NCBI GenBank assembly: GCA_947591495.1
Contig: CANQDG010000002.1
Coordinates: forward strand, 9,779-73,778
Direction: 5' to 3'
DNA from: an uncultured Bacilli bacterium
Lineage (GTDB): Bacteria; Bacillota_I; Bacilli_A; ML615J-28; CAG-313
Length of the DNA: 64,000 nt
In this document: positions 1 to 64,000 of the stretch, one piece after another
How positions within the stretch are numbered: the stretch's first letter is position 1
Layout of the letters: each line of letters opens with the position of its first letter
Notes under the pieces: generated by a model
The model's input: only the letters and a program-made list of their open reading frames with translations
Databases searched by the model: none
Told to the model about the DNA's origin: nothing
Program-made: the position numbers and the translations under genes

Positions 1-447
1 ACACAAATAGTTAAATCGCTAGCCAATCAAAAGGCGCATTTCATTGCTCAAAAATATCCATATGATATTATAATAGGGGCTGATACCATTGTAGTAGTTG
101 GAAATGTAATTTTAGGTAAACCAAAAAATCAAGAAGATGCCATCCGAATGTTAAAACTATTAAGCGGCAAAACTCATAAAGTCATTACTGGTGTTAGTAT
201 TATTAGTCCTAATAAAGAAAAAAGTTTTGCTGTTACAACAACGGTTGATGTTGCCAAACTTAATCAATCACAAATACTTCAATATTTAGAAGAAGAAAAT
301 GTATATGACAAAGCTGGTGCATATGCAATTCAAGGGGCATTTTGTAAATATATATTAAAAATAAAGGGGGATTATTATAATGTAATGGGGCTTCCTATTG
401 CAAAAGTTTATGAAGAATTAAAGGAGTATACAAATGAAATACAATAA
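1..447 (+). CDS. maf: Maf-like nucleoside triphosphate pyrophosphatase (septum formation protein Maf), 5' end cut by the window edge
   Basis: Frame 1 is open from base 1 (TQIVKSLANQKAHFIAQKYPYDIIIGADTIVVVGNVILGKPKNQEDAIRML...). It continues into the listed ORF with KAGAYAIQG and GDYYNVMGLP, which are typical Maf motifs. Confidence 0.85.
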   Translation, partial: TQIVKSLANQKAHFIAQKYPYDIIIGADTIVVVGNVILGKPKNQEDAIRMLKLLSGKTHKVITGVSIISPNKEKSFAVTTTVDVAKLNQSQILQYLEEENVYDKAGAYAIQGAFCKYILKIKGDYYNVMGLPIAKVYEELKEYTNEIQ

Positions 448-970
448 ACAATTATTTGATCACCTTAATGGTGCCTATTTACAAGCTTTATCATTAGCTG
501 AATTTATTTTTGACAATTTAATTGAAAAGCAAGAAGAAATTAGTCGTTTTAGTGTGATGGAGAATTTTGATGCATATATTCAAGGTAGTCTTGCTAAAAT
601 TGTTTTAGATTCAGAGCCTAAAAATCCTTCCCTTTTTAATATGTTAAAGAAATTAAATAAATATACTAATTTTTATCAAGGCGTAGGTTTAGATGATTGG
701 TTTACTGCTCAAGCAAAAGTTTTATCTAATATTAAGAAAAAAGCTAAAAATGTAACTAATAGTATTCCAGTAGTTGTTCAAATAGTTAAAAACATTGATA
801 GTAAAACTAAAAGAACCGAATTTTCTATGCAACTTTTAGAAGCCTTAGTTAATTTATCGGTGTATTTACTTCCTGAAAGCAAAGATTTTGAAGATGTTGA
901 AAAAACAGTTTTAAATAAATATTTTAAAGATATATATGAATATGTATCAACAACTAAAAAAACAAAATAA
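434..970 (+). CDS. hypothetical protein (178 aa), no recognisable family
   Basis: Clean ORF. Its start overlaps the maf stop by 14 nt, suggesting an operon, and a hairpin terminator follows it. No motif recognised. Confidence 0.5.
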   Translation: MKYNKQLFDHLNGAYLQALSLAEFIFDNLIEKQEEISRFSVMENFDAYIQGSLAKIVLDSEPKNPSLFNMLKKLNKYTNFYQGVGLDDWFTAQAKVLSNIKKKAKNVTNSIPVVVQIVKNIDSKTKRTEFSMQLLEALVNLSVYLLPESKDFEDVEKTVLNKYFKDIYEYVSTTKKTK

Positions 971-996
971 AACGAGGCAGTATATATCCTCGTTTT
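969..996. terminator. bidirectional hairpin terminator between convergent genes
   Basis: aaaacgagg (969-977) pairs with cctcgtttt (988-996) around a 10-nt loop. A/T runs flank both sides and the hairpin overlaps the stop of the minus-strand M42 gene. Confidence 0.6.
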
Positions 997-2008
997 ATTT
1001 TTGTTCAATATATAGTTTAACTAATTTATAAGTATTTTCTAATGCTTCTATATGTGTTCGTTCCATGCCATGAGAAGCATGAATGCCAGGTCCAATTAAA
1101 GCACATTTAAGATCATTACCGCCCCTTAAAGCAGCAGATCCATCTGATCCATAAAAAGGATAAACATCAATTGCATAATTTAAGTTATGACTTTTCGCAA
1201 GCTCAATTAGTTTTGAAGTCATTTGATAATCATAAGGTCCGGTAGCATCTTTGGCACAAATCGAAACCATTTGTTCATTACAATTAAGATCAAGACCAAT
1301 ACAACCCATATCTAAGACTAATAATTCATTTGCATCAGGTAGATTAGAACAACCATGTCCGACTTCTTCATAAGTTGTAAAACAGAATAAAAGATTATCT
1401 TTGAAAGTAAGATGATTTTCTTTAATGTCACGAAGAAGTTCTAATAGAAGAAAAGCACTAGCTAAATCATCTAAAAAACGCATTTTAATAAAACCAGATT
1501 TAGTATATTCAAAATTAGGATTTATTGAAATAAAATCACCGGTATTAATGCCTAATTTTAAAACATCATCCTTGCACGTAATTTTTTCATCAAGTCGAAC
1601 ATACATATTATCCATATTTCTTTCTTTCGTTTTTGCGTCCGCATACACATGAACACTAGGTGAGGTTGATAAAATCGTTCCCGTATAAGTTTTACCATCA
1701 CGAGTATGAATTTGACAATATTGGCCATCATATGTACAAAGTAGCGCTCCCCCAATAGTGGTAAAAAGAATTTTGCCACTTGCATCAATACTTCTAACCA
1801 TTAAACCTAAAGTATCAACATGAGCACTTAAAGCAATGGTATAATTTGACTGACCCAAAACTTTGACAAAAAGATTACCTTTTTGGTTAGAAAAAGTTTC
1901 ATAGCCAAGTTTTTCAAGATAACATTTAAGATAATTAGTCATCTTCATCGTAAAACCACTTGGGCTAGGAATGGCAGATAATTTTTTTAGTAAATCAATA
2001 TTTAGCAT
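995..2008 (-). CDS. M42 family metallo-aminopeptidase (glutamyl aminopeptidase / YsdC-like)
   Basis: 337 aa with SAHVDTLGLMV, FTTYEEVGHGC and GPGIHASHGMERTH, the metal-ligand pattern typical of peptidase M42. Confidence 0.8.
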   Translation of the reverse strand: MLNIDLLKKLSAIPSPSGFTMKMTNYLKCYLEKLGYETFSNQKGNLFVKVLGQSNYTIALSAHVDTLGLMVRSIDASGKILFTTIGGALLCTYDGQYCQIHTRDGKTYTGTILSTSPSVHVYADAKTKERNMDNMYVRLDEKITCKDDVLKLGINTGDFISINPNFEYTKSGFIKMRFLDDLASAFLLLELLRDIKENHLTFKDNLLFCFTTYEEVGHGCSNLPDANELLVLDMGCIGLDLNCNEQMVSICAKDATGPYDYQMTSKLIELAKSHNLNYAIDVYPFYGSDGSAALRGGNDLKCALIGPGIHASHGMERTHIEALENTYKLVKLYIEQK

Positions 2009-2891
2009 TTTTTTCTTCCTTTCTTATTGATGCATCATAGAGAGCTTGTAAATCATCAGGTGTAAAATAATATTTTTCCCCACAAAAATGGCAAATTGTC
2101 TCTTGTGTTTTATTTTCATCAACCATTTGTTTGATTTCATCTTTTCCAAGTGATAAGATTCCTCTTGCAAACCGCTCTTTAGAACAGCTACAACGAAAAC
2201 TTACCGGAATATGTTCAATAATTTGGGCATCACTTGCAATGTTATATATGATATCTTCTAGGGTATAACCACTTGATAGCATTTGAGAAACAGTTGGTAA
2301 AATTTTTAATTTTTCCTCAAGTGCTACTATTACCTCCTCTTCAGTATTAGGCATCAGTTGCACAATAAAGCCTCCACTAGCTATTGCTTGATTTTCGGGA
2401 TTAACTAAGACACCAAGTCCAACCGCCGAATTGACTTGTTCACTAACTTGAAAATAGTAAGCAAAATCTTCAGCGATTTCGCCACTAATAATCGGAGTAG
2501 AGCCAATAAAAGGTTCTTTTAGTTTTAAATCTTTAATAACACTAATAAAACCAGTATTACCAATGGTTTGTTTAACATTTAGACGATAATCATTATATTC
2601 AAAATGACAATGAGGATTATCACAATAGCCTCTAATATGACCATGAGCATCGCTATCGACTAAGATTTTTCCAATAGGACCATCACCTTCAATTTTTAAA
2701 GTTAGCGTTTCTTCAAGTTTTAACATCGCACCCATCATTGCGCCCATACTTAAAGCTCTTCCCATAGCATCAAGTGCACTAGGATAATAACTAAATTTTT
2801 GTCCAATTTGATTTAAAGTGTTTGTTGTTGATGTAGCATAAATTCTAACTGATTGATTAAAAGCAAGTGCTTTAACAATTTCGTCTTTCAT
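1995..2891 (-). CDS. hslO: Hsp33 family redox-regulated chaperone
   Basis: 298 aa. The C-terminal zinc centre CSCSKERF...CHFCGEKY is the Hsp33 signature. It overlaps the downstream M42 gene by 14 nt. Confidence 0.9.
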   Translation of the reverse strand: MKDEIVKALAFNQSVRIYATSTTNTLNQIGQKFSYYPSALDAMGRALSMGAMMGAMLKLEETLTLKIEGDGPIGKILVDSDAHGHIRGYCDNPHCHFEYNDYRLNVKQTIGNTGFISVIKDLKLKEPFIGSTPIISGEIAEDFAYYFQVSEQVNSAVGLGVLVNPENQAIASGGFIVQLMPNTEEEVIVALEEKLKILPTVSQMLSSGYTLEDIIYNIASDAQIIEHIPVSFRCSCSKERFARGILSLGKDEIKQMVDENKTQETICHFCGEKYYFTPDDLQALYDASIRKEEKNAKY

Positions 2892-2977
2892 GAAATCACC
2901 TCTTAATTTTAGTATACCACTAATTAAGAAAAAATAACGTTTAATTACTTTAATTTATGAAGATTTATTTGATACGT

Positions 2978-3006
2978 TTGACAAATTGGTTCATAATAAT
3001 TATAAT
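2978..3006 (+). promoter_or_regulatory. consensus sigma-A-type promoter
   Basis: TTGACA (2978-2983), an exact 17-nt spacer, then TATAAT (3001-3006). This argues that the downstream CDS starts at ATG 3031 and not at the TTG at 2986. Confidence 0.6.
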
Positions 3007-3030
3007 AGAAAGCGTGTGAGGTATAATAAA

Positions 3031-3573
3031 ATGAATATTTACGAAGATTATATTAATTACATTAGTGAATGCCAAACATTAATTGAGGCAATGATTAACA
3101 ATAAAAGTTCCGTCTATTATGTTATAGCAGATGCTCTCAAAGTAACAGATTATATATATAAACTATATGAACAAAAAAAGCCCATTGATGAAGATTTAGA
3201 AGAAATTTTCGAAATAGGCTTTAGTTATCTTGCAAATGTCTTAGGTGATTTAAAAACATACTATGTTGAATACTTTGATAAGAATATAGACGTATTTAAC
3301 TATTATTGTGAATTAATGCTTTATTCGATTTATATAGAAGATTATAAAGATCATTTAACCGTTCAAGAATTAATTAATGATGATTTAGAAAATGCTTTAA
3401 ATGATTTAGTATTTAAAATTGATGGCATTTTAGTCAATAAAAAACCATATGATCAAAAAGATATCATCAATCTTGAAAGCCAAATAAGTGAACTTAAAGT
3501 AGCAGAAGATGATTATAAACCCGTATATAATGTTTTTCATTTAATTGTTGAAGAATTAAATTTAGATAATTAG
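3031..3573 (+). CDS. hypothetical acidic protein (about 180 aa)
   Basis: ORF track gives 2986-3573. ATG 3031 is preferred because a GAGG RBS lies 9 nt upstream and the promoter -10 lies inside the longer ORF. No family recognised. Confidence 0.5.
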   Translation: MNIYEDYINYISECQTLIEAMINNKSSVYYVIADALKVTDYIYKLYEQKKPIDEDLEEIFEIGFSYLANVLGDLKTYYVEYFDKNIDVFNYYCELMLYSIYIEDYKDHLTVQELINDDLENALNDLVFKIDGILVNKKPYDQKDIINLESQISELKVAEDDYKPVYNVFHLIVEELNLDN

Positions 3574-3575
3574 TA

Positions 3576-3606
3576 AAAAAGTCCTTTAGAAATAAAAGGA
3601 CTTTTT
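3576..3606. terminator. bidirectional hairpin terminator
   Basis: aaaaagtcctt (3576-3586) pairs perfectly with aaggacttttt (3596-3606) around a 9-nt loop. It sits between convergent genes. Confidence 0.65.
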
Positions 3607-4427
3607 TATAATTTATTAGGATCAAAAACAATTCCAACATCGTTTTGATCATACATCTTACCTTTAGTATAACAATAACTATTAAGATTTTCAAAATCAT
3701 TAAATGTTACTTTAACAGCTTCTTCAACCTTAAGGGCTTTTGCACACGCAAGAAAAGCTTCAACTTTACTTTTAGGAAGCATTTGGCCAGCACCATGACC
3801 TAAAAGAATGCCATCAAATGGTAATTTAAGAATGTTTTCTAACATATTGATATATATATGGAGTGGGCATGATTCTTCTAAGAATAACCAAACAAAAGGA
3901 CATGTAGCATCTGTTACAATTAAAATGTGATCTTCTTTAAGTAAAATACCAATACTGCCCTTAGTATGGCCTTCCATATTAACAACTTGACAAGTTAGAT
4001 TGCCAAGATTAAAGGTATAATTGGCAGGAAGAATTTTTAAATTGCCAGCACCTTTATTTAAAAAAGCAGCAGTTTCAAAATTTTCATCGATTAAACCATT
4101 ACGAAGGGCATTTTTCAAAACCTTTTTACGCCAAGGAAGACTATTATGTAACAAGCAAAGTTCATAATCATCTTTACTGATATATACTTCATCAAATAAA
4201 TAATTACCACCTGTATGATCCATATGGCCATGACTAGCAATGACGATTAAAGGTTTAGTTGTAATAGTTGAAATATAGGCTTTTAAGTTTGCAATACCAT
4301 AACCAGTATCAACTAAAAGGGCCTTATCCTTGCCAATAACAAGCGTTGTTAAAACGCCCATAGCATCTTTAATTTGATAGATATGATCATTAATTTGAAA
4401 TGTTTTAAAATAACTCATTTTTATCAC
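3606..4427 (-). CDS. MBL-fold metallo-hydrolase
   Basis: 273 aa containing HGHMDHTGG (the HxHxDH metallo-beta-lactamase motif) plus downstream His/Asp ligands. Confidence 0.8.
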   Translation of the reverse strand: MIKMSYFKTFQINDHIYQIKDAMGVLTTLVIGKDKALLVDTGYGIANLKAYISTITTKPLIVIASHGHMDHTGGNYLFDEVYISKDDYELCLLHNSLPWRKKVLKNALRNGLIDENFETAAFLNKGAGNLKILPANYTFNLGNLTCQVVNMEGHTKGSIGILLKEDHILIVTDATCPFVWLFLEESCPLHIYINMLENILKLPFDGILLGHGAGQMLPKSKVEAFLACAKALKVEEAVKVTFNDFENLNSYCYTKGKMYDQNDVGIVFDPNKL

Positions 4428-4489
4428 CTACCATTCATTATACTACAACTTCAAAAGTTTCGGATAAAAAAAGCCTAGCAAGCTAGACT

Positions 4490-6013
<1,524 letters not shown>

Positions 6014-6107
6014 TTAATTATAGCATAGTTTGAAAAAAATAAGTGAAAAATTACTAATAAATTATTATCTTTAAACATATATATTAATATCAGGAGGAAA
6101 GATTAAA

Positions 6108-6392
6108 ATGAATAATGATGTAACAAGTCAAGTAACTAGTCAAAATGTTTTATTAAAAGATCGGAAACGTTTAGAAATCTCAGGTATTAAAAAAATTGAA
6201 AGTTTAAATAGTGAAGAGTTTTTAATTGATACTAAATTAGGAATGTTATTTGTTAAAGGTAAAGAACTTGAAATGCAACAATTAGATACGGATAATGGTA
6301 ACCTTTGGATTAGTGGTACAGTTAATTTAATTCAATATATGGATACTACCAAAAAAGAAAAAAGTGGATTCTTTGGTAAAGTATTTAAATAA
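6108..6392 (+). CDS. yabP: sporulation protein YabP
   Basis: 94 aa. KDRKRLEISGIKKIESLNSEEFLIDT...GFFGKVFK closely parallels B. subtilis YabP as I recall it. Strong AGGAGG RBS. Confidence 0.8.
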   Translation: MNNDVTSQVTSQNVLLKDRKRLEISGIKKIESLNSEEFLIDTKLGMLFVKGKELEMQQLDTDNGNLWISGTVNLIQYMDTTKKEKSGFFGKVFK

Positions 6393-6853
6393 TGTATACC
6401 ATTAAAGAAGAAATATATATTATCTTTTATTTATTAGTATTTGGTATCTATCTATTTTCAACCCTTGATATTATTACAATATTAACTAAAAAAATAACCA
6501 AGAAAAGTTTTAGAATAATCATTCAAATCCTTTTTTGGTTAGCACAAATATATATAACATTTATCTTTAGCTATCATTTGATGGATGGCTATATCCCTAT
6601 TTATTTTATTCTCTTTATTTATCTAGGATATTTTATCTATGAAAAATTATTAAAAAGATGTTTTAGAAAAACAATAATTTTATTATTAAAGGTATTAAAA
6701 GTAATTAGCAGATTCATAATAAAACTAACTAAACCATTATTATATTCTAAAAAACTATTTCAAACGATTTTTCATTTTTTTAAACGAGAATGGAAGATTA
6801 TTAAAACTAAACTATTTAAGAAAAAAACTAAAGTAGAAGAAGAAATAATTTAG
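6392..6853 (+). CDS. yabQ: YabQ-like spore cortex biosynthesis membrane protein
   Basis: 153 aa multi-pass membrane protein. Its start is coupled to the yabP stop (TAATG), as in the conserved yabP-yabQ arrangement. The call rests mainly on synteny. Confidence 0.55.
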   Translation: MYTIKEEIYIIFYLLVFGIYLFSTLDIITILTKKITKKSFRIIIQILFWLAQIYITFIFSYHLMDGYIPIYFILFIYLGYFIYEKLLKRCFRKTIILLLKVLKVISRFIIKLTKPLLYSKKLFQTIFHFFKREWKIIKTKLFKKKTKVEEEII

Positions 6854-6861
6854 CATAATAG

Positions 6862-6890
6862 TTTACAAAGAATAAAAAATGTAGTATAAT
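6862..6890 (+). promoter_or_regulatory. sigma-A-type promoter for the tRNA pair
   Basis: TTTACA (6862-6867), a 17-nt spacer, then TATAAT (6885-6890), about 30 nt upstream of tRNA-Tyr. Confidence 0.55.
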
Positions 6891-6922
6891 ACATTAGCAA
6901 TGTTTATTCGTTGCCTATGTAT

Positions 6923-7007
6923 GGGAGGGTAGCGAAGTGGCTAAACGCGGCGGACTGTAAATCCGCTCTCTCCGAGTTCGATGGTTCGAATCCGTCCCCT
7001 CCCACCA
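6923..7007 (+). tRNA. tRNA-Tyr (anticodon GTA), encoded CCA
   Basis: Hand-folded cloverleaf. Acceptor GGGAGGG/CCCTCCC, anticodon loop CT-GTA-AA (GTA at 6957-6959), a long variable arm as expected for bacterial tRNA-Tyr, T arm GATGG-TTCGAAT-CCGTC, and a 3' ACCA. Confidence 0.93.
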
Positions 7008-7025
7008 TTACTTTTATTATGAAAT

Positions 7026-7100
7026 AGGGCTATAGCCAAGCGGTAAGGCAACGGACTTTGACTCCGTCATTCGATAGTTCGAATCTATCTAGCCCTACCA
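7026..7100 (+). tRNA. tRNA-Gln (anticodon TTG), encoded CCA
   Basis: Acceptor AGGGCTA/TAGCCCT, anticodon loop CT-TTG-AC (TTG at 7058-7060), T loop GTTCGAATC. Most of it is near-identical to B. subtilis tRNA-Gln as I recall it. Confidence 0.93.
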
Positions 7101-7131
7101 TTTTTTTATTTATAGAAAAAAGCTTAAAAAT

Positions 7132-7168
7132 AAAACAAGAACCACTTTTGATTCTTGTTTTTTTCTTT
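7132..7168. terminator. hairpin terminator after the tRNA pair (also downstream of the convergent ATPase gene)
   Basis: aaaacaagaa (7132-7141) pairs with ttcttgtttt (7152-7161), followed by a T run. Confidence 0.65.
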
Positions 7169-7171
7169 TGT

Positions 7172-8512
7172 TTAAATAAACATTGTCATATAAATAGGGA
7201 TACAAATGATATCTTTATCTTTTCGTAAATCCTTAGTATATATTAAATATTTAGTTCCGATTTTATTTGAAAACTTTTTCGCAAAAGCATCAATAGATGC
7301 ATGAATTTTATATCCAGATGATTTGACTTCAATTGGACAAACTTTATTTTTATTAGTAATTAAAAAATTAACTTTAAAATTATGAGTAGAATTTTGTTTA
7401 GGAAAGGTATAATAAAATAATTTATTACCTTTGGCTACAAGCATTTGTGCTACCATATTTTCATATAGATAACCAAGATTAGTGTCTAGTTTATCATTTA
7501 AAAGTTTTTCATAAATAATGTTTTCAGTGAAATCTTTATCCATAAATGCAAGTGTAGTAAATAAACCTGTATCACTTACAAATAATTTATATCGCATAAT
7601 ATTTTCATGCAAAGACATTCCCACACTAGGATCGTTAGCGTGATATGCTACATTAACTGTTAATGAATCTTTCATATCTGCTATTATATTTAAGACCCGA
7701 TCAGATTTTTCATTTGTAATTACACTAGATACTTGATAACGAGAAGCGTTTTTATTAAGTTCAGCCGGGATAGCTGAAAACATTAACGAGGCTCTTCCTG
7801 TTGGATCAATTTTCCTAAAATCATCTTGATATAATTCTAAAATACTACGCTTTACTTGATCGACCTTATTAAAATTATTAGTTTCAATGTATTCGTTAAC
7901 TGCTTGAGGCATACCTCCTACTAACATATATAATCTAAAATCACGCATCATTTTGCGATTTACATCATCACCTAATGATATTTTATTTTCAAAGGCATTT
8001 TGAAGTAATGGAATAGTTGTATGATCACCTAAGGCCCAGCGGAATTCTTCATAATCCATTGGTACCATTTCCATTCTAGTTTCTTCGCTTGGAATAATAA
8101 TATTTTCAACATTCTTTTTAATTGATAATAATGAGCCGGTTTCAATATAGTCATATCGGCCATCTTTTACTAAATGTTTAATAGCTTGTCGTGCAAGAGG
8201 TTCTTTTTGAACTTCATCAAAAATAATAACCGATTTACGAATTTCTAAATTGACATGATAAATTAATTGAAGACGTAAAAAAAGATAATTTAAATCAGAT
8301 AGATCTTTGAATAAATCATGCACTTCTTTAGGTGCAATAGAAAAATCAATTGCAAGATAACTTTCATATTCTTTTTTAGCAAATTCTAAGGCTATTGTTG
8401 ATTTACCAACTCGTCTTGCGCCTTTGATTAAAAGAGCAGTTTTTCCATTAGAATTCTTTTTCCAATCTAACATTTTTTGATATATTTTTCGTTCAAAAAT
8501 TCTTTCTGCCAT
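7172..8512 (-). CDS. AAA+ ATPase of the COG1373 / DUF4143-type family (paralog 1)
   Basis: 446 aa. Walker A GARRVGKST lies near the N-terminus, Walker B-like IIFDEVQ follows, and the C-terminal region ends in PIEVKSSGY, typical of the PD-(D/E)xK-like tail of this family. Confidence 0.75.
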   Translation of the reverse strand: MAERIFERKIYQKMLDWKKNSNGKTALLIKGARRVGKSTIALEFAKKEYESYLAIDFSIAPKEVHDLFKDLSDLNYLFLRLQLIYHVNLEIRKSVIIFDEVQKEPLARQAIKHLVKDGRYDYIETGSLLSIKKNVENIIIPSEETRMEMVPMDYEEFRWALGDHTTIPLLQNAFENKISLGDDVNRKMMRDFRLYMLVGGMPQAVNEYIETNNFNKVDQVKRSILELYQDDFRKIDPTGRASLMFSAIPAELNKNASRYQVSSVITNEKSDRVLNIIADMKDSLTVNVAYHANDPSVGMSLHENIMRYKLFVSDTGLFTTLAFMDKDFTENIIYEKLLNDKLDTNLGYLYENMVAQMLVAKGNKLFYYTFPKQNSTHNFKVNFLITNKNKVCPIEVKSSGYKIHASIDAFAKKFSNKIGTKYLIYTKDLRKDKDIICIPIYMTMFI

Positions 8513-8535
8513 TTTTAACCTCCTATTTTAACAAC

Positions 8536-8564
8536 ATTATATCATGTTATGCCGAAAATTTCAA
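8536..8564 (-). promoter_or_regulatory. sigma-A-type promoter of ATPase paralog 1
   Basis: On the minus strand: TTGAAA (8564-8559), a 17-nt spacer, then TGaTATAAT (TATAAT = 8541-8536). AGGAGG RBS at 8524-8519 and ATG at 8512. The -35 hexamer lies inside copy 1 of the 17-bp direct repeat. Confidence 0.55.
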
Positions 8565-8598
8565 ATTTTATACAAGCCAAAATGCCGAAAATTTCAAA
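8549..8598. repeat. exact 17-bp direct repeat, two copies, 33 bp apart
   Basis: atgccgaaaatttcaaa occurs at 8549-8565 and again at 8582-8598. Each copy carries a TTGAAA -35-like hexamer on the minus strand. Confidence 0.9.
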
Positions 8599-8720
8599 AT
8601 GTTTATAAAGATATAATATATATTTTTAACTTTTAATTCTAAATTTTGATAAAAAAGATGACTCATTCTATGTTATCACAACATGTCCTTTAAGTCATCA
8701 TTAATGATATTATAATAAAT

Positions 8721-8772
8721 AAAAAAAGGATAGCAGAACGTACGCAAAATGCAACATCCACAAGGGCTATCC
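8721..8772 (-). terminator. possible terminator of ATPase paralog 2
   Basis: Minus strand: GGATAGC...GCTATCC (8772-8766 / 8734-8728) followed by T7 (8727-8721). The loop is long (about 31 nt), so this is only tentative. Confidence 0.4.
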
Positions 8773-8817
8773 ATAAGTATTATATCAAATAATAAATAAA
8801 AAAGCAAGATATATATT

Positions 8818-10089
8818 TTAAAACAATTCAATTTTATTCAAAAGAAAATCGATTAACCTACAATGAAATATTCCATCTTCGTCATAAAAACTTGTTGGAA
8901 TATCATTTCTAATAACAATTTTTTTAAAAAAATCACCGGTTAATTTTAAAGAATCAATTTCAGCTTTTTGTTTTTCTTGATCTTCTATTCTAAAAGCCGA
9001 TTGAATATAGATTTTTTTATCAAAATAATTCACAACAAAATCAATTTCTTTTGTTTTTTTGCTTTCATTGTGGCGTTCTTCCACAACACCTACATCAACC
9101 AAGTATCCTCGTCTTATTAATTCGTTATAAATAATATTTTCCATTATATGGCCTAAATCAATTTGTCGGTAATTTAACCTAATATTTCTAAGACCGATAT
9201 CTGTATAATAATATTTATTAGGATAATCAAAATATTTTTTTCCTTTAATATTATATCTTCTTGCTTGCGAAATCAAAAAGGCATCAATCATATAATTTAG
9301 ATATTTGGTTATAGTATCATCAGATATTTTAGTTGAAGATTTACTATTGATTGTCATCGTAATTTTGTTAGCATTAGTAAGTGAGCCAATAGAAGATGCT
9401 AAATAATCTAGTATTTTTTCTAAAATATCTTGCCTTTGTATTTTTGCATGTTCAACTAAATCTTTTAAATAAATTTCATCATATAAGTTTTGAAGATAGG
9501 CTTTTTTTTGTTCTTGGGTTTGTTCATTAATTAATCCAGGCATTCCACCATAAAGCATATATTCATCTAATGCTTCAGTTATGTTACCACCACGATAAGC
9601 ATAAAATTCACTAAAAGATAGAGGGTAAACTTTAATTTGATTGGCTCTACCGCGAAATTCAGTCGCAATATCACTAGAAAGCATTTTAGAATTACTACCG
9701 GTTACGTAACAATCAAGATTAGGATATGCCTTTAATTCATTTAACATATCATATATATTTACTTCAATATTACTTTCTTGATCAATTACTTTTTTAGTTA
9801 ATTGAACTTCATCAATAAAAAGATAAAAATTTTCGGTTGCTTTATTTGTTACAAGATTTTCTACATAATCACAAAGATAAATAGGATCTCTAAATTTATA
9901 GTATTTTCGTTTATCTAATTCAATTTGAATAATATGATTTTCATCTATGCCATTTGCAAGTAAATATTCTTTAAATAAAGTAAAAAGAAGCGTTGATTTT
10001 CCTACACGCCTAATTCCTGTGATGACTTTGACATTGCCATTATTTTTTCTTTCGATTAGTTTTTCTAAATAAAAATCACGTCTAATCAT
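8818..10089 (-). CDS. AAA+ ATPase of the COG1373 / DUF4143 family (paralog 2)
   Basis: 423 aa. FYLEKLIERKNNGNVKVITGIRRVGKSTLL (Walker A), LFIDEVQ (Walker B), and a C-terminal EIDFVV...IYIQSA block typical of the family tail. Confidence 0.8.
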   Translation of the reverse strand: MIRRDFYLEKLIERKNNGNVKVITGIRRVGKSTLLFTLFKEYLLANGIDENHIIQIELDKRKYYKFRDPIYLCDYVENLVTNKATENFYLFIDEVQLTKKVIDQESNIEVNIYDMLNELKAYPNLDCYVTGSNSKMLSSDIATEFRGRANQIKVYPLSFSEFYAYRGGNITEALDEYMLYGGMPGLINEQTQEQKKAYLQNLYDEIYLKDLVEHAKIQRQDILEKILDYLASSIGSLTNANKITMTINSKSSTKISDDTITKYLNYMIDAFLISQARRYNIKGKKYFDYPNKYYYTDIGLRNIRLNYRQIDLGHIMENIIYNELIRRGYLVDVGVVEERHNESKKTKEIDFVVNYFDKKIYIQSAFRIEDQEKQKAEIDSLKLTGDFFKKIVIRNDIPTSFYDEDGIFHCRLIDFLLNKIELF

Positions 10090-10317
10090 TTTGGCCTCCT
10101 ATTATAAACTTTGGACGTATCTGCCTTAAGTTTCGACTATATTATATCAAAAATTTAAAATTATAGCAAGTCAATAGTTAAAAATATTTGAAAAAAGTTA
10201 TGATGATTAATATAATAAAGTGTCATAATTTTTACAATATGGTAAAAGCAAATTAAAAAAAATTGAAATATCAAATTGCCTGTGGTATAATAAGATAAAT
10301 TATGATGGAGGCGTTAT

Positions 10318-12237
10318 ATGGATAAAATCGAAGAATTTTTGTCACAGTTAGATGATGAATTACGTTTTTTAAAACCTAAAGAAGCAAGTTCTATTATCAA
10401 ATATTATCGTGATCGTATCAATATTGCAACCGATTATGGTGAAAAACCTGAGCATGTTCTTGCTACGCTTCCTTCACCTAAAAAAATCGCGGAAGATACA
10501 TATAATGCCAAAGGTGCTGACTATTTGATAAAAAGAAAAAAGCAAATCAGAAAAGGCCAAATTTTTAAAGCTATTGGAGCAGGCTTTTTATTATTAATCA
10601 TTTTAGTTGGAATACTTACCATTTTTGCTTTTTTTGGCAAAACACTTATCAATTTATTTAAACTAGCTTTTCAATCATTTAAAATGGGAAGCTTAATTGA
10701 TACTTTAGGAACTTTCCTTTTTACAATATCATATATTTTATTACTTGTGATTGCTTTGATATATATATTTGATTTATTATATATTATTGCTACACATTTT
10801 ATTTTGAATATTTTAGATACAATAACGAAAGAAGAAAAAGAATATAAGTTTGCTAATTTCACGATTAGTAATTCAATTGAAAAAGTAACCAAAAAGAAAA
10901 AAATCTTGTTAAAAACATTAATAACTTTAGTTAGTTTAATGGTTATTTTAGGGGTTACTAGTTATGCTACTAAAGGATATATATATAGATCTATGAATGA
11001 TCAAGTTGAAATATCCGAACATCTTCAAATAAGAAAGAATATTACGAAAATAGAAATTGAACCAAGTGAAGCATTTGTTAGATTTAAAACAAGTGATCAA
11101 ATTGATAATATTGCAATCAATTATGGTTTTGAATTTAATAATGATTTAGTATACGAAATAAATAATGAAACGTTAAAAATATCGTCCATAGCGATTACTA
11201 AATATGGTTTATTAGGCCTTCTTTATGAACCACTTCCTGTAATTGAAATTGTGATACCAAGCTCTATGAATTTAAATGATTTAGATATCACTTTAGTTAA
11301 TGGAACGCTTGATATAGTTGATTTAAATAGTGTAACAAATGTAGTTTTAAAGGGTAGTAATAGTGTTGTTGCCATAACAAATAGCAATATTGAAGTTTTA
11401 AGGGTTGATGCTAATAAATTTAATCTTAATTTAGAAAATACAGCCATTAAAGATACAGATGTTAAATTACAGAATGGTCGTTATTGTGCAGTCGGAAAAA
11501 CACATGAAAAATTTAAAATAGAAAATTATAATGGCACTTTAATTTTTCAAGATGTTGTTATTAATGATGCTGATATTATGACAAGAGCATCGAAAAATGC
11601 TTTTGAAAAAGTGACAATTGGCAATCTATTATATAAAGATTATAACGCGGAAAGTTATTTTCGTGATGCTGTAATTACTAAGGCTGATATGTTCGCAGCA
11701 GGAACAAGTAAAATTGATTTAGAAAGAGTTCGCATTACCGAAGAAACTATTCTTGAAACTAACTTAGGAACTTTTAATCTTAGTTATTTAAAAACTCCTA
11801 AAATCAAGGCTACACTTGACCAAGGCGTTATTAATTTAGTAAACTTTAATCAAAATTATACAAACACTAATCTTGATGATACATATTTAACCGAATATAA
11901 TGCATATAGTATAACAAATAGTAGTTTAGATGTTACATCTAATAAGGGCTCAGTTGCTTTAGTTAATAGTATTTTTAATGAAAGTAAGATGACTTTAACA
12001 AATGGTGGACTTTTCCAAATAACTTCCTCAACCATTAATGATAGCCAGTTTGATATTTCTGATGGAAACTTAAGTATCAGTGATCTAAATGGTAATAAGA
12101 TATATATTAAAGCTACAAGTGGTAATGTTATTTTTTATAATAATAATATTGAAAGTAATATTTTATTAAAATTGGAAAAAACTAATAAAGCCAATGTTGA
12201 TATTGGTTCAAATATTAAACAAGTTACGGAGTCATAA
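10318..12237 (+). CDS. membrane protein with a DUF1700-like N-terminus and a DUF4097-like beta-repeat C-terminal domain (LiaG/YvlB-type architecture)
   Basis: 639 aa. The N-terminal MDKIEEFLSQLDDELRFLKPKEASSIIKYYRDRI is DUF1700-like. It has about 4 TM helices. The long C-terminal region is N/S/T/I-rich with repetitive short-strand segments (LVNGTLDIVDLNS, VLKGSNSVVAITNSNIEVLRV, SNKGSVALVNS, ATSGNVIFYNN). Promoter TTGAAA-17-TGgTATAAT lies just upstream. Confidence 0.6.
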   Translation: MDKIEEFLSQLDDELRFLKPKEASSIIKYYRDRINIATDYGEKPEHVLATLPSPKKIAEDTYNAKGADYLIKRKKQIRKGQIFKAIGAGFLLLIILVGILTIFAFFGKTLINLFKLAFQSFKMGSLIDTLGTFLFTISYILLLVIALIYIFDLLYIIATHFILNILDTITKEEKEYKFANFTISNSIEKVTKKKKILLKTLITLVSLMVILGVTSYATKGYIYRSMNDQVEISEHLQIRKNITKIEIEPSEAFVRFKTSDQIDNIAINYGFEFNNDLVYEINNETLKISSIAITKYGLLGLLYEPLPVIEIVIPSSMNLNDLDITLVNGTLDIVDLNSVTNVVLKGSNSVVAITNSNIEVLRVDANKFNLNLENTAIKDTDVKLQNGRYCAVGKTHEKFKIENYNGTLIFQDVVINDADIMTRASKNAFEKVTIGNLLYKDYNAESYFRDAVITKADMFAAGTSKIDLERVRITEETILETNLGTFNLSYLKTPKIKATLDQGVINLVNFNQNYTNTNLDDTYLTEYNAYSITNSSLDVTSNKGSVALVNSIFNESKMTLTNGGLFQITSSTINDSQFDISDGNLSISDLNGNKIYIKATSGNVIFYNNNIESNILLKLEKTNKANVDIGSNIKQVTES

Positions 12238-12434
12238 TGAAAAAAATTATATATATTATAATGATTAGTTTAGGTTTATTAATGTTGATTAGTTTATATG
12301 TTTTGGTTTGCCTTGTCAGTGAACATACCTTTCCAGCTTTAAAATATGTCATAATGATTATAGGTTATTTAGCAATTACTTTATTTGGTATTGGTTTTTT
12401 GCTATTAATTAAAGAGAAGAAAAAAGGAGATTAA
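12237..12434 (+). CDS. small two-TM membrane protein (65 aa)
   Basis: Its start overlaps the upstream stop (TAATG), suggesting translational coupling. It has two clear hydrophobic helices and a KEKKKGD tail. Confidence 0.45.
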
Positions 12435-12436
12435 GA

Positions 12437-13672
12437 ATGTTAAAGAAAAACGATCGAGAACTTTATGAAGCAATTGAATTAGAAAAAAAGCGTCAATTAG
12501 AACATTTAGAGTTAATTGCTTCAGAAAATTATGTATCTGATGATGTATTAGAGGCGGCAGGTTCAATCCTTACTAATAAATACGCTGAAGGATATCCTTC
12601 GAAAAGATATTATGGTGGATGCGAATATATCGATATGGTTGAAAATTTAGCCAAAACGCGTCTTAAAAAACTTTTTAAGGTTAAATATGTTAATGTTCAA
12701 CCACATTCTGGTTCACAAGCTAATATGGCTGCTTACCGAAGCATATTAAAAAATGGTGATTGTGTAATGGGCCTTGCTTTAGATCATGGTGGTCATTTAA
12801 CACATGGACATGCTTTAAGTTTTTCTGGACAAGATTATCATTTTGTCTCTTATCATTTAAATGATGAAGGATATATAGATTATGATGAAGTGGCAATGTT
12901 AGCTCAAAAATATTTACCTAAATTAATTGTTACAGGTGCAAGTGCCTATCCACGTGCTATTGATTTTAAACGTTTTAGAGAGATTGCTGATAGCATTAAT
13001 GCTTATTTAATGGTTGATATGGCACATATTGCAGGACTTGTTGCATGCGGTCTTCATCAAAGTCCGATTCCTTATGCTGATATTGTGACATCAACTACGC
13101 ATAAAACCTTAAGAGGTCCAAGAGGAGGAATAATTCTTACTAATAATGAAGAAATTGCTAAAAAGATTGATAAGAATTTATTTCCGGGAATTCAAGGAGG
13201 CCCTTTGATGCATATTATCGGGGCTAAAGCTGTTTGTTTTAAAGAAGCCTTAGATCCAAGTTTTACTATTTATCAACAACAAGTCATTAAAAATGCCCAA
13301 GCACTTGCCAATAAACTTGTAGAACTTGGCTATAAATTAGTCAGTGGGGGAACGGATAATCATTTAATTTTAGTTGATGTTAAATCATCAGTTGGACTAA
13401 CAGGAAAAAGTGCAGAACTGATTTTAGATACAGTTAATATAACTTGTAATAAAAATACGATTCCCAATGATTCAGAAAAACCGATGATTACAAGTGGAAT
13501 TAGACTTGGAACACCGGCTCTTACAACAAGAGGAATGAAAGAAAAAGAAATGCAAGAAGTTGCTATCTTGTTAGATAAAGCTTTAAGAAATCCTAATAAT
13601 GATCAAATTAAAGAAGAAGTAAAAAAGGAAGTCATTGCTTTAACTAAAAAATTCCCCCTTTTTGCTAATTAA
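12437..13672 (+). CDS. glyA: serine hydroxymethyltransferase
   Basis: 411 aa. [20 protein letters not shown] and [14 protein letters not shown] (the PLP-lysine motif) are all collinear with GlyA. GGAG RBS. Confidence 0.95.
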
Positions 13673-13690
13673 CATTTTTTAAGCAAAAAA

Positions 13691-13719
13691 TTGACACTAT
13701 AAGTCTAGTGTGATATAAT
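13691..13719 (+). promoter_or_regulatory. consensus extended -10 promoter of trkA-trkH
   Basis: TTGACA (13691-13696), a 17-nt spacer, then TGaTATAAT (TATAAT 13714-13719). Confidence 0.65.
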
Positions 13720-13737
13720 AAATAATAGTTAATAATT

Positions 13738-13765
13738 AAACTCTAGAATGTAATTTCTAGAGTTT
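13738..13765 (+). promoter_or_regulatory. perfect 11-bp inverted repeat in the trkA 5' leader (attenuator hairpin or operator)
   Basis: aaactctagaa (13738-13748) and ttctagagttt (13755-13765) flank a 6-nt spacer. The element lies between the promoter and the RBS and is followed by the weakly T-rich attatttgag. Confidence 0.4.
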
Positions 13766-13788
13766 ATTATTTGAGATGAGGAATATAT

Positions 13789-15144
13789 ATGAAAATCGTT
13801 GTAATTGGTTGTGGCACAATTGGTAAAACTATTGTTGAACACGTTAGTAAAGAAGGTCACAATTTAATCATTGTAGATGCTGATAAACAAAAAGTTGAAG
13901 ATTTAATTGAACGCTTTGATGTAATGGGCGTTATTGGTAATGGCGCAAGTCTTGAAATTCAAGAAGAAGCCCAAGTAAAAACAGCTGATTTAGTAATTGC
14001 GGTAACGCCAAAGGATGAAATAAATATTTTGGCCACCTTTGTTGCTAAAAAATTAGGAGCTGCCGCAACAATTGCCAGAGTAAGAAATCCCGAATATTTA
14101 AAACAAACCGAACTAATGAAAGAAGATTTGGGGTTATCAATGATTGTAAATCCCGAACAAGAAACAGCTGATGAAATTACTAAAATGATTAAATTGCCAT
14201 CCCTTTCTAAAATTGAAAGTTTTGCTAAAGGCAAAGTTAATCTTTTTGAAATATTAGTAGAAAATAACAATCCCCTGATTGGTGAAACTTTAATTTCCAT
14301 TAATAAAAAACTTAAAACGAAAGTATTAGTTTGTGCTGTTCAAAGAGGCGAAGAAGTTATTATTCCTACTGGTAACTTTGTTATTGAAAAAGGAGATCGC
14401 CTTAATATTACTGCCGATGAAGGCAGTGTTGATAGTTTTTTAGCCGAAATTGGCTTAATTAAATCCCCTTTAAAAAATATTATGATTATTGGGGGTGGAA
14501 TTATTGGTTATTATTTAGCTAAAGAATTATCGGATAAAAGATTTAAAGTTAAACTAATTGAACAAAAAGAAAAAAGAGCCGAAGAATTAGCAGAATTATT
14601 ACCCAAAGTTACGATTATTACAGGTGATGGTACTGACCAAAGCTTATTAATCGAAGAAGGCATTGAAAAAGCTGATGCTTGTGTTACCTTAACAAGTATT
14701 GATGAAGAAAATATTATTGTTTCAATGTATGCAGCAGCTGTAAGGGTGAGAAAAGTTATCGCCAAAATCAAACGTGATAGTTTTATGGGAATGCTTGATA
14801 GTTTAGCAATTGCTTCTTTAGTTTCACCTAAAGATATTGTTTCAAGCCGGATTGTTAGTTATATTAGAGCCCTTTCTAATAGTAAAGGTAGTAATGTTGT
14901 TACCCTTTATAAATTAGTTAATAATAAAGTTGAAGCCTTAGAATTTTATGCTAAACAAAAAAAGCGTTTCTTTAATAAACCCCTAAAGGATTTACAAACG
15001 AAAGAAAATTGTTTAATTGCTTGTATCATTCGTGATGGTAATGTTATTATTCCTAATGGTAATGATTGGATCCAATTAAATGATAACGTAATTGTTGTAA
15101 CAACTCATCAACAATTTGATGATTTAACCGATGCATTCGAGTAG
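13789..15144 (+). CDS. trkA: Trk system potassium uptake protein TrkA (two RCK/NAD-binding modules)
   Basis: 451 aa. Two Rossmann GxGxxG motifs (VIGCGTIGKT and IIGGGIIGYYLA), each followed by an RCK_C-like segment. Confidence 0.88.
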   Translation: MKIVVIGCGTIGKTIVEHVSKEGHNLIIVDADKQKVEDLIERFDVMGVIGNGASLEIQEEAQVKTADLVIAVTPKDEINILATFVAKKLGAAATIARVRNPEYLKQTELMKEDLGLSMIVNPEQETADEITKMIKLPSLSKIESFAKGKVNLFEILVENNNPLIGETLISINKKLKTKVLVCAVQRGEEVIIPTGNFVIEKGDRLNITADEGSVDSFLAEIGLIKSPLKNIMIIGGGIIGYYLAKELSDKRFKVKLIEQKEKRAEELAELLPKVTIITGDGTDQSLLIEEGIEKADACVTLTSIDEENIIVSMYAAAVRVRKVIAKIKRDSFMGMLDSLAIASLVSPKDIVSSRIVSYIRALSNSKGSNVVTLYKLVNNKVEALEFYAKQKKRFFNKPLKDLQTKENCLIACIIRDGNVIIPNGNDWIQLNDNVIVVTTHQQFDDLTDAFE

Positions 15145-15152
15145 GTATTTAT

Positions 15153-16673
15153 ATGAATTTTAAAGTAATTGGTAAAATCATTGGCAAGATCATGATTCTA
15201 GAAGGAATTATGATGTTAGCCCCTTTTATAGTATCTTTAATTTATCGAGAAGAAGTTAGATATATTATTTCTTTTATAATTCCTAGTTTATTACTTATAA
15301 TTGGTGGTTTCTTATTACAACTATTAAAACCTAAAACGACTAGTTTATATCAAAAAGAAGGGTTTGCGGTATGCGCATTAGTATGGCTTGTAATGACCAT
15401 TTTTGGTGCTTTACCTTTTGTCATTAATAAAGATATCCCCAATTATATTGATGCTGTTTTTGAAACGATGTCTGGTTTTACCACTACTGGTGCAAGCATT
15501 GTAACAGATGTAACAAAACTTGCGAAAAGTACTCTTTTTTGGCGAAGCTTTACTCATTGGATTGGGGGAATGGGAATTTTAGTTTTCATTTTAATTTTTA
15601 TTCCTGAAAGCAATGATGGTTCATCTCTTCATCTACTTAAAGCCGAAAGCCCTGGTCCTAGTGTTGGTAAACTAGCATCTAAAATGAAAGTTACTACGCG
15701 TATTTTATATTTAATATATTTAGGATTAAGTATTCTAGAAGTTATCATCTTATTATTTATGCCAGCAAGAATAGTAAATGGTGTGACATATAAAATGGAT
15801 TTATTTCAAAGTCTACTAACTACTTTTGGTAGCGCCGGAACCGGTGGATTTGGTTTTGTCGCAAATAGTATGGAATTTTTTAGCGGTGCTACTCAGTATG
15901 TAATTGCCACCTTTTTAATTCTTTTTGGTATGAATTTTAGCCTTTATTATTTAATCTTAATTGGAAAAGCAAAAGAAGCCTTTAAAAGTGAAGAATTAAG
16001 AACATATCTTATTATTATTGTTGTGGCAGTTATTCTTGTTACTTGTAATATTGCTAACAAATATCAAACAGTTGAAGAAGCTTTCCGCCACGCTTATTTT
16101 CAAGTAGCATCCATTATGACAACCACGGGATATACAACGACTAATTATGATTTTATTTGGCCTTCACTTGCTAAATATATCTTAATTATTTTGATGATTT
16201 TAGGAGCAATGGCCGGTTCAACTGGCGGTGGTATCAAAGTATCAAGATTCATAATTGCAATTAAAGGCAGCTTTAATAAAATAAAAAAATTAATTAATCC
16301 ACACCATGTAACGAAAAGTAAATTTGAAGGCAAAGCCTTAGATGAGGCAACAACTAATGACGTTTTTTCTTTCATTGTTATGTACTTTTTTATCGCCTTT
16401 TTGGTTATCTTAATTTTATCATGTGATCCATATACTGAAAGTGAAGTTGTGATTGCGGGAAAAACGGTTGAACATGGTTTTGTTTCTAATTTTACGGCTA
16501 CTATTTCTTGCCTTTCTAATATTGGCCCTGGACTTGAGGCTGTTGGCCCATATGGATCTTTTGCTCACTATGGTATTATTTCCAAAATAACTTTGACGTT
16601 AGCAATGTTAATTGGTCGCTTAGAAATTTTACCAGTTTTAATTTTATTTAACCCTAAAACATGGCATAAATAA
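15153..16673 (+). CDS. trkH: TrkH/KtrB family potassium transporter membrane subunit
   Basis: 506 aa polytopic protein with repeated selectivity-filter-like motifs (SGFTTTG, GSAGTGG, MTTTGYT, AGSTGGGIK). It lies immediately after trkA. Confidence 0.88.
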   Translation: MNFKVIGKIIGKIMILEGIMMLAPFIVSLIYREEVRYIISFIIPSLLLIIGGFLLQLLKPKTTSLYQKEGFAVCALVWLVMTIFGALPFVINKDIPNYIDAVFETMSGFTTTGASIVTDVTKLAKSTLFWRSFTHWIGGMGILVFILIFIPESNDGSSLHLLKAESPGPSVGKLASKMKVTTRILYLIYLGLSILEVIILLFMPARIVNGVTYKMDLFQSLLTTFGSAGTGGFGFVANSMEFFSGATQYVIATFLILFGMNFSLYYLILIGKAKEAFKSEELRTYLIIIVVAVILVTCNIANKYQTVEEAFRHAYFQVASIMTTTGYTTTNYDFIWPSLAKYILIILMILGAMAGSTGGGIKVSRFIIAIKGSFNKIKKLINPHHVTKSKFEGKALDEATTNDVFSFIVMYFFIAFLVILILSCDPYTESEVVIAGKTVEHGFVSNFTATISCLSNIGPGLEAVGPYGSFAHYGIISKITLTLAMLIGRLEILPVLILFNPKTWHK

Positions 16674-16683
16674 AGAGGTTAAT

Positions 16684-17718
16684 ATGAATAAAGTCTTAGA
16701 ATATTTTAAACAAATTTATACTAAACCCATCTTTCAAAAAATCACCGTTTATGGATGGATTTATAATTATGAATATCAGTTAATTGGTAGTGCTTTGCCA
16801 TATCTATTTGAAAAGTTAGATATAACCGAAAATCTAGCATTTCCAACTAATACCAATCGACCTCAAACGATTAAAGAGAAAAAGTATATTGTTATTCATG
16901 ATACAGGTGATACTTCTTTGGGACGTGGTGCTAAATATTGGAGTCAAGTTGTTAAAGAACAAAAATATGAAAATAAACTCTATGAGGCTAGTTTCCAATA
17001 TGTTGTTGGCAATGATGGTATCTATCATAACATTCCCGATGATGAAGTAGCCTATCATGCAGGCGATGGCACAAAATATGATTATACCTTATATGATACT
17101 CATATTAAACAAGCAAATGATTGTAAATTAACAATTAAGGAAGGCTATTATTATATTAATGGTCAAAACACTAACATTAAAGTCCCTGATGCACCTAAGG
17201 CCTTAACAACAAGTGATTTAAATGATAATGGTATTTTATGTGTTGTTCAAAATGGTACATATCATCTAGGAGAAACTTATTTTAATCAAACCTATCAAAA
17301 AATCGCCAATCGTGGTGGTAACAATAATGGCATTGGAATTGAAATGTGTATTGATGAAAAAACGGATCTTTATTTAAATTATCAAAGATTAGCAAAACTT
17401 TGTGCAATGCTTTTAGATAAATATCATTTAGATCTTTCATCGATTCGTCCTCATCACTATTTTAGTGGGAAAGATTGTCCAATGACGGCTCGTAAAAATC
17501 ATTTATGGGATCATTTTATGAAATTAGTAGAAGTCGAAAAAGCCGTTTTATCTTTTATTAAAGAAGGATATGAAATTAACCTAATACCAAAAAGCTCTAA
17601 TATTTTAAGTAGTGGTCGCATCATCAATGATTGCCATAACATTTGTTTTATTGTTACAACAAAGAAAGATAACATCGAAGAAAGTTATGAATTCAGTTGG
17701 GAAAGTCCATCTTGCTAA
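16684..17718 (+). CDS. N-acetylmuramoyl-L-alanine amidase (Amidase_2/PGRP fold)
   Basis: 344 aa. IVIHDTGD, AYHAGDG, GIGIEMC and HHYFSGKDCP match the zinc-amidase motif order. Confidence 0.75.
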   Translation: MNKVLEYFKQIYTKPIFQKITVYGWIYNYEYQLIGSALPYLFEKLDITENLAFPTNTNRPQTIKEKKYIVIHDTGDTSLGRGAKYWSQVVKEQKYENKLYEASFQYVVGNDGIYHNIPDDEVAYHAGDGTKYDYTLYDTHIKQANDCKLTIKEGYYYINGQNTNIKVPDAPKALTTSDLNDNGILCVVQNGTYHLGETYFNQTYQKIANRGGNNNGIGIEMCIDEKTDLYLNYQRLAKLCAMLLDKYHLDLSSIRPHHYFSGKDCPMTARKNHLWDHFMKLVEVEKAVLSFIKEGYEINLIPKSSNILSSGRIINDCHNICFIVTTKKDNIEESYEFSWESPSC

Positions 17719-18379
17719 ATACTTAAAAAACTATGGCAATTATACCAAAAGCGAGCTAAAAAAACTTATTGAAGAAAAACGGGTTTTGGTTAATGGAGTA
17801 TTGAAGCCTTTATCATATATTGTAAAAGAAAACGATGAAATCTTAGTTGATGGGCAAAAAATCACCCAAATCCCTAATGTTTATTATCTTTATTATAAAC
17901 CTGTTGGAATTGTTTGTACTAATAATCTTCAAATTAAAGATAATATTATTACGCATTTAAATTTACCTTATCGTGTATTTACGGTTGGCCGCCTTGATAA
18001 AAATACAAGTGGCTTAATTATTTTAACTAATGATGGTATCTTTGCTAATAAACTAATGAATCCTAATAATCATATTGAAAAAGAATATTTAGTTGAAGTT
18101 AAAAATCCTATTACTGATGAATTTTTAACAACGCTTAAAATGCCCCTATTATTAAGGGGTAAAAAAACAACTACCCCGAAAATCGCAGTAGTTGATGAAT
18201 ATCATTTAAAAATTATTATTAACGAAGGCAAATATCATCAAATTAGAAGAATGGTTATTAATGCTTCTAATTACCTTGTTTCTTTAACAAGAATAAGAAT
18301 TGGACCATATGTTTTAGGTAATTTAAAAAGTGATGAATTAAGAAAAATAACAAAAGGAAAAAGATATGAAAAAGATTAA
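17687..18379 (+). CDS. pseudouridine synthase, RsuA/RluB family (S4 domain plus catalytic domain)
   Basis: S4-like LAKYLKNYGNYTKSELKKLIEEKRVLVNG and catalytic GRLDKNTSGLIILTNDG. ORF track starts at 17612. ATG 17687 is preferred because it limits the overlap with the amidase gene to 32 nt. Confidence 0.8.
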   Translation: MNSVGKVHLAKYLKNYGNYTKSELKKLIEEKRVLVNGVLKPLSYIVKENDEILVDGQKITQIPNVYYLYYKPVGIVCTNNLQIKDNIITHLNLPYRVFTVGRLDKNTSGLIILTNDGIFANKLMNPNNHIEKEYLVEVKNPITDEFLTTLKMPLLLRGKKTTTPKIAVVDEYHLKIIINEGKYHQIRRMVINASNYLVSLTRIRIGPYVLGNLKSDELRKITKGKRYEKD

Positions 18380-18857
18380 ATTAATTTTATTTTTAGGTTT
18401 ATTATTTATGGTAGGCTCACTAACATCTTGTTTTCGTGCCAAACCTCAAGAATTTAGCTCACATGGTATGACAGTTACTTTAACTAGTGACTTTCGTGTA
18501 GCAACTGGTGAAAATGTTCAGTTTTTTCTTCAAACTAATAAAATTGGGTTTGCGGGAAATCAAGAATTTAAAGATCAACTTGGCTTAAGTGATCATGAAC
18601 TAGAAAGATATACCAAAGCCGTTTTGACTGCATCTAATTATCAAGATGCACAAATCCAAAATTATGATGATGGTGAAAATAATTTTATGTATGCTTATTA
18701 TACAGCATCACCTAATATGTTTACCTATAAATATATGCTCGTTACGAAAGAAGGTCAAAATGCATATTATTGTCTAAACTTTTGGACTTTAGAAAAAGAT
18801 TTTGATAAATATCAAGACCAAATATTCGAATGGGCTAAAACCATTAAAGTTGAATAA
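18366..18857 (+). CDS. putative lipoprotein (163 aa), function unknown
   Basis: Signal peptide with the lipobox-like LTSC (MKKIKLILFLGLLFMVGSLTSC). No other motif recognised. Confidence 0.55.
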   Translation: MKKIKLILFLGLLFMVGSLTSCFRAKPQEFSSHGMTVTLTSDFRVATGENVQFFLQTNKIGFAGNQEFKDQLGLSDHELERYTKAVLTASNYQDAQIQNYDDGENNFMYAYYTASPNMFTYKYMLVTKEGQNAYYCLNFWTLEKDFDKYQDQIFEWAKTIKVE

Positions 18858-18882
18858 AAGCAAGCGGGTGCTTGCTTTTTTA
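18857..18882. terminator. bidirectional hairpin terminator
   Basis: aagcaagc (18858-18865) pairs with gcttgctt (18870-18877) around a GGGT loop, followed by a T run. It sits between convergent genes. Confidence 0.7.
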
Positions 18883-19686
18883 AATTGTAAAGAAAATAAA
18901 TTTTAAAGTTTCAATAAAATCATTGGTTTTATGTCCAGTTTTATCACTACTAATCATATATGCATTAGGATAAAAAGAAGCACGATAAGCATCAAGATGA
19001 TTACGATAGTGAATTTCAGTTTCAAGAATCCTAGGAATCATTAAAAAGAGTTCATCTTTTTTAGTTTTTAAAGTTGTAATAGCTTTGATTGTGGCATCAT
19101 AAATAGCCTTATTAATAACATCAGGATGTTTAGCAATAACAGCTCCATGCATACCAGTAAAAGTATCAACCGTTTCAATTAAACTATTTTCTTCCTTAAC
19201 CGTTTTAGTTAAACCTAAGTCACCTGTTACCATAATAACAGGGACTTTTTTTAATTTTGCATAATAGGCGTTTAACAAAAACTCACTTACCTTTTTGTTA
19301 TTAATTTTAATATGATTAATAGAAGTTGACATCGTATGGGATAAAGGATTATGGTTACTTCTTGATTCACTATGATAGCCAATAAAAATTGCTCCATCAA
19401 AACTTTCATCAAGACCTGCCATCATATCCCATGGTGAATTTTCCCATCCTCTAATTAGTTTGACACAAGGTAAAAGTGAAGAAGGAATAATGTTACGAGC
19501 CGAGTCATGGGCATCACGTACATAAATATCAGTAATCCCTTGATCGATTAAAGCTTGGCAACAACTATTAATTTCCTTAATCATTTCTTGTCTAAAATAT
19601 TCATAATCAGGTTTATTTAAAGTTGTTTCATTCCAATTACAAATGCCACATACACCTTCAATATCGGCACTAAGATAAATTTTCAT
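18880..19686 (-). CDS. dppA: M55 family D-aminopeptidase (DppA-like)
   Basis: 268 aa. The N-terminal MKIYLSADIEGVCGI matches the DppA/M55 signature (MK.Y.S.DMEG..G). Confidence 0.8.
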   Translation of the reverse strand: MKIYLSADIEGVCGICNWNETTLNKPDYEYFRQEMIKEINSCCQALIDQGITDIYVRDAHDSARNIIPSSLLPCVKLIRGWENSPWDMMAGLDESFDGAIFIGYHSESRSNHNPLSHTMSTSINHIKINNKKVSEFLLNAYYAKLKKVPVIMVTGDLGLTKTVKEENSLIETVDTFTGMHGAVIAKHPDVINKAIYDATIKAITTLKTKKDELFLMIPRILETEIHYRNHLDAYRASFYPNAYMISSDKTGHKTNDFIETLKFIFFTI

Positions 19687-21113
19687 TACTTATTTTCGCC
19701 TTTCTTTTTTTCTTTTAATAACTCTTCAAAAGCAATTCCTGGATTAGTTAAATTGTTTTTATCTAAAACACTTTCGATTATATCTTCTGTTAATAGTTGA
19801 TGTTCTTCAATAACTTGTCTAATGGTTTTTTCAGAAGTGATAGCCTCATTTACAACATTACAAGCAAGATCATGACCAAGATATGGTGATAAAGCGGTAA
19901 TTAAATAAATGCTATTATCGATTTGATAATTGTTTTGATTAGTTTTAAGTCCCGCAATAGCAAGGTTAGCAAAGGTTCGTGCTGCTCTTCGAAGCGTTGT
20001 AATTTGTTCAAAAAGACTCATCAAAATAATTGGTTCAAAAACATTAAGTTCAAGTTGTCCGGCCTCAACCGCCTTAGTAATTGTAACATCAAGGCCAATT
20101 ACATAAAAGCAAACTTGGTTGACCATTTCAGGAACAACAGGATTGTATTTTCCTGGCATAATAGAAGAGCCAGGTTGAACATTAGGTAGAACAATTTCAT
20201 TATGACCACCTACAACTGAACTTGCCATTAAGCGTAGATCGCTTGCGGTCTTAGAAAGATTAGTAGCAAGAATTTTTAAACAACTGCTCGCAAAAGCAAA
20301 ACTATCTAGATTACGTGTTGCATCAATTAAATCTTTGGCAATGCGAATATCTTCACCTGAGAATTTACCTAAATAATAAATAACTTTTTTACGATATTTT
20401 TCATTTGCATTTAAGCTTGTGCCGATTGCAGTTGCACCCATATTGACATCTAAAAGACTATCAATTGCCAGATCAATTCGGCGCATATCACGATTTAAAA
20501 CGCTAGCATAGGCATTAAATTCTTGACCTAAACGAATTGGTAGAGCTTCTTGAAGATGCGTTTTACCAATTTTAATAACATCTTTAAATTCTTCAGCTTT
20601 ATCTAAGTAGCAATTATATAACTTTTTTAATTCTACTTGTAATTTTTTTAATTGTTTTACCACCGCAATCTTACCGGCTGTTTGAATAACATCATTTGTT
20701 GATTGACCAAAGTTAACATGGTCATTAGGATGAACGAAATTATAAACTCCTTTTCTTCCGCCCAATAATTCATTAGCTCGATTGGCAATTACTTCATTAG
20801 CATTCATATTGATGCTTGTTCCAGCCCCACCTTGAATAAGGTCGGTTACAAATTGGCCATGAAGTCTACCATTTAAAATTTCATCGCAAGCAAGCATAAT
20901 AGCATGTCCAACTTTTTCATCGATATTTTGAGCATCGATGTTAGCTTTGGCGGCAGCTTTCTTGACGATAGCAAGAGCCTTAATCATTTGGCGACAAATA
21001 CCACGTTTAGTGATTTCGAAATTTTCTTTACCACGGAGTGTTTCAATACCATAATATGCCTCAGCAGGTACTTGACGTTCACCCAATAGATCTTTTTCTA
21101 TTCGATATCTCAT
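19686..21113 (-). CDS. aspA: aspartate ammonia-lyase
   Basis: 475 aa in the fumarase/aspartase superfamily. The signature loop GSSIMPGKYNPVVPE has the aspartase-type NPV.PE ending, not the fumarase NPTQCE. Confidence 0.85.
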   Translation of the reverse strand: MRYRIEKDLLGERQVPAEAYYGIETLRGKENFEITKRGICRQMIKALAIVKKAAAKANIDAQNIDEKVGHAIMLACDEILNGRLHGQFVTDLIQGGAGTSINMNANEVIANRANELLGGRKGVYNFVHPNDHVNFGQSTNDVIQTAGKIAVVKQLKKLQVELKKLYNCYLDKAEEFKDVIKIGKTHLQEALPIRLGQEFNAYASVLNRDMRRIDLAIDSLLDVNMGATAIGTSLNANEKYRKKVIYYLGKFSGEDIRIAKDLIDATRNLDSFAFASSCLKILATNLSKTASDLRLMASSVVGGHNEIVLPNVQPGSSIMPGKYNPVVPEMVNQVCFYVIGLDVTITKAVEAGQLELNVFEPIILMSLFEQITTLRRAARTFANLAIAGLKTNQNNYQIDNSIYLITALSPYLGHDLACNVVNEAITSEKTIRQVIEEHQLLTEDIIESVLDKNNLTNPGIAFEELLKEKKKGENK

Positions 21114-21230
21114 AATTTTCTCCCTAAATTTTATTTAATTAATCTTCTTGTATATCATATCATAAATTATAAAAAATTTCAATTATAATTAATTATAATT
21201 TATCATAAATTGTAATAAGGGTGATTAATA

Positions 21231-22496
21231 GTGAAGTTAAAAATAACTAGTAGAGCAAGGTTAAAAGGCACGATTAAAATAAGTGGTTCTAAAAATGCTA
21301 CCTTACCACTTATGGTATGTGCTCTTTTAACATATGATGAAATTATTCTTCAAAATATTCCCCATATTAGTGATGTTTTAATGATGATGAAGTTATTACA
21401 AGATATTGGTATTAGGGTAATTTATCAAGAAGATGAAAAAACGCTTCGATTACAAAAAGAGGCTTTATTTGTTAACTTAAAAAAAGAAGATATAAAAAAA
21501 ATCAGAGCTTCTTATTATATTATGGGCGCTTTAGTTGCTAATGACCTTAATTTTAAAACACATTATCCTGGTGGATGTTCTTTTAGTAAAAGACCAATCG
21601 ATTATCACCTTGATGCTTTTAAAAAAGTAGGATATCAAATCATCGAAAAAGGCGAAGAATTAATTTTTCAAAAACTTAAAACAAGTGATGATATCATTAA
21701 TTATGACCTACCCAAGCCATCAGTAGGTGCAACTATTAATGTTTTGTTTATTAGTATTTTAAGAAAAGGTATAAGTATTATCCATAATCCCTCTTTAGAA
21801 CCTGAAGTGCAACAAGTAATTGAGATGTTAAAACTAATGGGCGCAAACATTATTCAAGAAAATAACACTCTAAAAATTGAAGGCGTTGATCATTTACATG
21901 GAATAACATATAAGATTATGAGTGATCGCATTGAAGCAGGTAGTTATTTATTACTAGCAGCATCGGTCAAAAGAAGTAAAATTATTTTTCAAAACCTTGA
22001 TTTAACTTATTTAGAAGATGTTTTAAAAACTTTAAAACAAATGGGACTACATTTCAAAAAGCATAACAATCAATTAGTTGTTAAAAAAACTAAACGCTTA
22101 ATAGGTATTAATAAAACCATTGATATTTATCCGGCTTTTCCAACTGATTTACAACAAATTTTAAGCGTTGCATGCCTTAAGGCTAAGAGCCCATCAACTA
22201 TTATTGATAAAATTTATCCCGAAAGATTAACGCATTTAAAAGAAATAAAAAAGGCTAAGGGAATTATTCAATTAGTTAATCATCAAATTAAAATATATCC
22301 ATCTTATAAGCTTGAGGCCGGTTCTTTTTATGCTAGTGATTTACGTTGTGGGTTTGCTTGTATAGTGCTAGCAGTTATGGCAAATGGAACAAGTATTATT
22401 GAAAATGCGGAATTAATTTTAAGAGGTTATGAAAATCTTATTGATAAATTACGGGGTTTGCAAGTCGCTATAGAAGAAGAAAAAGATGACTTTTAA
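21231..22496 (+). CDS. murA: UDP-N-acetylglucosamine 1-carboxyvinyltransferase
   Basis: 421 aa with a GTG start and an AAGGGTGA RBS. ISGSKNATLPLM and the active-site loop PGGCSFSKRPID (Cys retained) are present. Confidence 0.9.
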   Translation: MKLKITSRARLKGTIKISGSKNATLPLMVCALLTYDEIILQNIPHISDVLMMMKLLQDIGIRVIYQEDEKTLRLQKEALFVNLKKEDIKKIRASYYIMGALVANDLNFKTHYPGGCSFSKRPIDYHLDAFKKVGYQIIEKGEELIFQKLKTSDDIINYDLPKPSVGATINVLFISILRKGISIIHNPSLEPEVQQVIEMLKLMGANIIQENNTLKIEGVDHLHGITYKIMSDRIEAGSYLLLAASVKRSKIIFQNLDLTYLEDVLKTLKQMGLHFKKHNNQLVVKKTKRLIGINKTIDIYPAFPTDLQQILSVACLKAKSPSTIIDKIYPERLTHLKEIKKAKGIIQLVNHQIKIYPSYKLEAGSFYASDLRCGFACIVLAVMANGTSIIENAELILRGYENLIDKLRGLQVAIEEEKDDF

Positions 22497-22639
22497 TAAA
22501 TAATTTGTTATTTGAATATTTCCTATTAAATTTTCAGGAAATAATTAACATAAATACAAGATAATGTCAATATAATATCAAGATTAAAAAATTTTTTTAA
22601 GAAAATTTTAACAAAATAGCATTTATTAAATAAAAACAC

Positions 22640-22668
22640 TTGCAAAAAAAACGGAAATTTGATAAAAT
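22640..22668 (+). promoter_or_regulatory. extended -10 promoter of the giant gene
   Basis: TTGCAA (22640-22645), a 17-nt spacer, then TGaTAAAAT (TAAAAT 22663-22668). An A/T-rich tract lies upstream and the RBS AGAGGTG lies 8 nt before ATG 22708. Confidence 0.55.
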
Positions 22669-22707
22669 AAGTAGGTAAAGTCATGAAAAAAAAGAGGTGA
22701 AAAAATA

Positions 22708-23410
22708 ATGGATTTTAATCAAATCTTACTATTCGCAGGATTGGGATTACTGTTAATAGTAGTATTATTTGCATTATGGGGCTTTCTTGGTGGCTTAAAG
22801 AGAGAACTATCATGCATAGCCGTTTTCATTGTTTTACTAGTACTAGCTTGGCTAGTTTTTGGAGATTCGGCAACGCTACTTAATGCCAAAGTAGGACAAC
22901 AAGTAGCTGGAATGCTAGATCTTCATGATAGCTCTATTACTACCCTTTGGGATGCAGTACTGGCTTTTGCGAAAGCCAATATTCCAAATGGAGAGGCTTT
23001 ATTAGTAGAAGGTAAGGAAACGTACACCCTTTTCTATGGCATTGCTTCAACCGTTTGCCACGCAGTTGGTTTAATAGTTGGTACTCTTGCAATTTTAATA
23101 ATTTGTCCAATTATTCGTTTAATTACACACTTTATTGGCTTAATTATTAGAGCAGTTAAGAAAAGCAAAGCTAAAAAGAATCCTCCAGTTGAATCAACTG
23201 AGGAAGTAGAAAAGGAAAAAGAAATGGTTGTCGTTTCACGAATTGATGAAGCTGAAGAAGCTGTCTTTGTTAAAGATGCTAACGAAATTCCTGAAAAGCC
23301 TAAAGGCAAAAGACGTCTATGGGGCGCTCTTGCAGGAGCATTAAAAGGAGTTTTCGTTATTATCTTAGTTTGTGTACCACTTTCAGGAATTAGTTCAATT
23401 TTTGGAAAAT
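22708..23410 (+). other. CvpA-like multi-pass membrane domain of the giant protein
   Basis: WGFLGGLKRELSCIAVFIVLLVLAWLV and RRLWGALAGALKGVFVIILVCVPL resemble the E. coli CvpA segments IRGFVREALSLV... and DRVLGVCFGALRGVLIVAAILFFL, as I recall them. A charged insert of about 55 aa (KKSKAKKNPPVESTEEVEKEKE...KPKGKRR) separates the last two helices. Confidence 0.55.
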
Positions 23411-26400
23411 TTACACCTGAAACAAAGGCACTTGTAAAAGACTTAGTCAATGGCGATGCTAAAGTTAATTTAGCAGAATCTAACGATAACCCAGTAGACA
23501 TGGCATTTGAATTTGCTGATGCATATGATCATAGTGCACTTGGCAAATTTGCAAATGGCTCAAGTTTCTTCTTTGGTGAATCTTTCAGTGAAAAATTATT
23601 TGACCAATTACTTAAATTAGAAACTAAAAATCAAGTAATTTATTTAAGTGATGAAATTGAAGTATTCATCGAAGCAGTTAATAATTTAGAAGGTAATTTA
23701 GATTTCGAAAAGATGTCGCGAAATCAATATCGCAACTTCTTAGAAACATTAAAACAAGCCAAACTACCTGCTGAATTAATGCCAGTTGCAATTGAATATG
23801 CCTACGAAGTAGAATCAATTAACAAGATTTTAAAAGAAACTGGTGTTGAGGCTAACTTCTTAGAATTACGTTACAATAACTGGAAACACGATATTGATCT
23901 AGTTTTAAGTGCTTTACAAGAAGCATATGATTTAGATTTATTCCCTATTAAAGATCTAAATTATTTAAAATTAGATACCGAAGAATTAAGAGATGTTGTT
24001 TCTTGCTTAGGTCAAACGGAATTCATGAAAGATGGCTATCCACTAGCTGTTAAGATTCTATTGAATTTACAAGATGTTAAGAAACAAATTGGTACTGTTA
24101 CAATTGAAAAACTTGATGATTTAGATGTTGCAAGTGATTTAGATGCTTTAGTATCAATTTATGATGTATTCAAAAAATTTGGTATTGAAACATTTGAAGG
24201 CTTTGATTTTGACGCATTCATCAAAGATGTTTTAAAAGATGATGTAAAAATCGATTTAGTCTTTGATATTGCTCATCGTGTACTTGATTTACAAATTGCC
24301 CGTAAAGTAGCAGTCCCAGTTGCTTTCGGATTTGCAAAAAATAATGAAAAGTTCCAAGAGATTTTAGCAAAAGCTAAAGTAGAAGAAGATTTTGTTGCAT
24401 TAGAAAAGATTGTTACACTTGATGATTTAGCAACTTATTTAGATGCTGTAAAAGTAGCTTTAGATTTAGTTGATTTAAGCGAATATCCAACTATCAAATA
24501 TGATTATTTCCATCTTGATGCTGATTTAATGGATGATATCATTGATCGTTTATTTGCTAGTAAAGCTACTGATCCAGTTTTAAAAGTTGCAAGTAAAATT
24601 GCTTTATCTTTAGATGTTGTTACTAATAACTTAGGTGATGCGTTAAAAGATGTTGACTTATCAAGCGTTGATTGGAAAACTGAATTAAAAACATTTGTTA
24701 GCATTTATCGTGAATTCTTAAAATTAGGCTTTGAATCACTTGATGATTTTAAAGGTGATAAGATTGATTTAGTTCAAGGCTTAATTGAAGATGAAACTAA
24801 ATATAATGCAATTTCCAATATGTTATCACTTTTAGTTGATGCTCAACTATATACTAAGTTAGCTGTTCCAACAATGCAATATTTCTTAGATAAATATCTT
24901 GATGAGCATTATGTTGCTTTCAACCAAATATTTGATTTAGGTGACATTACTAAAGATGAATGGAAACAAGATTTCCAAACACTTTTAGAAAGTGCAAAAC
25001 TTGTTAACGAATTAAAAGTTTTAGATAACATTAACCCATTTGATTACAAGGCTTTAGATATCGCATCTGATAGCGGTATTGCTAAAATAAAACAATTAAT
25101 TCAAAATATTTTCGAACTTAACATTTTAGGTGATGACCAATTAAAAACTGCTTTACTTGTTGCATCAATTAAACAATTTAATTGGGTAGGTCTTGATGAA
25201 GAATATTTAGAAGATTCAACAAAATGGAATATTCGTTGGACTAATGAAGAAGAAGTATTACTACAATTAGTTGATATCTATTCTAGCGTTGTTAAATTAG
25301 ATGAATTTGATATCTTTGATTTACAATCAACTGATTGGGTAGCATTATTAGAAAGCGATGAATTCTTAGATTATGTTGTTTCTGCTTTAGAAACAGTTGT
25401 TGATTCTGATATCGTTTTAGAATTATTACCAAATTTATTAGATAAATATTTATTACCTAGACTTGAAGCAATCGAAAGTGTAGATGATGAAACATTATTC
25501 AAAGATATTTTTGAAAAATTACCATCTGATGAATTAGTTAATGAAATTATCAAATTAATCGATGTTGTTAAAAACGCTGTTAAAATTAATTTAATTGGCC
25601 ATAAAGCAAATGAAATTGATTTCAGTAATGTTGATGCATTAAAAGCAATCGTTAGTGGCATTTTTGATTCTAAACTTATTCAAGGATTTGAAGGTAGAAT
25701 TATTCGTATCTTATTAAAGGTAACTAAATTACTTGAATTAGATCCTGAATCTAGTGTTTATCAAGAACTTGTTGAAATTGATTATAGCGGTGAAAAAGAA
25801 GCTTTACTAAATTTCCTTGATGCTATCGCACCAGTATTACAAGATCCTGATTTCAAAATTTTAAACGATGAAGGAAAATTAAACTTAACTTTAAAATTCT
25901 GGAGTGAAAATGAAAAAGCTCAAAGCTTATTAAATGGTTTAAAAGCTTTACTTGGTAGTTATCCTGACAATGATGAAACAAGTTCAAAATTAATCGAAGT
26001 ATTACTTCCTGCTATCTATGGTCAATATGTTGATGGCAAAGATATTATTCCAAGCGATTATAAAGAATTAATCGATGAATTAGACATTGCTAATGCTACA
26101 GGTGAACAATTAACAAGTGCATTACGTCGTTTAATCTTTGTTGCAGAAGAATTAGTAAAGATTGATGCTCAAAGCTTATTAGATGGTGGCGATATGGAAA
26201 TCGCATCTGAAAAAGCAATTGATTCATTCAAAGGTATTTTAGATGCTCTTCATGATATCGAATTATTCCGTGGACATGAAGCAAAAGTTCTTGCTTGGGG
26301 CGTTAATTTTGTTGCAAAACAATTAAAGATTAATGTTGATCCTATTACTGATGAATTTGATAATGTTGATTGGTTAGGCCAAAATGAAGTTTATAAAGAT

Positions 26401-29400
26401 ATCCTTGATGATTTAGGATTATTCTTAAGAAATAACGATATTATTACACTTAACCAATTAAAAGACTTCATCAAAGATAAGAAGTATAATACAAGTGAAT
26501 TCATTACAAAAGAAAATATGAATGATTTACTTGATATCGTTGACAAAGTTGTTGATGTTCAAGTAATCGATGCAGTAATGCCACTTGTTGTAAAATATGG
26601 CGTTCAACTCTTAAATGATCGTAACGTTATTAATCTTGATTATGTTAAAGATTTCACCAATGAAGAAATCAATCATGATGTTCATAGCATCGTCGCTATT
26701 GCTCATAAATTAGTTGATGAATTAGATATCGTATCATATTACAATGCTAAATTTGATGGCGATATGCCTCTTCCTAATGTAGAAGTTGTTCAATCATTAG
26801 TTGATGATATTTTTGAATTAAATATCATTACAAAAGCTGAAGGTAGACTTGGTAATGCTATTTTTGATATGGTAGCAAGCAGAACTAATGTTGATGAAAC
26901 ATTATCATTAACAGCTGAAGACTTTAAATTTGCTAGTATTGATTGGTCAGAAGAAAAAGAAGTATTCAAAGACTTAATTGCTAAAGCTTACGATTTCTTA
27001 GAAGTTAATAACATTACAACAATGACTAACCTTCAAAGATTCTTTAAAGAAAAATGGTATACTGAACCTGCTATCTTAAGAGATGAAACTGGTTATGTAG
27101 CTAGTGATGTTTTAAGAGTTTTACAAAATTCACAACTTGTTGAAAATGTGATCGTTAAATTATATCAATATGGCATTGATTATGTAAGCAATAATAAATC
27201 TTTCAAATTACCATTTGATATTAGTTATATGAGAGAAATGGAAGCTGCTGAATTATTAGCTGATCTTGGTGTTGTTGCTGATATCGCTGATAAAGCTGTT
27301 AAATTCGGTATTATGAGTTACTTAGCAGATGGTGATATTCATAACATTGATATAACTATTCTTGCTGATGCTGTTGAAGAAGATTTAACTAGATTAAATA
27401 TTCTTGCTCATTATGGCCAAAGATTAATTGGTGATGCCGCAAATTATGGTTTGAATTATCTTGAAAGCGTAACTCATGGTGACTTTGTATTATCACAAGA
27501 AAATATCAATGAAATTGATTATAAACATGAATTAGTTGTTCTTGCCGATACGATTAGATCTGCTCAAGCATTCCTTGATGCTAAAAATATTAGATTCTTT
27601 AGTGATATCTTTGACTTCGTTGATGATGTTAGAGTTAATAATCCACTTAAGAATAAAGCATTCTTTGATCGTGAAACTTATGATGCTTTAGTTGATATTG
27701 CATCTGCTGCTTCTAATTTACAATTATTAGAATTATTAGGCCCACAACTTTTAAATCATGCTATTCGTTATGCTGAACAAGTAAAAGTTGATCTTTCATT
27801 CTTAGATACAGAAGAATACACTGGTGCTTTCTTTGTTGAAGATATTAGAGTAGTATTAGAAATGGCTGATTATGGCTATGACTTTGGTTTAATTGATCTT
27901 GCATTTGATAAGACTTTATATACACTTGAGTTTGAAGCATTATGTAATATGTTAGATTCTGTTCCTGAACTTCATCTTGCACAATTATACTATGCTGATT
28001 TAGTAGCTTTAGGTGTTAATAATGGCTTAAAAGCTGTTAAGATTGAAAAGAGTGTTGATCGTTCATTATTTGCTGAAATAGATCTTAACACTGAAATTAA
28101 AGAATTAAAAGAAGTATTAATGGCTATAAAACCATTACTTGCTGAAAAAGAAGTTGTAACTCTTACTAACTTAATTGATTTAGTTAAGGCTCAATATCCT
28201 GCTAATACTTACAAGATGGCTGCTTTCTATGATATAGCAACAGGCGAATTACTTGAAAAAGTTGTATATGAAGCTGCTGATTTACAAACACTTGCTGTAT
28301 TATTACCAAAAGCATTAAATTATGGTGTTGATCGTTTAACTCAAGTTAACTTAAGTTTCCTTAAAGATTCATTCACTAGTGAAGAATTAGCAAGTGATCT
28401 TAAAGTTGTATCAGGATTAATCGTTCCTGCTATTAAAGCCGAATTAGTAGGTCTTGCTTTCGGTGCTAAAGTTAATGATTTACCATTACATTTCGATGTT
28501 TACAATGAAATGTTAGATGTTGTAAAAGATCTTAACATTTTACAAGCTAAATATGGTGAGTTTGTAAGCATGGGTACAAATAGTGTTCTTAAAGCATTAA
28601 AGTCAACACAAGAAGTAACTGCTGATTTATTCAGTGATGTTGTTCTAGCCGATGAAGCTGAAGCTTTAAAGAACGTTATAAACCGTGTTGCAACTCTTGC
28701 TGAAGAATTAGATGCTAAAACAGTATATGATGTTAGATACATTATTACTGATCTTATCCAAAACAAACAATATAAAGAAGAAAAATATACTAATAGAACA
28801 ACTGTAACAGAATTATTAGACATTGTAGATGCTGCATTAGATGTTCAAACTGTTCAATTATTATTAACTCCAACTATCACTACTCATTTAAGTGAATTTG
28901 CTTCATTACATGGTGTAGATCTTGCCTTCTTATTTAGATATGCTACAAGAGAAGCATTAGTTGAAGACTTAGATAGTATTGTTGTAACATTAAGAGATTT
29001 AGTTGATTATGGTATGTTAGAATTTGCATTACGTGATGGTAGCATTGATGTAACAGATATTACACCAATTAAAGATGCTATTGATCGCCTTGCTCATTTA
29101 CATATTTTAGAAAATAATCATGCTGATGTTGTCTTCTTAGTATTAGATAAACTTGGTATTGATAAAACAGGCGTTGATTTAAGTAATATTGATTTAGATC
29201 AAGAAGTTGCAAGCGTTCAAGATATTCTTGAACAAGCTAAAGAAATCTTATTGATGGAAGACGTTGATCAATATGCAGAAATCAAAGGTATCGATTTCAA
29301 TAAATATTTGAAACTTGATAGTAAGACTAATGAATATATTGATGTCTTTGCACCATTACTAAAAGCTCTTGCAAAAGATCAATTAGTAGAAAGATTAGGA

Positions 29401-32400
29401 CTTGCCGTTTCTCGTAAATACCTTGCTAACTTTGCTTCAAAATATGAAGGATTAGCTGATATTTATAACATTTATACAGATGGAAAACAATTAACTAGTG
29501 ACTTATCTGATTTAGCAGATATCTTATTAGAAATAAGAGCAATTGATCTTGTTTCTTCAATCGCAAGTGATAATCCATATCCATATGATAAAGTTGAAAA
29601 CATCTCAAAGATTATTAAATTATTATTAAGCTTGAATTACTTCAACATTGATGAAAATAGAGCTGACGATTTCATTAAAGCTTTAGATCCACATGTTAAA
29701 GCTGATTTAAGTAGCGTTGATGCTAAGGGCGTTGATTTAAGAAGTGATGCTGATATCTTTGCTGCAATGTATGAAGATTTAGCTAACATTTTAACTCATG
29801 AATCATTCCCTATTAAGAGCAAAAATGATTTGAACCCAGTTAAATTTAATAATAATTTATTAAAATCATCACTTGTTTATGAAAGTGCTGTTGATGCTCT
29901 TCTTAAATTTATGGATACAACTGTTTATAACAAGACAGCTGCTGGACTTATCATGCTTACATTCCCTCTTGTTGAAAAATATGCTCCTGAATATTATAGT
30001 GCTTTAGATTTAGCTGTACTTACTAAAGAAACTATTACCGAAGATTTACCACTTTTAAAAGATATTCTCTTAAAAGTAGACGCAATGGATTTAGGCAAAT
30101 TAGCTGAAGAAAAATCAGTATTTACAGCTGAGGTTGAAGATTTAATCAATACTGTAATTGATAGTATTGCTAAATCACAAATTCTTGCTAACCATGGTAA
30201 TGCTGTATTCGAAGTTACAATGGATAAATTTGTTAATGGTAAGACTCTTGGCAATATTGTTATCCCAACTGGTGCAATCGTTGCTGACGGCGTTGATTTT
30301 GTTGAAGATAAAGATTTATATAAACGATTAGTTAGCAAAATAATTGGATTATTAAATAGACAAGATGTTTATACTATTCAAGAATTAAAAGATTATGTAA
30401 ATGCATTTAAAGCAAATGCTAAAGCTGAATTATTAAGCTTTGTATCATTAGAAGAAAATGATACAGATGTGGCTGACATTCTTAAGATCTTAACTGATAT
30501 TACCATTGTTGAAGTAAATGGTTTATCAATTATGAATAATATTGTTCATCCAGCATTACCAAGTGCTTTAGGTAAAGTTATTGACTTTACAATGTTTACA
30601 AAAGATGAATTTGCAAGCGACTTAAAGGCTGCTGCCCTTATGGTAAGTCAATTCAATCAATTTGGTCTTGCATCAATTGCTCGTAATGAAAACATCAATT
30701 ACAATCAAGCTAAGTTAGTTCAAGCAATGCTTGAAAATATAGTATCTACTAACTATGTAAAATATAACTTAGATTCATTAATTGATTACGTTGATGGATT
30801 CAATTTACCAATTAAGTTTGAAGCCTTAAAAGCTGATGAATTTGATTATAAACATGATGCTAATGTTCTTGCACAAGTATATGAACAAATGATTCCATTC
30901 TTGACTTCTAATCATAATCCACTTAAGACAAGAAGAGATATTAAGGATTTAATTAGTAATAACTTTAAATTAGATACCGATTTGAAACAAGTAATGAAAG
31001 AATTCAAAAATGATTTACTAGATGCTTATGATGAACTTGTTCAAATGACTGCTATTCCACTATTACTTAATGAATTAGCAAATTATGGTAAAGCTTTAAC
31101 CCCAACTAACTACAAACATCTATTTGATTTACTTGCAATTGATGAATTAACATATGCTGAAAAAGCAGATGATGTAATGCAAACTGCTAGAATCCTTAGA
31201 TTAGTTGTTGACTTAGAATTATACAAAGTAGTAACAACAAAAGATTATAATTTTGCAGGCGACATTCTTTCAACTTTATATGGTAAAGAAGAAAGTAAAG
31301 TTACTTTAATTACTAATCTTGTTGATGAAGTTTATGCACTTAATGTTTTAAGAAATCGTTCTGATTTAATGCTTGAATTATTAAATGCTCTTGAAACTGA
31401 TACTACTGAAGTAGATTTAAGTGATGTTGATTGGGATAACGAAGTTACTCAATTAAAAGTTGTTATTGCAAATGGCTTAGAATTATTATTAGAATATGAT
31501 ATTCAAACTATTCAAAATGCCAAAGATTATGCGCGCGATTTATTGAACTTGAGGTCAGCTAATGCCATCTTAGATGAACTTAAAGCAATTAATAATAAAG
31601 TTAATGTAAGCCTTGGCGTAGAAATCTTCGAGGCCATCGATGAATCGAAGGCATTTGATCAAATTTTCAAACCTCTTTATAATAAATACGTATTTACTAA
31701 ATTACCTGCTAAATTCGTTGAAGTTGGTGATTTAAGCGAATACAAACCTAGCGATTTAGCTGAAGATATTCATTCTCTCGCAATTGCTGCCCGTGCTTTA
31801 TTAAATATTAAAGATTTAGAAGGCACTGTTAAAGATAATAGAGATTCTGCAGAGTGCATTTCCCAAGCACAAGCAATTATCAAAGCTTTATTCTCATTGA
31901 ATTACTTAGATTTGAAGAAACAAGCATTAGTTGATGTTGCAGCAGACATTAATGCATCATTCAAACTTGATACTTTAGATGTAACTGGTGTTAACTTCAA
32001 AGCTGATGGTGAAATTATTGCTGAATATGCAGAACAAATCTTAATGATTTTAACTGAAACAAATATTTTACGTGCTATTAGATTTGACCAATTTGGTGAT
32101 ACATATCTAATGTCAGATGTTGTTGAATTATACAATGGTTTAGTTGAAACAACCTTATTTGATGCAGTTTCTGTATGGGCATTCAGAGCTCATGTTGAAC
32201 CAAGAATTGAAGACATCGAACAATTGAAGAAATATTCATTCACAGATGAAAAGATTCATTTAATTGGTGTTAAATTCGGTGAAACATTAGATGCTATGCT
32301 TGATATGGGCTTCTTCAGTAATTATGGTGTTGATTTCACTAATAAAGAAAATACTGATCGCTTATTTGTATTATTAACAGATGTCTTTGAACCAAGCGAT

Positions 32401-34845
32401 AAAGTTAGCAAATTAGTTGATAAGTTTAAAGCTAATATGGCAGAATTTGGTGTTATTGACCTTTCTTATGAAGGCATTAATGCTAAACCTGAATTTGATG
32501 CTTTAAAAGCTGTTATGTCAAGCGTATCGTCATTTGCTAAGACATATATGAATAAGTTAACATCTGATTTCACGGTTTTAGTTGATCCAACATTCCAAGA
32601 TGATCTTGTAAATGTATTTGAAAAAGTCTTTGCTTCAAGAATGCTTGCTCAACTTGCTCTTCCTCTTATGAGTGGTTCTGTAAGAATCTTAACACAAGAT
32701 ACTGAAACATTACATCTATTAGATAACCTTGACAATGATGAATTCTTAAATATCTTCTTACCAGATTTATTTGACTTATTTGCTGCTGCTGATAAATTAG
32801 ATTTATTGAATAAGAAGGTAAATTACAATGACGCAAGCGCTATCGTTGATGCATTTGATGTATTAGTACATAAAGATTCATTCAAAGATTACGTAAGCGA
32901 AATTGTTAAATTTGCAATGGTATTTGTAGGCATTAATGTTAAAGATGTTGATTTAAGTAAAGTAGATTGGGATAAAGAATATCAAGCAATCGATAAAGCC
33001 TTAAATGGTGCTTTAAAAGAACCTCTAAAAGATGTTAAGGCTTCTGATCGTAAGACATTCTTAAATGAAACATTCTTAAATGCTCTTGCTATAGCAATGC
33101 CAGAATTCAATGACTCAGACTTAATTCCATTACTTTCTCGTCAATTATTAGAATTCATGGCCAATAAAGTTGCTGGCGATAGCTATGATACATATGTTAA
33201 CCGTCTATTTGACCCTGATTATACTGATGAATTATTAGTCGAAGACTATAAGGCATTCCCTGAAATCTTAAAATTAGTAGCTAAAGCAGACTTATTTGCT
33301 GAAGGTGGCTTAACTAATGATAAATATCCTATCATTGGTGATCTACTTGAAAAATTATTAGCACTTAACTTTGCTGAAGGTATTGAACCTAGATTATTAG
33401 AAACTTGCTTCAAACGTACATCTGCTCTTGATTCTTATGATGTTGATTTTGAAACAGTTCTTGACTGGGCTGCTGAAAGAGCTGCTTTCGCAGAAGTATT
33501 ACGTAAATTAGGTGCCTTTGCTTCATTCGAAGATGTTGATGTTAAAGATACTGAAATGCAAGATAATTTTGTTGCTTTAGTTGATGCTATGAGTAAATCA
33601 GAAATTGGCCGTCAATTATTACCACAAATTTATGATCAAAATATCGAACCTAAGATTGGTAATTTAGGTGAAGATTATCAAGGTGTTATTGACTTTAATG
33701 ATCCTGAATTTACGCCTGATGTATGGGCTGATGAATTTAGAGCTTTATTTGATGCATATAATAAATTAGATAAGATGGGCCCTATTGAAGAATTAGATAT
33801 GAAACAAAAACAAACACAAGATGATTTTGTTGGTTTAGTTGGTATCGTTGAAAAATCAATAATTGGTCGCAAATTATTTAAGAAAATTTGGGCATCTCAA
33901 ATTGCAACTAAATTAGGTGAAGATTATGCTGATATCATTGATTTAGAACAAGAAGTTTGGTCTAATCAATTTACTGATATGTTTGAAGTTTACACAGCAT
34001 TCACTAAATTTGCTTCATTAGATGATATTGATATGTCATCTCAAGAAGATCAAAATACATTCTTAGATGCTGTTGAAGTTGCTGCTAAGACCGAAGTTGG
34101 TCAAAAGTTCTTCAAGAAGATTTATGGTTTACATATCAAACCTGCTCTAAGTAAGCTTGGTGAAGATTATGCTGAAATCATTAATGTTGAAACATTAGCT
34201 CCTGAGATGTGGAAAGATGAATTTGCTAAGTTATTTAATGCTTACAATAAATTCTCACAAGAAGCAGCCTCATTAACTATTGATGATTCAATTGAATTAA
34301 TGAATATCTTATTCGGTACTGATATGGATCATAAAGATGATGGTATCAAAGAAGTTGTTGCACATCCTGACAAATGGGTTAAAAAAGTTCTTGATCCTGA
34401 AAAATCATACTTTACATTACCTGATCATGCTAAACTTGATAATGAAACAGAACGTGATTGGTTAGCTGAAGCTTATGCTTTAAAAGCTGTTCTAGAAGCT
34501 ATGAAGGCATTCGCTGATGAATCACCTGAATATGGTGGCAAATTCAATTATGATGTTGCATATAAATCAACTGATAGCACTAAGATTAAAGCTTTATTCT
34601 TAGCTGTATCTAAATGTAAAGCTGTTCGTGGTAGTATGGTTGAAATGATTTTTGATGCTACTGCTGATGTTCCTGGTATGCAAGAACAATTAGAAACATT
34701 AGGTGTTATTGATGAAACATTAAAAGGCGAAAAAACTGCTTATGAAAGCGATCCAACTCATTTCAATGAAGCATATTGGACAGAAGATAGAATCACTAAC
34801 TTAGCAGAAGGTATTGCTAGAGCTAACGAAGAATTAAATGCATAG
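22708..34845 (+). CDS. giant (4,045 aa) membrane-anchored, acid-rich helical-repeat protein of unknown function
   Basis: Single uninterrupted ORF of 12,138 nt with its own promoter, RBS and terminator. It has N-terminal TM helices with CvpA-like motifs and then about 3,800 aa of D/E/L/V/K-rich sequence made of diverged repeating modules. I recognise no enzymatic motif, LPXTG, S-layer or known adhesin domain. Confidence 0.9.
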   Translation: MDFNQILLFAGLGLLLIVVLFALWGFLGGLKRELSCIAVFIVLLVLAWLVFGDSATLLNAKVGQQVAGMLDLHDSSITTLWDAVLAFAKANIPNGEALLVEGKETYTLFYGIASTVCHAVGLIVGTLAILIICPIIRLITHFIGLIIRAVKKSKAKKNPPVESTEEVEKEKEMVVVSRIDEAEEAVFVKDANEIPEKPKGKRRLWGALAGALKGVFVIILVCVPLSGISSIFGKFTPETKALVKDLVNGDAKVNLAESNDNPVDMAFEFADAYDHSALGKFANGSSFFFGESFSEKLFDQLLKLETKNQVIYLSDEIEVFIEAVNNLEGNLDFEKMSRNQYRNFLETLKQAKLPAELMPVAIEYAYEVESINKILKETGVEANFLELRYNNWKHDIDLVLSALQEAYDLDLFPIKDLNYLKLDTEELRDVVSCLGQTEFMKDGYPLAVKILLNLQDVKKQIGTVTIEKLDDLDVASDLDALVSIYDVFKKFGIETFEGFDFDAFIKDVLKDDVKIDLVFDIAHRVLDLQIARKVAVPVAFGFAKNNEKFQEILAKAKVEEDFVALEKIVTLDDLATYLDAVKVALDLVDLSEYPTIKYDYFHLDADLMDDIIDRLFASKATDPVLKVASKIALSLDVVTNNLGDALKDVDLSSVDWKTELKTFVSIYREFLKLGFESLDDFKGDKIDLVQGLIEDETKYNAISNMLSLLVDAQLYTKLAVPTMQYFLDKYLDEHYVAFNQIFDLGDITKDEWKQDFQTLLESAKLVNELKVLDNINPFDYKALDIASDSGIAKIKQLIQNIFELNILGDDQLKTALLVASIKQFNWVGLDEEYLEDSTKWNIRWTNEEEVLLQLVDIYSSVVKLDEFDIFDLQSTDWVALLESDEFLDYVVSALETVVDSDIVLELLPNLLDKYLLPRLEAIESVDDETLFKDIFEKLPSDELVNEIIKLIDVVKNAVKINLIGHKANEIDFSNVDALKAIVSGIFDSKLIQGFEGRIIRILLKVTKLLELDPESSVYQELVEIDYSGEKEALLNFLDAIAPVLQDPDFKILNDEGKLNLTLKFWSENEKAQSLLNGLKALLGSYPDNDETSSKLIEVLLPAIYGQYVDGKDIIPSDYKELIDELDIANATGEQLTSALRRLIFVAEELVKIDAQSLLDGGDMEIASEKAIDSFKGILDALHDIELFRGHEAKVLAWGVNFVAKQLKINVDPITDEFDNVDWLGQNEVYKDILDDLGLFLRNNDIITLNQLKDFIKDKKYNTSEFITKENMNDLLDIVDKVVDVQVIDAVMPLVVKYGVQLLNDRNVINLDYVKDFTNEEINHDVHSIVAIAHKLVDELDIVSYYNAKFDGDMPLPNVEVVQSLVDDIFELNIITKAEGRLGNAIFDMVASRTNVDETLSLTAEDFKFASIDWSEEKEVFKDLIAKAYDFLEVNNITTMTNLQRFFKEKWYTEPAILRDETGYVASDVLRVLQNSQLVENVIVKLYQYGIDYVSNNKSFKLPFDISYMREMEAAELLADLGVVADIADKAVKFGIMSYLADGDIHNIDITILADAVEEDLTRLNILAHYGQRLIGDAANYGLNYLESVTHGDFVLSQENINEIDYKHELVVLADTIRSAQAFLDAKNIRFFSDIFDFVDDVRVNNPLKNKAFFDRETYDALVDIASAASNLQLLELLGPQLLNHAIRYAEQVKVDLSFLDTEEYTGAFFVEDIRVVLEMADYGYDFGLIDLAFDKTLYTLEFEALCNMLDSVPELHLAQLYYADLVALGVNNGLKAVKIEKSVDRSLFAEIDLNTEIKELKEVLMAIKPLLAEKEVVTLTNLIDLVKAQYPANTYKMAAFYDIATGELLEKVVYEAADLQTLAVLLPKALNYGVDRLTQVNLSFLKDSFTSEELASDLKVVSGLIVPAIKAELVGLAFGAKVNDLPLHFDVYNEMLDVVKDLNILQAKYGEFVSMGTNSVLKALKSTQEVTADLFSDVVLADEAEALKNVINRVATLAEELDAKTVYDVRYIITDLIQNKQYKEEKYTNRTTVTELLDIVDAALDVQTVQLLLTPTITTHLSEFASLHGVDLAFLFRYATREALVEDLDSIVVTLRDLVDYGMLEFALRDGSIDVTDITPIKDAIDRLAHLHILENNHADVVFLVLDKLGIDKTGVDLSNIDLDQEVASVQDILEQAKEILLMEDVDQYAEIKGIDFNKYLKLDSKTNEYIDVFAPLLKALAKDQLVERLGLAVSRKYLANFASKYEGLADIYNIYTDGKQLTSDLSDLADILLEIRAIDLVSSIASDNPYPYDKVENISKIIKLLLSLNYFNIDENRADDFIKALDPHVKADLSSVDAKGVDLRSDADIFAAMYEDLANILTHESFPIKSKNDLNPVKFNNNLLKSSLVYESAVDALLKFMDTTVYNKTAAGLIMLTFPLVEKYAPEYYSALDLAVLTKETITEDLPLLKDILLKVDAMDLGKLAEEKSVFTAEVEDLINTVIDSIAKSQILANHGNAVFEVTMDKFVNGKTLGNIVIPTGAIVADGVDFVEDKDLYKRLVSKIIGLLNRQDVYTIQELKDYVNAFKANAKAELLSFVSLEENDTDVADILKILTDITIVEVNGLSIMNNIVHPALPSALGKVIDFTMFTKDEFASDLKAAALMVSQFNQFGLASIARNENINYNQAKLVQAMLENIVSTNYVKYNLDSLIDYVDGFNLPIKFEALKADEFDYKHDANVLAQVYEQMIPFLTSNHNPLKTRRDIKDLISNNFKLDTDLKQVMKEFKNDLLDAYDELVQMTAIPLLLNELANYGKALTPTNYKHLFDLLAIDELTYAEKADDVMQTARILRLVVDLELYKVVTTKDYNFAGDILSTLYGKEESKVTLITNLVDEVYALNVLRNRSDLMLELLNALETDTTEVDLSDVDWDNEVTQLKVVIANGLELLLEYDIQTIQNAKDYARDLLNLRSANAILDELKAINNKVNVSLGVEIFEAIDESKAFDQIFKPLYNKYVFTKLPAKFVEVGDLSEYKPSDLAEDIHSLAIAARALLNIKDLEGTVKDNRDSAECISQAQAIIKALFSLNYLDLKKQALVDVAADINASFKLDTLDVTGVNFKADGEIIAEYAEQILMILTETNILRAIRFDQFGDTYLMSDVVELYNGLVETTLFDAVSVWAFRAHVEPRIEDIEQLKKYSFTDEKIHLIGVKFGETLDAMLDMGFFSNYGVDFTNKENTDRLFVLLTDVFEPSDKVSKLVDKFKANMAEFGVIDLSYEGINAKPEFDALKAVMSSVSSFAKTYMNKLTSDFTVLVDPTFQDDLVNVFEKVFASRMLAQLALPLMSGSVRILTQDTETLHLLDNLDNDEFLNIFLPDLFDLFAAADKLDLLNKKVNYNDASAIVDAFDVLVHKDSFKDYVSEIVKFAMVFVGINVKDVDLSKVDWDKEYQAIDKALNGALKEPLKDVKASDRKTFLNETFLNALAIAMPEFNDSDLIPLLSRQLLEFMANKVAGDSYDTYVNRLFDPDYTDELLVEDYKAFPEILKLVAKADLFAEGGLTNDKYPIIGDLLEKLLALNFAEGIEPRLLETCFKRTSALDSYDVDFETVLDWAAERAAFAEVLRKLGAFASFEDVDVKDTEMQDNFVALVDAMSKSEIGRQLLPQIYDQNIEPKIGNLGEDYQGVIDFNDPEFTPDVWADEFRALFDAYNKLDKMGPIEELDMKQKQTQDDFVGLVGIVEKSIIGRKLFKKIWASQIATKLGEDYADIIDLEQEVWSNQFTDMFEVYTAFTKFASLDDIDMSSQEDQNTFLDAVEVAAKTEVGQKFFKKIYGLHIKPALSKLGEDYAEIINVETLAPEMWKDEFAKLFNAYNKFSQEAASLTIDDSIELMNILFGTDMDHKDDGIKEVVAHPDKWVKKVLDPEKSYFTLPDHAKLDNETERDWLAEAYALKAVLEAMKAFADESPEYGGKFNYDVAYKSTDSTKIKALFLAVSKCKAVRGSMVEMIFDATADVPGMQEQLETLGVIDETLKGEKTAYESDPTHFNEAYWTEDRITNLAEGIARANEELNA
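33547..34275 (+). repeat. three tandem coding repeats of about 78-83 aa near the C-terminus of the giant protein
   Basis: Units start at 33547, 33796 and 34030 (D-x-x-M/Q...Q-D/N-x-F). Each contains (E/T)(I/V)G(R/Q)(K/Q)(L/F)..(K/Q)I(Y/W) and then LGEDY..(I/V)I(D/N)...W..(E/Q)F...F..Y(N/T)(K/A)(L/F). The LGEDY codons recur at 33664, 33913 and 34156. Confidence 0.85.
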
Positions 34846-34856
34846 CATAAACATTA

Positions 34857-34886
34857 AAGGGTAAGGGTTTATCCCCTTATCCTTTT
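34857..34886 (+). terminator. rho-independent terminator of the giant gene
   Basis: aagggtaaggg (34857-34867) pairs with cccttatcctt (34874-34884, one G:T pair) around a 6-nt loop, followed by TTTT. Confidence 0.7.
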
Positions 34887-34898
34887 GTTAAAAAAAAT

Positions 34899-34930
34899 TA
34901 AAGTCCAGCAATCTAATTTGCTAGACTTTA
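34899..34930 (-). terminator. hairpin terminator downstream of the exonuclease gene
   Basis: aaagtccagcaa (34900-34911) pairs with ttgctagacttt (34918-34929) with one mismatch. An A run on the plus strand gives a T run on the minus strand. Confidence 0.55.
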
Positions 34931-34936
34931 GTCTTT

Positions 34937-35611
34937 TTATTTTAAATAAAGTTTTTGATGATAACCATATGGCTGTGGAACATATTTTACATTTTTTATT
35001 TTAAAAAAGTTTTGACCAAATTTAGGATTATAACCAAAAAGATTAATATATTGATATATATCATCTAAATTATTAACCATCTTATCCAAAATTAAATATG
35101 TCGCAAAAGCATCATCAAGTGCTCGATGGGAATTAATGCCATCGGTAATATGAAAATAATTAATAGCATCAGATAATTTATGAGGATAGTCATATTTAAG
35201 ATCTTTAAAAATGGTCATAATATCTAAATAAGAAAATTTATTTGTAATAGATGTAAGATGATGTTTGGTTAAAAAATTAAATAAAAATCCCAAATCAAAA
35301 TTAACATTATAACCAACTAATAAGATATGTTCAAAATTAAATAATTTAACAAGATCATTGGCAAATTGTTCTTTAGTAATTCCTTCGTTTAAAAGCATTG
35401 CATTGGTTATATGTGTAAGACTAGTAATTTGTGGGGTAATCATTTTGGATGAAGTAATGAGATTTTGATATTTATCAATTTGCTTGGCCGTTATAATAAT
35501 AGCACCAAAATCGATGATTTCATCTTGAAAACAATTAAGACCAGTTGTTTCTACATCAAAAACAATAATAGCATCATATTTATTAAAATAGTTTAGATAT
35601 GCTTGATTCAT
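34937..35611 (-). CDS. DEDDh 3'-5' exonuclease (DnaQ/epsilon-like)
   Basis: 224 aa. Exo I IVFDVETTGL, Exo II VGYNVNFDLGFL and Exo III HRALDDA. Confidence 0.8.
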   Translation of the reverse strand: MNQAYLNYFNKYDAIIVFDVETTGLNCFQDEIIDFGAIIITAKQIDKYQNLITSSKMITPQITSLTHITNAMLLNEGITKEQFANDLVKLFNFEHILLVGYNVNFDLGFLFNFLTKHHLTSITNKFSYLDIMTIFKDLKYDYPHKLSDAINYFHITDGINSHRALDDAFATYLILDKMVNNLDDIYQYINLFGYNPKFGQNFFKIKNVKYVPQPYGYHQKLYLK

Positions 35612-35719
35612 AAAGACAAGACCTCCTAATAATTATTATAATAATTTTATTCTATTTGTCAAAATATGTAGCACGTATTAATGGTATAATTTAATAATTT
35701 GATAATGTGATTAAATAAA

Positions 35720-35748
35720 TTGACTTTTATTTATTTTTTTGGTATAAT
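35720..35748 (+). promoter_or_regulatory. near-consensus promoter of rpmE
   Basis: TTGACT (35720-35725), a 17-nt spacer, then TATAAT (35743-35748). Confidence 0.65.
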
Positions 35749-35764
35749 ATAGAAGGTTAACTTA

Positions 35765-35791
35765 CTATGATTTAACGTTACCAAATCATGG
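35765..35791 (+). promoter_or_regulatory. leader hairpin abutting the rpmE Shine-Dalgarno (candidate L31 autoregulatory leader)
   Basis: ctatgattt (35765-35773) pairs with aaatcatgg (35783-35791) around a 9-nt loop. It ends 3 nt before GGAAGGAG. Confidence 0.3.
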
Positions 35792-35809
35792 CGGAAGGAG
35801 ATAAAAAAT

Positions 35810-36028
35810 ATGCGTGAAGGAATTCATCCTAAATATTATAAAGCAACAGTAACTTGTGTATCTTGTGGTAATACATTTGAAACAGGTTCAACAAAGAGTG
35901 AAATCAGAGTTGATACTTGCTCAAAATGTCATCCATTCTATACAGGAGAACAAAAGTTCGTTCAAGCAGCAGGACGTATCGATCGTTTTAACAAACGTGC
36001 AAGCCTTGCTAAAAACAAACAAAAATAG
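35810..36028 (+). CDS. rpmE: 50S ribosomal protein L31 (zinc-binding type A)
   Basis: 72 aa. [10 protein letters not shown]...CVSCGN...[10 protein letters not shown] has both CxxC pairs intact. Confidence 0.95.
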
Positions 36029-36068
36029 AAAAGTATATATGTATATATCTTACATATATACTTTTTTT
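36029..36068 (+). terminator. rho-independent terminator of rpmE
   Basis: Perfect 15-bp stem aaaagtatatatgta (36029-36043) / tacatatatactttt (36051-36065) with a 7-nt loop, followed by a T run. Confidence 0.8.
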
Positions 36069-36135
36069 CTTCTCTAGCAATAAATTATCTTTTTATAAGA
36101 TCTTATGGTATAATAAAATAAAGGAAGAATAATCT

Positions 36136-37917
36136 ATGCTTATAACATTTAATAATGTCGAACTCAAATATCTCGATAAAGAAATCTTTAATAATGCTTC
36201 ATTTACAATCAATGAAACTGATAAAGTTGGTTTAATTGGTCCAAATGGTAGTGGTAAAACCTCAATGCTACAAGCCATTATGAAAATGATACCTTTAAGT
36301 AAAGGCGAAATCTTTCAAAAAAGTGGCCTTACAATATCATACTTGCCACAAGAACCATCTTTAAATTTAACTAGTAACATTTTACAAGAAGTAATAACCC
36401 AAACCAAAAGCGAAAAAGAATATGAAGCAAAAGCTATTTTATCAAAGCTAGGATTAAACGATTATGAACAAATAGTGGCTAATCTGTCGGGTGGTGAAAA
36501 GCGAAGATTATCGCTAGCAATTGCCTTAATTAAACCATGTGAATTACTTATTTTAGATGAACCAACTAATCATTTAGATATATGGATGATTAATTGGCTA
36601 GAACAATTTCTTATTAAGTGGAATAAAGCTTTATTATTAGTTACCCATGACCGTTATTTTTTAGAAAGAATAACTAATAAAACTTTAGAAATTGAAGCAG
36701 GAAATGTATATTTTTATAATGCTAATTATTCAAAATATTTACTCTTAAAAGAAGAGCGTATGCAAAGCCTTCTAGCTAGCAATCGCAAATTAAAAGCCAT
36801 TCTTAAAAAAGAAGCCATTTGGGCTAGTCTTAATCCCCAAGCTCGTTCAACAAAATCGAAAGAACGAATGATGCGCTTTAATGAATTAGAAGAAAAACTA
36901 TCTAAACAAAATGCTACAATTAGCGAAATAAACCGCGAAATGGCCTTTTCTTCGCAGTTTTCAAGATTAGGTGGGAAAACTATCATCATTGAAAATATTT
37001 CCAAAACCATTAATGGCAAAAAACTGTTTACTAACTTTTCCTATAATTTACATAAACTTGATCGTTTAGGAATTGTTGGTCAAAATGGTAGTGGTAAAAC
37101 AACTCTTTTTAAAACAATTATCGGTCAGATTAAACCAGATACGGGCGTTGTTATCATTGGCGAAACTGTTAAAATAGGTTATCTTAAACAAGAAGAACCT
37201 ATTTTAAATAGCAAAATAACCGTTCTTAATTATTTAAAACAATTTGGTGAAGAAATTAAAACCTTAGATGGAACCATTAGTGCCGCTAGTCTTTTAGAAG
37301 ATTTCTTAATTCCTCGCTCTAAACAATACTTACCTCTTTCAATGCTATCAGGAGGTGAAAAGCGTAGATTACAAATACTAAGTGTTTTAATTCAAAACCC
37401 CAATGTTTTACTTCTTGATGAACCAACTAATGATTTAGATATATATACTTTAGAACTTCTTGAAAATTATTTAGAAAACTTTTCGGGTGCATTGATTGTT
37501 ATTTCTCATGATCGTTATTTTCTTGATAAAGTTGTTCATCACAGTTTTATATATCATGATAGTATATTAGAAGAATATACAGGCCTAATTAGTAGTTATA
37601 TAACTACAAGCTTAACCAAAAAACCAACATCTATAACTAAAAACTCTAAGCCTGTTTTAAATATTCCTCGTTTTACATCAGCCGAAAAGAAAGAATTTGA
37701 CCAAATTGAAAATAAAATAACTGCCCTTGAAAAAGAAATAAAAGCATTACAAGATGAAACATTTTTATATGGCACGGATTATCAAAAATTATTAGAACTA
37801 GATCAAATCATTAAAGAGAAAAAGCAACTATTAGATCAGATGTATGAAAGATATGAATATTTAAATAATATAAATGACCAAATTGAAAAATACAAAAAGG
37901 AGAAATATCATGGATAA
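36136..37917 (+). CDS. ABC-F family ATPase (translation-factor type, two ABC cassettes plus a C-terminal coiled coil)
   Basis: 593 aa. Two Walker A sites (GPNGSGKTS, GQNGSGKTT), two LSGGEKRRL signatures, no TM domain and a lysine/glutamate-rich helical tail. Confidence 0.88.
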   Translation: MLITFNNVELKYLDKEIFNNASFTINETDKVGLIGPNGSGKTSMLQAIMKMIPLSKGEIFQKSGLTISYLPQEPSLNLTSNILQEVITQTKSEKEYEAKAILSKLGLNDYEQIVANLSGGEKRRLSLAIALIKPCELLILDEPTNHLDIWMINWLEQFLIKWNKALLLVTHDRYFLERITNKTLEIEAGNVYFYNANYSKYLLLKEERMQSLLASNRKLKAILKKEAIWASLNPQARSTKSKERMMRFNELEEKLSKQNATISEINREMAFSSQFSRLGGKTIIIENISKTINGKKLFTNFSYNLHKLDRLGIVGQNGSGKTTLFKTIIGQIKPDTGVVIIGETVKIGYLKQEEPILNSKITVLNYLKQFGEEIKTLDGTISAASLLEDFLIPRSKQYLPLSMLSGGEKRRLQILSVLIQNPNVLLLDEPTNDLDIYTLELLENYLENFSGALIVISHDRYFLDKVVHHSFIYHDSILEEYTGLISSYITTSLTKKPTSITKNSKPVLNIPRFTSAEKKEFDQIENKITALEKEIKALQDETFLYGTDYQKLLELDQIIKEKKQLLDQMYERYEYLNNINDQIEKYKKEKYHG

Positions 37918-39148
37918 TCAAAAATTGTTATTAAGCAAATTAGCAAAGCTCGCTGTAAAAGTAGGAGCAAATGTTCAAAAAGGACAAATTGTTTTAATAT
38001 CATCTCCTCTTCATGCCTTAGAGTTTGCGAAAATTATTCAAAAAGAAGCTTATCTTGCGGGGGCCAAGAAAGTATATATTGATTGGAGTGATTGGGAATT
38101 AAGTCGTAACGATTATATATATGAATCAAGCACTACTTTAGAAGAAGTTCCTGATTGGAGAGTTGCTAAAATGCAATATTTTGTTGATAATAATGCTTGC
38201 CGTATTTCGATTGATTCACGTAACCCTTATGCTATGCAAGGAGTCGATTTACAAAAAGTAGCCCTTGCTAGTCGCGCAATCGGCGCCAAATCGGCCTTTT
38301 ATCAAGAACATTATAGTTCAAGTAAATCACAATGGACAATTGTTGCGTACCCTAATGATGCTTGGTGTCAAACAGTTTTTCCAAGTTTAGAACCACAACA
38401 AGCTTGGGATCAATTATTTGATGCCATTATGAAAACCTCAAGAGTAACTTTAACTAATGATGTTGAAAAAGATTGGTTAGCTCATACCAAAAGCTTAGAA
38501 GCACGTAGTAAAATTATGAATGATTATAATTTTAAAACGTTACATTTTGAAAATAGTTTAGGAACTAATTTAGATGTTGAACTAGTTGAAAACCACCTTT
38601 GGGCAGGTGGCGGAGAACAAGGGGGAAATGGTGTGTATTTTGTTCCTAATATTCCTACCGAGGAAATTTTTACAATGCCTCATAAAGATAAAGTAAATGG
38701 TAAAGTTGTCAGCACTAAACCATTAAATTATCAAGGTAGCCTTATTAAAGATTTTTACTTAGTTTTTAAAGATGGCAAAGTAGTTGAATATAACGCAAAA
38801 GAAGGATATGATGCTTTAAAAAGTTTAATAGAATTAGATGAAGGATCTTCAAGTTTAGGTGAAGTTGCCTTAATATCTGATGATTCACCAATATCTAATT
38901 TAAATATTTTATTTAATGATACGCTTTTTGATGAAAATGCTTCTTGCCATCTAGCATTAGGTAACGCATACTCGATGAATGTCGTAGGTGGCACGTCAAT
39001 GAGTAAAGAAGAATTAGCTAAGGTTGGGGCTAATAGTTCCATAACACATGTTGATTTTATGTTTGGTAGTGCCGATATGGAAATTATTGGCATTACCCAT
39101 CAAGGTGAAAAGATTACAATTTTTAAGAAAGGAAATTTTGTTTTTTAA
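37910..39148 (+). CDS. M29 family aminopeptidase (AmpS/PepS-like)
   Basis: MDNQKLLLSKLAKLAVKVGANVQKGQ at the N-terminus, and later EEIFTMP, CHLALGNAY and THVDFM, are typical of M29. ATG 37910 is preferred over 37874 because AAGGAG lies 8 nt upstream. Confidence 0.85.
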   Translation: MDNQKLLLSKLAKLAVKVGANVQKGQIVLISSPLHALEFAKIIQKEAYLAGAKKVYIDWSDWELSRNDYIYESSTTLEEVPDWRVAKMQYFVDNNACRISIDSRNPYAMQGVDLQKVALASRAIGAKSAFYQEHYSSSKSQWTIVAYPNDAWCQTVFPSLEPQQAWDQLFDAIMKTSRVTLTNDVEKDWLAHTKSLEARSKIMNDYNFKTLHFENSLGTNLDVELVENHLWAGGGEQGGNGVYFVPNIPTEEIFTMPHKDKVNGKVVSTKPLNYQGSLIKDFYLVFKDGKVVEYNAKEGYDALKSLIELDEGSSSLGEVALISDDSPISNLNILFNDTLFDENASCHLALGNAYSMNVVGGTSMSKEELAKVGANSSITHVDFMFGSADMEIIGITHQGEKITIFKKGNFVF

Positions 39149-40413
39149 TGAAAGATTTAATGCAGTTTTTAGATAATTCTTATACTTGTTTTCATGCTGT
39201 TAAAAACATTGAAGAATTATTACAAAAAGAAGGATTTATTAAATTAGAAGAAGATGCTATTTGGACTTTAGAAGAAAACCAAAAATATTATGTTATCCGA
39301 AATACCTCTAGTATAATCGCTTTTAAAATTCCCTATCGCAATACGATAAAAGGCTTTAATATTGTTGCAAGCCATAGTGATTCCCCATCTTATAAATTAA
39401 AACCACATCCTACCATTACTGATGTAGCTAATAATTACACTAAATTAAATGTTGAACCATATGGCGGAATGATTGATTATACTTGGTTTGATCGCCCTTT
39501 AGGGATTGCAGGACGCGTCTTTATTGAAAATAATAAACAAATAACGGAAAAACTTCTTAAAATGGAAGAAACAGTTGTCATTCCAAGCGTTGCGATACAC
39601 CTTAATCGTGGCAGTGATTTAACTTTTAATCCTCAAATTGATTTACTCCCTGTTTTAGGTGATAGTCAAAAAGACTTTGAACAACTTCTAAGTTCATATG
39701 TTGATGCTAAAAAAGTCCTATCAACTGATCTTTTCTTATATAATAAGGAAAAGGCCACTTTGGTAGGGGCTCATAATGAATATATATTATCTAGTCGACT
39801 TGATGATTTAGAATGTGCTTATGCTTCAATCAAAAGTTTAATTTGCGCAAATAATAAAAATATTGTTGTTGCTAGTATTTTCAATAATGAAGAAGTAGGT
39901 AGTATGTCCCAAAATGGGGCTGATTCAACCTTTCTAGTTGATACTTTAACAAGAATTGCTGCCGCTCTTAAACTTGATTATAAGATGCTTTTAGCATCAT
40001 CATTTATGGTATCAGCGGATAATGCTCATGCGGTGCATCCAAATCATCTTGAAAAAAGTGATGCTACTAACCATGTATACCTTAATAAAGGCATTGTCAT
40101 TAAACATCAAGCCGGTTTAAGATATACAACCGATGCTTTAAGTGAGGCAATTTTCAAACAAGTTTGTAACCTTGCAAGTGTTGCTTATCAAGACTATACA
40201 AACCGTAGTGATCAACGTGGGGGTAGCACTTTAGGCTCGATTGCCTTAACGCATTTAAGCATACCATGTATCGATATTGGCCTTGCACAACTTGCAATGC
40301 ATTCATCATTAGAAATGGCAGGAACATTTGATATTGAAGATATGTATAAGGCTTTAACAAGCTATTATAATATACAATATGAAATAAAAAATGGTAATAT
40401 TGTTTTGCAATAA
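39148..40413 (+). CDS. M18 family (aspartyl) aminopeptidase
   Basis: 421 aa. ASHSDSPSYKLKP, SSRLDDLECA, FNNEEVGS, SADNAHAVHPN and MHS motifs appear in M18 order. The start is coupled to the upstream stop (TAATG). Confidence 0.85.
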   Translation: MKDLMQFLDNSYTCFHAVKNIEELLQKEGFIKLEEDAIWTLEENQKYYVIRNTSSIIAFKIPYRNTIKGFNIVASHSDSPSYKLKPHPTITDVANNYTKLNVEPYGGMIDYTWFDRPLGIAGRVFIENNKQITEKLLKMEETVVIPSVAIHLNRGSDLTFNPQIDLLPVLGDSQKDFEQLLSSYVDAKKVLSTDLFLYNKEKATLVGAHNEYILSSRLDDLECAYASIKSLICANNKNIVVASIFNNEEVGSMSQNGADSTFLVDTLTRIAAALKLDYKMLLASSFMVSADNAHAVHPNHLEKSDATNHVYLNKGIVIKHQAGLRYTTDALSEAIFKQVCNLASVAYQDYTNRSDQRGGSTLGSIALTHLSIPCIDIGLAQLAMHSSLEMAGTFDIEDMYKALTSYYNIQYEIKNGNIVLQ

Positions 40414-40421
40414 TTTCCTAT

Positions 40422-40464
40422 AAAAAAAACAATAAATGCATATATAGCACTTATTGTTTTTTTC
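40422..40464. terminator. bidirectional hairpin terminator
   Basis: aaaaaacaataa (40424-40435) pairs with ttattgtttttt (40451-40462) around a 15-nt loop. It sits between convergent genes. Confidence 0.6.
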
Positions 40465-40929
40465 TTAATTATTAAGGTATAACAAAATAGAAAAGATCGA
40501 AGCAACTATGCCCCAAAGAACATATGGTAGTAAAAGAAGGGATATTTTTTTTGATAACAAAAGTGATTCAATGGTTGTTAAAGTAATCGTTAAAAAGCTA
40601 AGAAGAGTAACGATATAGCCAAGAAATAAACTTTGTTTAGCAAAGAAAAAATAAGGAAATGTAAAACTAATTAGATAATTAACAACTAAAAAAATCAAAA
40701 CTCTGGCAAAATCTTTTCGATTAACTTCTTTTCGGTGATCAAATAAATAGACAACAAAAAGGCTTAATAAAATATAAATAACCGTCCATACAATAGGAAA
40801 AACAATACTAGGAAGTTTTGGACCTTTAAGACTATTATAAAATTCTAAATCAGTTTTAAAAATTAATGATGGCAGAAAATATAAAAACAATACCAAAGCA
40901 AATAAAATAATTTTTTTAATCCATTTCAT
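40465..40929 (-). CDS. TspO/MBR family membrane protein
   Basis: 154 aa with 5 TM helices. FYNSLKGPKLPSIVFPIVWTVIYILL follows the TspO pattern (Y..L.KP...P...F.VW..LY). Confidence 0.6.
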   Translation of the reverse strand: MKWIKKIILFALVLFLYFLPSLIFKTDLEFYNSLKGPKLPSIVFPIVWTVIYILLSLFVVYLFDHRKEVNRKDFARVLIFLVVNYLISFTFPYFFFAKQSLFLGYIVTLLSFLTITLTTIESLLLSKKISLLLLPYVLWGIVASIFSILLYLNN

Positions 40930-41073
40930 AAAATATGTACCTCTTTACTTTAATATATGTTAAAAAATTCTTTTTATGAAAAAATTATATAATTTTCTTA
41001 GCAAAAAAAATAATTGCAATTAAAAAAAATCTATGGTATAATACTAATAAATTAATATTTTGGAGGTGAATTA

Positions 41074-44000
41074 ATGAAAAAGGGTAAGAGTATATTAATA
41101 TTAATTTTCTTTTTCTTATTTTCGATATTGATTATTCAACCTAAAGTTGAAGGAGCTAACAATTTAGTAGCAATAAAAGTGCACGGAACCAATAGCGATT
41201 TAAAATATCGTAATTCAACCGAAACTGTTATGCGTTTAGCTGAATATAATTATCCAACAAGCCAATTAAGAGCAGTATGGGTAACTCCTTTAACAGGTGA
41301 TATAAGTTCATATAAGTCAGAAAGTGCTTTTAAACAAGAATTAAATGAAGTTTTAGATAACATGGAAAAATGGGGTATGAATACATTAGTCTTTCATGTT
41401 CGGACTCATAATAATGCGATGTATCGCTCTGAATTAAATCCACTTGCTTCTTATTTTAAAGGAGTTGATTTTGATGTTTTCGATCCACTTGCATGGCTAA
41501 TTGATGAATGCCATTCACGTGGCATTGAATTTCATGCTTGGCTTAATCCATATCGGGTTAGTACAACTGGTAATATTAATCAAAGTAAAGCCGAAGATCT
41601 TCCTGCGGTTAATCCCGCAAATGATCCAGAAAACTTATTACAAGTTAATTCAAGTATTATTTTAGACCCAGGTATTCCACTTGTTAGAGAATTCTTAGTT
41701 GATACATGTATGGAATTAATTGAAAATTATGACGTTGATGCTATCAATTTTGATGATTACTTCTATATTAGTGGAGCTGATGATGCGGCAACAAGAGCTA
41801 AATATAATACGGAAAATTTATCACTTGAAAACTTTAGACGGGCATCAGTTAATAGCTTTATTGAGGCTTTATCAAAAAGTATTAGAGCATACAATACAGC
41901 TAACAATAAGGCCGTTCAATTAGGTATTGCTCCATCTGGAATTTATCGTAATGGTGGTTATGTTGCATCACCTACATATGATGCAAACGGAAATCTTACT
42001 AGTCCAACTTATTCTGATACTAGTGGAATGGAACATTATGGAAATTACTTGTATGCAGATACATTAAACTGGATCAATAATGAATGGATTGATTATATTA
42101 TGCCTCAACTTTATTGGGCTATTGAACATACTACCGCAAGTTATGCTGCTCTTACTAGATGGTGGAGTTGGGCTGTAAAAAATAAAAAAGTAAACTTCTA
42201 TGCTGGCCTTGGTATATATATGGCAATCGATAGTGGCTCTAGTGCTCAATACTGGCAATATAATGATAACGAAATTGAACTACAACTTTTAAATGGTGGT
42301 CAATATGAAGAATTTGGTGGTGCTTGTTTTTATCGTTATGGTAGTTTAATTAGCGGTTATAATAACCACCCAGTTATTACTAATGCAATTGATTTAATTT
42401 CTAATGATTATTGGCAAAAAAGAGTGCCAGGAGCTGTTAGTAAATATTATGCCCCTCTTATTCCTGAAATTGCGCCAACAAATGTAATATATGATTCTGC
42501 AACTAATTTACTTTCCTTTGATGAAGTAAAGGATTGTAGAGGCTATATGATCTATAAAGTTCCTAAAGGTCAAATCCTTGATAAAAACAATATTGATCAT
42601 GTATATCAATATATTCAAACTAATCAAATTACAATCGATGATGTTGCCTCATACGATTATTATGTTGCATCAGTTAACAAAGCCAATGAAACAAGTGAGG
42701 CTGTTGCATTAACGGCGAAAATGACATATAAAGATGTTATTTTAGCTATTGATAATTTACCAGAAGTTATTACTTATGAAAATAAAGAACAAGTTGAACA
42801 AGTTAGAAAGTTATATGATAGTCTACCAGAAGAAGAAAAAGTTCAAGTTACTAATTACCTTAAATTAACTGAAGCTGAAGCCATCATAATTAAATATGAA
42901 GCCCTTCAAGATACTTTAACTAATTATATTAAGACCCTTGATTTACATATTAAAACATCGCGTAAAATTGATTTACCAACTAATATGAGTTTACAATATA
43001 AAGATGCATCTGATCAAGCTTTATATAATATTGAAACTGGTGAAAAATTAAAGAACTATTTAGCGGTTAAAGAAATTTGCTTGATTATTAGTATTACCGA
43101 AGATAATTTAACAGTAAGTCAAGAAATAATGGTTAATATTGGTTATACTAGCAAAACTCAACAAGCTTTATTCTATCGTAATGACCCAAGCAGTATGAGT
43201 CCTGATGATGAAGGGGCTTATGGAGCATCCCATAGTAGTTATATTGGTTGGTCAGGTCATACGCTAGTAGTAGAAGATGTTATTTTATATATTGCAAGAA
43301 CTAACTATTTTGAAATAACTGATAGTAGCAATATTGAACCATGTCATTTCTCATCGGTTGCGGGGGTATATGTAAATAAAACATCTAGCCCATTAACCCT
43401 AAAAATGACTGATGCTTTTGAAAAGAATTCATCTAATAATGATGGATATATCGTTATTGGCAAAAATGAAGTCAAAGAAGTATCCCATGGCTTTGATGCT
43501 AATAAAACGATTACTTTAGAAAAAGATGATACTTTAATTATTTTTAGATATTTAGATGGTAGTATTACTAATAATCCCCTTGTTCCAGTAACCAAAATAA
43601 AGGTTGGAACTAAAGCTTATATTGATGAAGAAGTTGAGCTAAATGATGAAGAAAAAGTTCAAGCAGTAATTGAGTTAATTAATACCATTCCTGCTGATAT
43701 TACTTTAGAAACTGAATCACTTTTAAATCAAATAAAAGAAGTCTATGATGCATTAGATGAATCATTAAAACCATTAGTAACAAATAGTCAAAAATTAACA
43801 GATGCTTTAGATAAACTTGCTAAACTTAAAACCGAATTAGCAAACAAAAAGCAAGAAGCTATTTCTGCTATTCAAAACCATCTTGATTTAGATAATTATA
43901 GTCCAGCTAGTCAACAACAAATTAATAATATTTGCGCAAGTGCTGCTATTAAAATTAATAATGCTACATCACTTGAGGAAGTTGAAAGAATTTTTAACGA

Positions 44001-45513
44001 TACGATGAATCAATTAGATCAAATTGTTTCCAAAGAAGACGAACTTATAGCATATAGGCAACAAATTATTAACCGCTTAAATGAAATGTATGATTTAGAA
44101 CTTTATAGCCCTGAAAATCAAGATATCATTAATAACTATTTACAAGAAGCCATTTTTGGTATTAATATGGCAAGATCAACCGCCGAAGTTGATGATATAT
44201 TTGAGATTGTAACTGACCAAATTGATAAAGTATTAACAATCGCCGAAGAAGAAGCTGCTTTTAATCAATTAAAAGAAAGCTATATTAAAAAAGTAGATGA
44301 CTTAGTTGCAAGTTTTACTGATGCAACTCCAGCTGAAAAAGCTGAACTTCAAGCAATGGGTGAAAGATTTAAAACCCAAATTAATAATGCTACAACTGAA
44401 AGCGATGTAAAATATGTTTGGACAAGAGCAGAAGATACAATTAAGTCTTACTTTGATAATTTAGCCAAAGCTAAAACCGAAGCATGCAATGAAATTGATA
44501 CATATATTAGTGAATTAAAATATACACCTAAAGAATTAGAAGTTATAACGGAAATGGCTACTAACAAAAAAGGTGAAATTAATAATCTTGCATCAATCGA
44601 AGAGATCAAAGCAATTCCTAATCTTTTCATTGATGAAATTAATACATATCACGCATCTTTAGAACAAGCTAAACTTTCAGCTAGTGCATCGTTGGATCCT
44701 TTAATCCAATCTTGGTATACCGATGCTCAAAAAGCACACATTCAAACAATCATTGACGATACTAAAGCAAATATCTTACTTGCTGGAAGTATTGATGAAG
44801 TAACAACTTTAAAAACAGATGCTATGACTCTTGTTAATCAATATATTACTGAGTTAGAAGAAGCTATCAATAATGCTAAAAGTTATTTTGATAGTAAAGC
44901 CGATAACACTAAAACAGAGATTACAAGATTAATTTATCAATATAAATTACTTTTAAATGATGCAGAAACAGTTAGTGATGTTGAAAAACTTATTCAAGAA
45001 TTTGATCAAGAATATAACGATATTACTACTGATTCGCTTGAACAAGTAAAAAATGATGCCAAAGAAGAACTTGACGAATATATTGAAAGTCTTTCATATT
45101 CGGCTAAAGAAAAAGCTGAAATCAAAAAACAAAAAGCCACAATTGATCAACAAATTGATCAAGCTAAGAAGCGATCAGAAATTGAAGAATTAAAAAATAA
45201 TTTTATTGATGAAGTTGAGGCTAATCACCAAGCGCTTCAAACAGCGATTGCTCAAGCCAAAGATACGTTAGAAACTTTTGAGGCCAAGAATCAAAATGCT
45301 CAAGATTACATCGAAAAAGTTGCAAAAGATTTAGATGATGCCGCAACCAAAGCAGAAGTTGACCAAATCATGGCAAGTGTAAGTGAAGAATTAGAAAAAC
45401 TAAATAATCCATCAAGTTGCATAAACTGTGCTTGTGATAATCTAACCATTATCTATCTTGCCATCTTCGCCTTTGCTTTATCAGCTGTTGTAATGTTTAG
45501 GAAAAAACACTAA
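41074..45513 (+). CDS. secreted GHL10 (DUF187/YngK/YddW-type) glycoside-hydrolase-like protein with a long helical-repeat stalk and a C-terminal TM anchor
   Basis: 1,479 aa. Signal peptide MKKGKSILILIFFFLFSILIIQPKVEGA. GHL10-type block RAVWVTPL...MNTLVFHVRTHNNAMYRS...FHAWLNPYRV. A beta-rich middle region, about 8 helical repeats, and a terminal hydrophobic helix IIYLAIFAFALSAVVMFRKKH. Confidence 0.8.
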   Translation: MKKGKSILILIFFFLFSILIIQPKVEGANNLVAIKVHGTNSDLKYRNSTETVMRLAEYNYPTSQLRAVWVTPLTGDISSYKSESAFKQELNEVLDNMEKWGMNTLVFHVRTHNNAMYRSELNPLASYFKGVDFDVFDPLAWLIDECHSRGIEFHAWLNPYRVSTTGNINQSKAEDLPAVNPANDPENLLQVNSSIILDPGIPLVREFLVDTCMELIENYDVDAINFDDYFYISGADDAATRAKYNTENLSLENFRRASVNSFIEALSKSIRAYNTANNKAVQLGIAPSGIYRNGGYVASPTYDANGNLTSPTYSDTSGMEHYGNYLYADTLNWINNEWIDYIMPQLYWAIEHTTASYAALTRWWSWAVKNKKVNFYAGLGIYMAIDSGSSAQYWQYNDNEIELQLLNGGQYEEFGGACFYRYGSLISGYNNHPVITNAIDLISNDYWQKRVPGAVSKYYAPLIPEIAPTNVIYDSATNLLSFDEVKDCRGYMIYKVPKGQILDKNNIDHVYQYIQTNQITIDDVASYDYYVASVNKANETSEAVALTAKMTYKDVILAIDNLPEVITYENKEQVEQVRKLYDSLPEEEKVQVTNYLKLTEAEAIIIKYEALQDTLTNYIKTLDLHIKTSRKIDLPTNMSLQYKDASDQALYNIETGEKLKNYLAVKEICLIISITEDNLTVSQEIMVNIGYTSKTQQALFYRNDPSSMSPDDEGAYGASHSSYIGWSGHTLVVEDVILYIARTNYFEITDSSNIEPCHFSSVAGVYVNKTSSPLTLKMTDAFEKNSSNNDGYIVIGKNEVKEVSHGFDANKTITLEKDDTLIIFRYLDGSITNNPLVPVTKIKVGTKAYIDEEVELNDEEKVQAVIELINTIPADITLETESLLNQIKEVYDALDESLKPLVTNSQKLTDALDKLAKLKTELANKKQEAISAIQNHLDLDNYSPASQQQINNICASAAIKINNATSLEEVERIFNDTMNQLDQIVSKEDELIAYRQQIINRLNEMYDLELYSPENQDIINNYLQEAIFGINMARSTAEVDDIFEIVTDQIDKVLTIAEEEAAFNQLKESYIKKVDDLVASFTDATPAEKAELQAMGERFKTQINNATTESDVKYVWTRAEDTIKSYFDNLAKAKTEACNEIDTYISELKYTPKELEVITEMATNKKGEINNLASIEEIKAIPNLFIDEINTYHASLEQAKLSASASLDPLIQSWYTDAQKAHIQTIIDDTKANILLAGSIDEVTTLKTDAMTLVNQYITELEEAINNAKSYFDSKADNTKTEITRLIYQYKLLLNDAETVSDVEKLIQEFDQEYNDITTDSLEQVKNDAKEELDEYIESLSYSAKEKAEIKKQKATIDQQIDQAKKRSEIEELKNNFIDEVEANHQALQTAIAQAKDTLETFEAKNQNAQDYIEKVAKDLDDAATKAEVDQIMASVSEELEKLNNPSSCINCACDNLTIIYLAIFAFALSAVVMFRKKH
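43847..45405 (+). repeat. about eight diverged helical coding repeats of about 65-70 aa (DUF1542-like) in the GHL10 protein
   Basis: Recurrent pattern K..A...I..........(S/T)P/A.(E/Q)....I......I(N/D).A.(S/T)..EV..I......I. An example is KQEAISAIQNHLDLDNYSPASQQQINNICASAAIKINNATSLEEVERIF, followed by comparable units. Confidence 0.6.
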
Positions 45514-45547
45514 ACAAAATTAAAAAATTGTTGATATATATACTAAA

Positions 45548-46249
45548 ATGCGATTAGATAAATTTTTAACAAAATGTTATCTTGGTTCTCGTAAAGAAGT
45601 CAAAACGCTCATTACTCAAAAAAGAATTAAAGTTAATCAAAACATCATTGTCAAAAGTGATTATGAAGTAGACGAAACCCAAGATCTCATTACCCTTGAT
45701 AATCAACCCTTAAAGTATCTTAAACATCATTACTATTTATTAAATAAACCACAAGGTTATCTATGTGCAACATTTGATCATAACCAAAAAACGATTATGG
45801 AGCTATTTAATAGTCTACCAGAATCATTAGTTAAAAACCTTTTTCCAGTTGGTCGCTTAGATAAAGATACCGAAGGACTCCTATTAGTAACCGATGATGG
45901 TGCTTTAGCCCATCAGATTACTTCTCCTAATTATCATATTGAAAAAACATATTATGTAGAATATGAGGGAAGTCTTGTTGAAAATGCCGCCCTACTTTTA
46001 GAAAAAGGCTTAAAAAGTCAAGATGAAACTTTTCGTCCTGCTAAAATAAAATATCTCGATCAACATCATTGTTATTTAATTATTAGTGAAGGTAAATACC
46101 ATCAAGTCAAAAAAATGATACATTTATTAGGTGGTGTTGTAACATATTTAAAACGGGTCCAAATTGGTAAGCTTACATTACCTGCATCTTTAAATGTTGG
46201 ATGTTTTATCGAACTTACCAAACAAGAAATAGATGATATGTTAAATTAA
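45548..46249 (+). CDS. 16S/23S rRNA pseudouridine synthase, RsuA family
   Basis: 233 aa. N-terminal S4 domain MRLDKFLTKCYLGSRKEVKTLI, catalytic GRLDKDTEGLLLVTDDG, and the GKYHQVKKM motif. Confidence 0.85.
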   Translation: MRLDKFLTKCYLGSRKEVKTLITQKRIKVNQNIIVKSDYEVDETQDLITLDNQPLKYLKHHYYLLNKPQGYLCATFDHNQKTIMELFNSLPESLVKNLFPVGRLDKDTEGLLLVTDDGALAHQITSPNYHIEKTYYVEYEGSLVENAALLLEKGLKSQDETFRPAKIKYLDQHHCYLIISEGKYHQVKKMIHLLGGVVTYLKRVQIGKLTLPASLNVGCFIELTKQEIDDMLN

Positions 46250-46251
46250 CA

Positions 46252-46291
46252 AAAAAAGATTTAAACTAAATTATAGTTTAAGTCTTTTTTT
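46252..46291 (+). terminator. rho-independent terminator
   Basis: aaaagatttaaact (46254-46267) pairs with agtttaagtctttt (46275-46288, one G:T pair), followed by a T run. Confidence 0.7.
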
Positions 46292-46412
46292 AAAAACCTT
46301 TTCATTCTTAAATCGTTGTAAAAAAGAAACATTTACGACAAATTTATGGTATTATATAATTAGTAGTAAAATAGCAAAATGTAAAATTTTTTGTCATATG
46401 AGGAGGTAAAAG

Positions 46413-49337
46413 ATGTATAGTATCGGACTTGATATTGGTTCAACTACGATTAAATATGTCGTACTTGACGAAAACAATCAAATTATCAAAAAAGATTATC
46501 TTAGACATATGTCATTAGTAGCTCAAAAAGCCCAAGAAATCCTCAAAACTCTTAAACAAGAATTTGGTAACAACTGTTATCTTTCTTTTTCAGGTTCAGC
46601 ATCTTTAGGCCTTGCACAATATTGTAAAGTTAATTTTGTTCAAGAAGTTTATAGCGAAAAAATGGCTTGTGATGTTCTTGCGCCAAAGACTGATGTTATT
46701 ATTGAACTTGGTGGTGAAGATGCTAAAATTGTCTTTTTAAGTGGTGGCTTAGAAGTTCGAATGAATGGTAGCTGTGCTGGTGGAACAGGATCTTTCATTG
46801 ACCAAATGGCGCTTCTTTTAAATATCGAGACAAACGCGATGAATGACCTTGCTCAAAAGGCCCAAAGAACTTATCAAATAGCATCACGTTGTGGCGTATT
46901 TGCTAAAAGCGATATTCAACCCCTAATTAATCAAGGTGCTACTAAAGAAGATCTTGCAAAATCAATTTTTTATGCTATATGTAATCAAACAATTGGTGGT
47001 CTTGCGCAAGGAAGACCCATTAAAGGTAATATTTTATACTTAGGGGGACCATTAACTTTTAATCCTGTTTTACGAACATGCTTTGATGAGACCTTAAAAT
47101 TAAAGGGCATATGTCCTGATAATTCACTTTATTATGTTGCTATCGGTGCCGCTTTAGCGAAAGTAAAAGTTGCTAATTTAGAGGAAGTTATCATAAATTT
47201 AGATGAATATCATAAAAATTCTTCATATAACTTTAATGAGCCTCTTTTTACCTCTAAAGAAGAATATGACCAATTTATCAAGCGTCATGAACAAGCCACC
47301 ATCAAAACAATTGATCTTAAGACATATGAAGGTAATTGTTATTTAGGTATTGATAGTGGATCTACCACCATTAAAATCGTCTTAGTTGACGAAGATTGTA
47401 ACATTTTATATTCCATCTATGAACAAAATAGTGGACAAGCCGTTGAACTTGTTAAAAAAACTTTAATTGAGCTTTTAGAAAAATATCCTAAAATTAACAT
47501 CAAAGCATCTAGTGCTACCGGCTATGGTGAAGAATTAATGAAAAATGCTTTTAATGTTGATTTTGGTATTGTTGAAACAATTGCTCATTATACATCTGCT
47601 TCCTATTTTATGCCTAATGTTGATTTCATTATTGATATTGGCGGGCAAGATATGAAATGCTTTAAAATCAAAAATGGTGCGATTGATAACATCTTTTTAA
47701 ATGAATCTTGTTCATCAGGTTGTGGATCTTTTTTACAAACATTTGCTAATGCTTTAGGATATGATGTAGTAACTTTTGCTAATTTAGGTTTATTTGGTGA
47801 TAAACCAGTCGATCTTGGTTCAAGATGCACCGTTTTTATGAATTCACTTGTTAAACAAGCTCAAAAAGATGGAGCTACGATTGAAAACATTTCAGCCGGC
47901 CTTTCGATGAGCGTTGTAAAAAACGCCCTATATAAAGTTATTAGAATTGCCAATAAAGAAGACCTAGGTAAACATATTGTCGTTCAAGGTGGCACATTTT
48001 ATAATAATGCCGTTTTACGGGCCTTTGAAAAAGAAACAGGTCTTAATGTCATTAGGCCAAATATTGCGGGACTAATGGGAGCATATGGGGCTGCTTTATA
48101 TGCCAAAAAACATATTAAAAATAAACCAACTAGTTTAATTAGTTTAGCTGAATTAAAAAGCATGCAAGATATTACGACTCTTACAAGATGTGGTGGTTGT
48201 CAAAATAATTGTCGTTTAACCATTCATACATTTGCCTCAGAAAATAATTCAACCCGTAAATTTATTTCCGGTAATAAATGTGAAAAACCGATTACCAATA
48301 AAACTAGTGATAAAACGCTTAATATGTTTGAAATAAAACGCACAAAACTTGCTAAATATCGTAATAACAAAATAGATCCAACTAAAATTACCATTGGAAT
48401 TCCGATGGTTCTTAATATGTTTGATTTACTTCCTTTTTGGTATACGGTTTTTACTAAATTAGGTTTTAATGTTGTTACCTCTTCTGATACTTCTCAAAAA
48501 CTTTATTTAGAAGGACAATCAACTATTTCTTCTGATACGATATGTTATCCTGCTAAAGTAGTTCATGGCCATATTATGGATTTAATTAATAAAGGAATTA
48601 CGAATATCTTTTATCCTGCCATGACCAGAAATGTTGATGAAGGTTTAGGTGATAAGAATTTTAATTGTCCTGTTGTTGCCTATTACCCCGAAGTAATTAG
48701 AGTTAATATGGGAATTTTAAAAGATCAAAAAATTAATTACATTGCTCCTTATATTGGAATTGATCAAAAAAAATTCGTACATAAATTTTATGAAGCAATT
48801 AAGCCTTTTTTCCCTGATCTAAAACTTGCCTCTTTACGAAAAGCAATTGAAGAGGGTTGGGCTGAATATGATGCTTTTAAAAAAGAATTAGATTTAGAAT
48901 GCGACCATATCATCGACTTTGCGAGAAAAAATCATCAACAAATCATTGTGCTTGCGGGGCGCCCATATCATCTAGATAAAAAAATAGATCATGAAATCGA
49001 TAAATTAATTGTTAATTTAGGCGCTTGCGTTTTAACCGAAGAAGCTATTGCGCGTAAAAGCTTTAAAGATAAGACTTCGATTATTAATCAGTGGACCTAT
49101 CATGCAAGACTATATGCGGCAGCTCGGTATATTGCTAAAGAACCAGATATGAATCTAATTCAACTTGTTTCTTTTGGTTGTGGCCTTGATGCTATTACCA
49201 CCGATGAAGTAAAAGAGATTCTAGAACAAAAAGATAAAATTTATACCCAAATTAAAATTGATGAAATAACTAATTTAGGTGCGGCGAAAATTAGAATTCG
49301 AAGTTTATTAAGTGTAGTAGGTGATCAAAATGAATAA
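46413..49337 (+). CDS. acyl-CoA dehydratase activase-related protein (two fused BcrAD/BadFG-type ATPase domains plus a DUF2229-like C-terminal region)
   Basis: 974 aa. Two actin-fold ATPase starts (GLDIGSTTIKYVVLD and GIDSGSTTIKIVLVD), each followed by a GGEDAK/GGQDMK phosphate-2 motif and a C..GTG/C..GCG cluster-ligand-like segment. CGGCQNNC and DTICYPAKV follow. Confidence 0.75.
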   Translation: MYSIGLDIGSTTIKYVVLDENNQIIKKDYLRHMSLVAQKAQEILKTLKQEFGNNCYLSFSGSASLGLAQYCKVNFVQEVYSEKMACDVLAPKTDVIIELGGEDAKIVFLSGGLEVRMNGSCAGGTGSFIDQMALLLNIETNAMNDLAQKAQRTYQIASRCGVFAKSDIQPLINQGATKEDLAKSIFYAICNQTIGGLAQGRPIKGNILYLGGPLTFNPVLRTCFDETLKLKGICPDNSLYYVAIGAALAKVKVANLEEVIINLDEYHKNSSYNFNEPLFTSKEEYDQFIKRHEQATIKTIDLKTYEGNCYLGIDSGSTTIKIVLVDEDCNILYSIYEQNSGQAVELVKKTLIELLEKYPKINIKASSATGYGEELMKNAFNVDFGIVETIAHYTSASYFMPNVDFIIDIGGQDMKCFKIKNGAIDNIFLNESCSSGCGSFLQTFANALGYDVVTFANLGLFGDKPVDLGSRCTVFMNSLVKQAQKDGATIENISAGLSMSVVKNALYKVIRIANKEDLGKHIVVQGGTFYNNAVLRAFEKETGLNVIRPNIAGLMGAYGAALYAKKHIKNKPTSLISLAELKSMQDITTLTRCGGCQNNCRLTIHTFASENNSTRKFISGNKCEKPITNKTSDKTLNMFEIKRTKLAKYRNNKIDPTKITIGIPMVLNMFDLLPFWYTVFTKLGFNVVTSSDTSQKLYLEGQSTISSDTICYPAKVVHGHIMDLINKGITNIFYPAMTRNVDEGLGDKNFNCPVVAYYPEVIRVNMGILKDQKINYIAPYIGIDQKKFVHKFYEAIKPFFPDLKLASLRKAIEEGWAEYDAFKKELDLECDHIIDFARKNHQQIIVLAGRPYHLDKKIDHEIDKLIVNLGACVLTEEAIARKSFKDKTSIINQWTYHARLYAAARYIAKEPDMNLIQLVSFGCGLDAITTDEVKEILEQKDKIYTQIKIDEITNLGAAKIRIRSLLSVVGDQNE

Positions 49338-50541
49338 GAAAAAAATTAAGAACATTTTAGCACCAATGATGCTTCCCATTCATTTTTCTATGTATGAAAA
49401 AATCTTAAGAAAAGATGGATATAATTTAGTTATTTTAACTAATTCATCACCAACAATGATTGAAGAAGGCTTAAAATACGTTCACAATGATACATGTTAT
49501 CCAGCCTTAGTAGTTATTGGTCAGATGATTGAAGCCTTAAAAAGTGGTAAATATAATCCCGATGAAACAGCCGTTATTATTACCCAATCAGGGGGTGGAT
49601 GCCGGGCATCTAATTATTTACCATTATTAAGAAAGGCTTTAAAAAAGGCCGGTTTTCCTCAAGTTCCTGCTTTATCTATTAATATGGCAGGTCTTGAAAA
49701 AGATAGTTCTTTAAAATTAACATTACCCCTTATTCGCAAAGTCTTAGCTGCTACGATTTATGCGGACTTAATAATGCATCTAGCTAACCAAACGAGACCA
49801 TATGAAGTAAATAAAGGCCAAACAGATCTTTATGTAGAAACGTTAGAACAAGAATTATCTACTAGCATTATCGACCATAAAGGTTATACGAAAGCCAAAA
49901 TGAAAAAAAATGCCATTAAAATTATTGATAAATTTAATAGCATTGATATAATCAAAAAACCACTTGTTAAAGTAGGAATTGTTGGCGAAATCTTTGTAAA
50001 ATATTCTAGTGTTGGTAATAATAATCTTGAACAACTTTTACAAGAAGAAAATACGGAAATTCGCGTTCCTGGTTTAATGGGCTTTATTAACCATTGCATC
50101 ACGCAAAAATTTGATCAAGTTAAATTATATGGTGGTAAATGGTATGTTGCATGGATTGCTAAAATTTTATATAAATACACATCTACTTTAGAAAGAATTA
50201 CAAATCAACAAATTAAAGCGCATTCTAACTTTGATGAAATAATGCCTTTTGATGAAATTAGAAAGCTTGCTGAAGAAGTATGTGGTTTAGGTATTATTAT
50301 GGGCGAAGGATGGCTTTTAGCCGCCGAAATGTTAGCCCTTTGTAAAGAAGGTTTTGAAAATATAGTTTGTACCCAACCATTTGGTTGCTTGCCTAATCAT
50401 ATTGTTGGTAAAGGTATGATTCGCAGAATTAAAGAACTATATCCAACTTCAAATATTGTTGCTATCGATTATGATCCTTCTGCGACTAAAGTTAATCAAG
50501 AAAACCGCATTAAATTAATGTTATCAGTTGCAAGAAAGTAG
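49330..50541 (+). CDS. 2-hydroxyacyl-CoA dehydratase-like / activase-associated protein
   Basis: About 403 aa with NDTCYPALV, GGGCRASNY and QPFGCLPNH motifs, like the uncharacterised partners of activase fusions. ATG 49330 is preferred (AGGTG RBS, and it overlaps the upstream stop in ATGAATAA). ORF track has a GTG at 49321. Confidence 0.65.
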   Translation: MNKKKIKNILAPMMLPIHFSMYEKILRKDGYNLVILTNSSPTMIEEGLKYVHNDTCYPALVVIGQMIEALKSGKYNPDETAVIITQSGGGCRASNYLPLLRKALKKAGFPQVPALSINMAGLEKDSSLKLTLPLIRKVLAATIYADLIMHLANQTRPYEVNKGQTDLYVETLEQELSTSIIDHKGYTKAKMKKNAIKIIDKFNSIDIIKKPLVKVGIVGEIFVKYSSVGNNNLEQLLQEENTEIRVPGLMGFINHCITQKFDQVKLYGGKWYVAWIAKILYKYTSTLERITNQQIKAHSNFDEIMPFDEIRKLAEEVCGLGIIMGEGWLLAAEMLALCKEGFENIVCTQPFGCLPNHIVGKGMIRRIKELYPTSNIVAIDYDPSATKVNQENRIKLMLSVARK

Positions 50542-50576
50542 CAACAAGAAAAAAATTAAAGATTGTGAGGTTAAAG

Positions 50577-51281
50577 ATGAAAGCAATTCTTTTTGATTTA
50601 GATGGAACATTGTTACCAATGGATCAAGATTTATTTACGAAAACTTATTTTAAATATTTATCATTAAAAATGGCTCCTTATGGATATAATGCAAAAGATT
50701 TAATCGAAGGTGTTTGGCAAGGAACAAGACAAATGGTCAAAAACAGTGGTAATCAAACCAACGAAGAAGTTTTCTTTCAATTCTTTAGTCAAATATTTGG
50801 CCCTAAAGTTTACGATGATAAAGTCATTTTTGATGAATTTTACCAAAATGAATTTAATAACGTTAAAGAAAGTTGTGGTTATACCAAAAAAGCCCAAGAA
50901 GTAATTAATTATTTAAAAACTTTAGATGTTAAATTAATCTTAGCTACTAATCCTATTTTCCCAAAAGTTGCTCAAGAAAGTCGTCTTAAATGGGCAGGTT
51001 GCAAGAAAGAAGATTTCATCTATATCACATCATATGAAAATATGCATTATTGTAAACCTAATCATAAATATTATTTAGAAATTATTGACCAATTAGGTCT
51101 TGAAGCTAAGGAGTGCTTGATGGTTGGTAATGATGTTGAAGAAGATATGATTGCTCAAAAGGTCGGCATGCAAGTTTTCTTACTTACACCTTGCTTGATT
51201 AATAAACAAAACCAAAATATTGACCATCTTCCTCAAGGTAATTTTGATGATTTATTAGAGTATTTACATAAAAATATTTAA
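50577..51281 (+). CDS. HAD superfamily hydrolase
   Basis: MKAILFDLDGTLL (DxDxT motif I), a later TN motif II and GNDVEEDM (motif IV). ATG 50577 is preferred, with GAGG 7 nt upstream. Confidence 0.8.
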   Translation: MKAILFDLDGTLLPMDQDLFTKTYFKYLSLKMAPYGYNAKDLIEGVWQGTRQMVKNSGNQTNEEVFFQFFSQIFGPKVYDDKVIFDEFYQNEFNNVKESCGYTKKAQEVINYLKTLDVKLILATNPIFPKVAQESRLKWAGCKKEDFIYITSYENMHYCKPNHKYYLEIIDQLGLEAKECLMVGNDVEEDMIAQKVGMQVFLLTPCLINKQNQNIDHLPQGNFDDLLEYLHKNI

Positions 51282-51284
51282 TTA

Positions 51285-51318
51285 AAAACGCAGTAAGATT
51301 TTTTCTTTACTGCGTTTT
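51285..51318. terminator. bidirectional hairpin terminator
   Basis: aaaacgcagtaa (51285-51296) pairs with ttactgcgtttt (51307-51318). It overlaps the stop of the minus-strand yidD-like gene. Confidence 0.65.
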
Positions 51319-51849
51319 AAAATATAAACGTGGATTAATAGATAAATCCGAAAAAAGATAATTCATTAAAATTTCTTTGCTTTGTTTTTTTGAATAAGAA
51401 ATTTTTTTCTTTTTTGCAAGAATGCTTATGCGTTCAATACTCGCAAAAAATAATTTCATTTCTTTTGTTGAATAATTATCAATGACAATTTTTTCCACTT
51501 GGCCAAAGTTTTTTTCCCAAATGTAAATAATAGCCGTATTAATATCAGTTTGGTTGATTAATTTAATTAATTCATCATCGATATGGCTTGCTAATTGTTG
51601 ATAATCTTTTTGTTCTTTTTTTTCACTTTTAGTAAGAGGAACCGGATCATATATTTTATAACTTAAAGGATTACAACGTAAAATTCGGTAACTTGTTAAA
51701 AAGGAGGCTTTCAAAAAGTTAAATTTTTGATAACATTCAAGTCCATAATTAGAACAACTAGGAATATGCCGACAACGATGTGGTCGGTCTTTTTTTTGAT
51801 ATTGTTTAATTAATTTAATTGCTAGTTTATTTAAGAACATAATATTCAC
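51307..51849 (-). CDS. YidD-domain protein (membrane protein insertion efficiency factor-like) with an extra C-terminal domain of about 100 aa
   Basis: CRHIPSCSNYGLECYQKFNFLKASFLTSYRILRCNPLSYKIYDPVP matches the YidD core (CRF.PTCS.Y...RILRC.P...G.DPVP). The 180 aa total is about twice the usual YidD length. Confidence 0.65.
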   Translation of the reverse strand: MNIMFLNKLAIKLIKQYQKKDRPHRCRHIPSCSNYGLECYQKFNFLKASFLTSYRILRCNPLSYKIYDPVPLTKSEKKEQKDYQQLASHIDDELIKLINQTDINTAIIYIWEKNFGQVEKIVIDNYSTKEMKLFFASIERISILAKKKKISYSKKQSKEILMNYLFSDLSINPRLYFKTQ

Positions 51850-51929
51850 CTAAAATTATTATATCAAAAAAACTTTCTTTTTTATAAAACTTGCGTATAA
51901 TTTATTTAATTTATAAGAAAAATAATAAT

Positions 51930-52505
51930 ATGTTAAAATACTTTATCATTTTTCTTATTGTTTTATTAGTGCTAGATTTAATTCTAGGAATCAAATTAGA
52001 AGCACGTCTCATAAAAAAACATCATCAACCATTACTTTTAAAAATAAGATTATTTAATAAAACTATTTTTCAAACAACTTTAAAGAAAACTTCTCATCAA
52101 TCATCCAATTTTAAATTTCAGCTTTCTTATCTTTTTGAAACCGATTTAAATACTATTTTAAAAGACTTAAAAGAAGACAACTTTTTTGTCTATCTTATTT
52201 TAGAATATGGCACCTTAAAAAAAGTAACCGTGATTCCTACTTATAATAGTTCAAATCCGAGCCTTTTACCTTATTTAGGGGTTGCGGACTGGCTTATAGC
52301 ATCAATTATTAAAAGATACTTAGATGAAACATTTAAAACGATTGAAGATGCATATTACCAAATAGTTTTATTAAAAGAAGAACAACAATCATTAAACTTT
52401 GAGATATATGTAAATGTTACCCTTTGGGCTTTTGTTAAAACGATAATTAAAAAATTTAAAGTATTTTTAAAACTTTTTCACAAGAAGGAGCAAAATTATG
52501 AATAA
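51930..52505 (+). CDS. YtfI-like (DUF2953) sporulation membrane protein
   Basis: N-terminal TM helix, and the gene overlaps the ytfJ start as in the B. subtilis ytfI-ytfJ operon. The call is mostly by synteny. ATG 51930 is preferred over the TTG at 51891. Confidence 0.45.
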   Translation: MLKYFIIFLIVLLVLDLILGIKLEARLIKKHHQPLLLKIRLFNKTIFQTTLKKTSHQSSNFKFQLSYLFETDLNTILKDLKEDNFFVYLILEYGTLKKVTVIPTYNSSNPSLLPYLGVADWLIASIIKRYLDETFKTIEDAYYQIVLLKEEQQSLNFEIYVNVTLWAFVKTIIKKFKVFLKLFHKKEQNYE

Positions 52506-52863
52506 TATAATTGATTTACTTGATAATTCTGTTAATAAAATTAAGTCAATGGTCGATGTTAATATTGTAATGGGTAAAATGATGACTTTTAATAATGTAT
52601 CAGTTATTCCTATTTCTAAAGTAAAATGTGGTTTTGTCAGTGGTGGAATTGACCAAAAAGAAACGAGCAGTCAAAAAAATCCTTTTGGTGGTGCAAGTGG
52701 TGGCACAATGACATTAACTCCTGTAGCCTTTTTAGTCATTTTAGAAAATGATGCTAAAATTCTTCATTTAGATGAACAATCACATATTTTAGAAAATCTC
52801 ATTGATTTAATTCCAGATACAATTAATAAATTAACCCTTCTATTCAAGAAAAAAGAATCGTAA
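52498..52863 (+). CDS. ytfJ: sporulation protein YtfJ (GerW family)
   Basis: 121 aa. IKSMVDVNIVMGKMMTFNNVSVIPISKVKCGFVSGG parallels the YtfJ/GerW core as I recall it. Confidence 0.8.
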   Translation: MNNIIDLLDNSVNKIKSMVDVNIVMGKMMTFNNVSVIPISKVKCGFVSGGIDQKETSSQKNPFGGASGGTMTLTPVAFLVILENDAKILHLDEQSHILENLIDLIPDTINKLTLLFKKKES

Positions 52864-52873
52864 TTTATAAAAA

Positions 52874-52913
52874 GGTCGGTTTACCACAAAACTTGGTGGT
52901 AGACCATTTTTTT
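52874..52913 (+). terminator. rho-independent terminator after ytfJ
   Basis: ggtc..taccac pairs with gtggtagacc (52874-52905, with a bulge), followed by T7. Confidence 0.65.
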
Positions 52914-52987
52914 ATTAAATAATAGTTTTGACTAAAAGGACTAAATAGTGTATAATATTTATAAATATACTTGATTTTGAGGTAAAT

Positions 52988-54205
52988 ATGAAAAGGGTTG
53001 TAATAATTGGTGGAGGTCCGGCTGGTATTTTAGCGGCCATCAAAATAAAAGAAAAATTGTTAGATCAAATTGAAGTCATCATCATTGAAAAGATGAATCG
53101 CATTGGCAAAAAAATTATTGTTAGTGGAAATGGTAAATGTAACTTAAGTAATACTTTATGCGAAGATGATTATATATATAATAGCACCTTTGCTAAAGAT
53201 ATATATCAGCGTTACGATAGCAATAGCCTAAGAGCTGATTTATTAAAAATGGGACTTTTTACAAAGATAGATGAAAAGATGCGAGTTTATCCGGTAACTG
53301 AGTCATCATCAACTGTGATGGATTTATTACTTTTGCAATTAAATAAATATCAAGTAAAGCTTATTACTAATACACAAGTAACACAAGTTACAAAAGAAAG
53401 ACAACTATTTAATATATATACAACCACGACAACTTTTAAGGCTGATTATGTTGTTTTTGCAACAGGTGGCACATCGTCTAAAATTCATGGTTCAAGTGGT
53501 GATGGATATCATTTATTAAAGCATTTTAATGTTAAAATAACACCAATTAAACCCGGCCTTGTTGGTTTAAAAATCAAAGAAGAACAAATAAAAGGCCTTG
53601 ATGGTTTAAGACAAAAAGCCCAAGTTATGATATATGATCAAGACCAATTAATTTTTCAAGAAAAAGGTGAGATTCAATTTAAAAAAGATGGTATTAGTGG
53701 GATTGTGATTATGAATGCATCAAGTATTTTGGCAAGATTTGCAAGACCATTAAAAATTGTTTTAGATTTTTTAGAAGCTTTTGATGAAAAAGAACTTATT
53801 AAAAAGTTAAAAATGATTAAACTAGCAAATTCAAACTTGCCACTATCTGATTTATTACATGGCCTTTTACCTAAAAGTCTAGCAGATAAAATTAGTAACA
53901 AACTTTCAAAAGAAAAAAACTTATCGATTGAAACCTTTGTAAGGCTTGCTAAAAATTATATAGTTGAAGTTATTGATACATATGGCTTTGATAATTCCCA
54001 AGTAACAGTTGGGGGTATATCACAAGATGAAATTGATGATAATTTTGAATTAAAAAAAGTCCCTTTTGCATACGCCATTGGTGAATTATTAGATGTTGAT
54101 GGTATTTGTGGCGGCTTTAATATGCATTTTGCCTTTGCCTCAGGTGCTATTATGGGACAAAAATTAGCAGAAAGGATTCAAGAAAATCATGAAGCAAATG
54201 AATAA
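52988..54205 (+). CDS. HI0933/YhiN-like NAD(P)/FAD-dependent oxidoreductase
   Basis: 405 aa. VVIIGGGPAGILAA dinucleotide fold, SGNGKCNLSN, and C-terminal GELLDVDGICGGFN, typical of this family. Confidence 0.8.
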   Translation: MKRVVIIGGGPAGILAAIKIKEKLLDQIEVIIIEKMNRIGKKIIVSGNGKCNLSNTLCEDDYIYNSTFAKDIYQRYDSNSLRADLLKMGLFTKIDEKMRVYPVTESSSTVMDLLLLQLNKYQVKLITNTQVTQVTKERQLFNIYTTTTTFKADYVVFATGGTSSKIHGSSGDGYHLLKHFNVKITPIKPGLVGLKIKEEQIKGLDGLRQKAQVMIYDQDQLIFQEKGEIQFKKDGISGIVIMNASSILARFARPLKIVLDFLEAFDEKELIKKLKMIKLANSNLPLSDLLHGLLPKSLADKISNKLSKEKNLSIETFVRLAKNYIVEVIDTYGFDNSQVTVGGISQDEIDDNFELKKVPFAYAIGELLDVDGICGGFNMHFAFASGAIMGQKLAERIQENHEANE

Positions 54206-55283
54206 TAATACTAGTACTAGTACTAGTAATACTAAGAACACAATCAATATGATCAACCAAATGGTTGATTTATTTGATGAGGCGGTTATGAGTTTATATT
54301 ATGGTCTTATTGATGAAAATAAAGAAAATACGGCTATTACTAATTATGATAAAGAAAAGGGTCGACTTAATTACTATGAATGCTTAATGCAAATCATTGA
54401 TTATTTTTTAAGTGACCGCCCTTTAAATGTTGATGATGAGGTAAAAAGTAAAATCGATAAAGCCTTAAATACTTTTCAACATCTAGCAAGCCAAAATACA
54501 ATCAATACCGAAGAAATTAGAAAAGCTTTATTATTACTTGATATCAAAGCTTTTAAAAATATTAACTTTCCCTTAGATTTAATTACACCTGATGCGACAA
54601 GTTTATTAATTGCTAATTTAGTTGATGCACTTATTGATCACAAAAAACGTGTAGAAATTTTGGATTTTAATTTTGGAGTTGGTAATTTAATATATACCAT
54701 TTGTAATCACATTGATGCATCTTTTAAAATAACCGGTTTTGATAATCATAGTTTACTAGCAAATGTTGCTATTCATAAAAGTAATATGCTCATGCAAAGT
54801 AGCAATATTTTTTATCAAGATGCCTTAGAAGTTTTACCAAATGATATTGATATTATTGTATCAGATTTAGCTTGTTATGATTACGAAAACCAAGCATATC
54901 ATTCTTATCTATATGATAAGGGCGTTAAATATTTTCCTTATCTTGCGATTGAACATTATTTAAAAATATCAAAACCGCTTTTTGCTATCTATTTAATTGA
55001 AAATACTTTTTTTCAAAAAGAAGGTAGTCAAGCTTTTTATGAAATGTTAAAAGCAAATGGCCACATTGATTTACTCGTTACTTTGCCCACATCCTTTTTT
55101 CAACGTCCGCAAGATACCAAATCGATTATGGTTGTTTCTAATCAAGTCTTAAATGATGCCTCAACTAATGTTTTTATCTTACCGGCATTAAGTAAACAAG
55201 ATGAGTTTAAAACTAAATTAGATGAAATTACCAAATGTTTAAAAAATAGTAAACAACAACTTATCACAAAAAATGTGCATTAA
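54189..55283 (+). CDS. class I SAM-dependent methyltransferase (YtxK-like, N6-adenine MTase-related)
   Basis: 364 aa. ILDFNFGVGNL (motif I-like) and IIVSDLA (motif IV-like, of the SDLP type seen in YtxK-like proteins). Substrate unknown. Confidence 0.55.
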   Translation: MKQMNNNTSTSTSNTKNTINMINQMVDLFDEAVMSLYYGLIDENKENTAITNYDKEKGRLNYYECLMQIIDYFLSDRPLNVDDEVKSKIDKALNTFQHLASQNTINTEEIRKALLLLDIKAFKNINFPLDLITPDATSLLIANLVDALIDHKKRVEILDFNFGVGNLIYTICNHIDASFKITGFDNHSLLANVAIHKSNMLMQSSNIFYQDALEVLPNDIDIIVSDLACYDYENQAYHSYLYDKGVKYFPYLAIEHYLKISKPLFAIYLIENTFFQKEGSQAFYEMLKANGHIDLLVTLPTSFFQRPQDTKSIMVVSNQVLNDASTNVFILPALSKQDEFKTKLDEITKCLKNSKQQLITKNVH

Positions 55284-55329
55284 ACATTTTTAACTAATCA
55301 AAGTTTGATGATAATTAGGAAGTAATAAA

Positions 55330-56496
55330 ATGGAAATACAAAAAATAATATTAAAAAAGAATGAAGAAGATCGTTTGTTAAAAGGTGAAACATGGGTTTA
55401 TTCCAATGAAGTTTTAAAATTTGAAGGACCAATTAACTCCGGTCAACTTTGTGAAGTTCTAACAAGTGATCATAAAGTTATAGGTTATGGCTTTTTGAAT
55501 ACGGCTAGTAAGATTATCGTACGGCTATTATCCCTAACACCAATTACGATTGATCAAACATTTTTTCAAAAGCGAATTGAGGCAGCCAATTCTTTTCGTA
55601 AATCACTTGGTTTAGATAATAATTATCGCGTTGTTTTTAGTGAGGCTGATGGCTTACCTGGTTTAATTGTGGATAAATATGATCAATACTTATCAATGCA
55701 AATATTAACTTTAGGAATGGCTAATCATAAAGACTTAATTATAAAAGCATTAGTTACAATTTTTCATCCTTTGGCTATCGTGGAACGTAGCGATCAACCA
55801 ATTAGAAAAAAAGAAGGCCTTGAAGAATTCAAAGGCGTTGTTTATGGAAAGTTAAATGATGTTGTAACAATTGTAGAAAATGAAGTAAAAATAAAAGTTG
55901 ACCTTTTAAATGGTCAAAAAACTGGATATTTCTTAGATCAAAAATTTAATCGTGCCAATCTTAAAAACTATGTTTTTAATAAAACCGTTTTAGATTGTTT
56001 TTCGCATACAGGTGGTTTTGCTTTACACGCGGCAGGGTATAACGCCAAAAAAGTAGTTGCAATTGACATAAGTCAAAAAGCTTGTGATGATATCTTAATT
56101 AATGCTAAACTTAATAATTTTACCAACATTGAAGTTGTTTGTGATGATGTTTTTAATTATTTAAGAAATAATCAAGATAAACATTTTGATGTTATTATTT
56201 TAGATCCTCCGGCTTTTACCAAGGATCGCAAGACGATTAATCAAGCTTATAAAGGATATAAAGAAATTAATTTAAGTGCTCTTAAAATGTTAGATAGTGG
56301 CGGTATTTTATTTACTTTTTCTTGTTCTATGCATATGCAACCGGCTTTATTTTTACAAATGTTAAAAGATGCAAGTATTGATGCTCATAAAGAGGTGCAA
56401 TTAATCGATTTTCGGATTCAGTCACCTGATCACCCCACTAAATTAACTGATGGTGATTCCCTTTATTTGAAATGTGCAGTTTTACGCGTCTTGTAA
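55330..56496 (+). CDS. RlmI-like class I SAM-dependent rRNA methyltransferase (PUA plus MTase)
   Basis: 388 aa. N-terminal PUA-like LKGETWVYSNEV, then GLPGLIVDKY, DCFSHTGGFALHAA and IILDPPAF. Confidence 0.8.
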   Translation: MEIQKIILKKNEEDRLLKGETWVYSNEVLKFEGPINSGQLCEVLTSDHKVIGYGFLNTASKIIVRLLSLTPITIDQTFFQKRIEAANSFRKSLGLDNNYRVVFSEADGLPGLIVDKYDQYLSMQILTLGMANHKDLIIKALVTIFHPLAIVERSDQPIRKKEGLEEFKGVVYGKLNDVVTIVENEVKIKVDLLNGQKTGYFLDQKFNRANLKNYVFNKTVLDCFSHTGGFALHAAGYNAKKVVAIDISQKACDDILINAKLNNFTNIEVVCDDVFNYLRNNQDKHFDVIILDPPAFTKDRKTINQAYKGYKEINLSALKMLDSGGILFTFSCSMHMQPALFLQMLKDASIDAHKEVQLIDFRIQSPDHPTKLTDGDSLYLKCAVLRVL

Positions 56497-56534
56497 AATA
56501 ACTAAAAAAAGGAAATTAAAAGAAAGTGAAAAAG

Positions 56535-56920
56535 ATGAATTTAGAAAAAAATAATAATTCAATGATTATTAAATATCAAAATACAGATAATTTTGTAGAA
56601 GATATATGTTCTATAATTGAAATGGAAAAGGTTTTGAATTAAGAAATTTATACTATTTTTTACAATTTTACAAAACATTTCCAAACATTTTGCATTCAGT
56701 GAATGCAAAATCTAATATATTACTTTCGTGGACTCATTACAAAACCTTATTACAAGTACCAGATGAGAAAGCAAGAAAGTGGTATGAAAAAGAATCTGCT
56801 CAACAAACATGGAGTGTAAGAACTTTGCAAAGAAATATTGAAATACAACAACAAGAGAAAAATGATAATGATGAAAGTAGGGGCTTAATAATGTTGCAAA
56901 GCCAATTAAAATATTTATGA
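56535..56920 (+). pseudogene. decayed DUF1016/YhcG-type (PD-(D/E)xK nuclease family) gene remnant
   Basis: Fragment 1 (56535-56642) is MNLEK...FVEDICSIIEMEKVLN followed by a stop. A second frame reads GKGFELRNLYYFLQFYKTFPNILHSVNAKSNILLSWTHYKTLLQVPDEKARKWYEKESAQQTWSVRTLQRNIE, which matches the N-terminal half of DUF1016 proteins. There is an internal deletion plus frameshift, and the C-terminal nuclease domain is absent. Confidence 0.55.
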
Positions 56921-57693
56921 ACAATTTATATTATACAAGAAAGAATTTAATGAAAAAGTATAGTGGATGTGGCAATACCTTTATGATTTGTCGCTATCAA
57001 AAAGAATATGACAATAAAGATTTTGCGAAAAAAATTTCTTTAGACACTGATGGCTTTTTAATGGTTAAAGAAAATCCGCTTACGATGATTATTTATAATC
57101 AAGATGGAAGTATTGCTAAAATGTGTGGTAATGGCATTAGATGCTTTATTAAATATTGTTATGATGAAAAAATAATTACGAGTTTAGAAAATACTGTCCA
57201 AACTCTGAGTGGTAATATATATACTAAAATCATTAACTTAAACCCTTTTTTAGTTTATGTAAGAATGAATGAACCAGTTTATACATACATTGATAATAGA
57301 CAACATCTAAATGAGTCATTGCATTTAAACCATCATTTTTATCAAATTAGTTTAATCAATACTGGTGTATGGCATGGCGTTATCATTCCTCATAATTTTC
57401 AAGAAGCCCTAAGTGATGCTAAAGATATTCGTAATTTGCCTAATTATGTTGATTACCTCAATATTGATTTGGTGCAAATTAAAGATAACAAAATTTATTT
57501 AAAAACTTATGAAAGGGGCGTTGGTTTTACTAAAGCATGTGGAACTGGTGCAAGCGCAACTTTTCATATTTTAAAAAAATTACAACTAATCGATACGAAC
57601 AAAATATTAATTAATGTTGATGGAGGACAAATTGAAGCTGGAATAGATGAAAATGGCTCATATATTTTAGGTGAAGCAACATATCTAGAATAG
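56917..57693 (+). CDS. dapF: diaminopimelate epimerase
   Basis: GCGNTF, both catalytic cysteines (MCGNGIRCF and ACGTGASA) and ERGVG. The start may instead be ATG 56950 (MKKYSGCGNTF). Confidence 0.88.
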   Translation: MNNLYYTRKNLMKKYSGCGNTFMICRYQKEYDNKDFAKKISLDTDGFLMVKENPLTMIIYNQDGSIAKMCGNGIRCFIKYCYDEKIITSLENTVQTLSGNIYTKIINLNPFLVYVRMNEPVYTYIDNRQHLNESLHLNHHFYQISLINTGVWHGVIIPHNFQEALSDAKDIRNLPNYVDYLNIDLVQIKDNKIYLKTYERGVGFTKACGTGASATFHILKKLQLIDTNKILINVDGGQIEAGIDENGSYILGEATYLE

Positions 57694-57713
57694 ATATTAT
57701 GAGGATAAAATAT

Positions 57714-59108
57714 ATGTTATTTATAAGCTTAATTCAAAAAATTCATAGCATTTTATGGAACGTTCCTTTAATTTGTTTAATTATTGGTGTTGGTATTATT
57801 TTAACAATTAAATTAAAGGCCTTACAAATTTGTAAACTACCGCTTGCTTTTAAATTCCTATTTAAGGATGATCATCAGTCTAAAGGTCATACAAGTCCTT
57901 TTCAAGCCCTTTGTATTGCGCTTTCCGCAACTATTGGCACCGGTAATATTACCGGTGTTAGTGCAGCCATTATGATAGGAGGACCAGGAGCGCTTTTTTG
58001 GATGGTTATAACCGCTTTTTTAGGAATGGCTATTAAATACGCTGAAGGATTTTTAGCCATCAAATATCGCAAGATAACAAGTGATCAAATAATTGGGGGG
58101 CCTTATGCATATATTGAATATGGAATGGGCAAAAAATGGCATTTTTTAGCCCATTTTTTTGCGACATTTGGCATGCTAACTGCCCTTTTTGGAATGGGAA
58201 CCTTAATCCAAATGAATTCCATTAGTGATGCTTTTAAAAACATCTTTGATAAAGATCAAATTTACAATTTACAAATTGGTAAATATCATCTTTCATGGGT
58301 TTCATTAATTATTAGCCTTTTGGTGACAATTTTAGTTGCTATTGTTTTAATAGGAGGCGTCAAACGAATCGGCACCGTCTGTGAATTTCTTGTTCCTTTT
58401 ATGGGTATATCATACGTTGTTATTTGTTTAATTTTAATCGCTAATAATATCACTAATTTACAAACTGCCCTAAAAGATATTTTCCAAATGGCAATAAGTC
58501 CGCGTTCAGTTCTTGGTGGAGCTTGTGGATATACCATAATGAGTGCCATAAAACAAGGAGTTACTAAAGGTCTTTTTACTAACGAGGCCGGTTTAGGTAG
58601 CGCCCCTATTGCCACAGCTACTACTTCATCAAATGATCCAGTTCGTCAAGGTTTAATCGCAATGACTTCAACTTTTCTAGGCACGATTATTATTTGCACA
58701 TTAACAGGAATTGCAAGTGTTATTACTAAATCATACGAGCAACCACTAAGTGGTATATATATAGCAGAATATACTTTTGTAACAGGACTCCCCTTTAAAC
58801 CAATTATTACTATGATTTTACTGCTTATATGTATCATCTGTTTTGCCTTTACAACGATGATAGGTTGGAATCTTTATGGTGTTCAATGTTTAAATTACTT
58901 AACTAAAGGTAATCAATTCATTAAGAAACTTTATAACTGGTTATATATCATTATCCTTTTTTTAGGGGCCTTTTTAGAATTTCATACCATTTGGGATATA
59001 ACCGAAATCTTTAGTGCTTTAATGGCCTTCCCTAATTTAATTGCTATTTTAGCCTTGAATAAAGAAATCGTAAAAGATACGAAAGAATATTTCATAAAAA
59101 AATCATAA
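57714..59108 (+). CDS. alanine/glycine:cation symporter (AGCS family)
   Basis: Polytopic protein with FQALCIALSATIGTGNITGV and TNEAGLGSAPIA, typical of AGCS. ATG 57714 is preferred (GAGGA 8 nt upstream). ORF track starts at 57699. Confidence 0.88.
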   Translation: MLFISLIQKIHSILWNVPLICLIIGVGIILTIKLKALQICKLPLAFKFLFKDDHQSKGHTSPFQALCIALSATIGTGNITGVSAAIMIGGPGALFWMVITAFLGMAIKYAEGFLAIKYRKITSDQIIGGPYAYIEYGMGKKWHFLAHFFATFGMLTALFGMGTLIQMNSISDAFKNIFDKDQIYNLQIGKYHLSWVSLIISLLVTILVAIVLIGGVKRIGTVCEFLVPFMGISYVVICLILIANNITNLQTALKDIFQMAISPRSVLGGACGYTIMSAIKQGVTKGLFTNEAGLGSAPIATATTSSNDPVRQGLIAMTSTFLGTIIICTLTGIASVITKSYEQPLSGIYIAEYTFVTGLPFKPIITMILLLICIICFAFTTMIGWNLYGVQCLNYLTKGNQFIKKLYNWLYIIILFLGAFLEFHTIWDITEIFSALMAFPNLIAILALNKEIVKDTKEYFIKKS

Positions 59109-59112
59109 CAAA

Positions 59113-59135
59113 AACCCTATTTGAATAATAGGGTT
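59113..59135. terminator. bidirectional hairpin terminator
   Basis: aaccctatt (59113-59121) pairs with aatagggtt (59127-59135) around a 5-nt loop. It sits between convergent genes. Confidence 0.6.
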
Positions 59136-59621
59136 CTATTTTGCAAATAAATAATTTATAAGGCGTGTTGTAAATATACTAGCACCTATACCAAAAAGTA
59201 TACCTGTAATAATTCTTCGTAAATTAGTGCTTTCAATAAAGAAAAAGTATTGTAAACTACCATCTATAATAAGGGGTAAAATAAAAATCAAAATAATTGG
59301 TATGATATATATTATTCTTATTTTGGATAAAGCTTTTTTTAAGTTAGTTAGATTAAAAACTAACATACTTATAATAAAAGATATATACATTGAAGTGCAT
59401 CGCCAACAAAAAAGAAAAACAAAATTACCGATGTGAGGAGCAGAATTACTATTTCGATTACAAAGCGGTACTTTACCGATTAGATCAAAAGATAGTTTGG
59501 CATCTTTAGGTAATAAAAAGGTTAATATTATTGAACAAATGATATAAATAATAATTACAATCATTAAAATGATTATAAATAGAGTGGTTTTATTTAATTT
59601 TTTTGGTTGATGATTATTCAT
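59136..59621 (-). CDS. DUF2085-like membrane protein
   Basis: 161 aa. PLCNRNSN...FLFCWRCTSMY resembles the DUF2085 C.R...C.RC.G.Y motif, flanked by TM helices. Confidence 0.5.
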   Translation of the reverse strand: MNNHQPKKLNKTTLFIIILMIVIIIYIICSIILTFLLPKDAKLSFDLIGKVPLCNRNSNSAPHIGNFVFLFCWRCTSMYISFIISMLVFNLTNLKKALSKIRIIYIIPIILIFILPLIIDGSLQYFFFIESTNLRRIITGILFGIGASIFTTRLINYLFAK

Positions 59622-59627
59622 TTTTAA

Positions 59628-60035
59628 TTAATAAAATAGAGCACTTATCCAAGATATTGAACAACAAATTCCAAGTAATATGTTACTAATAAAACCGATT
59701 AAAGCACCTATACCACAAGATTTAGCCTTTAGGGGCATATCACTATGCCATATTAAGAAAAGAATTAAACCTACAAGAGGAAAGAAAAAGGACAATATGG
59801 CAAGTGCAGTACTAGATCCATCCGTATTTTGTGATTGATTAGAACTTGTTGCATTATAAATATTATTGCTATCATAATGTGAATGGTTATCATCGTTATC
59901 GTTATTACCATTATTATCATAATAATCATAATAAGTAGTATTTTCTTGATTATTTTCTTCTAATCTACTACCACAATAAGGGCAATATTTAGTATCGTCA
60001 TCGACTTGTGCTCTACAATTATTACATTGCTTCAT
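59628..60035 (-). CDS. zinc-ribbon membrane protein with an N/D-rich linker
   Basis: 135 aa. CNNCRAQVDDDTKYCPYCG zinc ribbon, a low-complexity N/D/Y/S stretch, then two TM helices (FFFPLVGLILFLIW...CGIGALIGFI). Confidence 0.6.
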   Translation of the reverse strand: MKQCNNCRAQVDDDTKYCPYCGSRLEENNQENTTYYDYYDNNGNNDNDDNHSHYDSNNIYNATSSNQSQNTDGSSTALAILSFFFPLVGLILFLIWHSDMPLKAKSCGIGALIGFISNILLGICCSISWISALFY

Positions 60036-60149
60036 TTTAAAACTCCTTATAAATCTATATGATAATTAATTATAATATAAAAAATTTCAAAAAGCAAGAA
60101 TTTTTACATTTAATAGATTTAGATTATTAATTTATAAAATGATAAATAA

Positions 60150-60183
60150 AAACTTCTCAACATAAAAGGTTGAGAAGTTTTAA
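60150..60183 (-). terminator. rho-independent terminator of the 60188-60541 gene
   Basis: aaacttctcaac (60150-60161) pairs perfectly with gttgagaagttt (60169-60180). An A run lies upstream on the plus strand, giving a T run on the minus strand. Confidence 0.7.
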
Positions 60184-60187
60184 ACTT

Positions 60188-60541
60188 TTAAGCTGTTTTG
60201 ATACCTGGTTTTAAAACTAAAACAAGAACAATTGCTAGTATAATATAGAAGATACATCCAATAAGAGAACACCAACCACATCTTTGAGAATCTTTAGGTT
60301 TACGATTTTTCCAAACCATATAAAATATATAACCTAAAGGTGGAAATAGAAAACTACCAATTGAAATGAGGATTAATGATAAACTTATTGGTTCTTTGGT
60401 TTTAACTTTTTCGCTATCATGATGCTTTCTTTTTTTATCACGCTTTTCATATTCATTAACAATAACCTTTAAGGTCCGTTCATTTTCCTTTTTTAAGGTG
60501 TATTTTTTATCCATTCTTATATCCTCCATTTTATTTTTCAA
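60188..60541 (-). CDS. small membrane protein, paralogous in its C-terminal half to 59628-60035
   Basis: 117 aa. A lysine-rich N-terminus and then FLFPPLGYIFYMVWKNRKPKDSQRCGWCSLIGCI, which aligns with FFFPLVGLILFLIWHSDMPLKAKSCGIGALIGFI of the neighbouring gene. Confidence 0.5.
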   Translation of the reverse strand: MKNKMEDIRMDKKYTLKKENERTLKVIVNEYEKRDKKRKHHDSEKVKTKEPISLSLILISIGSFLFPPLGYIFYMVWKNRKPKDSQRCGWCSLIGCIFYIILAIVLVLVLKPGIKTA

Positions 60542-60750
60542 TATATTGATTTAGTAATTAGCAAATTAAGATATCATAATAATTTTATTATAAACCTAAG
60601 TGCTAAAAGAAATACCTACTATTGATATTATATCATATTTTAAAAAAAATGCAAACTATATGGAAGTTCTTTTAAATATTATTTAAAATATTTGCTTCTT
60701 TTTACAAGATAATATATAATTATAAAAAATAAGATTAATGAGGAAAAGAT

Positions 60751-61782
60751 ATGATTAATTTAAAAAATGATTATTGTGGCATTGCTCATCCGAAAATTTT
60801 AGAAAAATTAAAAGAAAACAATCAACAAACATATATAGGTTATGGTCTTGATGATGCATCAAATAGAGCAGTTGCAATAATTAAAAATAAGTTTCAATGT
60901 GATGCTTCTGATATTCATTTGCTTGTGGGCGGAACAATTACTAATAAAATTGTGATTGGTCATAGTTTAAAGCCATATGAAGCCGTTATTTGCGCAAGTA
61001 GTGGTCATATTAATGTACATGAAACAGGTGCTATCGAACAAACCGGACATAAGGTTTTAACCATTCCTAGTTATGATGGTAAAATTAAAGGTGAAGATGT
61101 TATAAAAATTTATCAAGAACATACGGATGAACATATGGTTAAACCTAAAATGGTATATATATCAAATCCCACAGAATATGGGACCCTTTATACCAAAGAT
61201 GAATTAATTAAATTACATGATATATGTCAAGCTTTGCATTTATACCTTTATCTTGATGGCGCAAGATTAGGGGTTGCCTTAACTGCTTTAACTAATGATA
61301 TTAAACCTTGTGATTACACCCAATATACGGATGCTTTTTATATTGGTGGAACAAAAAATGGTCTTTTAATGGGAGAGGCTTTAGTTATTAATAATTCACA
61401 ATTAAAAACTGATCTTCGCTATGCTATCAAGCATTATGGAGGACTTCTTGCCAAAGGCTTTGTTAATGGTTTACAATTTGAGGCGCTTTTTGAAGATGAT
61501 TTATTCTTTGAAATAGGATCATATGTCAACCATTTAGGCAAACTTTTAATTGACGGGTTAAACAAACTTGGAGTTGATTATTTTATTAAACCCGAAACGA
61601 ATCAAATCTTTGTCACTTTTGATAATCAAGTTGTTGAAAAATTAAGTCAAACATTATTATTTGAAAAATGGATCATTCAAGATACTAAAACGACAATTCG
61701 TTTAATTACTCATTATATGTTAACTGAAGATATGATTCAAGAAGCATTACTAGTAATTAAAGATGCGATAAAGAAGGAATAA
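60751..61782 (+). CDS. low-specificity threonine aldolase / beta-eliminating lyase family PLP enzyme
   Basis: 343 aa. NDYCGIAHPKIL, GGTITNK, YLDGARL and the YIGGTKNG lysine motif appear in the order typical of the family. Confidence 0.75.
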   Translation: MINLKNDYCGIAHPKILEKLKENNQQTYIGYGLDDASNRAVAIIKNKFQCDASDIHLLVGGTITNKIVIGHSLKPYEAVICASSGHINVHETGAIEQTGHKVLTIPSYDGKIKGEDVIKIYQEHTDEHMVKPKMVYISNPTEYGTLYTKDELIKLHDICQALHLYLYLDGARLGVALTALTNDIKPCDYTQYTDAFYIGGTKNGLLMGEALVINNSQLKTDLRYAIKHYGGLLAKGFVNGLQFEALFEDDLFFEIGSYVNHLGKLLIDGLNKLGVDYFIKPETNQIFVTFDNQVVEKLSQTLLFEKWIIQDTKTTIRLITHYMLTEDMIQEALLVIKDAIKKE

Positions 61783-61785
61783 AAG

Positions 61786-62751
61786 ATGAAAATTGGTAAT
61801 GTCGAACTTAAAAATAATATTATTTTAGCTCCAATGGCAGGTGTTTCAACTTCGGCTTATCGAACGATTTGTCTAGAACATCAAGCTGGACTTGTTTGCA
61901 CCGAAATGATTAGTGATAAAGGGTTAGCTTATGAAAATGCCAAAACGTTGAAAATGGTGGAAATTAAAGAAAATGAGCATCCAATCTCTATGCAGATTTT
62001 TGGATCCGATTATAAAACCATTACGGATTCAGCGATATATCTAACTAAACTTTCTAAAATTGATATTTTAGATGTTAATATGGGCTGCCCAGTTAACAAA
62101 GTAGTTAAAAATGGATCAGGATCGGCACTTTTAAAAAATCCTATGAAGATATATGACATCATTAAATCATTAAAAGAAAATCTTGATATTCCAGTTACAA
62201 TTAAAATTAGAGCTGGATGGGATCAATCATCTATTAATTGTGATCAAGTTGCTCTTCTTGCCTCAAAAGCAGGCGTTGATGCGATTAGTATTCATGGCAG
62301 AACAAGAAGTCAACTTTATACGGGAGTTGTTAATTTAGATTATATTAAAATGGTCAAAGAAGCATCAAGTGTCCCAGTTATTGGTAATGGTGATATTAAA
62401 GATATTGAAAGTGCTCAAAAGATGTTTGATCAAGGCGTTGATGGCATTATGATTGGTCGGGCTGCTATGGGGAATCCATTTATCTTTGATGAACTAACAG
62501 CTTATTTTAATGATGGTATCATTTTACCAAAGCCACCTAAAGAAGTTGTCATATCAACATTGTTAGATCATGCTAAAAGATTAATATCTGATAAAGGTGA
62601 GCATATCGCTATGATTGAAATGCGAACGCATGCGGGATGGTATTTACGTCAAATTCCGCGCACAAAGCCTTATAAAATGGCAATTGTTAGTATAAAAACA
62701 TATGAAGAATTAGAAAAAATTTGTCACTGTATTTTACAAGATAATAATTGA
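61786..62751 (+). CDS. dusB: tRNA-dihydrouridine synthase
   Basis: 321 aa. LAPMAGVS, DVNMGCPV (catalytic Cys), IHGRTR and GNGDI motifs. Confidence 0.9.
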   Translation: MKIGNVELKNNIILAPMAGVSTSAYRTICLEHQAGLVCTEMISDKGLAYENAKTLKMVEIKENEHPISMQIFGSDYKTITDSAIYLTKLSKIDILDVNMGCPVNKVVKNGSGSALLKNPMKIYDIIKSLKENLDIPVTIKIRAGWDQSSINCDQVALLASKAGVDAISIHGRTRSQLYTGVVNLDYIKMVKEASSVPVIGNGDIKDIESAQKMFDQGVDGIMIGRAAMGNPFIFDELTAYFNDGIILPKPPKEVVISTLLDHAKRLISDKGEHIAMIEMRTHAGWYLRQIPRTKPYKMAIVSIKTYEELEKICHCILQDNN

Positions 62752-62761
62752 TACTTATTAA

Positions 62762-62806
62762 AAAAAACAAATTAAGTAGGTTAACGCTTAATTTGTTTTT
62801 TCTTTT
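62762..62806 (+). terminator. rho-independent terminator after dusB
   Basis: aaaaacaaattaag (62763-62776) pairs with cttaatttgttttt (62787-62800), followed by a T-rich tail. Confidence 0.7.
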
Positions 62807-62887
62807 TTAGTTTACAAGCAAAAACTGACAAAATATCGTAAAAATAAATGATACAATGGAAAAAAGAAAAAATGAAAGGCGAAAAAA

Positions 62888-63382
62888 ATGAGAAGAATAC
62901 CTAAAGCATTATTATTAACATATATATCAATTATGGTAGTTATAACTATTATTTTAACTTGGTATATATTAAGCGAGAAAAAACATATTACTAAACATAT
63001 TTTACTAGATGATAAGGTTACAATCACTAATAACTTAGAAATAAAACTTAATAAATTGGTGCCAGGTAGTGTTAAAGAATATCGTATTATTTTAGAAGCT
63101 ACGAAAAAAAGAACATATGAAATTGATTTAAATTTTGAAAAAATTAGCAATAGCATTCTTAGTAAATATCTAATAGTAGAAATTCAGTATTTAGATAATT
63201 GTTATCAGTATTCACTAGAAGAATTAATGGATCATCAAGAAGAGATAAAATGGCAAATTCAATTTCAAAAACACCAAAAAATTGCAATTGATTTTCGATA
63301 TTATTTACCAATCGATGTAGGAAATGAAATTCAAGGAACATCGGTTGATTTTATCGTTAATTTTTTTGCAAGAGGGATGTGA
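62888..63382 (+). CDS. small TasA/camelysin-like secreted protein (candidate SipW substrate)
   Basis: 164 aa. N-terminal hydrophobic signal/anchor. LVPGSVKEYRIILEAT resembles the TasA L.PGD....F.F.N.G block, and the C-terminal NEIQGTSVDFIVNFFARG resembles the TasA N.YQG.S..F.F.F.A.Q ending. It lies immediately upstream of a SipW-type peptidase. Confidence 0.4.
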   Translation: MRRIPKALLLTYISIMVVITIILTWYILSEKKHITKHILLDDKVTITNNLEIKLNKLVPGSVKEYRIILEATKKRTYEIDLNFEKISNSILSKYLIVEIQYLDNCYQYSLEELMDHQEEIKWQIQFQKHQKIAIDFRYYLPIDVGNEIQGTSVDFIVNFFARGM

Positions 63383-63391
63383 ATAAATTAA

Positions 63392-64000
63392 ATGATTAAA
63401 AAAGTTTTAAAAGTGGTTGGTAATATCATCACATATTTCTTTTTTATTCTTTGTATCGTTTTATTAGTGATTTTAATTGTCGCAAAAAAAGATAGTGATA
63501 ATGCGGTAAATATTTTCAATCATCAGTTAAGAATTGTTGTATCCGATTCCATGGCAAAAAACGCTCAAACAGATGTTAGTCAATATAAAATTAAAGATCT
63601 AAAAATAAAAACAATGATTTTGATTGAAAATGTTCCCACCGATATTGATGAAAGGAGGATTTGGTATAGCAATTTAAAAGTAGGAGATGTATTAACTTTT
63701 AAATATGTATATATTAGACAAGAAACGATTACGCATCGGATCAGTAATATTATGGAAAAAGGTGATGGATATATAATCACCTTAGAAGGAGATAATAAAG
63801 CAGATAATGCTCAAAATATTAAACAAGTTATCGATACAACAGATACTAACAGCCCTAATTATATAATTGGTAAAGTTGTTTATCAAAATTATTTAATAGG
63901 CTTAATGTTATATACAATTAAACAACCAATAGGTATAACTTTAATTATTATTGTCCCTTGTGCAATTATTATTATTTTGCAAATTATTAAAATAATTAAT
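63392..64000 (+). CDS. sipW: signal peptidase I, SipW (archaeal/ER) type, 3' end beyond the window
   Basis: I translated this open frame by hand; it is not in the ORF track because it has no stop. It has an N-terminal TM helix, VVSDSMAK (Ser box), GDVLTF, THRI (His box), EGDNKADN and KQPIGITLIIIVP, paralleling B. subtilis SipW as I recall it. Confidence 0.7.
   Translation, partial: MIKKVLKVVGNIITYFFFILCIVLLVILIVAKKDSDNAVNIFNHQLRIVVSDSMAKNAQTDVSQYKIKDLKIKTMILIENVPTDIDERRIWYSNLKVGDVLTFKYVYIRQETITHRISNIMEKGDGYIITLEGDNKADNAQNIKQVIDTTDTNSPNYIIGKVVYQNYLIGLMLYTIKQPIGITLIIIVPCAIIIILQIIKIIN

Follow-up and report, generated by a model that had tools for sequence, protein, structure and literature searches.

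The window analyzed here, a 64,000-nucleotide stretch of DNA from an uncultured Bacilli bacterium, contains a single uninterrupted open reading frame (22708..34845, plus strand) that begins with ATG and encodes a protein of 4,045 aa and 455 kDa. A run of 4,045 codons without a stop has a probability of ~1e-154 by chance given the base composition of the region (30.6% G+C, at which 0.084 is the probability that a codon drawn at random is a stop). The five other frames over the same interval contain 150-710 stops each, and G+C contents of 49/27/16% at the three codon positions of the gene provide a strong coding signal. An earlier reading of this DNA (hereafter the sequence-only reading) had called one continuous frame here and had described its product as rich in D, E, L, V, K and I and poor in cysteine. 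The frame was recovered as called, and the residue counts agree with the description (L 13.4, D 10.1, A 8.7, V 8.2, K 7.6, E 7.4, C 0.22 and P 2.2%). A Shine-Dalgarno sequence read from the DNA, AAGAGGTG (22692..22699, plus strand), ends 8 nt 5' of the ATG. Upstream of it, a consensus scan placed a promoter-like site consisting of TTGCAA, a 17-nt spacer and a TG-extended TAAAAT (22640..22668, plus strand), which is a pattern match only. Likewise a pattern match only is a hairpin with a 13-bp stem and a T-run (34899..34930), called on the minus strand by a scan for terminator-like structures, which sits between the giant gene and a convergent gene of the RNase_T family.

A homolog search with residues 1-700 of the giant protein returned six metagenomic fragments only. 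Scanning one genome per GTDB species uncovered 19 loci, and in all of them the frame is open over every available codon (2,783-4,249); at one of these, L009, the protein ends at 4,244 aa. Across the 19 loci, identity over residues 1-700 is 31-69%. All lie in metagenome-assembled genomes or metagenome-derived assemblies, and wherever the name of a carrier is informative, its source is a faecal sample, human, rabbit or other. The carriers are labeled as uncultured Bacilli or Mollicutes, 'Staphylococcus sp. CAG:324', Acholeplasmatales, or an 'Anaeroplasma' genome. Internal stops or a misassembly, which the sequence-only reading had named as grounds for withdrawing the gene call, are thus not what the related loci display: the giant gene is genuine and conserved. 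An exhaustive HMMER search of 1.84 billion representative proteins, using a profile of the repeat module described below, identified 115 relatives, 43 of them with E values below 1e-30. Complete giants account for 23 of the 115; they measure 3,857-6,731 aa and have 18-34 module matches. A further 19 are shorter proteins, of ~850-2,300 aa, that have 2-8 module matches. None of these module-profile relatives has a name in any source.

Directly upstream of the giant gene lies murA (UDP-N-acetylglucosamine 1-carboxyvinyltransferase; 21231..22496, plus strand), which matched NCBIfam NF006873 at 367 bits against a cut-off of 297. A murA homolog is also found directly upstream of family genes in those related loci that extend far enough in this direction. 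In 16 of the 19 loci and on two further contigs the order is an aspartase/fumarase-family lyase gene on the minus strand followed, on the plus strand, by murA, a short paralog and the giant gene, with gaps that are tiny or overlapping. The short paralog is 824-1,311 aa in length, opens with the same anchor as the giant protein and has 1-5 module matches, with 3-6 modules given for most relatives; in L001 and L006 an extra ORF of 422 aa separates it from the giant gene. The window and its closest relative, L003, have no short paralog, and murA is followed by a 212-nt spacer and the giant gene. The distant relatives L024 (2,323 aa) and L027 (2,123 aa) have no adjoining murA, and because the linkage is missing there it may be plain synteny. 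We regard the association of the giant family with murA as suggestive, not compelling. Readings of the giant gene as part of a prophage, a defence system or a toxin were rejected: PADLOC returned no match, neither a toxin nor a nuclease domain is present in the protein, and the genes on either side have housekeeping roles.

The membrane anchor and its relation to CvpA

The first 235 residues (22708..23412, plus strand) are predicted to form a CvpA-like four-helix membrane domain, as judged from hydropathy, AlphaFold2, a match to Colicin_V and profile-profile alignment with hhalign. The protein contains exactly four strongly hydrophobic 19-mers (Kyte-Doolittle 2.4-2.9), all of them within residues 1-235, and the best 19-mer anywhere else reaches 1.83. 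The multi-pass domain that had been proposed for this stretch was therefore recovered, with four helices. We assigned TM1 to residues 6-28, TM2 to 34-52, an acidic outer loop to 53-106, TM3 and its extension to 107-148, and TM4 to 204-229. AlphaFold2 placed helices at residues 3-27, 32-51, 104-156 and 202-232, and residues 104-156 form one continuous helix, with no hairpin, in this low-confidence model (pLDDT 59.7).

Between TM3 and TM4 lies a charged loop insert of 55 residues (aa 149-203; 23152..23316, plus strand) that is flanked by KKSKAKK and KPKGKRR and predicted to be cytoplasmic. The sequence-only reading had noticed this insert and its lysine-rich flanks ahead of the last helix, and that is where we located it. 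Its AlphaFold2 pLDDT of 27-35 points to disorder. A charged insert of 40-60 aa before TM4 is confined to the larger family members; an alignment of the anchors of 27 family members (A5) shows no such insert in any of the 19 shorter relatives, and a single giant-type sequence, which is incomplete, lacks it too. The anchor is followed by a conserved juxtamembrane region (aa 236-471; 23413..24120, plus strand), defined from the alignment and the module HMM, in which degenerate first modules appear from about residue 300. Partial module matches were found at residues 307-423 and 415-533, and AlphaFold2 gave pLDDT values of 68-84 over residues 300-410.

Across the 23 giants, conservation is highest in the first 400 residues, above average at residues 800-1,200 and lower over most later parts; the top orthologs are 57-67% identical over the first 400. 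There are 42 relatives that reach 700 aa and still have an N-terminus, and every one of them opens with the four-helix anchor. Whether the fusion of a membrane module to a long helical region is conserved had been raised by the sequence-only reading, and in these 42 proteins anchor and array occur together.

The same reading had likened the N-terminus to CvpA, and here the outcome was divided. The top Pfam family for residues 1-240 was indeed Colicin_V (PF02674), with 18.9-19.8 bits and E values of 0.0008-0.0015; this score lies below the 29.3-bit gathering threshold, and the match spans profile positions 5-52 of 144, corresponding to the first two helices only. Sub-threshold matches to the same family recurred in 6 of 18 orthologs (best ortholog E 3.9e-4) and in 3 of 8 short relatives, where they scored 16-21 bits and reached profile positions 1-88 and, in P0092, 4-125. 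Comparing alignments by hhalign gave a stronger signal. Alignment A5 matched 14 close enterobacterial CvpA sequences, an Enterobacterales-only set in which matches to E. coli CvpA are at least 79% identical, with a probability of 84%. Against 10 diverse CvpA sequences, all from Proteobacteria and taken from plasmid and chromid records, the probability rose to 94.4% (E 9.4e-8). The greedy alignment runs collinearly through all four helices and pairs GGLKRE with RGFVRE and RRLWGALAGALKGV with DRVLGVCFGALRGV, so that both of the motifs singled out in the sequence-only reading are aligned. Controls with seven unrelated membrane proteins, reversed CvpA and ten column-shuffled CvpA alignments stayed at or below 1.7%, and one control, an MscL-like ORF, reached 49%.

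The likeness to CvpA extends to a G-basic-E motif after TM1 and an R-x-x-G-x-x-x-G-x-x-(K/R)-G motif at the start of TM4. Within the latter, the arginine and the first glycine are largely kept: R203 is invariant in 18 orthologs, and conservation of G206 within the family is 90% or more. The full CvpA motif before and within TM4, DRxLGxxxGxxRG, is not reproduced in the giant family, in which the aspartate is missing; this residue is present in 9 of 10 CvpA sequences and in 1 of 27 family members (P0017). In CvpA itself the aspartate is almost 100% conserved (bioRxiv 10.1101/2020.09.25.314492). The proteins also differ in size (~160-200 aa for CvpA, 4,045 aa here), in the longer outer loop of the giant family and in the charged insert of its larger members. 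On the evidence of these alignments we consider the anchor a distant homolog with CvpA architecture, and membership in Pfam Colicin_V is not demonstrable. We call it CvpA-like and do not assign it to the family because its Colicin_V score is below the cut-off and the aspartate is missing.

Two further results concern the anchor profile as a search query. A word-indexed search with it returned family fragments only and is therefore uninformative about CvpA, and a match on the minus strand was rejected as an antisense ORF (23034-23501) inside the giant gene. Matches of 217 aa in L020 and L021 resemble MscL, not CvpA.

The helical-repeat array and its predicted location

The ~3,800 residues that follow the anchor have a net charge of -319 and a pI of 4.4. 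In a self-BLAST the sequence repeats every ~186-190 aa, at identities of 23-34%, and an iterated HMM detected 21 module copies with E values of 1e-11 to 1e-44; those over residues 472-3584 have E values from 1e-20 to 1e-44. Using the start motif [IV]D[WYLF]xxE to set the boundaries, we divided this region into 17 non-overlapping tandem modules of 162-196 aa each (24121..33459, plus strand; alignment A3). Reading the sequence shows that successive modules meet at a conserved motif resembling VDLSxVDWxxE. One module, residues 1411-1602, was modeled by AlphaFold2 with the 17 modules as the input alignment, and was predicted to be a nine-helix all-alpha bundle (pLDDT 84.3, pTM 0.76) in which the last 9 residues have a pLDDT below 50. 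The helical modules of ~190 aa that the sequence-only reading had proposed are thus borne out by the HMM copies and by the model of one of them. Beyond the 17 modules, self-BLAST, the HMM and the positions of the motif define four to five shorter repeats of ~78-85 aa (aa 3585-4000; 33460..34707, plus strand), with motif starts at residues 3585, 3670, 3748, 3832 and 3916. Two of them, 3604-3689 and 3768-3851, are 40% identical (E 2e-20), and they match positions 10-108 of the module HMM, which correspond to the module core. We found no distinct C-terminal tip domain common with the short paralogs, only more module-like repeats.

The sequence-only reading had seen no recognisable functional domain in the giant protein, and neither did we in any of the collections searched. 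Apart from the sub-threshold Colicin_V match, Pfam returned chance-level hits only for the whole protein and for six pieces, single modules among them. The Pfam searches of the giant protein identified no SLH, LysM, SH3b, RTX, cadherin or Ig-like domain, and the repeat domains FIVAR, GA and DUF1542 were absent from the whole protein and from single modules. A search of NCBIfam gave no match, and the PADLOC anti-phage defence models gave none at E <=0.01. Nor did a pattern scan detect LPXTG, NPxTN, GGxGxD (RTX), Walker A or HExxH. Overall, no wall-binding, ligand-binding or catalytic domain was found in the giant protein. The whole protein matched no PDB sequence, and the best match of the module profile to PDB sequences (E 0.57) was not significant. 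Foldseek searches with the module model yielded a best E of 2.2 and TM-scores of at most 0.28 against the PDB, and a best E of 1.7 against the BFVD viral models. Assignment of the repeats to a known adhesin or S-layer family, which would have removed the claim of novelty, did not emerge from these profile searches. Our literature searches turned up nothing relevant on a fusion of CvpA to a giant protein or on giant proteins of RF39/RFN20.

The loops of the anchor carry a consistent charge bias. Among the 27 relatives, the loop after TM1 is positive in all (mean net charge +2.3) and the loop before TM4 in 26 (mean +5.6). The loop between TM2 and TM3 is negative in 25 (mean -3.6), and both the N-terminus and the stretch past TM4 are weakly negative on average. 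Under the positive-inside rule this bias predicts an N-out/C-out anchor with four passes, and hence an array outside the cytoplasm, a topology that as a prediction is of the CvpA type. CvpA is itself predicted to span the membrane four times and to have a periplasmic C-terminus of variable length (bioRxiv 10.1101/2020.09.25.314492). In the array after TM4, cysteine makes up 0.13% of residues, compared with 1.21% across 39 further ORFs from the window (P = 2e-14). Low cysteine (median 0.32%) is kept across the 23 giants and 19 shorter relatives, as is acidity (D+E ~17%, K+R ~7-8%). The exclusion of cysteine from exported proteins is reportedly a known trait of Firmicutes, said to have been described by Daniels et al. 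in 2010. Alternatively, the low cysteine of the array could have been inherited through duplication of the repeat, and owe nothing to export. The charge bias, the depletion of cysteine and the analogy to CvpA favour the view that the array is probably extracytoplasmic. The sequence-only reading had reached the same location for the acidic part from the lysine-rich flanks of the insert, and the positive-inside pattern in 25-27 of the 27 relatives and the cysteine-depleted array agree with it.

A proposed envelope fibre and the alternatives

We propose, with a probability of about 0.5, that the giant protein is a long polyanionic fibre of the cell surface or envelope, which most likely acts as a steric and electrostatic spacer or shield whose effect depends on its size. 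According to this model, the CvpA-like bundle would hold the protein in the membrane, with TM4 acting as a signal-anchor from which the Sec machinery threads ~3,800 residues through to the membrane's outer face. There, ~17-20 compact all-alpha bundles of ~185 aa and the 4-5 short repeats, joined by short conserved junctions, would form an extended chain that a net charge of ~-319 keeps stretched and hydrated. The combination of this charge with almost no cysteine suggests an extended, semi-rigid polyanionic rod or brush. If each module contributes ~4-5 nm, as we assume, the chain would measure ~80-100 nm and could pass through and beyond the wall; this rod geometry and length are inferred, one module having been modeled. 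The resulting polyanionic layer might hold cations and exclude bile, cationic peptides, phage and neighbouring cells. How far the fibre extends would be determined by the number of modules (18-34 in orthologs), and a second, shorter tier would come from the short paralog. Of the fibre, spacer or coat that the sequence-only reading had suggested, the membrane-anchored helical array stands as found, and the function itself is put forward here as an interpretation.

An alternative that we judge rather unlikely is that the protein is a ligand-specific adhesin, in which the distal modules or short repeats recognize a defined ligand (on mucin, a host cell or another microbe as partner, for instance), with the array no more than a stalk. 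All informatively named carriers are metagenome-assembled genomes from the gut, the length of the protein differs between species, and over most of its distal part conservation is lower than in the first 400 residues, as in many adhesins. However, our searches revealed no lectin, Ig-like, beta-solenoid, vWA or other known binding domain, and the C-terminus consists of further module-related repeats with no distinct tip domain. Moreover, a strong and uniform negative charge would be unusual in a tip that recognizes a specific ligand.

It is also conceivable, and in our estimation improbable, that the membrane domain is the functional unit, with a CvpA-type role in envelope stress, transport or as a channel, and that the array regulates it as a tether or sensor, for instance by passing envelope strain on to a helix bundle of the MscL or CvpA kind. 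Conservation in the protein peaks in the anchor and juxtamembrane region, and the homology of the anchor to CvpA would fit such a role. So would its alignment with the MscL-like ORF at 49%, given that HHpred has been reported to find a resemblance of CvpA to MscS and MscL (bioRxiv 10.1101/2020.09.25.314492). However, the near-invariant CvpA aspartate is kept in just 1 of the 27 anchors, no biochemical activity is known for CvpA itself, and a regulator of 3,800 aa would be extravagant. In addition, the similarity to MscL is weak and may reflect composition.

We consider it quite improbable that the protein is a cytoplasmic scaffold tethered to the membrane, with an N-in/C-in or five-pass anchor, comparable to the EzrA-type spectrin-like proteins. 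All-alpha, repetitive and acidic arrays do occur in cytoplasmic scaffolds, and the hydrophobic stretch at residues 107-148 is long enough for two helices. Set against this, the arrangement would put both basic loops outside, contrary to the pattern in 26-27 of the 27 relatives. The protein has only four hydrophobic peaks, AlphaFold2 renders residues 104-156 as one helix in its low-confidence model, and the array is depleted of cysteine tenfold relative to the neighbouring, mostly cytoplasmic, proteins. Finally, the splitting of the gene in two in the metagenome fragments L001 and L002 might suggest a misassembled or non-coding open frame, and this is effectively refuted by the stop-free probability, the strong codon-position asymmetry, the same open frame in 19 independent assemblies at amino-acid identities of 31-69%, and the 23 complete giants in public collections.

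Known systems and implications

The proposed fibre can be set beside three kinds of known protein. MarP (Rv3671c) of M. tuberculosis has a four-helix N-terminal membrane region followed by a periplasmic serine protease domain. The design it shares with the giant protein is that the last helix of a four-pass anchor of CvpA type runs into a sizeable domain at the C-terminus, outside the cytoplasm, as predicted for the array here. No sequence relation to MarP surfaced, and the giant protein gave no NCBIfam hit. In MarP this C-terminal part is a protease of ~200 aa, whereas in the giant protein it consists of ~3,800 aa of non-catalytic helical repeats.

Ebh and Embp of staphylococci are membrane-anchored proteins whose repeated helical bundles form a rod. 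Ebh has an N-terminal signal peptide, a C-terminal membrane anchor and FIVAR/GA-type three-helix modules of ~126 aa; the giant protein, by contrast, has an N-terminal four-helix anchor and no FIVAR or GA match in Pfam. The likeness lies in the use of giant (~1.1 MDa) repeat proteins with a size-dependent action at the surface (PMC6548404); for giant surface proteins of S. aureus, this action is a shielding of the surface that depends on size (PMC6548404).

The third comparison is with Giant1-3 of Apilactobacillus kunkeei, which are likewise giants of Bacilli composed mostly of alpha-helical repeats. These extracellular proteins of 3,000-8,000 aa contain alpha-helical repeats that their authors call previously undescribed and that are predicted to form a stiff rod of ~0.2 um (PMC12863079). 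Unlike the present protein, they have a beta-solenoid at the N-terminus and an SH3b-like wall-binding domain at the C-terminus, and they lack any transmembrane domain. No sequence similarity between the two was detected, and the exhaustive module search returned the present family only. Giant repeat proteins on Gram-positive surfaces are thus already known, and it is the anchor, the module fold and the sequence family that are undescribed here. The ~185-aa module has no counterpart among the Pfam and NCBIfam families or the solved structures that we searched.

A more far-reaching and decidedly speculative version of our model is that the protein is a hitherto unrecognised type of envelope organiser of reduced-genome gut Bacilli, in which a CvpA-like (faintly MscL-like) module is mechanically coupled to a polyanionic fibre of ~100 nm, with long and short versions encoded beside murA. 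The resulting layer might replace roles of teichoic acid or an S-layer, such as cation storage, spacing and a barrier to bile and peptides, or might transmit strain to the membrane module. The distribution of CvpA spans bacterial phyla, and the protein is important in gut colonisation and bile resistance, by a mechanism not yet known (bioRxiv 10.1101/2020.09.25.314492). If the envelope-organiser model is true, the family would offer the first structural and functional handle on the role of CvpA-type domains. A CvpA-like module appears here as the anchor of an enormous, probably extracytoplasmic array, and such a use of the anchor supports the idea that CvpA's C-terminus works outside the cytoplasm. 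With only 115 representatives in 1.84 billion proteins, the family is a compact and tractable target for structure determination, metaproteomics and use as a surface marker. For each carrier genome, the 12 kb devoted to the gene is a large investment.

Short paralog and interrupted frames in related loci

Most relatives carry a short family paralog between murA and the giant gene. The paralog ranges from 824 to 1,311 aa across loci and combines a CvpA-like anchor, as found in the giant protein, with one to five matches to the HMM of the repeat module. In the related loci L004-L006, L008-L012 and L014-L021, it lies ~5.7-7.2 kb into each locus; it was also located at L001:408-2882, L023:8001-11549 and L025:10001-13483. 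Neither the window nor its closest relative, L003, has the short paralog.

The giant gene itself is split into two ORFs in the metagenome contigs L001 (L001:4680-6655; 655 and >3,616 aa) and L002 (L002:74-3493; 1,053 and 2,233 aa). Because the frame is open in 19 other assemblies, these breaks are probably assembly or sequencing frameshifts. In L003, the murA homolog (L003:8530-9810) is broken into neighbouring ORFs of 210 and 215 aa, through either a frameshift or misassembly. Finally, a 155-aa antisense ORF (window 23034-23501, minus strand) lies inside the membrane-domain coding part of the giant gene. We rejected this ORF, which is almost certainly not a gene: its apparent conservation in related loci is due solely to that of the sense strand.

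Family anchor and an MscL-like ORF

The family anchor profile aligned an MscL-like ORF of 217 aa, present at L020:1173-1826 and L021:891-1544, with an E-value of 2.8e-6 among 397 ORFs (hmmsearch) and 49% over 92 columns (hhalign). HHpred similarity between CvpA and MscS/MscL has been reported in a preprint (bioRxiv 10.1101/2020.09.25.314492). The similarity seen here could reflect a true distant relationship or an effect of composition.

Other genes of the window

A GHL10 glycosyl-hydrolase-like domain occupies aa 64-383 (Pfam E 2e-46) of a second large ORF in the window (41074-45513, plus strand; 1,479 aa), whose other ~1,100 aa had no matches in Pfam, NCBIfam or PADLOC. The window also contains a TspO/MBR family gene (40465-40929, minus strand); at 46413-50541 on the plus strand, the gene for a double acyl-CoA dehydratase activase of 974 aa (TIGR00241) precedes a DUF2229/HGD-D-like ORF of 406 aa. 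A 163-aa ORF lacking a Pfam match (18366-18857, plus strand) follows an RluA-type pseudouridine synthase gene, a position conserved in L003, L004, L008 and L023. Two paralogous AAA_14 + DUF4143 ATPase genes (7172-8512 and 8818-10089, both minus strand) adjoin each other.

Sporulation genes near a related locus

In the related contig L025, genes for the sporulation proteins YabP and YabQ (L025:155-912) lie near the family locus, hinting that sporulation genes are retained in at least some carrier lineages.

Follow-up and report, generated by a model that had tools for sequence, protein, structure and literature searches.

Two staphylococcal proteins, Ebh of Staphylococcus aureus and Embp of S. 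epidermidis, carry a YSIRK-type signal together with a C-terminal membrane anchor. They are megadalton-scale proteins of the envelope built from all-alpha modules of 125-170 aa, with tens of them in tandem, and these modules combine very low mutual identity with conserved secondary structure and negatively charged surfaces (PMC7587433). Both are rigid rods with 7 nm per repeat, and the length of Ebh has been estimated at ~320 nm; in addition, Embp has an N-terminal export signal, and its F and FG repeats bind fibronectin (PMC7587433). Proteins of the CvpA family (PF02674) have ~160-200 aa, and CvpA has been described with its C-terminus predicted to be outside. The TM region of mycobacterial MarP (Rv3671c) is classified in the same family. 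In MarP, four N-terminal TM helices are joined to a periplasmic protease domain (PMC4992679). Finally, the alpha-solenoids of armadillo and HEAT type, which include beta-catenin and the importins, have an all-helical repeat architecture with a unit of ~40 aa.

Here, we describe a giant gene in a 64,000-nt stretch of DNA from an uncultured Bacilli bacterium (the window) whose 4045-aa product shares features with each of these systems. Like Ebh and Embp, the giant protein has tandem modules with low mutual identity and acidic charge, and these are predicted to be all-alpha. Yet, its module is an A/B pair with about ten helices, whereas the Ebh/Embp module is formed by two three-helix bundles, and its anchor is an N-terminal four-TM domain rather than the N-terminal export signal of Embp. 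The giant has no cleavable N-terminal signal and C-terminal membrane or wall anchor of the Ebh/Embp type. Furthermore, neither the whole protein nor 12 single modules had a Pfam match to the FIVAR, GA, or DUF1542 domains of those proteins, and their folds (2DGJ, 6GV8, 6GV5) were absent from the giant's Foldseek matches in the PDB. The likeness to CvpA lies in four hydrophobic segments, with weak matches at helices 1-2 and 4, and, as in CvpA and MarP, in a C-terminal part that varies in length and has a predicted location outside the membrane. The giant differs in having ~3800 extra residues, with 94% of the protein beyond the membrane domain, and its family has a charged insert of ~50-100 aa in the TM3-TM4 loop. 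Alpha-solenoids were a recurring weak background in the Foldseek search with a two-module model (nonsignificant, E >=2.8, TM-score <=0.2), but the repeat unit of the giant is ~90 or 184 aa, and it has no Pfam ARM or HEAT matches. None of the 29 cluster members examined has a descriptive name, and we found no account of the giant family in the literature on giant genes, on CAG-324 with ML615J-28, or on CvpA with MarP. The family is unannotated and would be a variation on giant repeat surface proteins.

The giant gene and its repeat array

The gene and its flanking signals are as follows.

22640..22668, + strand: promoter-like site, TTGCAA, 17-nt spacer, TAAAAT with a TG extension (consensus match only)
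22692..22699, + strand: Shine-Dalgarno AAGAGGTG, 8 nt before ATG 22708, read directly in the sequence
22708..34845, + strand: giant gene, 4045-aa product, ATG 22708 to TAG 34845
34856..34889, + strand: intrinsic terminator, 12-bp hairpin (A AAGGGUAAGGG / CCCUUAUCCUUU region), then a U-rich tract

The promoter-like site is 40 nt upstream of the start codon. Cotranscription with murA is also possible, because we found no terminator between the end of murA (22496) and the giant gene. Downstream, the terminator begins 11 nt past the stop codon, and its hairpin (dG -18.2 kcal/mol, z -3.9) was equaled in stability by 0 of 200 shuffles. The encoded protein is rich in Asp and Glu (17.6%, with Lys and Arg at 9.7%) and in Leu (13.4%). 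The window also codes for an Amidase_2 protein, DapF, and YabQ, and an Rfam scan of it returned two tRNAs and nothing else.

Residues 295 to 3867 of the giant protein are tiled without gaps by 20 tandem modules of ~184 aa. This was determined with a family-trained profile, built from 540 modules in homologous proteins of other species with the window protein left out. Scores below refer to this profile unless they are marked as leave-one-out.

23590..24093, + strand: module 1, degenerate, aa 295-462; 21.1 bits (shuffle maximum 4.0)
24094..24639, + strand: module 2, degenerate, aa 463-644; 33.6 bits
24640..25206, + strand: module 3, aa 645-833, anchor 654; 78.7 bits, leave-one-out 25.9 bits
25207..25758, + strand: module 4, aa 834-1017; 68.2 bits
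25759..26334, + strand: module 5, aa 1018-1209; 86.2 bits, leave-one-out 41.1 bits
26335..26907, + strand: module 6, aa 1210-1400; 140.4 bits, modeled singly
26908..28050, + strand: modules 7 and 8, aa 1401-1593 and 1594-1781; 114.3 and 115.0 bits, modeled jointly
28051..29157, + strand: modules 9 and 10, aa 1782-1968 and 1969-2150; 95.0 and 108.5 bits
29158..30261, + strand: modules 11 and 12, aa 2151-2331 and 2332-2518; 84.0 and 71.5 bits
30262..31395, + strand: modules 13 and 14, aa 2519-2701 and 2702-2896; 82.9 and 82.7 bits
31396..31959, + strand: module 15, aa 2897-3084; 88.1 bits
31960..32931, + strand: modules 16 and 17, aa 3085-3247 and 3248-3408; 32.3 and 28.3 bits
32932..33426, + strand: module 18, aa 3409-3573; 64.9 bits
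33427..34308, + strand: modules 19 and 20, atypical, aa 3574-3734 and 3735-3867; 38.0 and 20.1 bits
34309..34842, + strand: C-terminal tail, nonrepeat, aa 3868-4045; kept in close relatives, ends ...YWTEDRI...

An earlier note on this DNA, made by eye, had proposed a regular periodicity of at least 17 modules marked by a short anchor motif. The ~185-residue periodicity is real. The tandem modules stand, while the count rises to 20, since two degenerate N-terminal modules (from residues 295 and 463) and a C-terminal partial one (from 3735) had been missed. Each of modules 3 to 19 contains one of its 17 anchors, of which 16 are at offsets 5 to 11, counted from the start of the module, and one, residue 875, is out of register at offset 41; by eye, we assigned the in-register anchor of module 4 to 'IRWTNEEE' at about aa 846 of the translation. 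The corresponding nucleotide positions were right except for 28636, which should read 28639.

It could be argued that the periodicity is a by-product of low-complexity acidic helical composition, or of misassembly. A self-BLASTP of the giant protein returned the self-match and no internal repeat matches, pairwise scores between modules are low (15-73 bits), and a strict regular expression for the anchor gave only four matches. The BLASTP result reflects repeats that are too diverged for pairwise methods, and the four matches make the motif alone unconvincing; the profile tests, however, are convincing. When each of 12 hand-cut modules was left out in turn and scored with a profile of the remaining 11, the results were 26-91 bits, compared with a maximum of 12.3 bits over 100 shuffles and <=8.9 bits for reversed sequences. 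The family-trained profile gave 20-140 bits for the 20 modules and at most 4.0 bits for its controls (30 shuffles and the reversed sequence). In addition, the BLOSUM62 autocorrelation of residues 600-3650, once smoothed, peaks at lags of 190, 380, and 570. The same spacing, with a median of 184 aa and an interquartile range of 178-189, was recovered from 535 spacings in 24 full-length family members, and orthologues are intact in 25 genomes, as would not be expected of an assembly artifact. An explanation without true repeats is thus extremely improbable. The copies have diverged as far as the earlier note had read from the DNA, with pairwise identities of 14-25% and no long-period repeat reported by Tandem Repeats Finder. 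Its notion of a fixed length fits the module but not the protein, which has 17 to 33 modules depending on the species.

Aligning the modules, the earlier note's proposed route to a profile, yielded conserved columns, with W13, E16, P83, T110, D117, G132, and N161 the most conserved positions of the consensus, and the profile tiles the giant protein. The family consensus also reproduces the order of sub-blocks that had been described within each module: I-D-W-x-x-E, then LLP, T-x-E-E-L-x-x-D-L, and L-N-I-L. The proposed helical character agrees with the AlphaFold2 model of module 6, which is all-alpha with ten helices (pLDDT 80.4, pTM 0.70). For modules 7 and 8 (construct nt 26908-28047), the joint model reached a pLDDT of 80.4 and, on six alignment rows only, a pTM of 0.72, which suggests a defined geometry between modules; they are joined in the model by a coil and not by a continuous helix. 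Within the module, halves A and B matched each other in hhalign with 91% probability (score 29.7; column-shuffled controls 4.5-9.8), and the basic unit is thus a half-module of ~90 aa that was anciently duplicated into the A/B pair. Foldseek found no significant match in the PDB (best E 1.5 for one module and 0.79 for two, TM-score <=0.31). With Pfam, the whole protein gave nothing at E <=1 except two chance-level matches, and no family recurred when 12 modules were scanned one by one. Profile searches of NCBIfam, PHROGs, and PDB sequences had no significant match to the giant protein or its modules. As judged from sequence and models, the ~184-aa module with its pair of ~90-aa units is a putative new all-alpha domain that lacks a match in Pfam, NCBIfam, PHROGs, and the PDB.

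The N-terminal membrane domain and its orientation

Two segments precede the array.

22708..23415, + strand: N-terminal membrane domain, aa 1-236 (hydropathy, Lys/Arg counts, weak PF02674 match)
23416..23589, + strand: juxtamembrane segment, conserved, aa 237-294, motif SS(F/Y)FFG.SFS

Four segments of the membrane domain are hydrophobic (approximately aa 1-32, 33-60, 111-150, and 203-236), and a charged stretch of about 52 aa is inserted between TM3 and TM4. The N-terminus aligns over aa 14-64 with positions 5-52 of PF02674 at 19.8 bits (E 8e-4), below the gathering score of 29.3, and TM4 of the homologues aligns to profile positions 96-119. A small paralogue of the giant (L001:6195-9731) reaches 29.7 bits over profile positions 1-122. 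These matches point to a diverged four-helix membrane domain of the CvpA/Colicin_V kind, the giant's own match being subthreshold. In the juxtamembrane segment, Y273, S276, S285, F288, and F289 are invariant or nearly so in an alignment of 13 proteins.

For the orientation, we relied on the positive-inside rule and on a crude scan of hydropathy. The TM3-TM4 loop carries 6-19 Lys/Arg in the window protein and in 19 family members; in relatives with a short loop, 6-10 of them are packed into 9-21 residues. The TM1-TM2 turn is GLKRE, and both the TM2-TM3 loop and the 40 residues past TM4 are acidic, with 1-5 Lys/Arg. The hydropathy scan revealed no further convincing TM segments in the array and no strong hydrophobic segment near the C-terminus. 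Beyond the membrane domain, Cys accounts for 5 of 3,809 residues (0.13%; the window's 40 other ORFs have 1.20%, binomial P 2e-14) and for 0.08-0.74% in homologues, a depletion that could stem from repeat composition instead of export. The array holds 688 Asp and Glu against 369 Lys and Arg. From the Lys/Arg distribution, the Cys depletion, and the predicted C-terminus-out topology of CvpA, we infer that the array is outside the membrane.

With the reverse topology, the array would hang from the membrane on its cytoplasmic side and form a giant cytoskeleton-like scaffold or ruler, acting for example in cell shape or division in relatives of Mollicutes that have a thin wall or none. A hairpin in the ~40-residue third hydrophobic segment would turn the topology around; the hydropathy scan split this segment in two in three relatives (P0010, P0026, and P0080), which would put the C-terminus inside. 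Furthermore, cytoskeletal scaffolds are often all-helical, acidic, and very long, and the export of 3,800 residues is costly. Nevertheless, the reversed arrangement places the Lys/Arg-rich TM3-TM4 loop and GLKRE outside, against the positive-inside rule in every member examined. It is also at odds with the description of CvpA and MarP as C-terminus-out and with an array Cys content nine-fold below that of the cytoplasmic proteins in the window. We therefore regard a cytoplasmic scaffold as distinctly unlikely.

Conservation among gut Bacilli

Orthologous loci were found in 25 species-level MAGs, all gut or animal associated and labeled Bacilli, Mollicutes, or Acholeplasmatales; they were retrieved with two patterns, one of which was SS(F/Y)FFG.SFS. 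The orthologous genes are intact and occupy the same chromosomal position, which in nearly all of the 25 loci is directly downstream of murA, and encode 3857-6731 aa with 17-33 modules. The full-length relatives came from a profile search of a representative library; homologue queries with three modules or with the N-terminal 640 aa returned fragments only. The window protein shares the family's N-terminal M(M)DF(N/K).ILL..G.GLL...GLKRE and juxtamembrane SS(F/Y)FFG.SFS, its array of at least 17 tandem ~184-aa modules, and its position downstream of murA. Related genomes also carry a smaller, ~1000-aa paralogue of the giant.

In colinear alignments with orthologues, a three-module block was 51-61% identical, compared with only 22-27% for paralogous alignments out of register; module divergence therefore predates the species splits. 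Together with the intact, syntenic genes in 25 genomes, this bears out the view that the array is ancient and under selection. That a gene of 12-20 kb stays intact and colinear in one chromosomal slot across 25 species-level lineages of gut Bacilli argues for a strongly selected function. A phage tape-measure ('ruler') protein was rejected as an identity, as there was no PHROG match at E <=0.01, and the housekeeping neighbors in conserved chromosomal synteny also speak against it.

The gut or animal origin of all 25 source genomes would suit an exported adhesin, whose modules themselves would bind host mucus and matrix, particles from the diet, or other cells and whose job would be attachment or aggregation in the gut, not envelope structure. 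There is precedent in Ebh and Embp, where helical repeat units each bind a ligand (PMC7587433). Likewise, module number varies between species, and one relative (P0003) has recent near-identical module duplications, a pattern that adhesins typically show under diversifying pressure. Typical adhesins, however, are more variable and strain specific, while the giant is a vertically inherited, syntenic core gene with colinear modules that remain 51-61% identical between species. Moreover, Pfam searches of the whole protein and of single modules found no known adhesion domain. An adhesin is possible but, on balance, unlikely.

Possible roles at the cell envelope

The reading that we favor, with about even confidence, is that the giant protein is a membrane-anchored, polyanionic helical fiber or spacer on the cell surface. 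Its outside location, rod shape, length, and envelope role are all features that we infer. Under this reading, the ~236 N-terminal residues would form the diverged CvpA-like four-helix domain with both ends outside the cell. TM4, with the Lys/Arg cluster KPKGKRR ahead of it, would serve as an uncleaved signal-anchor, such that the remaining ~3800 residues would be exported. Outside, 20 consecutive all-alpha modules of ~184 aa and about ten helices each would be followed by the conserved tail of ~180 aa. Acidic residues in the array outnumber basic ones by ~320, and it could form an elongated polyanionic structure of very roughly 100 nm, a length estimated by analogy from the helical F-repeat of staphylococcal Embp (170 aa, 7 nm). 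It would cross a thin wall and stick out beyond it, acting as an envelope spacer or coat that displays the conserved distal modules and tail, and its length may be tuned between species through module number (17-33). For the orders RFN20 and ML615J-28, both related lineages, an absence of sortases and of standard teichoic-acid pathways has been reported (PMC10868615). Without sortases, a membrane anchor would be the available way to hold a surface protein. The nearby murA, Amidase_2, DapF, and YabQ genes provide an envelope context, although adjacency to murA is circumstantial.

In a more specific version, which we consider quite doubtful, the giant protein would take the place of (lipo)teichoic acid in gut Bacilli lineages for which a loss of sortases and of the standard teichoic-acid pathways has been reported. 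This membrane-anchored polyanion, with a net charge of about -320 and a length that depends on the number of modules, would occupy the wall zone and fix its dimensions, act as a buffer for cations, and protect the membrane, for example against bile salts or cationic peptides. If true, a single giant gene and its ~1000-aa paralogue, rather than a glycopolymer pathway, would organize the envelope of these uncultured lineages.

For the surface fiber or spacer more generally, the predicted anchoring by an N-terminal CvpA-like domain, with no sortase or C-terminal anchor, would be unusual for an envelope of Gram-positive type. It would extend the little-understood CvpA family, in which the variable, predicted outside-facing C-terminus would here have grown to 3,800 residues. 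The giant family also offers a concrete way into the biology of the envelope in lineages placed between the walled Firmicutes and the wall-less Mollicutes.

The distal end that such a fiber would display has features of its own. Modules 16 and 17 are shorter than typical, at ~162 aa, and module 16 holds LDAMLDMGFFSNYGVDFTN (nt 32287-32343), the most conserved motif of the family, whose residues G3201, F3203, and N3205 do not vary among 13 proteins. The tail had no Pfam match; in the 13-protein alignment, its residues E3921, W4024, and A4033 are invariant or nearly so, and homologues have tails of 156-961 aa after the last module. Modules 19 and 20 contain a lineage-specific triplication of a ~78-aa unit (nt 33538-33777, 33796-34011, and 34030-34260), with 38-39% identity between units (E 2e-20 and 2e-18). 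Elsewhere in the family, five homologues have no strong copy of this unit and 15 have one.

The repeat array and its modules

The regular periodicity that the earlier note had described in the giant protein was confirmed by autocorrelation, by leave-one-out scoring, and by a profile drawn from other species. BLOSUM62 autocorrelation across residues 600-3650 gave smoothed maxima at lags of ~190, 380, and 570. Twelve modules, cut at the anchor motifs of the earlier note, are 14-25% identical to the first module. When a module was held out and scored with a profile built from the remaining 11, it reached 26-91 bits, compared with at most 12.3 bits for 100 shuffles of the same module and at most 8.9 bits for reversed sequences. 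Finally, an independent profile of 540 modules, taken solely from homologous proteins of other organisms, tiled residues 295-3867 with 20 back-to-back modules (20-140 bits), while 30 shuffles and the reversed sequence gave a maximum of 4.0 bits. This raises the count of at least 17 copies in the earlier note to 20. Each of modules 3-19 contains one of the 17 anchors listed there; 16 of them lie at offset 5-11, but the anchor at residue 875 is out of register; an in-register replacement, picked by eye, lies at about residue 846.

The module copies are old. At the DNA level, no long-period repeat was found in the array, and self-BLASTP of the protein returned no internal matches. A three-module block is 51-61% identical to orthologues when colinear, versus 22-27% with out-of-register modules, which indicates that the modules diverged before the species split. 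That the apparent repeat is an artefact, of assembly or otherwise, is refuted by both the statistical tests and the orthologues. Unlike the window protein, the homologous giant P0003 (6731 aa, on the contig of locus L019) has consecutive ~184-aa modules that are almost letter-identical, so recent duplications continue to add modules in some lineages.

The family consensus of the module (VDVSAIDFANIDWAAEAELLKEII...EALLPVLLKY...LTNEELAEDLKTLVDIL...LFELNILNG...) reproduces the order of sub-blocks outlined previously, with W13, E16, P83, T110, D117, G132, and N161 as the top-conserved positions. In a profile-profile comparison (hhalign), the first module half matched the second with a probability of 91% and a score of 29.7, far above 20 column-shuffled controls (4.5-9.8) and a reversed control (9.6). 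The 184-aa module therefore goes back to a ~90-aa unit that was duplicated long ago into an A/B pair, which applies to all modules (window 23590-34308). Modules 16-20 are shorter (133-165 aa), and in the last two a ~78-aa unit is triplicated (38-39% identity, E = 2e-20 and 2e-18):

33538-33777, ~78-aa unit, first copy
33796-34011, ~78-aa unit, second copy
34030-34260, ~78-aa unit, third copy

This triplication is specific to the lineage of the window protein: among 20 homologues with any match to the unit, 15 carry a single strong copy and 5 no strong copy. The most conserved stretch of the family outside the membrane domain lies in module 16:

32287-32343 (aa 3194-3212), motif LDAMLDMGFFSNYGVDFTN, family consensus LLEMGVFSN.GIDFTN

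Residues G3201, F3203, and N3205 are invariant in 13 of 13 proteins, and the motif may be a functional site.

An AlphaFold2 model of a single module, based on an alignment of 12 paralogous modules, has ten helices (mean pLDDT 80.4, pTM 0.70), bearing out the suggestion of a helical module. Two consecutive modules, modeled from a shallow alignment, are joined by a short coil (pLDDT 80.4, pTM 0.72). Foldseek comparison of both models with the PDB gave nothing significant (best E of 1.5 for one module and 0.79 for two, TM-score ≤0.31); only armadillo- or importin-type solenoids recurred in the background, at a TM of about 0.2. A profile search of PDB sequences with the module was empty, and the repeat had no match in Pfam, NCBIfam, or PHROGs.

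Gene, locus, and family

The giant gene looks functional, with the following features:

22708-34845, +, giant ORF of 4045 codons
8 nt 5' of the ATG, +, Shine-Dalgarno AAGAGGTG, read in the sequence
22640-22668, sigma-70-like site
starting 11 nt past the stop codon, hairpin and U-tract (dG -18.2 kcal/mol, z -3.9)

The window has a G+C content of 26-32% and otherwise contains housekeeping genes (SHMT, TrkA/TrkH, an Amidase_2 protein, AspA, MurA, ABC-F, aminopeptidases, LysRS, DapF, and YabQ), and is therefore bacterial chromosome rather than a mobile element. Several of these genes suggest that the organism retains peptidoglycan and sporulation remnants:

6392-6853, +, YabQ (spore cortex protein)
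16684-17718, +, Amidase_2 protein (N-acetylmuramoyl-L-alanine amidase family)
21231-22496, +, MurA
56917-57693, +, DapF

The amidase ORF overlaps a pseudouridine synthase ORF (17612-18379, +) by 107 nt as listed; the listed GTG start of the latter is probably too far upstream. Elsewhere, a tRNA gene pair (6923-7004, 7026-7097) immediately precedes two adjacent paralogous genes for AAA_14 + DUF4143 ATPases (7172-8512 and 8818-10089, both -). In a second large protein (41074-45513, +; 1479 aa), a GHL10 glycosyl-hydrolase-like domain covers aa 64-383 only and ~1100 aa lack annotation; its synteny 3' of the giant gene is kept in several loci.

The family is unannotated and lineage-wide. Among 1.84 billion proteins, the module profile retrieved 98 cluster representatives, about two dozen of them full-length giants of 3857-6731 aa. 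The 24 full-length members have 17-33 modules per protein at a median spacing of 184 aa (interquartile range 178-189). Between 67 and 89% of each protein consists of modules, with a single member falling below the 81-89% seen in the others, and protein length correlates with module number (r = 0.96). All members share a near-identical N-terminus, M(M)DF(N/K)(L/Q)ILL..G.GLL...GLKRE, and none of 29 cluster members examined bears a descriptive name. When one genome per GTDB species was scanned, 25 loci came to light, in records titled Staphylococcus sp. CAG:324, uncultured Mollicutes, Acholeplasmatales UBA11505, Anaeroplasma bactoclasticum MAG, Erysipelotrichaceae, and many "Bacilli bacterium" MAGs from human and animal guts. 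Gene order is kept (aspA on the minus strand, murA, giant, then ABC-F, M29, M18, TspO, and GHL10), even where giants are only ~25% identical. One locus from a "Prevotella sp." MAG (L011, JAMPDF010000003.1) and one from "Anaeroplasma bactoclasticum" (L012) agree in their coordinates and have nearly identical matches; the Prevotella label probably stems from an error in binning or naming.

In most loci, a small paralogue of 983-1178 aa is encoded between murA and the giant gene, including:

L001:6195-9731, +, small paralogue
L017:6758-9709, +, small paralogue

It combines a CvpA-like four-TM N-terminus (29.7 bits against PF02674, gathering score 29.3) with 3-5 copies of the ~184-aa module, and is absent between murA and the giant gene in the window (22497-22707) and in homologous locus L003.

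Predicted membrane topology and a possible envelope role

Residues 1-236 of the window protein contain four hydrophobic segments. Helices 1-2 weakly match Pfam Colicin_V (CvpA; 19.8 bits, E = 8e-4), and in several homologues helix 4 aligns to positions 96-119 of that profile. Across 20 family members, Lys and Arg are concentrated in the TM1-TM2 turn and the TM3-TM4 loop, while the TM2-TM3 loop and the stretch past TM4 are acidic. Under the positive-inside rule, this distribution would place the repeat array outside the membrane. Such a topology agrees with that of Escherichia coli CvpA, predicted to be four-pass with a periplasmic C-terminus and a C-terminal segment whose length differs between species (bioRxiv 10.1101/2020.09.25.314492), and with the layout of MarP, in which four N-terminal TM helices are combined with a protease domain in the periplasm (PMC4992679).

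Cysteine accounts for 5 of 3809 array residues (0.13%), compared with 1.20% in the window's other ORFs (P = 2e-14), and for 0.08-0.74% of the homologues. Exported proteins of Firmicutes are known to exclude cysteine, and the low content of the array fits this pattern. A cytoplasmic scaffold, which would need the opposite topology and the array on the inner side, is disfavored, since the charge distribution and the cysteine depletion both speak against it.

The array has 688 acidic and 369 basic residues. We read the giant as a membrane-anchored, polyanionic fiber built of helical modules; the protein would be exported and held by its membrane anchor. Export would also suit an adhesin; this reading differs from the fiber in purpose only. 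The closest functional analogues are staphylococcal Ebh and Embp, in which rigid rods are built from all-helical repeats of 125-170 aa that have little identity to one another, at 7 nm per repeat, Ebh being estimated at ~320 nm (PMC7587433). No sequence family and no detectable fold is common to the modules of the giant and the Ebh/Embp repeats, and the mode of anchoring differs. The family adds a variant to the known giant repeat surface proteins. The interpretation in the earlier note is borne out in part; we infer the giant's length and function, along with the rod or ruler shape put forward there. On the model of Ebh/Embp, 20 modules would be roughly 100 nm in length.

For the related orders RFN20 and ML615J-28, thin walls or no wall at all are predicted, along with a lack of sortases and of standard teichoic-acid synthesis (PMC10868615), which makes an N-terminal membrane anchor plausible. 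With such an envelope, a polyanionic protein layer is perhaps plausible. The persistent proximity of the gene to murA is a weak hint that the giant acts in the envelope.
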